Shown here: piece by piece, positions 1 through 32,000 of the stretch
Layout of the letters: each line of letters begins with the position of its first letter
Position numbering within the stretch: the stretch's first letter is position 1
Assembly (NCBI RefSeq): GCF_019464535.1
Contig: NZ_CP080507.1
Location: 2,610,001 to 2,642,000, forward strand
DNA from: Horticoccus luteus
GTDB lineage: Bacteria > Verrucomicrobiota > Verrucomicrobiia > Opitutales > Opitutaceae
DNA length: 32,000 bases
Reading direction: 5' to 3'
The notes under the pieces: model-generated
What the model was told of the DNA's origin: nothing
What the model saw: only the letters and a program-made list of their open reading frames with translations
Database searches by the model: none
Translations under genes and position numbers: made by a program

Positions 1-642
1 ATTGGCGTAGGAAGAGGACGTACCAAGGCTGAACGCGCCGGAAGACGTTAGGGCGACGCGGAATGTGATGTTGACGAAGGAGTCGTCAGCGAGTGTCCAC
101 GCGCCAACGGAACCGGCCGACTTGCCCGAGCCCAGCTTGAGCGCGCTTTGATAGCCGTCGAGTAGGCCAGCAATGGTGGTTGTGCCGCCAAAGACCTCGT
201 TGCCCCATGTGCCACCTTTGAAGTTGGCGAACAAGCCGTTGTCGTCGGCAAAATTACCCGCCGCACCGGGCGGCGTGCCGCCGTCGCTAAACAAGCCAAG
301 TTGATTGACGCGATTGCCGGTGATGGCGTTGGTCCAACCCGCAGAACTCTTCATCTTGTAAGAGATCGTTTGGAGCGAAGTGCCAGCCGTCGGCACCTCC
401 ATCGCGATAGGCACGAAATTGGTGGTCACGAAGACCATTCTTCCGCCTGCAGGCACGGAAAACGTGTAAGTGCCGGATCCCGGATCGAATGTCGCCGCCT
501 GATTCTGTGTGCCGACAAGTGCGCCGGTATTGTCGTAGGCGGTCCACCGCAATTGGGCATGGAGCGGCGAAACTAAAACGCCCAGCGCCACCAAGAAAGT
601 CGCAGTCACGAGCGCGCGAAAAAGTATAGCCGATACGGACAT
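1..642 (-). CDS. secreted hypothetical protein, N-terminal 214 codons only (ORF runs off the left window edge)
   Basis: Not in the supplied track, because it has no stop inside the window. The reverse-strand frame from the ATG at 642-640 is open to position 1. I read all plus-strand frame-1 triplets and found no tta/cta/tca. The N-terminus MSVSAILFRALVTATFLVALGVLVSPLHA/QL is a classical signal peptide, and the body is Gly/Thr/Ser/Ala-rich like the neighbouring surface proteins. Track ORFs 48..299 and 287..646 are Arg-rich shadow frames of this gene. Confidence 0.6.
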   Translation of the reverse strand, partial: MSVSAILFRALVTATFLVALGVLVSPLHAQLRWTAYDNTGALVGTQNQAATFDPGSGTYTFSVPAGGRMVFVTTNFVPIAMEVPTAGTSLQTISYKMKSSAGWTNAITGNRVNQLGLFSDGGTPPGAAGNFADDNGLFANFKGGTWGNEVFGGTTTIAGLLDGYQSALKLGSGKSAGSVGAWTLADDSFVNITFRVALTSSGAFSLGTSSSYAN

Positions 643-935
643 ACACACGACGGATGAATATCTGGAGAGACTCATAAGAAAGGGGCCGACTGTCGGGAAA
701 CCTGATGAGGTTCGACGAGAGACAAAGAAGCTGGGAAAGACGCAGGGACTAAGGGGGCGAACACGTGAATCCAACGAACAAGTCCGTTAAACAACAAGGC
801 GCGCGCCGTGCGCATCGTTGACCAGACGGGGTACGGAGCCGATCAAGTGTGCGACGCTCGTTTGATTATTCCAATGAACGAAATTCAAACGCTCGACCAA
901 TGACGTTCAGATCGATTTTCACAGGAGACTTCACG

Positions 936-2999
936 TCAGCGGCCAGAAGCAGCGCCGGCTTGCCGAAGACGAGCGGCAGCCAAACTCTGCGCGGCACGGG
1001 GATGCTCAGGTTCGAGAGCAAGTACGCTTTCGTACTCATGTACGGCGTCGTCATACCTTCCCAATAGGGCATACGTATTCCCAAGATTGTAGTGAGCGGG
1101 GACCATCGAAGAGTCGATCTTCGTGGCAGTTGCGTATTCCACGGCGGCATCGGGCAGTCGCCCCGCCTGCGCCAACGCGTTTGCGAGATTATAATGCGCC
1201 ATAGCCGAGCGCGGATCCTCTTTGACCGCCAGTCTCATTTCGTTCTGTGCCTCGTCCCACCGGCCTTGCGTCGCAACCAGGAAACCAAGGTTGAACCGAG
1301 CCTCCATCAATCCCGGAGCGGCCTTGATCGCTGCACGCAAATGCGCTTCCGCCGCGAAAGGGTCGTTCAATTGCATCTCCAACGTTCCAAGGCGTAGAAG
1401 CGTGGTCGGTTCGTCGGGGGTAAGATGCAGTGCCGCGAGATAGTGGCTCCGTGCCTCTTCCGCCCTACCCGCTTCGGCGAGGACGTTGCCCAAGTTGTAA
1501 TGCGCTCCCGCATAATTGGGATTGATTGCTAAAGCTCGAGAAAAGGCCGCAATTGCCTCTGGACTCCGTCCGCGCTTATGGAATGCAACTCCGAGGTTGT
1601 TTAGAGACTCGACGTAAAGCGGATCGACGCTCAAGCCAGCTTGATAGGCGATGATCGCTTCATCGATCATTCCCTCATCTGAGAGTGCGTTTCCCAAAGC
1701 ATCATAGCCTCTAGGGTTTTGCGGACATTTGGCGATGTTGTCGCGCCACAAGATCAGCGTGGACCGATAGTCGTCGTTGCGAGCCCGCGTGAGACCTATG
1801 CAAGCCATTGATACCAGCATCCAAAGCAGAAACGTGCGCCGCCCAAAAAGCCGATACAAGCAAGCGACCGTGACAACAATTACGGCGGCTAAAGAAAGGT
1901 ACATCCGATGTTCCGCCATGCTCTGAGTGACGACTGGCATCACACTCGAACTAGGAGCAAGAATGGCGAAAAACCAAAAACCGACAAAACCGAACGCGCT
2001 GCCCCGCCAGATGCCGCGGGCAGTCATGCCGGCTAAGCCGACCAACACTATTCCCTGCGGCCAAATTGACCAAGGCGAGCGCACCAAGTGTGTCCCATAA
2101 TCAATAATCAGCGGCGATGGCCAATACGAGAGTCTTAAATAGTGAATGATCGCCTGAAACTGCGTAAGCCCATAATCCCAAGATCCAATCCCAACATTGA
2201 AACCCGCGCTCCCGCTCCTGCTGCCGCTACCGATCACCAGCCAGAAAAGCAGCGCCCACGTGGCAGCGAGCGCGCTGTAGAAGATACGTCGTTGCCGCCA
2301 AGCTACGCTAAAGCTGCCGGAAAGGAATGTGCGATCGTAAAGCAGCACCATCAGCGGAGCCGAAACCATCACTTCTTTGGTGCCCATACCCAATAGACAC
2401 CCGATCACGGCCAGCCAAAACCACGTCCGAGTCCCGCCGGTAGCGCCGCGAATAAAACAATAGAGCGTGGCAAAGTAAAAGAATCCCATCAACGACTCCA
2501 CTCGTTGAACGATATAGGTGACTGACTCTGTTTGGAGAGGATGCACAGCCCAAACAACTGCGGTGGCCAAGGCTAACCCACGGGCATCCGCGCCGAAAGT
2601 TGTTTGAAGCATTGGTAGGCTCAACGTCCGGCCTAGGATACCGAAAAGCAGCAGTGCGGCCCCCAAATGAATCAAAAGGTTGACCGCATGATAGAAAACG
2701 GGATTCACGCCTCCTAAAGCGTGATTAAAAGCCAGAGTAAGGTTGGCGACAGGGCGTCCCGTAACCGTGCGGTATGCCGGTGGGTGAAGGGGGCCTGACA
2801 ACGGCCACAGCGGACTCAGACTGGGGTTATCATCGATCGCTGCGACATCATCAAATACCAACGGGCCGTGCATACTGTTGGAATATGCGATCAAGCCAAC
2901 CACGACGATAAGGCCCGCACAAGCTGCTGCGCGCCATAGACCGTTGAGATTATAGATGTTGGCGTAAAACGGAGCCCTCACCGCAACATCATTGGCCAT
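936..2999 (-). CDS. TMTC-like GT-C fold glycosyltransferase (DUF1736-type polytopic N-domain) with C-terminal TPR repeats
   Basis: 687-aa ORF with ATG at 2999. The N-terminal ~430 aa hold many hydrophobic helices. The first loop carries LVFDDVAAIDDNPSL, followed by GRPVANLTLAFNHALGGVNPVFYHAVNLLIH and GMGTKEVMVSAPLMVLLYD. I recognise these as the TMTC / protein O-mannosyltransferase-like signature. The C-terminal ~250 aa are repeated TPR units (…AIAAFSRALAINPNYAGAHYNLGNVL…, …AHYNLANALAQAGR…, …AHYNLGNTYALLGR…). Confidence 0.85.
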   Translation of the reverse strand: MANDVAVRAPFYANIYNLNGLWRAAACAGLIVVVGLIAYSNSMHGPLVFDDVAAIDDNPSLSPLWPLSGPLHPPAYRTVTGRPVANLTLAFNHALGGVNPVFYHAVNLLIHLGAALLLFGILGRTLSLPMLQTTFGADARGLALATAVVWAVHPLQTESVTYIVQRVESLMGFFYFATLYCFIRGATGGTRTWFWLAVIGCLLGMGTKEVMVSAPLMVLLYDRTFLSGSFSVAWRQRRIFYSALAATWALLFWLVIGSGSRSGSAGFNVGIGSWDYGLTQFQAIIHYLRLSYWPSPLIIDYGTHLVRSPWSIWPQGIVLVGLAGMTARGIWRGSAFGFVGFWFFAILAPSSSVMPVVTQSMAEHRMYLSLAAVIVVTVACLYRLFGRRTFLLWMLVSMACIGLTRARNDDYRSTLILWRDNIAKCPQNPRGYDALGNALSDEGMIDEAIIAYQAGLSVDPLYVESLNNLGVAFHKRGRSPEAIAAFSRALAINPNYAGAHYNLGNVLAEAGRAEEARSHYLAALHLTPDEPTTLLRLGTLEMQLNDPFAAEAHLRAAIKAAPGLMEARFNLGFLVATQGRWDEAQNEMRLAVKEDPRSAMAHYNLANALAQAGRLPDAAVEYATATKIDSSMVPAHYNLGNTYALLGRYDDAVHEYESVLALEPEHPRAAQSLAAARLRQAGAASGR

Positions 3000-3083
3000 C
3001 GAATCGAATCAGAGCGAGCGTTTCAGAACGCACTCAGCACGAAGTGCAAAGCAGCATCACGAGGCAATGTAGAAACGCCAAAT

Positions 3084-3118
3084 AAAAAAGCGGAGAAGCG
3101 AAACAAGTCGCTCTCCGC
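3084..3118 (-). terminator. rho-independent terminator of the PEP-CTERM gene
   Basis: On the minus strand, 24 nt after the stop at 3142: GCGGAGAGCGA-cttgtt-TCGCTTCTCCGC (one bulge) followed directly by TTTTTT (plus-strand A-run 3084-3089). Confidence 0.7.
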
Positions 3119-3141
3119 TTCGGTTGGACATCCTACCGGAG

Positions 3142-4059
3142 TCAAGCAGTTCGGGCCTTGGCCCATCGGCGATATCCGGCAAGAGCCAATACAATCAGGC
3201 CAAATCCCATAGCGTAACTGGCGGGCTCTGGCACAGGGGCGAGCGAAGATGTTAGTGAAACATCGAAAAATTTATAGGACCCTGTCTGGGCGGAAGTCGT
3301 TCCGATGGCGATGGTATCAAACCCAGTCACATAGCTAGCACCGGACAAACCAGTCCCAGAGCCGGTCGCGGCAAAAATCGTGGAAGATGTCGTCGTATTC
3401 GACATCGTATAGCTGAAATCCATCTGCGTAGCCGACGTCGCTGTGATGGTGTAGGTAATATTGTAGTTATGCGATGAATCGAGAGTAAAGCTGCCGCTGG
3501 GAATTGTCGGCGACGTGGCCGGCGTGCCTACGGTCGGATAAGTCACAACCGCCGAGCCCGCCGAGAGAGCCCAAGGAGTCGTGGATCCGACAATATTTGT
3601 GTTCGTACCGCTACGATAATCGAACTGCCCGGCCGAAGCGTTGCTAGGGCCGGGGTTGAGCAACAATCCGTAACCCGTATAGTTGGCGAAAGCGCTGTTA
3701 GCGGTTGAGCCCGCGAGATTGCTAGTGACTTGATTATTGGTCGAGCTGGTGCTGTTTGAGTTTTGCAGAGTGAGATAGAAGGTCCGTGAACTGCTAACAG
3801 AAGAGCCGCTCGCCAACGTGAAATTCGCCGACAGCGTGAGGGTTTCACCAAGTGAAATGACATATTGATTGCCCGGTGTTGCAAAATACGTCAGCGCTGC
3901 GTTGGTCGTTGAAGCCGTGGTGACCAGATCACCACCCGCAATGGTAGGTTTGGTACCGAGAAACCAACCGGAAAAATCGGTGGTAGAATATACAGTCGAT
4001 TGTGCCGACAGCATAGAAGTTGAAAGCAAGATCAGACCTACTGTAATAATTTTCTTCAT
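3142..4059 (-). CDS. PEP-CTERM sorting-domain surface protein (Thr/Ser-rich)
   Basis: Track ORF 3142..4176 trimmed to the internal ATG at 4059, because MKKIITVGLILLSTSMLSAQ is a clean signal peptide. The C-terminus VPEPASYAMGFGLIVLALAGYRRWAKARTA is a PEP motif, a TM helix and a basic cluster. The body shares the YF..(x)..LxxGETLT…F.L.L.NS pattern with the recurrent domain of the giant ORF. Confidence 0.85.
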   Translation of the reverse strand: MKKIITVGLILLSTSMLSAQSTVYSTTDFSGWFLGTKPTIAGGDLVTTASTTNAALTYFATPGNQYVISLGETLTLSANFTLASGSSVSSSRTFYLTLQNSNSTSSTNNQVTSNLAGSTANSAFANYTGYGLLLNPGPSNASAGQFDYRSGTNTNIVGSTTPWALSAGSAVVTYPTVGTPATSPTIPSGSFTLDSSHNYNITYTITATSATQMDFSYTMSNTTTSSTIFAATGSGTGLSGASYVTGFDTIAIGTTSAQTGSYKFFDVSLTSSLAPVPEPASYAMGFGLIVLALAGYRRWAKARTA

Positions 4060-4262
4060 GGTGAGGGGGAGTGGCAGAAGCGTCTCAGTCCTTGTTTCTC
4101 GTGTAGACAGCTGCGTGGGGAATAGTTTGTTGATGCCAGTCTCGACGCCATAGCACAAACGAACACCCATTCTCATCGTTGATTACGTTGTATGCGAACG
4201 CGTTACGAAAGTTAAAATTGCAGCGACAGCGGTTGCGCGCGAGACCGATAGGGTTCAAGGAA

Positions 4263-7200
4263 CTACAACTCGAACGTCGTCGTCAGGATGAACTGTCGGG
4301 GGTCGACTATTCGGTAGGCGCTGGGAGTGCCGTCGGGGAAGGCGCGGATCGGTTTCAGGCCCCCAGCCTCCTGCAGGTTCCGGACGTTAAAGCGTATCGC
4401 GACGCCGTATTTGTTGAAGATTTTCGTCTTATACCCGAGGAAGGCGTCAAAATAGAAATGTGCCCCATCCCAGATGGGATTGTCGGCATCGAGGTGCGTG
4501 ATCGGCTGGTTGTTCGCCAGCGCTTGCTGGTAGTTCTGACCATAATAACCGATGGCGCCTTTGTCCTCCCACCGCACCGCGCCACCGATGCTGAATTTCT
4601 TTGCGATGGCGTTGTCCGTGATGCCTTCCAACTGGAGGTTGGTGCTCAGCTTGAAGCCGTATCGACGCACCGCCGGTTGCGACTTGCCGAGGGTCTCGCG
4701 AATCACGCTGTAGGGCGCGTCGACAAAGCTCGCGTAGTTCGCCGCGGCCGTTTGGGAGCCACCATAGGTGGTATTGGTCCACCACAAGCGGTTGGCGCTG
4801 CCATCCGGCAAGGTCGCAAAGCGCGGGTCCTGAATCGTCGTCCAAAGCGGCAGACGTTCGTCGAGGTAATCTTGGATCGCGCCCGATACGTTTGTGTTCA
4901 CCGCTTTCGTCTCGTTGGCGTTGAAAGCGACGGTCCAGAAGTTCGTTGGGTTGTAGTTGATCTCGATTTCCACACCTTTGCCGGTGATGTCGTTGGTCGC
5001 CGCGAGGGTGCCGTTGCGATAGTTGTCGACGAGGGCGGCGTAGCGGGCCGGGTCCAACTTGATTTCTTTGAACACCTCGGCCTCCACTTGGTCGGGCGTC
5101 CAACTCGGATTCAGCGCTGTCACCCAATTGGTCGCCTGGGTGTAGAGTTTAAAGCCGTCGGACTGACCAGCATCAATGTCGTGGCGGAGCACGCGTTGGG
5201 CGATGGTGTTGGCATCGCCATCGCGCGCGTTGAACTGCGTGTTTTCGTATTTGTTGACGCGCACGACCAGCTTGCCGTCGAGCATGTTCAACCAGAAGCC
5301 GTAGTCCTTGCCCTTGCCCGTGGTGTTGGGCAGTGGCTGCAGCTTGAGATCCACGGCGGGAGGCGCGGGAATGAAGTTATCTGACTGGTTATAGGTAAAC
5401 GAGAGGCCTTGGAGGACCTCGCCGAAGAACCCTTTCGCGCCGCCCCCACTCTGCCAGCGCCGGACAAAGTCGAAATCGCGAAACGCGCGCACCACGACGC
5501 CGGCCGTTTGCGTGCGCCCACTGCTCGTGCGCCAGTCGGGCTGCCAACTGTTGATGCGGTCATAGTCGAAGACGGTGTTATCGGGGACGCCGGCGGCGGC
5601 GGCATCGGCGCCGGTCAGAAACCTCTGCGGGGTGGCACCGTTCTTCGAGTAAACCTTGTCGAGCCGGGCGCCGAATGTCGTGACGACTTTATCCTGAAGG
5701 AAGTGACTTTGGATCACGAAGCCCGGCGTCTTGATGATTTGCTTCAAATTGGCGGTGCCGCCAGTGCCATCAGTGGTGGGAAGCTGGCCGAGCGTGATCG
5801 GATCGTAGTGCCAGGAGCCGGTATTGCCCCACACGAAGGGATAAGTGCCGTAATTGTAGGAATGCGGCGCGTAGTCGACGTTGGTGCCGTTGGCATCGCC
5901 AACATAGTAGCGATAGAAGCCGCGCATGATATTGGGGCCGGCCTGCGGACCGCCCGCGATGCTGCTTTGATTGGCGCGCGCATAGTTGGGCACGATACCG
6001 CCGACACCGACAGCAGACCACGCGGTGTCCGAAGTCATGACATCGCGGTAAGCATATTGGCGGTTGATGCGGTATTTGTAATCCGCATAGGCGCTCATTT
6101 GATGCAGGCCGAGCCACTTGAGCCAGGTCGTCTCGTGCGTGAGATCGAGCGTATAAGCGAGCTGACCGCGATAGGTTTCCCACTTGGCGGGGGAAAGCGT
6201 CGTCCGCGGCTCAAGCACGCCGATGAAGGGACGGCCGAAGTTCGGGTTGGCGGTGCCGTCGAGGTTGCGGGTGTTGACGTCGACCCAGAGCTGGCCGGTC
6301 TGGCCGCTCGTGCCGGAGTTGCTGGCCGGCGTGCTCCGATAACGCTCGGCATCTTCCAGGAACAAGGCCGCGGAGGCCGCGAGCCGATGGCGTTCGGTGT
6401 TGAGCAGAATCTGATCGAGTTGCACGAGGTAGGTGTCCGTGCGATCGCCAAACTGATCGATGGAGGAAAGATTGATGCGCGACCAATCGTAGAGTTCCTG
6501 GCTGCTCGTGGTGGGGGTGGTGGTGAACAGCGGCTGGTTGTCAAAGCGGCCGGCCACCGTCGAAGGAAAGAGCAGCGAAGGGCTCGGTCCCATCAAACGA
6601 ACGGTGCCGGAGTTGGCGGCGGGACTGTTGCCAGTCGTGGAAATGGGCGCGGTCCAATACGTGATGCCGGATCCATCGACGAAGATGTTGCTCCGCTGAA
6701 AAGCGCCGCCCGACCGGCTGAAGAAATTCGGGAGGTTCACATCGGTGATCGGGAGGTTACTGCCGGCGATCGTCGTGGGGACGTTCGGATTGGTGGTCGC
6801 GTTGTAAGCGGGATTCGCGCCGTAGGTTTGGCCGTTCAGCGTATAGGTTTGGGTGACCGGGTCCCAACCGGGGCGGCCGGCTTGCACCCACGCAGAAACG
6901 TAATCGCGAGGCGTGGTGTTATTCGGCCGGTTGCCCACGCCGTAGTAGCGCAGGTAGGAGGCGGAGAGCGTCGTGCTCTTAAACGGGCGCCATTTGATCA
7001 TCGCATCGAGGCGCTTCGTATCGAAGCCGGACGGTTTGCGCAGGAAGCCATCGTGCTGATCGGCGCCGTTGATGCGGATGGCGAGCTTACCCTTCAGGAT
7101 CACCTGGTTGATGTCGAAGGTCGCGCGCCAACCATCGTAACTGTCGGCGCGAAGCTGGGTTTTGACTTTGGTCCGCGAGAGGTTCGCAGCGATCGGCACC

Positions 7201-7841
7201 TGATTGACGGTGCCGGAAGGGTTGCCGAGGCCGAAGACGTTGGCGTTGGGACCGCGACTGACTTCGATGCCGTCCACGATGAGCGGATCGATCGGCGTGC
7301 GGCCCATCATCTCGAAATTGCCATAGGAGATATTGGCCGACGCAATGCCACGCACGCGATTGGCGCCGTTGGGGTTGCCTTGGGAATTATCGGTCACCTG
7401 GCCGTTGCGATCGACCGTCACGTCCGTGTAGGTGCCACTGCCCTCGGTATTGCCGGTGTAGAGAAAGATATCGTTGATATCGATCATCGCGAAGTCGTCC
7501 ATCTGCTCCTTGGTGACCACCGAAATAGACGAGGCCAGGTCCTCGATCTTGGTGTTCAGGCGCGTGCCTGACATGGTGTTGGACGCGAAATAACCCTTCG
7601 TATCCGAAACGACTTCGAAGGGCGAAAGCACTTCGATTTCATCGCGGTGCTGCTCGGATTGCTCGGCACTTGATGCCACCGGCGGTGGCACCGCTGTGGG
7701 CAAAGGCGTGACGGGAGGGTGCTCATCGTGCGCGGGCGCGGCCGCGTCTTGCGCGACTGCGATCGAAACGGCGGCGGTGGCGAGGCAAACCGGAATCAGG
7801 ACCAGCCGGCCCAAAAAGCGAAGCGAAGGTTGCGGGGTCAT
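4263..7841 (-). CDS. TonB-dependent outer-membrane receptor (long, ~1190 aa type)
   Basis: Signal peptide (…CLATAAVSIAVAQD), a Pro-rich linker, then LSPFEVVSDTKGYFASNTMSGTRLNTKIEDLASSISVVTKEQMDDFAMIDINDIFLYTGNTEG, which is a plug-domain-like segment. A long Gly/Tyr/Asn/Thr-rich barrel-like body ends …LTTTFEL. Its ATG (7841-7839) overlaps the TGA (7840-7838) of the upstream giant ORF. Confidence 0.9.
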   Translation of the reverse strand: MTPQPSLRFLGRLVLIPVCLATAAVSIAVAQDAAAPAHDEHPPVTPLPTAVPPPVASSAEQSEQHRDEIEVLSPFEVVSDTKGYFASNTMSGTRLNTKIEDLASSISVVTKEQMDDFAMIDINDIFLYTGNTEGSGTYTDVTVDRNGQVTDNSQGNPNGANRVRGIASANISYGNFEMMGRTPIDPLIVDGIEVSRGPNANVFGLGNPSGTVNQVPIAANLSRTKVKTQLRADSYDGWRATFDINQVILKGKLAIRINGADQHDGFLRKPSGFDTKRLDAMIKWRPFKSTTLSASYLRYYGVGNRPNNTTPRDYVSAWVQAGRPGWDPVTQTYTLNGQTYGANPAYNATTNPNVPTTIAGSNLPITDVNLPNFFSRSGGAFQRSNIFVDGSGITYWTAPISTTGNSPAANSGTVRLMGPSPSLLFPSTVAGRFDNQPLFTTTPTTSSQELYDWSRINLSSIDQFGDRTDTYLVQLDQILLNTERHRLAASAALFLEDAERYRSTPASNSGTSGQTGQLWVDVNTRNLDGTANPNFGRPFIGVLEPRTTLSPAKWETYRGQLAYTLDLTHETTWLKWLGLHQMSAYADYKYRINRQYAYRDVMTSDTAWSAVGVGGIVPNYARANQSSIAGGPQAGPNIMRGFYRYYVGDANGTNVDYAPHSYNYGTYPFVWGNTGSWHYDPITLGQLPTTDGTGGTANLKQIIKTPGFVIQSHFLQDKVVTTFGARLDKVYSKNGATPQRFLTGADAAAAGVPDNTVFDYDRINSWQPDWRTSSGRTQTAGVVVRAFRDFDFVRRWQSGGGAKGFFGEVLQGLSFTYNQSDNFIPAPPAVDLKLQPLPNTTGKGKDYGFWLNMLDGKLVVRVNKYENTQFNARDGDANTIAQRVLRHDIDAGQSDGFKLYTQATNWVTALNPSWTPDQVEAEVFKEIKLDPARYAALVDNYRNGTLAATNDITGKGVEIEINYNPTNFWTVAFNANETKAVNTNVSGAIQDYLDERLPLWTTIQDPRFATLPDGSANRLWWTNTTYGGSQTAAANYASFVDAPYSVIRETLGKSQPAVRRYGFKLSTNLQLEGITDNAIAKKFSIGGAVRWEDKGAIGYYGQNYQQALANNQPITHLDADNPIWDGAHFYFDAFLGYKTKIFNKYGVAIRFNVRNLQEAGGLKPIRAFPDGTPSAYRIVDPRQFILTTTFEL

Positions 7842-10800
7842 GAGTTTTTAATGGAGCTGAGACGACGAGCGCCGCGAGATTGCAGCCACCGAGCGGCGGC
7901 CAAGAGAGAAAGGGCGAGGTAGAACCATGCACCCGGTGCACCACCTCCCCCACCGCCACTATCGCTGCTGCCGCCAACGCCACCGGAGGACGGCGGATTG
8001 TTGACGGTGAGCGTGGCCGCATTGCTGGTCACGGTGCCCTGGCTGTTGGACACAACGACCGTGTATTGCCCGGCGTTGGAGGCTTGAACGTTGGTGACGG
8101 TGAGCGTCGTGGACGTCCCCGAGCTGACCTGGTTGCCGTTGAAATACCAACGATACGTGGGCGCCGGCTGCCCGGTCGCGGCCACGAAGAACTGGACGGT
8201 GGCGCCGGCGGTGACTGACTGGCTTTGCGGCTGCGTCTGGATAATCGGCGCGTTCGGGAAGACGCCTTGGCGCACGGTTTGGTTGACCGTGTCGGCAATA
8301 TAGAACTCCCCGCTGGGCGCCTGAACGATGCCCGAGGGAAATTTGAACCGAGCCGCAGCTCCCACGCCATCGGCGCTGCCGAACGTGCCAGCCTGGCCAG
8401 CGACCGTGGTGACGACGCCACCCACGGACACAATCTTCCGGATGGTATGGTTGTCGGTATCGAGGACGAAGACGTTAAACGAGCCATCCACCGTCAGTGC
8501 TGACGGATGATTGAACCGCGCAGCGGTCGCGGTGCCATCGGCTGCGCCACTGCTGCCGGCAAGTCCGGCAATCGTCTTCACCACGCCGCCGGCGCTGACC
8601 GCGCGGATGGTGTTGTTCTCAGTATCGGCGACGTACAGGTTGCCATTGCGATCGACCGCGACGTCGGACGGCGCGTTGAAACGCGCTGCACTGCCCGTGC
8701 CGTCAACGGCCCCGGGTTGCCCCGCCAAACCGGCCACGGTGGTGACCTCCGTGGTCGCGAGATTCACTTTGCGAATCGTGTGATTATTGGTGTCCGCGAC
8801 GTAGAGGCTGCTGTTCGCACCATCGGAGTAAAAGGCGACGCCTTGCGGGCCGAAGAACCGCGCCGCCGCCGTGCCGTCGGCCGAGCCTGATGTGCCCGCG
8901 AGGCCCGCGAGAGTGGAAACACTGCCCGATACGGAAATCCTCCGAATCGTGTGGTTCAACGTATCCGCCACGTAAACATTGCCCGAACTATCGACGGTAA
9001 TCCCGGCGGGGGAATTAAACCGCGCGGTGGCGCCGGAGCCGTTGGCGGTGCCGGGGCTGCCGGCCGTGCCGGCAAACGTAGTCACCACCCCACCCGGTGC
9101 GATGCGGCGGATGACGTGGTTGTCCGTATCGGCAACGTAAATATTGCCGGTGGCATCGACGGCCACGGCCATCGGATCTCTGAACGTCGCCCCGGTGCCG
9201 GTGCCATCCGCGCTGCCCGCGGTGAGCACTTGTCCGGCGACCGTGGTGATCGTCATCGGCACGGCGGGTGCCGGCACGTCCTGCACGGAAAGCGTGAAGA
9301 CCTGGGTGGCGTCCGCGCCCGACCCATTGTGCGCGGTCAAGACGAGATGATAAATGGCGCCGACCGTCCCGTTGGGCGGCGTGCCCGCCAGAACACCCGT
9401 GGCGCTATTGAGCGTCACCCAATCCGGCAGGCCCGCAGCGGCGAACGTCGAAGCAGGAGCGCCGGAGGCGGTAATCGTGAACGAAGCGGGCAGACCGATC
9501 GTAAACGTAGTGCTGCTGGCACTCGTAATGACGGGTGCCTGACTGAGGGTTGGCGTCGCGGCCTCGATCACCGTCGAATTGGCGCTGGGGCCGACGTCGT
9601 TGTAGGCGCGCACGCGGTAATAGTAACTCGTGCCCGCGCTCAACCCGGCAATGTTGCGGCTCAAATTTGTGCCCACATCGAAGCCGTTGTAGCCATTGAG
9701 AAACGTGGCAAAAGAACTGTCCGTCGAAACATCAAGCAGGTAGCCCTGCGCGTTATCGACTGCGTTCCAGTGCGCGGTGAATCCGCCACTCGCGAGGTTC
9801 GTCGCCGGTTGCGCCACGGGCGCAGGGGGCGCCATCGGCGGAATCGTGACTGTCAACACCGCAGGCGTCGAGGTCGCGGCCCCCACCGCATTGGACACTT
9901 TCACCGTGTAACTTCCGGAATCGGCCACCACCACGCCCGTGAGCGTGAGGCTGGCGGTCCCGGTCCCCGACAAAGCGCCACCGTCGGCGAGATTTACTCC
10001 ATCCTTCTTCCACTGATAGCTCAGCGGAGCGGTGCCCGTCGCGACGACAGAGAGTGTGACGTTATCGCCTTGGAACGCCGCTTGCGACACCGATTGCGAG
10101 GTGATGAGCGGCGGCGTTTGCACGGCCAACGTCGCGCTCGCGCTGGTGACGGACCCGCCGTCGTTGGTCACGACCACCGCGTAATCCGCCGAATCCGCCG
10201 GCTGAACGCCAGTGAGCGTGAGCGTTGCGGTGCCGGTTCCGGAAACACGGCCACCATCGCCGAGGGCGTTGCCGTCCTTCGTCCAATGGTAGCTGAGCGG
10301 CGTGGCGCTGCTCGCCTCGACGGTCAGCGTCACTGTAGAACCAGTGGCCACCGTTTGGCTCACCGGCGGGGTGTTGATCGTCGGCAACGTGCCCGAAGTG
10401 CTGACTGACAATTGCGCGCCTTTGCTCGTCGATGAAACGGGTAGGCTGTCAGGGGCCAGCACGCTGCTCGCGGTGTTATAGCCGTCGAGCGTGTTGGCGA
10501 CGGTGCAGGTGTAGGCACCGGCGTTACCGTTGCGCGCGCCGGTAATCGTCAGCGTGGCGGATTGCGCACCGCTGACGACGGAGCCGTTGGACTGTGCGCC
10601 ATCGACCAAGGCGATGCCTTCGCGGCGCCATTGATAAGTGGGCGCGGTGCCGTTCACGCCGCTCGTGCCCGCCGCGACGACGGTGAACGTCGCGGTTTGC
10701 CCGGGCGCGATGGCTTGCGCGGCTGGCTGACCGGTGATCGCGAGTGCATTGGCCGTCGTCAAACCGGTGAAGCTCGTCGTGCCGGAGTATTGCACGTCAG

Positions 10801-13800
10801 CGACGTTGTAGAGTTCGAGGCCAGGTCCGCCGGCAATGCTGACGTTGTTCAACGACACATTACTGATCAGGCCGTTCGCGAGCGGCAGCCCCCAGATGAT
10901 GCTATACCCACTGGCGCCGGTCGCGGTGAGATTGTTGATGGCGATATTTTTCCAAACCGAGACGGTGGCCGCCGCCAGTGGGTTGGGCGGCGTGACATTC
11001 CAAGCTTTGACCTTGGTCGGCGTGGTCTGATTACTCCCGGAAGTCGCTCCGGGATTTCCGACTTGGTTGTAGTAACTATAGAAGACGATGGGATATTGAA
11101 CGTTTGTCATCGTGATATCCGAATACGTCAGATTTTGCACGACGCCGCCCTGGGTGGCATCCGCCTTGAGGCGCAAGCCGCTGGTGGTGCCGTTAAACGT
11201 GCAGCGCAATACCGTGAGGCCGTCGAGGCCGAGATTGGTCTGACCACCGACGGACAAACCGTGGCCGGTGCCAAAGGTGCAATCGGCGACGGTGATGTTA
11301 CTGCACGGTCCGTTGGCGGCTTTGATGGCGATGTTGTCATCGCCGACCGAAATCGTGCAGTTTTGGATCAAGACATTAGTCGCGGTCGGGTCGACGCCGT
11401 CGGTGTTGGGCGACGACGAAGGCGCCGTGACCGTGAGGCCGAAGATGGTGACGTTGGAATTGCTGGTGCCGCCGCTCCCGCTCATCGCGAGGTGAAACTG
11501 CGGCGAGTTTTGCAACGTGATACCGCTCACCAGAACGTTGGCCGCCCGCGTGAACTGCAGCAGGCGGGGGCGGCTGATCGTGCTATCGTTGTTATACGCC
11601 GTCCACCATGCAGCACCGTCACCTTCGATGACGCCATTGCCGGTGATCGCAATATTCGTCGCCCCACTCGCGATACTGATGAGATCGGCGGGCGAAGTCG
11701 TGCTATTGGGATAGGTGCCATACGGCAACGCGCGCAAGATGGCGCCCCCGTCGATCTGCAGATTCATGTTGCTGCGCAGCGTCAGCGGTCCGGTCAGATA
11801 CGGGCTCGCCGCCGCCGGGATTTCGATGGTGCCGCCGCCAGCCGCCTGTGCCGCGTTGATCGCCGCCTGGATGGACGCCGTGTTATTGGTGGTGCCATCG
11901 CCGACCGCGCCATAATCCACGACGTTGAATACGCCTGCGGGGATGATCGGTTGCGTGGGCAACGTCGCCGAGGCCGGCGCGACGGTCGTCAGAACCGCCG
12001 TGGCGCTCGTCGTGGTGCCGCCGCCGTTGGTGACGCCGACGGTATAGTTGCCACCGTCGCTCGAGTCGAGGCCGGTCAACGTAAGGGTCGAGGCGGTCGC
12101 ACCAGCGATGTCGGACCCGCTTTTTTTCCATTGATAGGACAGCGGGCCGACGCCTGTCGCGAAAACACTCAGGCTGACGCGAGAGCCGAGCAAAGCCGAT
12201 TGCGTGAGCGGCTGCACGACGATCGCCGGCGGCGGCGCCGTCACGGTCAACACCGCCGCATCGCTCGTCACCGTGGTCACGCTGTTGGTGACGTCCACGG
12301 TGTAGGAACCGGCGTCGCCATTCTGCAAATTCGCGACGGCGAGCGTGGCCGTCGCCGATCCGGTGATGCGCGCATTATCACTGAGCGCGACGCCGTCCTT
12401 CTTCCATTGATAAGTGATCGGCGTGCTGCCGGTCACCGCGACCGAAAAGCTGGCGCTCGTGCCGGCAGCGAGGGTTGCCGATTGCGGTTGCGCGGTGATC
12501 GTCGGGGCCACCGGAGCCGAACTGACGGTCAGCGTCGCCACCGTACTCGCTACGGAGGCCGCGGCGTTCGTGACAACAAGTTTGTAATCGCCGGAATCCG
12601 CAAGTTGGACGCCGGCGAGAGTCAGCGTGTCGGTCGTGGCGCCGGAGATGATCCCACCGTCGTTCAAATCGACATTGTTTTTCTGCCACCGGTAGCTCAA
12701 TGGGGCGCTGCCTGTCGCCGCCGCGCTCAAAGTCACTGTCGCCCCCACCGTGGCCGATTGTGTGGCGGGCTGCGTGGTGAAGACGGGAGGCGCAGCCAGC
12801 TTTGTGACATGTAAATCGAGAATGCTCGGCGCCGGGCCGTAGGAGGAGTAGAACATCAGCGAATCGAAACTCGCGACGACCGGACCGGAGGTCTGGCTAT
12901 ACGAGTAGGTCATCACCGTCGTGCCACCGCTCTTGACCGTGTAGCTGAGGTCGATCTCCGAAGCCGAAACGTAAGTTATATTGAATGTCGCGGTATAGAC
13001 AGTTGTCGCATCATTCAGGATCGCCCCGGCCGTGCCGCCGCCCGAGCCGAGCAGACCGAATGTCCCGGTGGCCGCCAGATCGGTCGACGTGGGACCGATA
13101 ATCTGGGTGCTGCCGCTCGCGGCGACAGAGGTGCCGGTGCGCGTCCAGAAGGATAACGTATCGGTGGAAGCGGTGGTGGCGGCTTTGGTATCGATAATAT
13201 AACCCGAGTAGCCCCGCGCCGTATTGCCGGTCGGCGTGCCGGTCAGGCTGTTGGACGTGGCGGGAGCGTAGCGCGCGGAAATCGTGGCGGCGGCGTCATT
13301 GGTGGCGGCGCCATTGCCGCCGCTGTTCAAAAGCGCGAGACGGAAGTTGCCAGGATTTTCGGCCGGAGTGGACGCTCCGAAAACGAATGTCACATTGGCC
13401 GAGAGCGTTTCGCCGAGCCCCAACGAAATCGGTGCCGCGGACGGCGCGAAGTAGGCCATCAGGCCGCGCGTGCTCCCCGAGGATGTGCCGAGCGAAGTGC
13501 CGGGCTTGTAAGCGATGTTCGCAGTGCCAAACGACACCCAAGGCGCTTGCGTGGCGGTAGGCGTAAGGAAACCGTTGGCATCGGTCGCGAGACCGGCGTT
13601 TACCGCGGCGGCGGTCACGGCATCGTGGACGACGGTCACGCCGGCGGGTGCGGCGAGCGTGGTCGCGCTCACGGTGTTGGAAGCGGCGGTTGCCAAGCTG
13701 CCGTTAACGGCGCGCACGCGATAGAAGTACGTCGAAGTCGCGGCCAAACCGGTGACCGCGGAAGAGGTGACGTTGCCCACATCCAAATTCTGAAATCCGC

Positions 13801-16800
13801 TGACGAACGCGGTGAACCCGCTGTCCGTCGCCACGTCGAGCTGGTAAGTCGTGGCGCCGCCGACGGCGCTCCAGTTGGCCGTGAAGTGGCTCTCGGTGAC
13901 GAGGGTGGCCGCGCTGGCCGTGGGCGGACTTTGGACCGTTAAGGTCGCGTCGGCGCTGGTGACCGTGCTCGGCGCAGCGTTGGAGACGTCGACCGTGTAA
14001 ACCCCCGCGTCGCCCGCAACGGCGTTGGTGATGGTCAACGTATTGGTCGAAGAGCCGGCGATGTGTCCGGCGCTGTCACTGACGACATTGGTGTCTTTCT
14101 TCCAGACATAGGTGAAAGGTCCAGTGCCGGAAGCGGCCACCGTGAAGGTCACCGTGCCGCCGGCGTTGACGGCCTGGCTGGCTGGCTGCGTAGCGATGGT
14201 GACCGCCACCGCGCCTGCGGTTACGGTCAATGTCGCGGGATCGCTCGTGACCGATCCGGCGGCGTTGGTCACGACCACTTCATAAGCGCTGTTCGAGTCC
14301 GAGAGTTGTACATTGGTCAACACGAGCGAAGCCGAGGTTGCGTTGCCAATTTCGACAAAAGCCCCCGCCCCCACCCGCTTCAGCCATTGATAGCTGAGCG
14401 ACGTGGAACTGGTGGCGGCGACGGTGAAAGTCACATTGCTGCCGATGGTCACGGACTGACTCGCCGGCTGCGTCGTGATCGAGACCGGGGCTGGTGGCGT
14501 GGCGACGTTGATGGTGTTCGACGAGGCGCTGGTTCCATCGGTGTTCACCGCGCGCACACGATAATAGTACGTAGTGTTGTCGCTGAGGCCCGTGATGGCC
14601 TGCGTGAGGACATTGCCGACGTCGCGATTAGCGTAGCCGCTTACAAAACTGCCAAAGAATTCGTCTGTGGAAACATCGAGGCGGTAGCTCGTGGCGCCTG
14701 CGCCCGCGCTCCAGTTTGCCGTAAACCCGGCGGTGCTGGGGCCAGTGGCCGCCGTCGCCACCGGCGCAGCAGGAGGAGAGGTCACCGTCAATGCGACCGA
14801 ATCGCTCGAAGCGGTGCCGCCGGCGTTGGAAACCGCCACAGTGTAGTTGCCGGTGTCGCCGGAGACGGCGTTGCTGATCGTCAACGTGTCGGTGGTCGCG
14901 CCCGCGATATGTCCCGCTTCGTCGACCAGATCGACCCCGCCCTTGGCCCATTTGTAGCCGAGAGGAGCATCGCCGGTTGCGGCGACGGTGTAGGTGACCG
15001 TCGCACCCGCCGCCACGGACTGGCTTCCGGGCGAGGGCTCCGTCGTAATGCTCGGCGCGACGACTGTCGTCGTGTAAGTGACGTCAAAGAGGCGAAAGTC
15101 GATCGTGGTGGCCGTCAAAGCCGCGGAGCTGGGCCGTACATCGAACGTATCGAACGTGAAGGTGCTCGGGCTGGGGTCGCTATATGAAACGCTCGCGCTG
15201 CCGGTATCGTTGAAGGTGCCGCCGGACATCGTCGCCACGATATCGAGCGTATTCGGCGTGCCCGCGATGCGCGTAAAGGTGATGGTAAACGTATAATCGG
15301 TGCCATCGTCGTAGCCGTGGACATTCTTCGGCGCGCCATTGGCGAGGGCAGTCCAGTTCCCGGAAGTCCCGAGCAAGTTGCCCGCCACTCCGGCGCCCAA
15401 CGCCCACTTTCGCAATTGGAACGAATTACTATTCCCGAGCGAGGCGCCCATGTTCATGAACATCGCGTAGCCGGTGTAAGCGGCCGACGGAATGCTGCCA
15501 TCCGCGGTGACGCGCGAGTCCGCCGGCGCTTGGGCCACCGCCAGGTTAAACCCTTGGCTGGAATTGGTGGCGTTCACGCCCGTCGTCCTGAACACCCATT
15601 TGAGCGTCATGCTGTCGCCCGCCTTCGCGAGCGTGACCGGAGTCGCCGCGGGCGTGAAGTAGGTGAAAAGCGTTTGGGACGCGGTGTCCTCGGTGGCGGT
15701 CATCGCACCGGAACTCACAGTGAGAGTGCCCACGCCGCCTTGAAACCACTGTGATTCGAGATCGCCGTCGCTATCGGCATCCGTCCCCTTTACGCCATTG
15801 TTCTCGGCGTAGCCGTCCGTGGCGCTTGGGTCGGTGCGGGTGCCATCCTGCCACGTGTCGTGCACGAGCGCGGTCGTAACCTGGGCGCGCAAGGTGGCGG
15901 CGCTGCCGGCCAACACCAAGACAGCGGCGAAGATGAATAACGTGGAGTGACGCATGAAAGAGAACCTCCGCTCGCGTCGCCGGCTCAGCCAGCGGGCGGC
16001 GGCCGCGACGACCAGCGCGAAGTAGAACCACCAGCCCGGTGCGCCGCCGCCACCGCCGGGCAGGCTCACCGGCGGCGCCGACGTGGCGGTGACGACGAGG
16101 CCGGCGGAATTACTCGTGACGCTCCCCAGCGAGTTGGTGACCACGACGGTGTAATCACCCGCGTTCGCGGCGGAAGCGGCGCTCACCGTATACGTGTCGC
16201 TCGTGGCATTCGGAACCACGTTGCCGTTCAAATACCACTGATACGTGGGCGCCGGACGGCCGGTGGCTTTGACCGTGAACTGAGCGCTGGCTCCGCTCGC
16301 CACGGACAGGCTTTGCGGGTGGGTGACGATGACCGGCCCATGCGGCACACCCGCGGAGCGCACGGTGTTGTTGTCGGTATCGGCTATATACAGATCGCCC
16401 GCCGAATTGACAGCGATGCCGCCTGGTGAGTTGAAGCGTGCCGCCGTGCCAATGCCGTCGACACTGCCGGGTTTGCCGGCCTGCCCGCCGACAGTCGTGA
16501 CGACGCCAAGGGCGGAAACGATTTTGCGCACGGTGTAATTGTCGGTATCGACGACATAGACGTTGAACGCGCTGTCGACCGTGACGCCATAAGGATGATT
16601 GAAACGCGCTCCCGCGCCGGTGCCATCGGCGGCGCCGGTGCTGCCCGCCAAACCGGCGAGCGTGGTCACCGCGCCATCGGGCGTGACGAGGCGGATGGTG
16701 GCATTATCCGTATCGGCGACGTAAACATTGCCGTTGGCGTCGACCGCCACTCCGTAAGGCGCATCGAAGCGTGCCGCGCCGCCCACGCCATCAACGCTGC

Positions 16801-19681
16801 CCGGCTGGCCCGAAAACCCCGCCAGCGTGCTGACGGTCCCGGACGCGAGCACGATTTTGCGCACCGCATGGTTGTTGGTGTCGGCGATAAAGAGATTGGC
16901 GCCGGTCGCGTCGAGCGCGAGGCCCTGTGGCCAGGAGAATCGGGCGGCGGCGTTCGTGCCGTCCGCGCTGCCAGCCTGCCCCGGCGAACCGGCGATCGTC
17001 GTCACGGCACCCGCCGCGGTGACTTTGCGGATGATGTGATTGAGCGTGTCAGCCACATAGACGTTGCCTGCGGCATCGACGGCGATGCCGGATGGCGCGT
17101 CGAAGGTGGCCGCGGTGCCGGCGCCATCGGCGCTACCCGCGACGCCCGCCTTCCCCGCCAGCGTCGTGACCACGCCCGCCGCGGTTATTTTGCGAATAGT
17201 ATGGTTGCCAGTATCGGCCACGTAAGCGGTGCCGCCTCCGTCAACCGCGATGGCCGCGGGGTGATTCAAACGCGCGGCGGCGCCCGTCGCGTCGGTCGTG
17301 CCGACGGATCCCGCGGTGCCAGCGAGCGTGGTGACAGTCAACGGTTCGCCCGCGGATGGGACCGCTTGGACGACGAGCGTGAAAATCTGGGTGCCGTTGG
17401 GCGATTTGTCGTTCTGCGCGGTGACATTGAGTGTGAACGTCGTCGAGCTCAGCCCTGCACCGATGGTGCCCGCCGGGGGCGTGCCGCTCAACACGCCGGT
17501 CTGCGGATTGAGCGTCGCCCAAGCCGGGAGTCCGCTCGCGGTAAACGTCGGCGGCGGGGCGCCCGTCGCGGTAAACGTAAAGGTGCCGGGGACGCCTTCG
17601 GTGAAGGTCGTGCTCGCCCCACTCGTGATCTGCGGCGCCACAGGCGGCTGCACGCGCACCAAGATGGTATTGGAGCTCCCGCTGGTGCCGCTGCTGTTAT
17701 AAGCCCGCACGCGATAATAGTAATTGGTATTGATCGCCAGGCCGCCCACGTCGTCGCTCAAAACCGGTCCGACATCGAGATCTTGGAAGCCCGCGACGAA
17801 GCTGCCAAAGCCGGCATCGGTCGCCACGTCCAGGCGATAGCCCGTCGCGTTGGCCACACTGTCCCAGCGCGCGGTGAACCCGTTTTCGTTGATATTGCGC
17901 GCCAGTTCGGCGACCGGCGCGGCCGGGCGGGGCGCGGCATTAACGGTCACCTGCGCGGCCGAGGATGTCACTTGCGCGGCAAAATTGGCGACAGTCAGCG
18001 TATAGCTGCCGGTTTCATCGAGGCGCACGCTGTTCAATGTCAGCGTCGCTGTTGCGCTGCCGGAGGTGCGGCTGTCATCCGCCAATGCCACACCGTCTTT
18101 ATACCATTGAAAAACAAACGGTGGCGGACCGGACACCGTGGCGGCGAGGACAACGGTCGCGCCTTCAAAGACGGTTTGCCCCGTCGGCTGCGTATCAATT
18201 GCTGGCGGAGTCGCGGGAAAAACACCGAGCGTGGCCGCGGCACTCGTCACGCTCCCATATGAGTTCGTGATCGTCACCGTGAACGTTCCGGCATCCGTGA
18301 GCTGAGCGCCCGTGATCGTAAGCGTCGCGGTCGTCGCGCCGGAATAGACGCCACCGTCGCTGACCGGTGTGCCGTCTTTGCTCCAGACGTAAACGAGTGG
18401 CGGCGCCCCTTGCACGCCGACGGTGAACGACGCTGTCTGGCCTTCGAAAATCGTATGGTCGGGCGGTTGCGTGGTGATGACCGGTGCCGTCAGCACCATC
18501 AGCGTGGCCGCAGCGCTGGTAACGGAACCGGCGCTATTGCTCACGACCACGGTGTAGCTGCCGCTATCGGCCGGCTGGACATTGGTCAAAGCGAGTGTCG
18601 CGTCCGTGGCGGCGTCAATGGCCACACCATCTTTCTTCCATTGATAACTCGGCGTCGGTGCGCCCGTCGCGACTACGGAGAAATTGACCGCAGTGCCGGC
18701 CGGTGCCGTCTGGCTGGCCGGATCGGTGGTGATCGTCGGCGAGATCGAGGTGCGGGAGATAAGAAAATCGGTGACGGCCAGCGACGCATTATAGGTCGAG
18801 AGGATCATGAACGTATCGAAACCCACGAGCGGTGTGTCGGATGTTTCCGTGACCGCGTAGGTCATCACGGTGGTGCTGCCACTCGTGACCGAATACGAAA
18901 GCGCCATTTGCTTGTCGGCGACGCGACGCACGGAGAACTGGGCGACATACGAAGTGCCGTCGTTGGCGATCGCACCGACCGTGCCGCCGCCCGCACCGGG
19001 CAGCAACTGGCTGAAGGCCGAGTTGGTCGCGAGATCGCTGGATGTCGGTCCGAGCCACTGCTGACTGCGGCCCGGCGCCCCATCGCGACGCCAGAACGCG
19101 AGCGAATTGGTCGACGGCGTCGGAGAAGCCGTCGAGTCGACGATATACGCGGAGTAGCCACGCGGGGTGTTGCCGCCGCTCGTCAAACTAAAGTTGTCCG
19201 CAATCACGCGGGCCGCCGGCGGCAGTTCGCCATCAGGGCGGGGATTGGCGCTGGCGCCGTCGTTGACCGCCCGGCCGTTGCCGCCGCTGTTGAGAAACGC
19301 GAGGCGGAAGTCCCCCGTGCTGGACGCGCCGGAACCTCCCGAATAGTTAAACTTCACGGTCGCCGTGAGCGTTTCTCCCACTGCCAGTGATGCGACCGTG
19401 GTCGACGGCGTGAAGTAGGCCATCAATCCACGATTGCCGGCCGACGCGCCGACCGAGGCGTTTTGATTATAGACCAAGGCGGCGCCGCCTGCATACCAAA
19501 CGGCTTGGGTGGCGGTCGGCGCACGGAAACCGTTCGCGTCGACATCGAGGCCGGCATTGGCGGCCGGCGCAGCGAAAGTGTCGTGCAAGATGGGCGTCGT
19601 CACGGTCGCCGCTGAAAGAGCGGTGGCAGCGCCCAGCAAGGGCAACGAAACCAGCGAACGAAAAAAATTGGACATACTCAT
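7838..19681 (-). CDS. giant multidomain surface protein (3947 aa): Ig-like / FN3 / He_PIG-like / NHL beta-propeller / GH28-like beta-helix, with a C-terminal membrane-anchor-type sorting signal; apparently two gene architectures fused in frame
   Basis: A single open frame of 3948 codons. Signal peptide MSMSNFFRSLVSLPLLGAATALSAA. About 14 Ig-like units carry the motif (Y/F)xW(K/Y)K(D/N)G…(D/N)(S/A)G.Y(T)V.V(S/T)N. Four FN3 units follow GFTA.W….GY.LDV(A/S)TD..F…Y(Y/F)YRVRA.N. There are two LP.W.TLN..TGVL(S/A)GTPP units (He_PIG-like). Two sets of six NHL blades read (F/L)N.P.G(I/V)AVD..GN(V/L)YVADT.NH.IRK(I/V). The GH28 motifs are listed separately below. The terminal GGGGGGAPGAWFYLALSLLAAARWLQSRGARR is a Gly run, a TM helix and a basic cluster. 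Confidence 0.9.
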   Translation of the reverse strand: MSMSNFFRSLVSLPLLGAATALSAATVTTPILHDTFAAPAANAGLDVDANGFRAPTATQAVWYAGGAALVYNQNASVGASAGNRGLMAYFTPSTTVASLAVGETLTATVKFNYSGGSGASSTGDFRLAFLNSGGNGRAVNDGASANPRPDGELPPAARVIADNFSLTSGGNTPRGYSAYIVDSTASPTPSTNSLAFWRRDGAPGRSQQWLGPTSSDLATNSAFSQLLPGAGGGTVGAIANDGTSYVAQFSVRRVADKQMALSYSVTSGSTTVMTYAVTETSDTPLVGFDTFMILSTYNASLAVTDFLISRTSISPTITTDPASQTAPAGTAVNFSVVATGAPTPSYQWKKDGVAIDAATDATLALTNVQPADSGSYTVVVSNSAGSVTSAAATLMVLTAPVITTQPPDHTIFEGQTASFTVGVQGAPPLVYVWSKDGTPVSDGGVYSGATTATLTITGAQLTDAGTFTVTITNSYGSVTSAAATLGVFPATPPAIDTQPTGQTVFEGATVVLAATVSGPPPFVFQWYKDGVALADDSRTSGSATATLTLNSVRLDETGSYTLTVANFAAQVTSSAAQVTVNAAPRPAAPVAELARNINENGFTARWDSVANATGYRLDVATDAGFGSFVAGFQDLDVGPVLSDDVGGLAINTNYYYRVRAYNSSGTSGSSNTILVRVQPPVAPQITSGASTTFTEGVPGTFTFTATGAPPPTFTASGLPAWATLNPQTGVLSGTPPAGTIGAGLSSTTFTLNVTAQNDKSPNGTQIFTLVVQAVPSAGEPLTVTTLAGTAGSVGTTDATGAAARLNHPAAIAVDGGGTAYVADTGNHTIRKITAAGVVTTLAGKAGVAGSADGAGTAATFDAPSGIAVDAAGNVYVADTLNHIIRKVTAAGAVTTIAGSPGQAGSADGTNAAARFSWPQGLALDATGANLFIADTNNHAVRKIVLASGTVSTLAGFSGQPGSVDGVGGAARFDAPYGVAVDANGNVYVADTDNATIRLVTPDGAVTTLAGLAGSTGAADGTGAGARFNHPYGVTVDSAFNVYVVDTDNYTVRKIVSALGVVTTVGGQAGKPGSVDGIGTAARFNSPGGIAVNSAGDLYIADTDNNTVRSAGVPHGPVIVTHPQSLSVASGASAQFTVKATGRPAPTYQWYLNGNVVPNATSDTYTVSAASAANAGDYTVVVTNSLGSVTSNSAGLVVTATSAPPVSLPGGGGGAPGWWFYFALVVAAAARWLSRRRERRFSFMRHSTLFIFAAVLVLAGSAATLRAQVTTALVHDTWQDGTRTDPSATDGYAENNGVKGTDADSDGDLESQWFQGGVGTLTVSSGAMTATEDTASQTLFTYFTPAATPVTLAKAGDSMTLKWVFRTTGVNATNSSQGFNLAVAQAPADSRVTADGSIPSAAYTGYAMFMNMGASLGNSNSFQLRKWALGAGVAGNLLGTSGNWTALANGAPKNVHGYDDGTDYTFTITFTRIAGTPNTLDIVATMSGGTFNDTGSASVSYSDPSPSTFTFDTFDVRPSSAALTATTIDFRLFDVTYTTTVVAPSITTEPSPGSQSVAAGATVTYTVAATGDAPLGYKWAKGGVDLVDEAGHIAGATTDTLTISNAVSGDTGNYTVAVSNAGGTASSDSVALTVTSPPAAPVATAATGPSTAGFTANWSAGAGATSYRLDVSTDEFFGSFVSGYANRDVGNVLTQAITGLSDNTTYYYRVRAVNTDGTSASSNTINVATPPAPVSITTQPASQSVTIGSNVTFTVAATSSTSLSYQWLKRVGAGAFVEIGNATSASLVLTNVQLSDSNSAYEVVVTNAAGSVTSDPATLTVTAGAVAVTIATQPASQAVNAGGTVTFTVAASGTGPFTYVWKKDTNVVSDSAGHIAGSSTNTLTITNAVAGDAGVYTVDVSNAAPSTVTSADATLTVQSPPTASAATLVTESHFTANWSAVGGATTYQLDVATDSGFTAFVSGFQNLDVGNVTSSAVTGLAATSTYFYRVRAVNGSLATAASNTVSATTLAAPAGVTVVHDAVTAAAVNAGLATDANGFLTPTATQAPWVSFGTANIAYKPGTSLGTSSGSTRGLMAYFAPSAAPISLGLGETLSANVTFVFGASTPAENPGNFRLALLNSGGNGAATNDAAATISARYAPATSNSLTGTPTGNTARGYSGYIIDTKAATTASTDTLSFWTRTGTSVAASGSTQIIGPTSTDLAATGTFGLLGSGGGTAGAILNDATTVYTATFNITYVSASEIDLSYTVKSGGTTVMTYSYSQTSGPVVASFDSLMFYSSYGPAPSILDLHVTKLAAPPVFTTQPATQSATVGATVTLSAAATGSAPLSYRWQKNNVDLNDGGIISGATTDTLTLAGVQLADSGDYKLVVTNAAASVASTVATLTVSSAPVAPTITAQPQSATLAAGTSASFSVAVTGSTPITYQWKKDGVALSDNARITGSATATLAVANLQNGDAGSYTVDVTNSVTTVTSDAAVLTVTAPPPAIVVQPLTQSALLGSRVSLSVFATGVGPLSYQWKKSGSDIAGATASTLTLTGLDSSDGGNYTVGVTNGGGTTTSATAVLTTVAPASATLPTQPIIPAGVFNVVDYGAVGDGTTNNTASIQAAINAAQAAGGGTIEIPAAASPYLTGPLTLRSNMNLQIDGGAILRALPYGTYPNSTTSPADLISIASGATNIAITGNGVIEGDGAAWWTAYNNDSTISRPRLLQFTRAANVLVSGITLQNSPQFHLAMSGSGGTSNSNVTIFGLTVTAPSSSPNTDGVDPTATNVLIQNCTISVGDDNIAIKAANGPCSNITVADCTFGTGHGLSVGGQTNLGLDGLTVLRCTFNGTTSGLRLKADATQGGVVQNLTYSDITMTNVQYPIVFYSYYNQVGNPGATSGSNQTTPTKVKAWNVTPPNPLAAATVSVWKNIAINNLTATGASGYSIIWGLPLANGLISNVSLNNVSIAGGPGLELYNVADVQYSGTTSFTGLTTANALAITGQPAAQAIAPGQTATFTVVAAGTSGVNGTAPTYQWRREGIALVDGAQSNGSVVSGAQSATLTITGARNGNAGAYTCTVANTLDGYNTASSVLAPDSLPVSSTSKGAQLSVSTSGTLPTINTPPVSQTVATGSTVTLTVEASSATPLSYHWTKDGNALGDGGRVSGTGTATLTLTGVQPADSADYAVVVTNDGGSVTSASATLAVQTPPLITSQSVSQAAFQGDNVTLSVVATGTAPLSYQWKKDGVNLADGGALSGTGTASLTLTGVVVADSGSYTVKVSNAVGAATSTPAVLTVTIPPMAPPAPVAQPATNLASGGFTAHWNAVDNAQGYLLDVSTDSSFATFLNGYNGFDVGTNLSRNIAGLSAGTSYYYRVRAYNDVGPSANSTVIEAATPTLSQAPVITSASSTTFTIGLPASFTITASGAPASTFAAAGLPDWVTLNSATGVLAGTPPNGTVGAIYHLVLTAHNGSGADATQVFTLSVQDVPAPAVPMTITTVAGQVLTAGSADGTGTGATFRDPMAVAVDATGNIYVADTDNHVIRRIAPGGVVTTFAGTAGSPGTANGSGATARFNSPAGITVDSSGNVYVADTLNHTIRRISVSGSVSTLAGLAGTSGSADGTAAARFFGPQGVAFYSDGANSSLYVADTNNHTIRKVNLATTEVTTVAGLAGQPGAVDGTGSAARFNAPSDVAVDRNGNLYVADTENNTIRAVSAGGVVKTIAGLAGSSGAADGTATAARFNHPSALTVDGSFNVFVLDTDNHTIRKIVSVGGVVTTVAGQAGTFGSADGVGAAARFKFPSGIVQAPSGEFYIADTVNQTVRQGVFPNAPIIQTQPQSQSVTAGATVQFFVAATGQPAPTYRWYFNGNQVSSGTSTTLTVTNVQASNAGQYTVVVSNSQGTVTSNAATLTVNNPPSSGGVGGSSDSGGGGGGAPGAWFYLALSLLAAARWLQSRGARRLSSIKNS
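10760..11935 (-). other. GH28-type (polygalacturonase-like) right-handed beta-helix catalytic domain embedded in the giant ORF
   Basis: The N-terminal cap VFNVVDYGAVGDGTTNNTASIQAAINAA is followed by the four GH28 signature segments in the canonical order: NTDGVD, VGDDNIAIK, GTGHGLSVGG and SGLRLKA. Domain borders are approximate. Confidence 0.75.
15881..16057 (-). other. internal junction: complete C-terminal-type sorting signal, then GGAGG + ATG + signal peptide in the same frame with no stop codon
   Basis: …PGGGGGAPGWWFYFALVVAAAARWLSRRRERRFSF | MRHSTLFIFAAVLVLAGSAATLRAQ…. The ATG at 15955-15953 is codon 1243 ((19681-15955)/3 = 1242). GGAGG at 15969-15965 lies 9 nt upstream of that ATG. Confidence 0.7.
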
Positions 19682-20192
19682 AGTGGGGACTGGGGCAGAA
19701 TGCGACCGGGGGGCGTCGGGTAATTAGCTGGCTGGGCGGACGACGGCGAGCACAGAGACACGGCCAGCTCGGTTAACACAGGGATAAAGAAAACGCAGGA
19801 AAACGCTTGGTTGACCATGCCGGATGGCGTCGTCGAAGTAAGCGGGAGAAAGCGTCATAAGAATCAGATCGAGCCAACCACTGGAGGGTCTCGGGAGATT
19901 AGAACGTTAACTAGGAGGCGGGGTATAAATCTTCGGAAAGGCAGGGCGACCGAAGGACAGCCCGAGGAGCTTAACAAGCTGCACCCTGCGCGCATCGTTG
20001 ACTAGGGGAACCGGCCGGCCGGCATCGCGGCTGGGATGTTGTTTATATAGCGGCCTGACCCGCGATTTTATTGGGAGTAAAACATCCGGGCCTGTCCGCG
20101 ACGCCGCCGGCGTTCCCGCGATTTTAAGTTGTCGGCGGTCGGCGGTTGTCATTGGTCTTGCACGTTCCGCGCTCGCGCGTCGCCTCCCTTCA
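19682..20192. promoter_or_regulatory. divergent intergenic region between the giant ORF (minus) and the membrane-TPR gene (plus)
   Basis: About 510 bp with no convincing ORF. It contains GCGCATCGTTGAC (19990-20002), also present at 810-822, and a 12-nt direct repeat CCCGCGATTTTA (20059-20070 and 20115-20126). No promoter hexamers could be assigned with confidence. Confidence 0.35.
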
Positions 20193-21767
20193 ATGCGGAA
20201 CGCCTCGCTCGCTCCCGCGCTCCCCTCACCCGTGACTTCACCTAACTCCGCCGAAATCTTCCGCCGTTGGTTGCTCGCGGTCGCCGTCTTCGCGGTATTG
20301 ATCTTCTTTTTTAGTCCCTGCTGGGGAGCCTTTCTTCTCTGGGCTCGCGTGCCCGAGATGCAAATGATGCTTGAGGTTCGACGCGGCGCGAGCGTCCTCG
20401 CCCAAGTCGATCATTTGGGCGGCCCCATCGCTGATCCGCTGCATCGGGCGATCCAATGGCGGTTGTTGTTTCCAAGCCTCGGCCGGCTTTTGCATTTGCC
20501 GCCAGCGATCCTGTTCGGCCTGGCCGACGTCGGCTGCGTGCTTGTATTAGGTTATCTCATCGCACTGCTGCGTCGGCAAGGGCTCGCGTGGCTGCAGTGC
20601 GGGTTGGCCGGAATCGCGCTTGGCGCGGCTTCTTGGTTCTTCACCTCCACAGGCTGGCTCGGCTACTGGGATTCGTGGATCGCGCTGGCCTTGCTGCTGG
20701 TCGCCTTCGCCGACGTCCGCCAATGGGCTTGGTTTGCATGCGTCTGGGCGCCTTGGATTGATGAACGCTTCGTTCTCGCCGCCCCGCTCGCTCTCCTCTG
20801 TCGCTCCGTGCTCGATGCCGCGGGAGCGCTGCCGGCGACAGCTCGCTTTCGCTGGCGCACGGACCTCGCGGTGCCCGCGGTTTTGCTGGCCGCTTTTGTC
20901 GTCGTGCGCCTCGGCGTGTTAGGCAGGTATTCCAGTTCTGAGGCCACGATTTCGGGCTACATGGGACTGCGCCACTATCTGGATGCTCCGTTGAGCCGGA
21001 TCGCGCTCGGTATCTGGGACGGGTTGCGCGTCGGTTGGTTTTTTGCCGGCGCTGGCTTTTTTCTTTTGTGGAAACACCCGGCCTCGGCACCCGCTGCTTC
21101 GCGAGCTCCGGAACTTATCCGCCAAGGGTGGCTGCTGGCCGCCGCCGTCGTGCTGGTCGTGGGAATTGGGCTCGCCACAGCACAAGACTATAGCCGCTCC
21201 ATGACGATGGTGCTGCCCGCCAGCGTGCTGGGAGTGATCCTCCTCCATCGTCTCGACATCGGTTGGCTGACGCGCGCCTTGTGGGTTGGCGCCTGCGCCG
21301 CCGTCCTGCTGCCGGCGCATCATGTGATGAACGACCGCGTTAATCCCATTTTCTACCTCTACCACGAACTGGCTGCGCTCCATACGCCGCCGCGCGTCGC
21401 CATGCCTGAACTCTACGAACTGCGGGCCATCCATGAAATGGAACGCGGCGATACCGCTTCCGCTCAAACCGACCTCACTCTTGCCATCAAACTCGCGGTC
21501 AATCCCGCCTCACCCGCGCGTCAACGCGGCCTCCTCGCGGCGAGCCAAGGCCGCTGGCCCGACGCCCTGCGCGACTTCTCGCTGGCCGTCGACCACGATG
21601 CGCAAAACCCGGAGTCGTGGTTCATGCGCGCCCAAGCCAATCTCGCGCTCGGCCAAACCGCCGCGGCCCGTTCGGATTTCGATCACGCGCTTACCTTGGC
21701 GCCTCCCGGTTGGGCGGCTCGGCCCGATGTGGTGCGCTTCCTTGCTCGCTTAACACGCACGTCGTGA
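20193..21767 (+). CDS. polytopic membrane protein with C-terminal TPR repeats (function unknown)
   Basis: Track ORF 19998..21767 trimmed to the ATG at 20193 (MRNASLAPALPSP…). The upstream 65 codons are Arg/Cys/Gly-rich and look non-coding. There are many hydrophobic helices (LLAVAVFAVLIFFF, ILFGLADVGCVLVLGYLIALL, …). The C-terminal ~130 aa are TPR-like (…DLTLAIKLAVNPASP…, …WFMRAQANLALGQTAAARSDFDHALTLAP). The start choice is uncertain. Confidence 0.7.
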   Translation: MRNASLAPALPSPVTSPNSAEIFRRWLLAVAVFAVLIFFFSPCWGAFLLWARVPEMQMMLEVRRGASVLAQVDHLGGPIADPLHRAIQWRLLFPSLGRLLHLPPAILFGLADVGCVLVLGYLIALLRRQGLAWLQCGLAGIALGAASWFFTSTGWLGYWDSWIALALLLVAFADVRQWAWFACVWAPWIDERFVLAAPLALLCRSVLDAAGALPATARFRWRTDLAVPAVLLAAFVVVRLGVLGRYSSSEATISGYMGLRHYLDAPLSRIALGIWDGLRVGWFFAGAGFFLLWKHPASAPAASRAPELIRQGWLLAAAVVLVVGIGLATAQDYSRSMTMVLPASVLGVILLHRLDIGWLTRALWVGACAAVLLPAHHVMNDRVNPIFYLYHELAALHTPPRVAMPELYELRAIHEMERGDTASAQTDLTLAIKLAVNPASPARQRGLLAASQGRWPDALRDFSLAVDHDAQNPESWFMRAQANLALGQTAAARSDFDHALTLAPPGWAARPDVVRFLARLTRTS

Positions 21768-22020
21768 CGCCCGCCTCCCGCGCGGGGCAAACGCATTCGA
21801 GACCGTCCCGACCCGAGCCGTGGGCGGACCGCGTTTCCTCCCTCTCCATGTCGACGCAGCCTCGGCGGTGACTAAGGTGAACGCACCGTGCTTGCGGGCG
21901 GTTGAAAAATCAGTTCGTCTACCGCTCGTTCAACGCAACCTGCGGCCCGCCTCATCAATCGATCCGACGGACGCAAGTCTTTGACGGCTTTCTTCTCCTT
22001 CTCATTTTCGCCTCCCCGTA

Positions 22021-23085
22021 GTGCAGAACGAAACGACACTTCAGGACGTTGCCCAAGCGGCCGGTGTGCACCGGACCACCGTCTCGCTTTCCCTTCGTGA
22101 TAATCCCCGGATTCCGCAGGCCACTCGCGACCGCGTCAAAGCCATCGCCCGCGAACTTGGTTACCGCACCAACCCCTTGGTGTCGGCGCTGATGCAGGTC
22201 CGCCGTTCCGGCAAGCCGCCGAAACAGGCCACGATTGCCTTCGTTACGAATTACCCGACGCGTTACGGCTGGAAACCAGAGCACCACGACCGTCCTGACT
22301 TCTTTCCCGGTGCCGCCGCTCGCGCCGAAGACTTTGGCTATAAAGTCGAACACTTCTGGCTCGCCGAACCCGGCATGACGCCCCACCGCTTTTGCGACAT
22401 TCTCTCCGCGCGCGGCATTAATGGACTTATCATCGGCCGCCTCCCCACCGGCCAGGATTCGCTCGAATTGGAGTGGGATCGCTTCTCTTGCGTGGCCCTG
22501 GGCATGACGTTGCGCTCGCCCATTCTCCACCACGTGACGGAAAACCATTTTGATACCGTCTGGCAGGCCATGGAGCGATGTGTCGAACGCGGTTACCAGC
22601 GCATCGGATTCGCGTTTACGGATAAACAAGACAGCCCTCACGTCGGCGACCGCTGGCTTGGAGCGTATTTGCGCCAACAGCTCCGGCTGCCCGCGAAAAA
22701 TCGCCTGCCGGTCTGTCCGCAGGATCCGACCAACGAAGAGCAGTTTCGGAAATGGTTTCTCGACCACGAGCCCGATGCACTCCTCGTCAACAATCCGCGC
22801 CTCGCGGTCGAATGGTTGAAAAAAATCGGCCGCCGTGTCCCGGGCGACGTGGCCATGGTCGCGCTGGAACACCGGCGTGAACTCGCGTGCACGGGTGTGT
22901 TTTACGACCCCGCAAAAATCGGAGCACTCGCCGTCGAAATGCTCATCGGCCTGATGCACCGCAACGAAGCCGGCGTGCCCGCAGTGCAGCATGAAATTCT
23001 GCTCACCGGCGCGTGGCACGAGGATTGTATGTTGCCCGTTCGCGTCCGCCGCGAGATGAAGCCGGTTCCCGCCAACCGGTCGTAG
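22021..23085 (+). CDS. LacI-family transcriptional regulator
   Basis: GTG start. The N-terminal TLQDVAQAAGVHRTTVSLSLRDNPRIPQATRDRVKAIARELGYRTNPLVSALM is the canonical LacI/GalR HTH plus hinge, followed by a ~290-aa periplasmic-binding-protein-like effector domain. The equally long antisense ORF 21955..23019 is a shadow. Confidence 0.9.
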   Translation: MQNETTLQDVAQAAGVHRTTVSLSLRDNPRIPQATRDRVKAIARELGYRTNPLVSALMQVRRSGKPPKQATIAFVTNYPTRYGWKPEHHDRPDFFPGAAARAEDFGYKVEHFWLAEPGMTPHRFCDILSARGINGLIIGRLPTGQDSLELEWDRFSCVALGMTLRSPILHHVTENHFDTVWQAMERCVERGYQRIGFAFTDKQDSPHVGDRWLGAYLRQQLRLPAKNRLPVCPQDPTNEEQFRKWFLDHEPDALLVNNPRLAVEWLKKIGRRVPGDVAMVALEHRRELACTGVFYDPAKIGALAVEMLIGLMHRNEAGVPAVQHEILLTGAWHEDCMLPVRVRREMKPVPANRS

Positions 23086-23486
23086 GCGACCACGGCGGCG
23101 CAGGACTTGCCCGCGCTCGTCCGGTCACGCTTCTAAGCGGACTTTTCGGAGGCCTTCTGGCGCTGATACTTGCGCGCCTGGAGGGAGTTGAAGAGTGCAC
23201 CAAACAAATGTTAGTCCTCGACCCGACGGAGACACGCCTCGGCACGGCGCTGGCGAAGTGCGCTATTGAGGCCGCAGTCACGCGATCGTTTGGAAGATCC
23301 TGTGCGCATGCTACTGCCATCGGCCTATTTTTCATCTGACCGAGACCAGATTCCTCCGGACCGGTCCCTCTTGTTGCAGGTGCTCGACAAGCTCGGCCAT
23401 GACGCTGTGGCCCAAAATTGTAATCCGAGGGCGGCGAATCGACCTCAATAAGCTCCGGTGCGAAAAGAGGCCATCGCCCTTCCAAT

Positions 23487-24464
23487 TTAGCGACCGAGTG
23501 CTTGTCCCCCGCGCAGAATCTCGGCGCACAGCAGGTCGCGGGCTCGATCATACGCAACGTGCTTGCTCAGGGCCCGAAGATTATATGCCACCACCATGCG
23601 ATCGACGGCGATGCGAATATCCATCGTGACGCATGACTCCGCGTAATTCCGCCCGATCACCGATGGCACAATGCACCATGTCCCCTGCGTGTGTGCTGCC
23701 TCCGCCGCTTGCGTATGGCTCTGACAGGCGATCTCGATTTCCAGTCCGGAGAGCACATCCAGCCGTGGCGTCGCTTTGAGTAATTGCTCCCGGATCGGCG
23801 TCCAGGTTGAGGCCTGCTGCACGAATGGTCTCTGCTTCTTTATAAGCCAGCGGATAAGTCCGTTCGCAGTTTGCGGAGCGCCGGCAGCATCCCCGGCGAC
23901 GATGGTGAACGAGTCGTGCCGATACCCCGGCTTCATCTCCAGACCGGCACCTACTTCTCCCTCACGCATGAATCCGAAGTGAAGGATTCCATCACGCAGC
24001 CCGGAGCGAATCTCGGACGACCGCAGGTTACGCGCATCCCAACGCCAGGTGGGATACTTCTTCGCCGTTCTGATCAGCGCCGGCATCAACAAAGACTGCA
24101 TCCACGTATCACCTGCGGCGATAACCCAGGTTTGCTTTTCTTCCTTCGGCGAGGAAATCGCGCGCAGACCATGCAGGAAGATTCGGAACTCACCTGCGAC
24201 ACGCGTTCCAGCCTCGGTCGGGCGAGAGAATCGTCCGCTTCGCCGCAACAGATTCGGACCGAGTTTGAGCGCTTGATTCAGGCGCTCGAGTTTCTGACGA
24301 GCATTCACGCCTCCGGCGGAGAGGTTCTTCTCGCGCCCCTGCTCACGCCCGACCTTCTCCACGCTTTCGGCGCTCACAAGGTCCAGCAAGGTGAGCAGCT
24401 GCCCGAATGTGACCGCCTCAAGATTGCGCTGCCGGATCCACGCTCTTAGCTCCAAAGTTTCCAT
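23487..24464 (-). CDS. LysR-like transcriptional regulator (atypical HTH region)
   Basis: 325 aa. The N-terminal FGQLLTLLDLVSAESVEKVG…NARQKLERLNQALKLGPNLLRRSGRFSRPTEAGTRV follows the LysR wHTH pattern (…LE.L…LF.R.gr…T.AG) with an insertion. The remainder (WVIAAGDTWMQSLLMPALIRTAKKYPTWRWDARNLRSSEIRSGLRDGILHFGF…) resembles the LysR substrate-binding fold. It is divergently transcribed from the helicase gene, a typical LysR layout. Confidence 0.65.
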   Translation of the reverse strand: METLELRAWIRQRNLEAVTFGQLLTLLDLVSAESVEKVGREQGREKNLSAGGVNARQKLERLNQALKLGPNLLRRSGRFSRPTEAGTRVAGEFRIFLHGLRAISSPKEEKQTWVIAAGDTWMQSLLMPALIRTAKKYPTWRWDARNLRSSEIRSGLRDGILHFGFMREGEVGAGLEMKPGYRHDSFTIVAGDAAGAPQTANGLIRWLIKKQRPFVQQASTWTPIREQLLKATPRLDVLSGLEIEIACQSHTQAAEAAHTQGTWCIVPSVIGRNYAESCVTMDIRIAVDRMVVAYNLRALSKHVAYDRARDLLCAEILRGGQALGR

Positions 24465-24515
24465 AACTTAAAACTTATGTGAGTAACGGCGAAGAAACGA
24501 GAATAATCCAATGCC
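24465..24515. promoter_or_regulatory. AT-rich divergent promoter / operator spacer between the LysR-like gene and the helicase gene
   Basis: Only 51 bp separate the two start codons. The line 24481-24540, which includes most of this spacer, counts 48% GC. An imperfect palindrome ATAACTTAAAACTTAT (24464-24479; ATAA-N8-TTAT, 12/16 self-complementary) abuts the regulator start. Confidence 0.35.
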
Positions 24516-27182
24516 ATGAGGCAGGCTGTGAGCATGGAAACGAACCAACTCTCCGCCGCAATACCCCAACCCACGAATTCCCACGTTCCTGCGCTGCACC
24601 AGCAGCTCCTCGCCGAACTTAGCTGGCAACACATCCACACAATGCATTTTCCAGTCCGTGACGGCCGCTGGGTTGCTCCAGCAACCCTCCCGCTGACAGA
24701 TCCGGGACTTCGAGTCGCGTCGCAATCGCCCCTAGGCATATACAAGCATCAACAGCTCGCGCTCGCGCACCTGCTCGCGGGACGCAACACGGCAGTCACC
24801 ACGGGAACCGGTTCAGGTAAGTCTCTAGTGTTTCAAACGGCTGCAATCGATCTGATCGCGAAAGACGATTCGTCCCGAATCCTCGTACTTTACCCGTTGC
24901 GGGCGCTCGCCGAGGAGCAGCATGAGCGTTGGAACAAAGCGTTGCGGATCGCCGGCCTCCAGACAGAGGCACTGCTTATCATCGGCGACGGTATTGGCCG
25001 GGCAGAGCGCGCGAAGGCGATTGCCAAGGCTCGGATCGTGATTGCCACTCCTGACATCCTCCACGCTTGGGCGATGCTGAACCGCGAGAAGGAAGCCGGG
25101 GTTCGTCGATTCTTGAAGCACCTGCGCTTGGTCGCGATCGATGAAGCGCACGCATACACCGCCGTATTCGGGACCCAGTCTGCCTTCTTGTTTCGCCGGC
25201 TCGACCATGCCGTGCGTCGACTTGGTGGCTGCTTCCAAATCGCCGCAGCCTCGGCCACGATGGCAGAAGCGGGCAGTCATCTTCGCGCACTGACCGGCCG
25301 CGACTTCACTCTCGTCGGCCCGGAGAGCGACTCTTCGCCGCAGCACCTGAAGCGCCTTCACTTCATCCAACCTGCTGGGGCGTCAGACCTCATTGCCGGA
25401 CTCGGCCGCTGGTTCCGCGCGTGCGCCGACACCGGCGACAGTCGATTCCTCGCGTTTGTGGAAAGTCGAGTGCAGGCTGAGCACTTCGCGCGAGGCGCAG
25501 GACGGCAGAGCATCGACGATGAAAGCAGCGAGGTGAACGAGACCGGACTCGAAGCCGCCGCCGGAGGCGCGGTGCGAGCCTATCGCTCCGGGTTCGACAA
25601 CTCCTATCGCCGCGAGTTGGTGGACCATCTTCGCAGTGGTCGTGTGTCCGGCCTCATCAGCACAAGTGCGCTTGAACTAGGCATGGATCTCCCCGACCTC
25701 GGACTTGGGTTTATCGTCGGCGCGCCTCGCTCGGCCACGGCTTTCTTTCAGCGACTTGGCCGGTTCGGCCGCCATGGCCCAGCAGATATTTTCATCGTTG
25801 CTGACGGATCTGCGGCCTCCGCCGAATTGATGAGAAATCCGGAGCTAGTGCGCACACTGCCTCTGCAACGCAGCACCCTCTATCTCGACAACCCGCGCGT
25901 CCAATACATCCACGTTCTTTGTCAGGCGCACGAGGAACGTTGGAGTGAGCTGGATAATCCGCCGAGCGAGTTCAGCTCTCAAGTGGATTTTCCCGCCGGC
26001 TTTCTCGAACTCTGCGGAAAAGAGCTTCGCGGCGAATCGGTCGGCGATCTGCGTGCCATGCGACCGGCCGGCGACGAAGCCCCTCATCACGTCTTTCCAC
26101 TACGCGACTGTGATCTCCAGTTCACGGTAAAGTGCGGCCGCGGACATTTTGTCATGAAACTCGGCACGATGACATTCGCTCAAGTCCTGCGTGAAGCCTA
26201 CCCCGGCGCAGTTTATTGGCATGCAGGTCGTGCGTATCGTGTGCGGAGCGTCCAAGTAAATCGGCGCATGGTGCTGGTGGACGAGAGCCGGCAATGCTTC
26301 ACCAAACCGCGTGCTTTGTCCCCGGTGATTCAGCCGGATTTGGCCCCCGAAGCGGTGCTTGTCTGGCGGCAGCACGGTGACCTGTCGGTCGTAGAGACCG
26401 GTCTTCAGGCGCGTGAATCCGTGAGTGGCTTCCATGAACGCCGTGGGAGCGCCGAACGTGATGTTCAGTATCCGCTCCAGGAGAACGAGCCGAGTGGCGT
26501 CGTTTACGCCAATGAACGTTTTTGCCGGCATATCGAATCAACGGGCGTGCTGTTGAGCCATCCGGAGCTTTCCAATGCTGCGGTTCGGATCAGTGAAATC
26601 GCCAGCGCCCTGGAGGACTCCTTCCTGCGCGTGGTGCCGATCGAGCGGCAGGATCTGGCTGCCGGCACTGGTCGGCTCCGGGTTTCACGGCGTGGGCTGC
26701 AGCGCGGCGACCGGTTCGTCGCGCTTTACGACCGGGTCTACGGCAGCCTTCGACTCTCCAGTCATCTGTCGAGCCCGGATGTCCTCAAGGACGTCCTATC
26801 CCGCGCGGTAACCGCGGCGCAGAACTCCGCAAGTATGGACGCCATCACGCTCCAAGCACTCCGTGCGCTAGCGCACTCCGCTCAGGAGTTGGGACGCCAA
26901 GTAGCTGAGCTCGATACACCGACTGACACCACCAACCCAGCCTCCGTCAACCTCGTCCAGGTGATCCGCCCCGGCACCTGTGGAGTTCACCGCTCAAGCG
27001 GAGCCACCTTTCAGGTCGAAGGCGCCTTTTACTCGCCCGGTGGCATTCGCTACCGTGGTCGTTTCGACCACCAGCGGCCAGACGATCTCTCGGGGCACAT
27101 CCCCGCATCCGAGATCCGTGAACTGCCGGGTGAGACAGAATTTGCCCAGTTCGACATCACCGCGGGCGCAATTCTGTCCTGA
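24516..27182 (+). CDS. DEAH-box superfamily-2 helicase of the COG1205 / MrfA-YprA-Hrq1 type with a degenerate DUF1998-like C-terminal region
   Basis: 888 aa. The family-typical lead-in is LGIYKHQQLALAHLLAGRNTAVTTGTGSGKSLVF (motif I). LVAIDEAHAY is motif II (DEAH, 25140-25151), AASATM is motif III and QRLGRFGRHG is motif VI. Then come FPLRDCD… and …REAYPGAVYWHAGRAYRVRSV…, and finally …FVALYDRVYGSLRLS…, which are collinear with MrfA/YprA post-helicase domains. An alternative ATG at 24534 is possible. Confidence 0.9.
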   Translation: MRQAVSMETNQLSAAIPQPTNSHVPALHQQLLAELSWQHIHTMHFPVRDGRWVAPATLPLTDPGLRVASQSPLGIYKHQQLALAHLLAGRNTAVTTGTGSGKSLVFQTAAIDLIAKDDSSRILVLYPLRALAEEQHERWNKALRIAGLQTEALLIIGDGIGRAERAKAIAKARIVIATPDILHAWAMLNREKEAGVRRFLKHLRLVAIDEAHAYTAVFGTQSAFLFRRLDHAVRRLGGCFQIAAASATMAEAGSHLRALTGRDFTLVGPESDSSPQHLKRLHFIQPAGASDLIAGLGRWFRACADTGDSRFLAFVESRVQAEHFARGAGRQSIDDESSEVNETGLEAAAGGAVRAYRSGFDNSYRRELVDHLRSGRVSGLISTSALELGMDLPDLGLGFIVGAPRSATAFFQRLGRFGRHGPADIFIVADGSAASAELMRNPELVRTLPLQRSTLYLDNPRVQYIHVLCQAHEERWSELDNPPSEFSSQVDFPAGFLELCGKELRGESVGDLRAMRPAGDEAPHHVFPLRDCDLQFTVKCGRGHFVMKLGTMTFAQVLREAYPGAVYWHAGRAYRVRSVQVNRRMVLVDESRQCFTKPRALSPVIQPDLAPEAVLVWRQHGDLSVVETGLQARESVSGFHERRGSAERDVQYPLQENEPSGVVYANERFCRHIESTGVLLSHPELSNAAVRISEIASALEDSFLRVVPIERQDLAAGTGRLRVSRRGLQRGDRFVALYDRVYGSLRLSSHLSSPDVLKDVLSRAVTAAQNSASMDAITLQALRALAHSAQELGRQVAELDTPTDTTNPASVNLVQVIRPGTCGVHRSSGATFQVEGAFYSPGGIRYRGRFDHQRPDDLSGHIPASEIRELPGETEFAQFDITAGAILS

Positions 27183-27186
27183 ACCA

Positions 27187-27762
27187 ATGCCTCAAATCTC
27201 CAGCTTTATGAAAACCACCATCATCACCACTCCAAGCGAAGCGATAGCGGCCCTGCGTAGCTACTTTGTGCGAAATAGCGTCACCGCGTTCGACGAGAGT
27301 TCCACGCTGCGTCTCTCCTTCCGTGCCCGCGTGAACGGTTCGGTAATCGCTGTGACGGCCGTTGCTGAACCGCCGATCCCTCGTCTGGTCCTTCTCACGC
27401 GTATTCTTTGCCCTATCGGTGATGCGGTCGATGGCCCTGCTGAATTCTGTAATTTCCTCAATTTGCGCTGCACGTTCGCTTCGTCGTTCATCTCGGACGA
27501 TCCCCGCGAATTCACTTTCGAGAGCGTACTGCATTTGGGCGATGGCATGTGTCTCGCGGCGCAGCTCACCACCTTCGCCGACGGTCACATGGCGGCCGTT
27601 TCGCGCCTGGCCCCCTTGCTCGAGGCATTCGCCCAGCAGCGGATAGGACGACGCGAAGCCGAAGCTTGGTTGTGTCCCACGGAAACCGCCACCGAAGATT
27701 CGCCTGTGCTAAAGGAGCTCGAACGCGATCAGGAGCGCGCCTCCAAGCCAGGCCGCAACTGA
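27187..27762 (+). CDS. hypothetical protein, possibly YbjN / secretion-chaperone-like fold
   Basis: Track ORF 26980..27762 trimmed to the ATG at 27187, 5 nt after the helicase stop, since the upstream part overlaps the helicase. The 191-aa protein alternates beta and alpha patterns (…AIAALRSYFVRNSVTAFDESSTLRLSFRARVNGSVIAVTAV…LVLLTRIL…FCNFLNLRCTFASSFI…FTFESVLHL…). This is reminiscent of YbjN-type domains. The acidic C-tail is an additional feature. The fold assignment comes from memory of the pattern only. Confidence 0.55.
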   Translation: MPQISSFMKTTIITTPSEAIAALRSYFVRNSVTAFDESSTLRLSFRARVNGSVIAVTAVAEPPIPRLVLLTRILCPIGDAVDGPAEFCNFLNLRCTFASSFISDDPREFTFESVLHLGDGMCLAAQLTTFADGHMAAVSRLAPLLEAFAQQRIGRREAEAWLCPTETATEDSPVLKELERDQERASKPGRN

Positions 27763-28055
27763 ATTGCTGTTAGCAGAGTCCGCATTTATCTCTCGTCGCC
27801 ACGGCCTTGCCGCCATATCACGAGCACTCTTCGCCCTTTGGCCCGACACTTCGTTTGTGCGGCATGAACAACAGCTCGAATAGCTCAACTTCTGCATTGT
27901 TGCGTCCCAAACAGCTCGACTTGGATAGCGATCAGCGAGAACTGCTCCGCGCACTTCGGCAAAGGTCGCCATACAATATCAAAACAGGAACCACTTAGAG
28001 GCGTTCATCCTCGAATGGATGGCCTTCAACGCCCTCTGCGAGGCGGCATAGGGGG

Positions 28056-28718
28056 ATGATGCTTGGCGATGCTCCGCAAAGCTTGAAGGGTTCAGGCCAT
28101 CTATCGCTGCTCGCAGATAAACAGCCTTTGACCGGTCGCTTTGTGCGGGGTCAAAGTCACGCCGAGATTCAGATCGATCCTCCGGCTGATTTGTCGATCG
28201 CGCTTCAAGAGCGCCGAGTGGAGTTCTTGATTTATCGGGCTTACATGGAGGAACTGCCAAAGTGGTTGAACTCGCGGTGCGGTCAGATAATCTCAATCGG
28301 AGCTGACGACGTCGGGCTACTCGTGAAAGCGAATGTCACCCGCCAACAGCTCGATGCCGAACTCAAACCGAATCCGCCAGCTGCGGGCGGTGAGCGGGAG
28401 GACGGGGTTCCAACCAACGGCGTCAGCAATCCCGAGGTGAATGGGGCGGTCGACATCGTGTCGAACGCGGCGCAAACGCCATCCCTGCGTCGCTACCACG
28501 GCACCGTTGAGCTGGACACCATGCGCGTAGGCCGCGATGCGAGCCGGGGCGCCGACGAGGTAATCGCTCACTTGGCCGCTCAGCTCGGATCGGAAGTAAC
28601 TGTGCGACTAGAAATCGACGCACACCTGCCCAGGGGCGCGAGTGACCAGCTGGTCCGAATCGTCACCGAGAATGGCCGAACCTTGAAGTTCGAGAGTCAC
28701 GGCTTTGAGAAGGAGTAG
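28056..28718 (+). CDS. hypothetical protein; possibly a surviving C-terminal fragment of a larger gene
   Basis: 220-aa ORF. The last ~80 aa (RRYHGTVELDTMRVGRDASRGADEVIAHLAAQLGSEVTVRLEIDAHLPRGASDQLVRIVTENGRTLKFESHGFEKE) form a well-structured module. I believe it resembles the extreme C-terminus of large DUF499-type defence ATPases, but this is unverified memory. The N-terminal half and the 290 bp upstream look degraded. Confidence 0.45.
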   Translation: MMLGDAPQSLKGSGHLSLLADKQPLTGRFVRGQSHAEIQIDPPADLSIALQERRVEFLIYRAYMEELPKWLNSRCGQIISIGADDVGLLVKANVTRQQLDAELKPNPPAAGGEREDGVPTNGVSNPEVNGAVDIVSNAAQTPSLRRYHGTVELDTMRVGRDASRGADEVIAHLAAQLGSEVTVRLEIDAHLPRGASDQLVRIVTENGRTLKFESHGFEKE

Positions 28719-28785
28719 GAAATCGGCAATGAGGCGCGGTGGGGCGGTCGATGGAGATATCGGTGCGCTCGGGATCGCTCCAAAG

Positions 28786-30132
28786 CTATCGGGGCACGGA
28801 AAGAGCAGCTGGCAAATTGATACGTTTGGGAAGCGCAAACATCTCTCCCGTTTCGGGAATGACGTAGCGCAGCACTGATTCCTGACATCTCTCCAGCAGG
28901 CCTTCCCGCGGTGCCCCGGTGAGCTCGCTGTCCCGACGCACAATCCAAGGCTTCCATTGGGAAAGATCAAGCGAGCCATCCATCTCGGGAATCCTACTCC
29001 AATCCGCCAGCTGCAACCCGACGTAGCAGTTCGTTTCGAGTTCACCCAACGATATACTTTTCCTCCCGTGAGCGAGGTTGTTTCGCTCGTGACGGACAGA
29101 TCTGAGGGCGTGGGCGCAATCCTCACGCGAAATAACCCCCGCGAAGAAGCGGGCGCCCCAAATCGTCGGATCCAGATCTGCCGAGGCGGCCTTTCTCGCC
29201 TGCTCATGAACCAGACCGAACGTGGCGGGTTCCCCCTCCGGCAGCACTTCCTCGGGATCAGAGATCTTCGCTGCCCGACTTAGGCCGTAGCACATGATTT
29301 CGAGTGCCACCTCCGCATACCGGCAGAGCTGCCATTTGGCCCAATCCTCCGGATGCCGCCGCTGCAAGACCGCACCGAACCGATCCAACGGCGCCACCTT
29401 CGTGCTGGGTAGCACTAGGCTGACGGTGCGACATCGATCGCCCAGCGTGAAAGCGATGAACTGCTGGATCACCTCCCGCATCTGCGCCTCGTCGCGAATC
29501 ACCAGCCAAACCTGCAATTCCGCTCCCTCTGCGAGTGTCAGATCGTATTGATCTAGCGTATCCAAAAACTGCTGGAGCAGCAAATGGACGCTCAGGCCGA
29601 AGGCGCCGCATCCGAGCAGAGGGAAAGCAAGCGATGCAACCTGGCGCGCCTGGGCCAAACGTAGGGTCTCAGCGACACAGGCTCGGATCGCTTGGAAATA
29701 ATCCGCTTCGTCGGAACAACCGGGCCGGCCGGGCCAGTCCGCGGGATCGTGAAAGCCCGCGTGAAAGATGTATTTGAAATCGTCCCCTCCGCCGGTGACG
29801 AGAACAGTTCCGGGCCGCTGCACCTCACCTCGGGTGATCTGATCAAGCTCCGCTTGCACGTTCTCGCCGTAACGCATTCGGATCTGGCCACTGAGGGAGT
29901 TGGGATTACGGGCCAGGCGGAACCCCGTCTCCTCGCTGTTCACGATTGCCTCCACCGGCGCCTCCAGGACATCGGCATGCGCGATGGTGAAGCCAAGCCG
30001 CCGCAGCTTTCCTTCGTAGATGATGTTCACGGAGCTGGAAGACAGACGAACGTTCGTCGGCGAGAATGCTGGAGGCAGCGGCCTCGCGGCGAATCTTTTC
30101 GATGACGAAACGCCAGCATGGCCCCTGATCAT
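28786..30132 (-). CDS. Macro domain - HEPN domain fusion protein
   Basis: Macro domain: FTIAHADVLEAPVEAIVNSEE…PGTVLVTGGGDDFKYIFHAGFHDP…VASLAFPLLGCGAFGL. This is collinear with the canonical (DAIVNAAN … G.a.iT.gg.L....iH.vGP … SiAfP.i.tG.yG.) pattern. HEPN domain: helical C-half with ALRSVRHERNNLAHGR, an R-x4-H motif with Asn after the Arg (RNNLAH at 29068-29085). The first 34 codons are Ser/Arg/Pro-rich, so the real start may be the GTG at 30030 (VNIIYEGKL…). Confidence 0.8.
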   Translation of the reverse strand: MIRGHAGVSSSKRFAARPLPPAFSPTNVRLSSSSVNIIYEGKLRRLGFTIAHADVLEAPVEAIVNSEETGFRLARNPNSLSGQIRMRYGENVQAELDQITRGEVQRPGTVLVTGGGDDFKYIFHAGFHDPADWPGRPGCSDEADYFQAIRACVAETLRLAQARQVASLAFPLLGCGAFGLSVHLLLQQFLDTLDQYDLTLAEGAELQVWLVIRDEAQMREVIQQFIAFTLGDRCRTVSLVLPSTKVAPLDRFGAVLQRRHPEDWAKWQLCRYAEVALEIMCYGLSRAAKISDPEEVLPEGEPATFGLVHEQARKAASADLDPTIWGARFFAGVISREDCAHALRSVRHERNNLAHGRKSISLGELETNCYVGLQLADWSRIPEMDGSLDLSQWKPWIVRRDSELTGAPREGLLERCQESVLRYVIPETGEMFALPKRINLPAALSVPR

Positions 30133-30352
30133 GTGCGTCCCGTTCCGCTCCTCCCGTTATCGAGGGGTCGAACGTCAGTATACCGTTGGCTTTGTCGCCG
30201 ACGAAGCTGTGGAGGACCGCTCTTCGGGAGTCGTGGTCGGCGCAAGCCTCGGCGAAGCCGAGCATCACCGGGGTCAGTGCATCGCCGTATAGCAGGCCAA
30301 TCCCACTGTTGAACGCCGGGCAATTGGGCACTCGACATCAGGTATAGCGCGC

Positions 30353-31381
30353 GTGACGAGTTTTAGCTCAAACACACGATGCCGCTCCTGCGCTATATTG
30401 AGACTGCGCTCGACTTCGGCCGAGTGCGCGCGAGAATTTCGTCACTCGCCTGTGACCCGGAAGGAGTTCAACGATAAATGTATCGAGGATCTGATCGCCG
30501 CGGAGTTTCCGCAGCGGGTCGCGGTGATCGGCTCGGGTCCGTCGACGCCTTACGTTCCTTCTATGGGAGCGTTGAAGGACGCGCTGGCCAAGGCGTGCAA
30601 CGTGCAGGGGATCGCTGACGAGTATCCTTGGAATTTCTGCGAACGAGCGTTTGTTGCGAACCCGGAAGCCTACTTCTCGGCAATCGGGACTTCGTTCGAT
30701 GCGGAGGCCCCTCTCTGGGACCCCCGCGCTTACAGGCACCTCGTGCAGATCCCGTTCAAGAGTTATGTCACGTTCAACTATGATCGGTTACTCCCGCGCG
30801 CGTTCTTCGAAAGATACCCCGACTCCAGCCACCTGTTCACAGTCTACCCGAGCCGGCATGGTGATGGCCTGACAACTCAACCCTGCGACTTGGAACACAG
30901 GAGGCGACTGGTCGCGGTGCACGGCTACGCGGATCCCGCAAACCCGAACTGGTCACGTCAGATCATCCTGAAAAGGTCGGATTATAATCATTACTACGCG
31001 GACCCGAAAACGGGCCATCATCTTTTCAACTGGTGGAAGAACCTGCTCACCCATCTGCCCTGCGTATTCATTGGAATGTCTCTGCATGAACCCGGCCTCT
31101 TCCGTGTGGTGGAGCAACTGAGAAAGGACGACCACCCCAAGCTGACTGGGCTCAAACACATTCATCTCGTTAACGTGGAGTGGGCGGAGGACGACCCTGA
31201 TGAGCAAGCTTTGGGCTCGACGTTCGGTGTCTTCCAGAAGATTGCCTACGATCAGGTCGACCATCGGCACAGTGGGCTTCTTCAGGTGCTGGACGCGTTC
31301 TCGCACCTCGGTATCAAGGATCCGAGCCCAAGCCTTCCGCAGATTCCTCCGATCACCGCGACTGAGACCTTTCCTTTCTAA
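30353..31381 (+). CDS. SIR2-like protein (SIR2_2 / defence-associated sirtuin type)
   Basis: VAVIGSGPSTPYVPSMGALKDAL matches the GAG.S…P.w..L segment. IPFKSYVTFNYDRLLPRAF is the TTNYD-type motif (NYD at 30775-30783). LVAVHGYADP…IILKRSDYNHYY holds the catalytic HG (His codon 30920-30922) plus the s..DY segment. LPCVFIGMSLHEPGLFRVVEQL matches the lFiGySl.D segment. There is no in-frame ATG before the domain, so the start is the GTG at 30353 or the GTG at 30452. Confidence 0.8.
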   Translation: MTSFSSNTRCRSCAILRLRSTSAECAREFRHSPVTRKEFNDKCIEDLIAAEFPQRVAVIGSGPSTPYVPSMGALKDALAKACNVQGIADEYPWNFCERAFVANPEAYFSAIGTSFDAEAPLWDPRAYRHLVQIPFKSYVTFNYDRLLPRAFFERYPDSSHLFTVYPSRHGDGLTTQPCDLEHRRRLVAVHGYADPANPNWSRQIILKRSDYNHYYADPKTGHHLFNWWKNLLTHLPCVFIGMSLHEPGLFRVVEQLRKDDHPKLTGLKHIHLVNVEWAEDDPDEQALGSTFGVFQKIAYDQVDHRHSGLLQVLDAFSHLGIKDPSPSLPQIPPITATETFPF

Positions 31382-31386
31382 GTGAA

Positions 31387-32000
31387 ATGACGCTTCAAGC
31401 ACAACTCGACTGGCTCAAATCCGCGGCGATCACTCTGCCTGACGCCGAAGGTGTGTCACGCGCGCTGGCGCTCGTGGCCTCGGGCGCCCCCAACGACGAG
31501 CTGTTTTTCGGCGAACTCAAAGACGCCGCGTGGCTACCGGTCTTGGAGCGGAAGGGATATTTTTCGAAGCCACTCGTCGACCAAACCCAGCCCGATCGGC
31601 GAACTATCTTTCGCAACCGGCTACCGCTATTTGCTCTCGCTCGTTTCTCCGAAACTACTCCTTCCCAAGCCGCGGCGATTCTGCTGCGGATGCCGTTGTC
31701 GGCCGTGCAGGCCACCGCTGACCAAGTATTGCGCTGCCTCACCAAACTGCGCGATCGCCAGGCTATCACTTCAGTCCGTCCGCTATCGGTGTATCTGGCC
31801 GAAACCACGCATCGCGCGACGGCGGTGTGGATCGATGATCTGTTGCAGGATTGGATTAAGGCAGGCGCTCAAATGGAGGCAGTTGGCATCCTGCGAGCCT
31901 TCGTCGGTTCCACGGTGAGATCGTCGTTCGAGGACCAGCCGCGGCTGGATCGGCATTGGCAGCTGGCGGAGATCGATCGTAAGCTCGTCGATCACCTCGC
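31387..32000 (+). CDS. hypothetical alpha-helical protein, N-terminal 204 codons only (runs off the right edge); probable operon partner of the SIR2 gene
   Basis: Not in the track, because it has no stop in the window. The ATG at 31387 lies 5 nt after the SIR2 stop (31379-31381). I translated the frame to position 32000 without meeting a stop: MTLQAQLDWLKSAAITLPDAEGVSRALALVASGAPNDELFFGELKDAAWLPVLERKGYFSKP… It is Leu/Ala-rich and helical-repeat-like, with no Walker A in the visible part. Confidence 0.6.
   Translation, partial: MTLQAQLDWLKSAAITLPDAEGVSRALALVASGAPNDELFFGELKDAAWLPVLERKGYFSKPLVDQTQPDRRTIFRNRLPLFALARFSETTPSQAAAILLRMPLSAVQATADQVLRCLTKLRDRQAITSVRPLSVYLAETTHRATAVWIDDLLQDWIKAGAQMEAVGILRAFVGSTVRSSFEDQPRLDRHWQLAEIDRKLVDHL

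Follow-up and report, generated by a model that had tools for sequence, protein, structure and literature searches.

A probable secretory polyprotein from an old in-frame fusion of two tandem surface-protein genes in Horticoccus luteus and related lineages

Host signal peptidase cuts the glycoprotein precursors of flaviviruses and bunyaviruses at internal signal peptides, and viral polyproteins and engineered constructs account for most known cases in which a stop-transfer segment is followed by an internal signal peptide that restarts Sec translocation and by a signal peptidase cut. In bacteria, the cytochrome b-c1 precursor FbcH of Bradyrhizobium japonicum is reportedly cut at an internal signal peptide. 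Two products can also be obtained from one ORF through an in-frame internal start, as for IF2 alpha/beta, ClpB and the long and short forms of CheA. Our literature search for bacterial polyproteins with internal signal peptides, and for FbcH, found no usable precedent. Here we describe a giant ORF of the soil bacterium H. luteus in which a C-terminal-type anchor tail is followed directly, in frame, by a start codon and a signal peptide. On balance, our reading is that two tandem genes, each encoding a sorted surface protein, fused in frame long ago and that the product probably behaves as a secretory polyprotein. The relevant features of the window (the whole 32-kb stretch of DNA that was analysed, from a genome of 4.32 Mb) are as follows.

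7838..19681, minus strand: giant ORF, single and uninterrupted, 3947 codons; annotated by NCBI as 'immunoglobulin domain-containing protein' (QYM77807.1 / WP_220160911.1, 3945 aa, starting at the second ATG)
15956..19681, minus strand: module A, aa 1-1242
19604..19681, minus strand: N-terminal signal peptide of module A, MSMSNFFRSLVSLPLLGAATALSAAT, read from the sequence
15956..16057, minus strand: anchor tail A, residues 1209-1242, GGGGGAPGWWFYFALVVAAAARWLSRRRERRFSF
16034..16057, minus strand: Gly-rich signature motif of tail A, GGGGGAPG
15986..16033, minus strand: hydrophobic helix of tail A, WWFYFALVVAAAARWL, predicted first arm of a hairpin, N-out/C-in
15956..15985, minus strand: basic cluster and junction, SRRRERRFSF, where relatives have a stop codon and a spacer of 50-86 nt
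15965..15969, minus strand: GGAGG, 9 nt upstream of the internal ATG, part of the Arg codons CGG AGG
15953..15955, minus strand: internal ATG, the codon directly after tail A, equivalent to the gene B start codon of split relatives
15884..15955, minus strand: internal signal peptide, MRHSTLFIFAAVLVLAGSAATLRA/Q (MRHST...TLRA/Q, the slash before Q marking the predicted cut), predicted second arm of the hairpin
Junction-spanning stretch: RRFSFMR / HSTLFIFAAVLVLAGSAATLR / AQVTT (RRFSF-MRHST...LRA-QVTT)
7841..15883, minus strand: mature module B, aa 1267-3947, with its predicted N-terminus at Q1267, QVTTALVHDTWQDGTR
10991..11788, minus strand: GH28 polygalacturonase-like domain within module B
7841..7957, minus strand: tail B, GGGGGGAPGAWFYLALSLLAAARWLQSRGARRLSSIKNS, in the usual terminal position, followed by TGA at 7838-7840
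4263..7841, minus strand: TonB-dependent receptor, with its ATG overlapping the giant-ORF stop codon (ATGA)

Module A runs from an N-terminal domain through four Ig I-set domains, FN3, He_PIG, an NHL beta-propeller and an Ig domain to its anchor tail. The N-terminal part of module B consists of an N-domain of the DTWQDGTRTDP type, an Ig/FN3 array and a second copy of the module-A-type N-domain, and the remainder of GH28, an Ig/FN3/He_PIG/NHL/Ig series and a tail. Small homologues of the module-B N-domain carry PF07589. The original prediction described a sorting signal at codons ~1209-1242 that continues into an ATG and a signal peptide with no stop codon between them, and these coordinates were confirmed within the 3947-aa ORF. 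It had also found no nearby stop in either of the other two frames, which is true of the +2 frame (none within 150 nt) and not of the +1 frame, where TGA codons lie 30 nt and ~111 nt upstream of the ATG. Those codons are irrelevant because frame 0 encodes the whole of tail A, Arg cluster included. We rejected a frame-slipped stop at the junction, in agreement with the earlier view that this is no simple 1-nt slip of an adjacent stop.

Signals of the GlyGly-CTERM type combine a Gly-containing motif without Cys, a transmembrane helix and a basic cluster; members have been reported for Opitutus terrae, which like H. luteus belongs to the Opitutaceae, and divergent members are missed by the HMM (Haft and Varghese 2011, PMC3237569). 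Tail A has the tripartite architecture of this rhombosortase-associated signal: its Gly motif precedes a hydrophobic transmembrane stretch (Kyte-Doolittle 2.05 over 12 residues of the helix), and the basic residues SRRRERR come next. It differs in position, with 2705 in-frame residues downstream, whereas tail B lies at the extreme C-terminus. A further difference is that the tails match no model: against NCBIfam at E<=10 neither hit a sorting-signal entry, TIGR03501 included (best NF058595 at E=0.11, below cutoff), and Pfam gave no sorting-signal match. The tails also contain no PEP-CTERM/exosortase signal, judged by the Pro-Glu-Pro motif and by PF07589 and TIGR02595, and the window holds no rhomboid gene. 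An alignment of 33 family tails gave the consensus GGGGGGAPSxWF (GGGGGAPG in tail A, GGGGGGAPG in tail B), then ~13 hydrophobic residues, then R..RR. Of the family tails in the sequences gathered, 59-68 distinct ones are no more than 30 residues from the C-terminus of their protein, and in 13 tabulated locus tails the stop follows 2-13 residues after the tail. This Opitutaceae family is well conserved, yet captured by no current model, and models that demand a C-terminal position will miss internal copies of such signals.

The internal signal peptide has a typical Sec/signal peptidase I layout, with MRH as n-region, STLFIFAAVLVLAGSAA as h-region and TLRA/Q at its end (Kyte-Doolittle 2.91). Its signal peptidase I site, LRA/Q, is predicted from the -3/-1 rule and homology. 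Between the helix and this signal peptide, SRRRERRFSF and MRHST form a 15-residue loop of net charge +5. In DTWQDG-domain proteins an N-terminal signal peptide lies 3-6 residues ahead of the domain, and the separate gene-B ORFs of four relatives (L080, L083, P0403 and P0281) begin MSK(S/F)KLL, with a site after A that is followed by A or Q. Because tail A belongs to a conserved family and the internal signal peptide is orthologous to N-terminal ones in relatives, we judge that neither is a chance look-alike.

A scan of genome contigs returned only relatives at 47% identity or less, and a metagenome scan with generic Ig peptides as patterns returned no close relative. Exact-sequence searches with the giant ORF, the TonB receptor and the helicase gave no match. 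Fused orthologues were recovered with a 2400-aa query. The synteny anchor was the TonB-dependent receptor (100% identical to H. luteus P0121), and the junctions were compared codon by codon across loci. Four assemblies carry the stop-less junction, namely H. luteus and the loci L167, L079 and L166; the three additional ones were produced from separate samples with separate pipelines (Logan SRR30542735, Logan SRR28740811 and NCBI GCA_018239845.1). This bears directly on the proposal, also listed in the original prediction, that the junction is an assembly artefact between duplicated cassettes, or more broadly a sequencing error or single-genome pseudogene (missed stop, indel, cassette collapse). 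There is one genome record for the H. luteus locus, and the giant ORF is internally repetitive, both of which would suit such an artefact. However, the four independent assemblies agree, each half is intact and clearly constrained, and repeats within the ORF reach no more than 78% DNA identity over no more than 300 nt, which led us to reject assembly collapse. We regard an artefact of any of these kinds as effectively refuted.

Two outgroup loci, L080 (ENA ERZ27245349 k141_53332) and L083 (Logan SRR28678124), have the two modules as separate genes, a gene A of 1263 aa, to which module A is orthologous, and a gene B of 2691-2917 aa. They share with H. luteus the order gene A, gene B, TonB receptor and ~310-aa protein (and in L080 a TPR protein as well), one tail family on both A and B, and the gene B start region ATGAGCAAG (MSK...), which matches the internal ATG of fused L079. 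Unlike in the H. luteus clade, where both elements are absent, gene A of the outgroups ends in a stop codon followed by a spacer (TGA and 86 nt, or TAA and 50 nt) before gene B starts. The orthologue comparison suggested in the original prediction finds no stop in L167, L079 or L166, and a stop with a spacer in L080 and L083. In two neighbour-joining trees the fused loci are monophyletic and the split loci fall outside, and flanking protein identity across the fused lineages goes down to ~62-68%. These comparisons show that the fusion is real and old, and that the split arrangement is ancestral.

Because the fused state is common to the clade, the outgroups are split and the fused lineages have diverged this far, we attribute the junction to an old deletion: the stop and short spacer between an A gene of ~1250 aa and a B gene of ~2700 aa were removed in frame in an ancestor that H. 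luteus shares with at least three related lineages. The earlier idea of a stop-loss fusion between 1242-aa and 2705-aa paralogues thus survives as to fusion and paralogy (the modules share 51% identity over 973 aa, and the outgroups have two genes). Its dating of the event as recent does not, and what is missing is the stop with a 50-86 nt spacer rather than a codon changed by point mutation. The distance from tail to next start in these loci is -4 to +21 nt, which makes fusion mutationally easy.

At all four fused junctions we found a 16-residue helix, a loop of 13-15 residues with a net charge of +3 to +5, a second, strongly hydrophobic segment (Kyte-Doolittle 2.5-3.1), a small residue at -1, L or A at -3, and Q after the site. 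The features of the hairpin and the cleavage site are conserved in this sense, with the junction sequence itself only about half conserved across the four lineages. The topology that we infer from these features, together with the cleavage and the sorting enzyme, would work as follows. The helix of tail A would halt translocation with its N-terminus out and C-terminus in, the Arg-rich loop would remain cytoplasmic, and the former signal peptide of B would re-insert as N-in/C-out and restart the passage of module B through Sec. Cleavage after LRA/Q by signal peptidase I would then give two mature proteins as in the relatives with separate genes, each with its own GlyGly-CTERM-like tail for later sorting. 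The fusion may have been tolerated because this series of stop-transfer helix, cytoplasmic loop, re-inserting signal peptide and cut is topologically self-consistent, although tail A has a short helix (13-16 residues), which may be weak as a stop-transfer signal.

Similar junctions between a tail and a signal peptide occur outside the clade in three cases, two Ereboglobus loci and one uncultured contig, so that a stop-transfer helix, a loop and a signal peptide precede a second product at the junctions of all four fused orthologues and at three unrelated ones. In the two Ereboglobus cases the downstream partner is a TonB-dependent outer-membrane receptor, which needs release from an inner-membrane anchor for function. 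These observations weigh on a simpler account, in which the 3947-aa chain stays uncut with relic signals inside it, either as a two-helix inner-membrane hairpin between periplasmic lobes or with the segments uninserted. Cleavage is a prediction, and Ig/NHL giants of 3000-7000 aa are common among these bacteria, both of which suit such a plain fusion. Relic signals should decay, however, and yet the hydrophobic core, positive loop and -3/-1 site persist in all four lineages despite ~50% divergence, while an Ereboglobus receptor tethered to the inner membrane would be non-functional. We therefore consider an uncut chain quite improbable.

A more serious competitor holds that the mRNA acts as a two-gene message, with B made mainly from the internal ATG and the read-through fusion a minor, tolerated by-product. 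Internal initiation could be the main source of B, because the ATG is kept in three of the four fused lineages and its predicted mRNA folding (-12.9 kcal/mol) is no stronger than that of some genuine starts, which span -1.3 to -16.3 kcal/mol. This codon is also orthologous to the true gene B start, lies in a pyrimidine-rich context, ttctctttcATG, like other starts of this clade, which is poor in Shine-Dalgarno motifs, and in H. luteus has the GGAGG at -9 that the original prediction correctly pointed out. The GGAGG is absent from L079, L167 and L166, and the clade barely uses such motifs, which are nearly absent from the 24 starts examined (a Shine-Dalgarno-like tetramer in 3 of 22 other starts). 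A functional Shine-Dalgarno for the internal ATG was rejected, as the motif reads as CGG AGG, occurs in H. luteus only and belongs to a Shine-Dalgarno-poor clade. Accessibility of the mRNA around the ATG is unremarkable: folding there is weaker by about 1 SD than in the gene body (-18.5 +/- 5.3 kcal/mol) and ranks in the top 10-14% of windows, compared with the top 0.1% for the much more accessible true start of the ORF (-4.3 kcal/mol). In L166, GTC replaces the ATG while the signal peptide and an AHA/Q site are kept; there, read-through from A is the simplest source of B, though initiation could still occur at a TTG that lies four codons before the lost ATG. Moreover, ribosomes translating A all read into B, so the fusion product would be made regardless. 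Internal initiation as the principal source of B is in our view possible but rather unlikely. The polyprotein with an internal sorting signal, which the original prediction had coupled to internal initiation, is the best remaining explanation in a modified form: the features of the hairpin and signal peptidase site are conserved and the initiation signals are not, and initiation at the kept ATG may supply extra B without being required.

If the secretory polyprotein is real, a cultured isolate would offer a naturally occurring bacterial example of Sec restart combined with a signal peptidase cut. The fusion also illustrates a near-neutral route to the joining of secreted-protein genes, with re-splitting perhaps possible, and it is a reason for caution in annotation, as some of the giant proteins labelled 'immunoglobulin domain-containing' may represent two mature proteins. 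It is intriguing to consider a broader proposal, unlikely as we hold it to be, that read-through from tail to signal peptide is a recurrent and selectively maintained Opitutaceae route to secretory polyproteins, in which Sec would translocate the chain hairpin by hairpin and signal peptidase I would cut it apart. One chain would then combine a surface enzyme or binding protein with its paralogue, or even with its outer-membrane TonB receptor, giving fixed stoichiometry and co-localised delivery, and C-terminal sorting signals would work from internal positions.

Each of the described systems resembles the H. luteus locus in part. The starts within IF2, ClpB and CheA are comparable in that an in-frame ATG in a long ORF could give a shorter product, here module B alone. 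Their products, however, share the C-terminal part of one protein, whereas the H. luteus start is a relic of a formerly separate secreted protein and is dispensable in L166. Viral envelope polyproteins likewise alternate stop-transfer and signal sequences, carry several ectodomains per chain and are separated by signal peptidase, but they act in the eukaryotic ER and evolved as polyproteins, while the bacterial fusion arose by stop loss between two autonomous genes. FbcH, like the giant ORF, is a single bacterial reading frame with a transmembrane segment, a cytoplasmic loop and an internal signal peptide, and its cleavage is reported to yield two envelope proteins. Those proteins are an integral membrane protein and a periplasmic cytochrome of one complex; in the H. 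luteus ORF, in contrast, a C-terminal sorting signal links two sorted surface proteins of very large size, with cleavage here a prediction.

Modules A and B, the two halves of the giant ORF annotated by NCBI as a single 3945-aa protein (QYM77807.1 / WP_220160911.1), meet at a junction where the C-terminal anchor tail of A runs into an internal start and signal peptide. The relevant features (window positions) are:

7838..19681, minus strand: giant ORF, 3947 codons
15956-16057, minus strand: tail A (residues 1209-1242), reading GGGGGAPGWWFYFALVVAAAARWLSRRRERRFSF
15965-15969, minus strand: GGAGG, 9 nt upstream of the internal ATG
15953-15955, minus strand: internal ATG, the codon directly after tail A
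15884-15955, minus strand: internal signal peptide opened by that ATG, MRHSTLFIFAAVLVLAGSAATLRA/QVTT
7841-7957, minus strand: tail B, of the same family as tail A, closing the giant ORF
4263-7841: adjoining TonB-dependent receptor, its ATG overlapping the giant ORF's TGA

There is no in-frame stop at this junction, and frame 0 is open from tail A into the signal peptide, as the original prediction had observed. Its further claim that no stop lies nearby in the other two frames held for the +2 frame (zero stops within 150 nt) but not for the +1 frame, where TGA lies 30 and about 111 nt before the internal ATG; these codons are inconsequential, because tail A is read in frame 0 through its Arg cluster.

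Both joined elements proved to be genuine. When aligned, 33 homologous tails share GGGGGGAPSxWF, followed by some 13 hydrophobic residues and R..RR, with the stop soon after; in the 13 locus tails tabulated it falls 2-13 residues past the basic pair. Searching the sequences gathered here with an HMM of that alignment recovered 59-68 distinct copies in terminal position, and only P0030 and L109 show plain read-through past the tail without a following signal peptide. Pfam and NCBIfam sorting-signal models did not match the tail. It has the features used in curating GlyGly-CTERM, with a Gly motif that lacks Cys, a transmembrane helix and then basic residues. GlyGly-CTERM has been reported from Opitutus terrae (PMC3237569). 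The tail family is sharply conserved in Opitutaceae, and some members carry the JGI label MYXO-CTERM despite the absence of Cys. On the other side of the junction, the internal signal peptide is followed by a domain (LVHDTWQDGTRTDP...) whose family usually starts 3-6 residues past a signal peptide at the protein's N-terminus, either in roughly 315-aa proteins or in large Ig proteins.

Module A (aa 1-1242) consists of a signal peptide, an N-domain, four Ig I-set domains, FN3, He_PIG, an NHL propeller, Ig and the tail. Module B (2705 aa) opens with its signal peptide, a DTWQDG domain, an Ig/FN3 array, a copy of the A-type N-domain and a GH28 polygalacturonase domain (10991-11788, minus strand), and from there runs collinear with most of A up to the tail. 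At 51% identity over 973 aa, the halves are paralogous, as had been proposed. Giant neighbour proteins in two related loci (L080, 17951-23513; L083, 15539-23558) carry pectinesterase and Pel9A-like domains, and the locus has the look of a cluster for pectin utilisation, centred on the TonB receptor, a protein of roughly 310 aa and a TPR protein. Elsewhere in the window (24516-31381), a DEAD/ResIII helicase (888 aa), a protein with a Macro domain (448 aa) and one with a SIR2_2 domain (342 aa) form a group that resembles a defence island in composition.

A protein encoded on a 4.32-Mb contig of Horticoccus luteus matches the receptor of the window at 100% identity. Using receptor orthologues and a 2400-aa query, we obtained the loci of six informative relatives, among them:

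L167, fused (Logan SRR30542735): ORF of 3947 aa, junction ...RWLARSPRARSMIMRKVSWIVVFVALVGGASVLRA/QNYM
L079, fused (Logan SRR28740811): junction ...RWLTRRVQTSSMSKVSLFVAILAVIAGVPALRA/QNYM
L166, fused (NCBI MAG GCA_018239845.1): ORF of 4141 aa, junction ...RWLSRRPALLRRVAGSRFLSLAVLLGLALLPVAAHA/QPVI
L080, split: gene A ends ...RWFVRRSRR, TGA; spacer of 86 nt; gene B starts ATGAGCAAG, MSKSKLLSLAF...
L083, split: gene A ends ...TAA; spacer of 50 nt; gene B starts ATGAGCAAG

Comparing orthologous loci, the check originally suggested, showed no stop in three loci and a stop plus spacer in two. The internal ATGAGCAAA of L079 is orthologous to the gene B start of the split loci, and three more separate gene B proteins start with MSK(S/F)KLL. 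In two neighbour-joining trees, one from the final 1000 residues of B and the other from the first 250 of the receptor, the four fused loci form one clade with the split loci outside. The simplest history would be a single in-frame deletion of stop and spacer, kept since, with flanking proteins now at 62-68% identity. The predicted loss of a stop codon therefore stands, but not its recency, given the four-lineage clade and diverged flanks. An assembly artefact between duplicated cassettes, the other reading offered, is refuted: DNA repeats within the giant ORF are at most 78% identical, which makes a collapse implausible, and the same stop-less junction recurs in three orthologous loci.

Comparison of H. 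luteus with L167, its closest fused orthologue, showed near-total mismatch over the first ~300 residues past the internal signal peptide (about 15060-15883, minus strand, versus 4216-5000 of L167), the domain being of DTWQDGTRTDP type in the former and NYMLNTF... in the latter. Elsewhere in module B the two proteins are collinear and much more alike, with 65% identity across the first 1127 residues aligned and 84% across the final 1000, which suggests a domain swap at the mature N-terminus of B. L079 has a DTWQDG-type domain deeper inside B.

Similar junctions occur elsewhere. Ereboglobus sp. PH5-10 (L009) has a tail-bearing protein of roughly 2200 aa whose frame stays open into a TonB-dependent receptor, entering it at the signal peptide (...APSAWYLAALAIGAFMYRFRRRGPALFALMLGVAVFTASTDLSAQA/A, region about 10848-11514), and an Ereboglobus MAG (L008) is likewise fused, with a loop of 27 residues (about 15475-17134); CarboxypepD_reg and Plug domains are present downstream of both junctions. 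The two are collinear across the junction at 40% identity, consistent with either one old event or two separate ones. Two inverted repeats, both short and GC-rich (CACGGGC..GCCCGTG and CACGGGCG..CGCCCGTG), lie in the translated spacer of L008 (15540-15620) and may be what is left of an intergenic hairpin or terminator. On an uncultured contig (L085, 4001-15315), three paralogous NHL/Ig/RCC1 modules follow one another, all of them equipped with a signal peptide and a tail; an in-frame fusion joins the first to the second (P0274, 2493 aa, junction ...AWFVFALTSLAMIRRRIPRVRAALLALLPVLAFG/Q), and the third is set apart by an ATGA overlap. As tail and next start lie only -4 to +21 nt apart in the loci examined, a small indel or stop substitution would readily yield a fusion.

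All four fused loci retain a first helix of 16 residues, a loop of 13-15 residues carrying a net charge between +3 and +5, a second segment of strong hydrophobicity and, before Q, A at -1 with L or A at -3. The internal ATG is retained in three of the four lineages, so internal initiation may contribute to module B; L166 has GTC at this position, with a TTG four codons upstream as sole alternative, which argues that such initiation would be dispensable. The Shine-Dalgarno argument for an internal start is not supported: GGAGG represents the Arg codons CGG AGG, occurs in H. luteus only among the fused loci, and an SD-like tetramer precedes just 3/22 other starts examined in the clade, where upstream regions are pyrimidine-rich. 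The starts that almost never show the motif include those at 2999, 4176, 7841, 19681, 24464 and 24516, among others, in the window, as well as starts in L079, L080 and L083; ATGA is a frequent start context in this clade. At the internal ATG the mRNA has a local folding energy of -12.9 kcal/mol, versus a gene-body mean of -18.5 +/- 5.3; the giant ORF's true start gives -4.3 and other real starts -1.3 to -16.3 kcal/mol.

The best-supported explanation, which we consider reasonably probable from these sequence comparisons, is a secretory polyprotein processed by signal peptidase. The N-terminal signal peptide would bring module A through Sec until the helix of tail A halts transfer; the Arg-rich loop would remain cytoplasmic, following the positive-inside rule, and the former signal peptide of B would insert N-in/C-out, resuming translocation, with signal peptidase I cleaving after the predicted site LRA. 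The end products would be those of the split relatives, apart from a two-helix hairpin anchoring A, itself lost if a rhombosortase-like enzyme cleaves at the Gly motif. Such equivalence would explain both the tolerance of stop loss and the continued constraint on signal-peptide features. As H. luteus is a cultured organism, processing of the polyprotein is directly testable. Its closest precedents are found in the cytochrome b-c1 precursor FbcH and in the envelope polyproteins of viruses.

Follow-up and report, generated by a model that had tools for sequence, protein, structure and literature searches.

The 32,000-nucleotide stretch of Horticoccus luteus DNA analyzed here (the window) encodes a protein with three domains: an N-terminal macro domain, a helical HEPN-like domain, and a small C-terminal β domain. 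With a probability that we place at roughly one half, the gene encodes a sensor and an effector in one polypeptide, a putative abortive-infection RNase gated by an ADP-ribose ligand. The protein is best read as a variant of the sensor-HEPN effectors with an architecture that is itself new. The domain identities, their conservation, the obligate coupling of the macro and HEPN-like domains, and the genomic contexts are described below.

The macro-HEPN gene and its three domains

The original prediction took the whole open reading frame (ORF) as the gene (Table 1). This ORF exists, and every sequence string quoted from it is present in its translation, including AIVNSEE, NPNSLSGQIR, VTGGGDDFKYIFHAG, SLAFPLLGCGAFGL, and LRSVRHERNNLAHGR. 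The true gene is shorter. The protein is a 100% match to the 414-residue WP_220160918.1 of Horticoccus luteus, which lacks the 34-codon upstream extension. As the NCBI protein and all homologues begin with MNIIxxG, which corresponds to the GTG at position 30030, translation of the ORF probably starts at this GTG and skips the 34 codons before it.

Table 1. Features of the macro-HEPN locus, in window coordinates.
Feature	Position	Strand	Description and evidence
ORF, ATG start	28786..30132	-	448 aa
Upstream ORF extension	30031..30132	-	34 codons back to ATG; probably untranslated; unconserved in every homologue
Macro-HEPN gene	28786..30030	-	414 codons plus stop (28786-28788); probable GTG start at 30030
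Macro domain	29440..30030	-	Residues 1-197; Pfam, PDB profile match, Foldseek, AF2, conservation
Helical HEPN-like domain	28951..29394	-	Residues 213-360; AF2 C-half model, sub-threshold HEPN-clan Pfam matches, conservation
RNNLAHG, predicted HEPN catalytic motif	29065..29085	-	R316, N317, H321; translation, conservation, helix-end position
Small C-terminal β domain, SH3/Tudor-like	28822..28950	-	Residues 361-403, four strands; DSSP strands in AF2 models, weak Foldseek matches, conservation
SIR2_2 protein	30353..31381	+	342 aa, divergent from macro-HEPN gene, keeps TFNYD and VHG; Pfam SIR2_2 (E 4e-11), PADLOC ThsA/LmuA-like, ThsA alignment
ORF 6 nt downstream of SIR2_2	31387..window end	+	
Convergent ORF	28056..28718	+	220 aa; PADLOC HmaC (E 2e-20), profile positions 784-940 of 941
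DEAD/DEAH helicase, defense-associated type	24516..27182	+	888 aa; Pfam DEAD and Helicase_C; PADLOC SngC/BrxH/DpdF-like; TIGR03817-like

The presence of a macro domain in the N-terminal half, as first proposed, is borne out by HMM searches, by sequence matches to solved structures, and by the predicted fold. The match to Pfam PF01661 is significant (E 4.1e-11; 43.3 bits against a cut-off of 22), and a Pfam Macro match is found in 95 of 96 full-length family members. The AlphaFold (AF2) model containing this domain (pLDDT 90.9) has the three-layer α/β/α macro fold, and Foldseek aligned it with macroH2A, AF1521, PARP14, and TTHA0132 (E 1e-9; TM-scores of 0.77–0.87). The closest solved relative, identified by a profile search of the PDB, is macrodomain 2 (MD2) of PARP14 (E 4.6e-19), and matches to ThsA_Macro are weak, occurring in 3 of the 96 members with a best E-value of 0.015.

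Landmarks of the window macro domain include D20 at the adenine contact position, an FHAGFHDP sequence, and a second loop with the sequence AFPLLGCGAFG. D20 and the loop 2 residues align with the equivalent positions of PARP14 and TTHA0132, and the ADP-ribose pocket is conserved in the family (D20 in 89/96, P137 in 96/96, and G140 and G142 each in 95/96). The polar pocket residues S32, E33, Q34, D36, H90, and H94 are likewise near-invariant, and at three positions that hardly vary in the family the window protein has a residue other than the consensus (L22, E34, and K211). In the window protein NSEE/NSEQ stands where NAAN would be expected, and SLSGQI where the GGG loop would be expected. The family carries N/S-S-E-Q followed by S-I/L-S-G-Q-I, and thereby lacks both the GGG(V/D) first loop and the catalytic Asn of the MacroD NAAN motif, which is replaced by Gln.

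This non-canonical first loop had been proposed to favor binding over hydrolysis. The proposal gains support from PARP14 MD2, which has the same NS..D.VLS..P.S loop, has no hydrolase activity, and acts as an ADP-ribose reader (PMC10499325). The similarity between the family and MD2 of PARP14, and also of PARP9 and PARP15, covers the first loop, VNS..D.VLS..P.S, and the second, FP.(I/L)G.G. The PARP14 domain differs in that it lies in a eukaryotic multi-domain transferase, shares only ~22% identity, and lacks the invariant SEQ(T)DF and HAGFH.P motifs particular to the bacterial family. The sequence comparisons support a reader-like macro domain that is predicted to bind ADP-ribose.

The C-terminal half is helical, as had been anticipated: its AlphaFold model (pLDDT 95.3) contains only helices in the HEPN-like domain. 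An R-x4-H string is by itself insignificant, as ~0.8 are expected by chance in a protein of this sequence and two are observed, at residues 302 and 316. Only the string at 316–321 is conserved. Among the 96 full-length relatives, which share 21–51% identity, the RNxxAH motif retains its arginine in 95 and its asparagine, alanine, and histidine in all 96, in agreement with the R-N-x-x-x-H motif originally claimed; no other part of the protein is as strongly conserved. The conserved positions of the domain are D216, E240, F271-G272, W291, and R316-N317-x-x-A320-H321-G322. The defining motif of HEPN domains is R-x4-6-H, in which the arginine is followed by a polar residue (N/D/H), and it lies where core helix 3 gives way to the loop that leads to helix 4 (PMC3710099). 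The AF2 model agrees with this placement: R117–H122, in C-half numbering, closes helix 104–121, after which come a loop and then two helices that form a kinked pair (129–140/142–152).

The model is thus all-helical, with the motif placed as in HEPN domains, but all HEPN HMM matches fall under the Pfam gathering thresholds and Foldseek returned no significant HEPN match. The window protein's own C-terminal half matched no Pfam family even at E 10, and the HEPN signal emerges only when many family members are scanned, with RiboL-PSP matched in 28 of 96 (best E 8e-4), MAE_28990 in 10, Swt1 in 5, and HepT, DUF4145, and NTase_sub_bind in one member each. Apart from HEPN families, the only recurring Pfam families among the 96 were Macro/ThsA_Macro and DUF5444 (2 members). 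A Foldseek search of the C-half model against the PDB and BFVD gave no match with E < 0.1; the best HEPN protein was YutE (1ylm), at rank 22 with an E-value of 1.8 and a TM-score of 0.38, and the full model returned macro matches only. The sole result of a profile search of the C-terminal half against PDB sequences, MRPL18, was judged spurious. Conservation and the structural model support the prediction that this half is a HEPN RNase domain.

The C-terminal β domain was absent from the original description. Its conserved positions are P361-W362, G377, Y389, P392, and G395, and its weak Foldseek matches are to integrase C-terminal SH3 domains and to Tudor domains.

Distribution and genomic contexts of the family

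A profile of the C-terminal half alone identified 116 clusters among 1.84 billion representatives. All full-length matches scanned carry a macro domain, including the longer proteins P0180 and P0183, and the coupling of the two domains is thus obligate. In 185,579 species genomes the patterns used recovered one full-length relative, in an alphaproteobacterial MAG (L008), and three macro-only matches, and a scan of viral contigs recovered none. The family is rare and almost entirely metagenomic, and is therefore absent from defense-system catalogues; PADLOC returned only a weak DarG match for the window protein (E 0.0014). The original prediction named no characterized macro-HEPN protein, and likewise we found no mention of the fusion in the literature searched, of which Burroughs et al. 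2015 on nucleotide-centric systems formed no part.

Three relatives (L015, L016, and L020) are encoded between hsdS and hsdR of type I restriction-modification (R-M) operons, and decayed versions of this arrangement occur in L018 and L030. The embedded alleles of L015 and L016 are ~50% identical, compared with 85% for their HsdR subunits, and the R-M-embedded cases represent two related lineages only. In L004/L005 and in L032, whose macro-HEPN proteins are only 34–36% identical, the next gene downstream has the same orientation and encodes an ADP-ribosylhydrolase (ARH). An ARH fragment is found near P0025, a bacterial PARG gene follows P0032, and rhodanese-type phosphatases are encoded near L007, P0032, and P0025. 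These ARH and phosphatase neighborhoods match the ARG-centric anti-ADP-ribosylation systems predicted previously (PMC9503650). In L014 the gene is cargo of an element with an integrase and a D5 primase. In L043 a 30%-identical member is convergent with, and ~20 nt from, a gene for a TIR_2/ThsB-like protein, and the two proteins share a 46-residue N-terminal GYF_2 domain (52% identity, E 1e-11). This TIR pairing was seen once; none of the other loci searched contained a TIR or GYF partner. None of 30 loci contained cas genes, and none of the partner genes recurs throughout the family. Many members sit amid housekeeping genes, and most, that of the window included, have no R-M neighbor. Taken as a whole, the contexts point to defense.

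In the window itself, the divergent SIR2_2 gene and the ORF that follows it, for which no PDB match was found, probably form a separate predicted NADase defense module. The window SIR2_2 protein was considered as a counterpart of the 342- and 345-residue proteins encoded beside the phosphatases of L007 and P0032, and this was rejected (BLAST E 2.4); the L007 protein had no Pfam, NCBIfam, or PDB match. A bulk scan of the 30 loci reported one more neighboring ORF with a Pfam SIR2_2 match, which phmmer and motif searches did not locate and which showed no BLAST or phmmer similarity to the window SIR2_2 protein. The match of the convergent 220-residue ORF to a 941-residue HmaC-type AAA+ ATPase is confined to the ~157 C-terminal residues of the latter; the ORF has no Pfam match and looks like a gene remnant. 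The window contains no TIR, ARH, PARG, or type I R-M genes, no DarT partner, and no tRNA genes, and the region between the two divergent genes yielded no sigma-70-like promoter.

Proposed mechanism and comparison with known systems

We propose that the macro domain acts as a receptor for an ADP-ribose-containing ligand and would not be primarily a hydrolase. Candidate ligands are free ADP-ribose (ADPR), an ADPR derivative made by a TIR protein, or the ADP-ribosyl group of a macromolecule modified in the course of phage attack. Ligand binding would alter the conformation or oligomeric state of the protein such that two HEPN domains build a composite R-N...H active site, and the activated, metal-independent RNase would cleave cellular and/or phage RNA and stop growth. 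Where an ARH or PARG is encoded nearby, it may destroy the ligand and so reset or restrain the switch, and within type I restriction operons the protein may serve as a PrrC-like second line of defense. In this scheme we infer RNase activity, ligand binding, activation by oligomerization, and the role in defense. Rather more tentatively, and at somewhat less than even odds, the family may be the effector arm of a new branch of ADP-ribose immune signaling, in which an ADPR-derived messenger is read by the macro domain, the RNase is switched on, and an adjacent ARH or PARG clears the signal as a counterpart of the ring nucleases. The messenger would come from the TIR partner in L043, from NADases elsewhere or next door, such as the window SIR2 protein, or from phage ADP-ribosyltransferases.

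A close architectural parallel is with the CARF-HEPN proteins Csm6 and Csx1, which similarly join an N-terminal sensor of a nucleotide ligand to a C-terminal HEPN R-x4-6-H domain in one polypeptide. By analogy, ligand-gated non-specific RNA cleavage would be expected here also. CARF-HEPN systems are switched off by ligand-degrading enzymes, separate or intrinsic, with which the ARH and PARG genes beside some macro-HEPN members can be compared. The macro-HEPN proteins differ in having a macro sensor in place of CARF, in an expected ligand based on ADP-ribose and not cyclic oligoadenylate, in the absence of CRISPR-Cas genes at the loci examined, and in the extra SH3/Tudor-like domain. A macro domain as the receptor of an ADPR-derived immune signal has its precedent in type II Thoeris, where His-ADPR binds the ThsA macro domain and leads to oligomerization (PMC13434031), and the pairing with a ThsB-like TIR in L043 recalls this system. 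The ThsA effector, however, consists of transmembrane helices and not a HEPN RNase, L043 is the only searched locus with a TIR partner, the window having none, and the closest macro domain is that of PARP14 MD2 and not ThsA. DarTG offers another bacterial macro domain in a conflict system, consistent with the weak PADLOC match, but the window gene has no DarT partner and scores 13 bits against a cut-off of 250 for the NCBIfam DarG model. Nor does DarG, a hydrolase, carry a HEPN domain. The ARG-centric systems combine an ADP-ribosylglycohydrolase and a rhodanese-type phosphatase with a variable Macro protein, helicases, and nuclease effectors (Iyer et al. 2022, PMC9503650). The loci L004, L032, L007, P0025, and P0032 resemble them, whereas the window lacks the core ARG and phosphatase genes, and no fusion of HEPN to Macro is described in that work.

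Alternative explanations and implications

An enzymatic macro domain would offer a different account. Its substrates could be ADP-ribosylated RNA, DNA, or protein, from which it would strip the modification, or else ADPR-1''-phosphate or O-acetyl-ADPR, and the HEPN domain would bind or trim the RNA concerned. On this account the protein would serve in repair or detoxification, undoing the ADP-ribosylation carried out by phage or toxin transferases, and would not be a suicide RNase. JGI annotates relatives as O-acetyl-ADP-ribose deacetylases, and the conserved polar residues of the pocket, in particular E33, Q34, D36, and H94, could serve catalysis rather than pure binding. The recurrent ARH, PARG, and rhodanese-type phosphatase neighbors also fit, as the products of these genes have been predicted to undo viral ADP-ribosylation in systems where Macro counts as an accessory component (PMC9503650), and PARP14 MD1 removes ADPr from RNA and DNA ends (PMC10499325). 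We nonetheless consider both the enzymatic activity and the repair role rather unlikely, given that the MacroD-type NAAN asparagine and GGG(V/D) loop are missing, that PARP14 MD2, a reader without hydrolase activity, matches best, and that the NCBIfam hydrolase equivalogs score 13–26 bits against cut-offs of 200–291. The invariant, complete catalytic RNxxAH motif also argues for an active nuclease, for which a pure repair enzyme has no need.

Improbable, to a greater degree, is a guard mechanism in which the RNase is silenced by protein contact and ADP-ribose signaling plays little or no part. Here the macro domain would be a docking or autoinhibitory module that contacts a neighbor such as a type I restriction enzyme, and the RNase would be released once a phage anti-restriction factor disables that partner. 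PrrC, a HEPN RNase embedded in hsdMSR, provides the model, and R-M operons harbor many HEPN families (PMC3710099). The hsdS-hsdR position of L015, L016, and L020 is the prrC slot, PrrC and RloC likewise place a C-terminal HEPN RNase under the control of an N-terminal nucleotide-binding domain, and the window gene adjoins a helicase and a Hma-type ATPase remnant. The family has no ABC ATPase domain, however, and no sequence similarity to the PrrC HEPN domain; its R-M association is confined to the two lineages described above; and a conserved ADPr-binding pocket would be unnecessary in such a guard. Of the explanations weighed, we give least credence to a C-terminal half that is HEPN-like but a non-catalytic binding or dimerization domain, which would make the protein an ADP-ribose-responsive regulator or a housekeeping factor of ADPr metabolism with no nuclease or defense function. 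Some HEPN domains, such as MtlR and the NTase-associated ones, are indeed non-catalytic binders, but these typically lose the Rx4-6H motif (PMC3710099), whereas the R, N, and H are kept in 95–96 of 96 relatives here. The lack of a significant structural match to HEPN RNases and the housekeeping surroundings of several loci would suit this explanation; that the family is rare and patchily distributed, is missing from most genomes, and occurs in mobile-element and defense-island contexts argues against a housekeeping function.

If the immune-signaling reading is correct, this would be the first known RNase gated by a macro domain and a second, non-CRISPR instance of nucleotide-gated HEPN immunity. 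Csm6/Csx1 and RNase L are known ligand-gated HEPN RNases; to our knowledge, such RNases and macro-domain receptors, each familiar in its own right, have never been linked. The recurrent pairing with ARH and PARG suggests a built-in signal-clearing arm, and members embedded in type I R-M operons may act as a back-up in the manner of PrrC. As a compact single-gene system of ~410 residues, a macro-gated RNase would be directly testable with defined ligands. It would also carry the ADP-ribose signaling of bacterial immunity into RNA degradation, and could possibly reveal how cells sense phage-driven ADP-ribosylation or NAD+ cleavage.

The fusion protein and its macro domain

The peptides on which the original prediction of a macro-HEPN fusion rested are all present in a single ORF of the window, whose product is 100% identical to WP_220160918.1, a 414-aa 'macro domain-containing protein' of Horticoccus luteus (Verrucomicrobiota, Opitutaceae). 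The N-terminus of this protein, 'MNIIxxG', is shared by all ~80 homologues found and corresponds to a GTG at 30030, while the 34 codons upstream lack conservation. Because all homologues begin at the equivalent of this GTG, the upstream codons are probably untranslated. Residues are numbered on the 414-aa protein throughout.

Features of the fusion gene and its surroundings in the window
Feature	Position	Strand	Residues	Basis or remark
Macro-HEPN ORF	28786-30132	minus		448 aa counted from ATG
Macro domain	29440-30030	minus	1-197	Pfam, family profile, AlphaFold/Foldseek
Helical domain	28951-29394	minus	213-360	model, pLDDT 95.3
Four-stranded beta domain	28822-28950	minus	361-403	model, pLDDT 95.3
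SIR2_2 gene	30353-31381	plus		342 aa, divergent to macro-HEPN; TFNYD, VHG kept (catalytic N and H)
ORF downstream of SIR2_2	31387-32000	plus		starts 6 nt on, runs past window end
HmaC-type ATPase, apparent remnant	28056-28718	plus		220-aa ORF, convergent with macro-HEPN

The N-terminal half proved to be a macro domain, as proposed. Pfam Macro scored 43.3 bits against a cut-off of 22 (E 4e-11), and comparison of the family profile with solved structures gave PARP14 macrodomain 2 (MD2) as the best match (E 4.6e-19), followed by PARP14 MD3, PARP9 and PARP15 MD2, macroH2A1.1, AF1521 and TTHA0132. An AlphaFold model (51-sequence input, pLDDT 90.9) matched macro structures with a TM of about 0.8 (Foldseek E 1e-9). 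Expected ADP-ribose contacts are retained among 96 full-length relatives: D20 in 89 and, in the second loop A-F-P-L-x-G-x-G, P137 in all 96 and G140 and G142 in 95. The family lacks the MacroD-type catalytic signature; N/S-S-E-Q stands where 'NAAN' is expected, and S-I/L-S-G-Q-I replaces the GGG(V/D) loop. PARP14 MD2, which has a first loop of the same type, was inactive as a hydrolase on proteins, peptides, RNA and DNA and has been termed a reader (PMC10499325). By this analogy, the suggestion that the unusual loop favours binding over hydrolysis gains support.

At three positions that hardly vary in the family, the H. luteus protein has a different residue, namely L22, E34 and K211 against a consensus of F22 (89/96), Q34 (87/96) and G211 (88/96); no other aligned member has E at position 34. 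Its sequence may be that of a functionally shifted or relaxed copy.

The C-terminal half and the extent of the family

When residues 200-414 were modelled on their own (59 sequences), two parts emerged, a helical domain and a beta domain. The latter, for which Foldseek gave weak matches to integrase C-terminal SH3 and Tudor domains, is a third domain overlooked in the original prediction. About 0.8 R-x4-H strings are expected by chance in the protein and two are observed; by itself the string is within chance. The motif at 316-321 is the protein's most conserved element, with R in 95/96 and N, A and H in 96/96 full-length relatives, counted down to ~21% identity. In the model, R316-N317-x-x-A320-H321-G322 terminates a long helix and then opens a loop to a kinked helix pair. 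According to the published description of HEPN domains (PMC3710099), the motif lies where core helix 3 ends and the loop to helix 4 begins, its R is followed by a polar residue, helix 4 is often kinked, and an acidic residue is conserved further upstream. The helical domain agrees with all of this, the candidate acidic residues being E240 (93/96) and D216 (92/96).

No Pfam HEPN model reached threshold in the 96 members scanned. Below threshold, HEPN_RiboL-PSP matched 28 members (best E 8e-4), HEPN_MAE_28990 10 and HEPN_Swt1 5, with HepT, DUF4145 and NTase_sub_bind in a single member each; no unrelated family recurred apart from Macro/ThsA_Macro and DUF5444 (matched twice). Against a HEPN identity, Foldseek searches of the PDB and BFVD returned no significant match to this half, the HEPN protein YutE appearing at rank 22. 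We consider it likely, though short of proven, that the helical domain belongs to the HEPN superfamily.

A profile of the C-terminal half retrieved only 116 of 1.84 billion representative proteins at E <= 1e-3. Full-length members are ~400 aa, with this half at ~205-400, and every one scanned contains a macro domain (Pfam match in 95/96), including two of 570-590 aa that are longer by ~190 aa at the N-terminus; the coupling is obligate. The family comes mostly from metagenomes, was not found in viral contigs and has hardly any members in isolate genomes, with one full-length match in 185,579 species genomes for the patterns used. This gene, in an Alphaproteobacteria MAG (L008:10001-11228(+)), is split into two overlapping ORFs by a frameshift or sequencing error; its neighbours are an N6 DNA methylase gene, transcribed divergently, and, nearby, a Schlafen/AlbA_2 gene. 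The two longer members (P0180, P0183) carry RNDVAHR in place of RNxLAHG. Of P0077 (647 aa) and P0101 (618 aa), one has ~200 extra C-terminal residues and one appears chimeric, combining a helicase-nuclease fragment with the C-terminal half.

Genomic neighbourhoods

In the window, the SIR2_2 gene and the following ORF, for which no PDB match was found, probably form their own two-gene SIR2-based defence module. On the other side, the convergent ORF matches only positions 784-940 of the 941-position HmaC (DUF499-type AAA+ ATPase) model and looks like what is left of the 3' end of a defence gene since deleted, a hint of earlier rearrangement at this site; a DEAD/DEAH helicase lies on the same side. 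The setting is defence-island-like. The window also encodes a giant protein of 3947 aa (7838-19681(-)), in which numerous Ig/I-set domains are combined with NHL repeats, fn3 and a glycosyl hydrolase 28 domain. The 1192-aa ORF immediately after it (4263-7841(-)) has a weak match to a TonB-dependent-receptor plug domain, and genes for a LacI regulator and TPR proteins are close by.

Across about 30 non-redundant loci (129 neighbour ORFs within 4 kb) we found no universal neighbour, and several loci are housekeeping. The commonest families are type I R-M (N6_Mtase 4, Methylase_S 4, HsdM_N 4, SWI2_SNF2/ResIII 3, HSDR_N 2), then ADP_ribosyl_GH and SIR2_2 (2 each). Locus L016 reads hsdM-hsdS-macroHEPN-hsdR and L015 hsdS-GmrSD/Schlafen-macroHEPN-hsdR; their HsdR proteins are 85% identical, whereas the embedded macro-HEPN alleles share only 52%. 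L020 has the same order, but there macro-HEPN residues 1-362 are continued in frame, within one 1065-aa ORF (6687-9884(+)), by a type I HsdR without its N-terminal nuclease domain; the fusion is due either to a deletion or to faulty assembly. Decayed forms occur in L018 and L030. The slot is that of prrC, and such operons host many embedded HEPN families (PMC3710099).

At L004/L005 and L032 the gene is followed, 100-155 bp further on and on the same strand, by an ADP-ribosylhydrolase (ARH) gene. Because the macro-HEPN proteins are only 36% and the ARHs 50% identical, this pairing is conserved across deep divergence. An ARH fragment lies near the P0025 gene, a bacterial-type PARG follows that of P0032, and rhodanese-type dual-specificity phosphatases occur near both and at L007. 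This combination matches the 'ARG-centric' systems of ARG, phosphatase, variable Macro, helicases and nucleases, for which a role against viral ADP-ribosylation has been predicted (PMC9503650 section 3.8); no HEPN fused to Macro is mentioned there. At L007 (4272-5309(-)) and beside P0032 (342 aa), the neighbouring 146-aa phosphatase adjoins an unannotated ~345-aa protein with motifs FQVASQFNLLE and FLGGGAFGN; it had no Pfam, NCBIfam or PDB match and could be an uncharacterised ADPr-processing enzyme.

At L043, a 475-aa member (245-1672(+); 30% identity, E 3e-29; WVNSEQTNF, AFPLIGTG, RDRNAFAHH) converges with a 510-aa TIR_2/ThsB-like protein (1694-3226(-)), the stop codons about 20 nt apart. 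The same 46-aa GYF_2 domain stands at the N-terminus of both (52% identity, E 1e-11), and the pair looks like a Thoeris-type generator and effector joined by a shared adaptor. L043 is the single case, no TIR partner being found in the other loci examined. At L014 the gene is preceded by an integrase and a D5-type primase (mobile element). About 2 kb from a frameshifted member, L041 encodes a 281-aa ORF (4140-4985(-)) whose 'RIRNPVAHG' may mark a second, unrelated HEPN protein, together with an HNH protein and a Mutator-family transposase.

Proposed function

We favour a ligand-gated abortive-infection RNase, with a probability of about 0.5. The reader-type macro domain would bind an ADP-ribose-containing signal, binding would promote pairing of HEPN domains, the R/N/H site would cleave RNA, and ARH or PARG neighbours would clear the signal. 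The domain make-up, its conservation, the obligate coupling and the neighbourhoods are observations; ligand binding, activation and RNase activity are inferences. Precedents are Csm6/Csx1 (sensor plus HEPN) and PrrC, a regulated HEPN within hsdMSR; the macro domain of type II Thoeris ThsA binds His-ADPR and oligomerises (PMC13434031).

E33, Q34, D36 and H94 are polar and nearly invariant, so that some unorthodox catalysis may be possible, and a macro domain that reverses RNA or protein ADP-ribosylation is conceivable but unlikely given the reader-type loop. In L015/L016 the gene sits in the R-M operon slot known from prrC, and protein contact rather than a ligand might regulate the RNase; with the ADP-ribose contacts retained, we regard such a PrrC-like guard as improbable. 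A non-catalytic HEPN-like regulator would suit the lack of a significant Foldseek match to HEPN structures, and is very improbable beside the invariant R-N-x-x-A-H.

The literature searched contains no 'macro-HEPN' or equivalent, papers with both words describing no fusion. In the 2013 HEPN census (PMC3710099), Macro figures solely as a gene sharing operons with one HEPN family, and PADLOC gave only a weak DarG match. A new branch of ADPR signalling with an RNase effector is a tentative possibility; macro-HEPN extends two known kinds, sensor-HEPN effectors and macro-sensor effectors.
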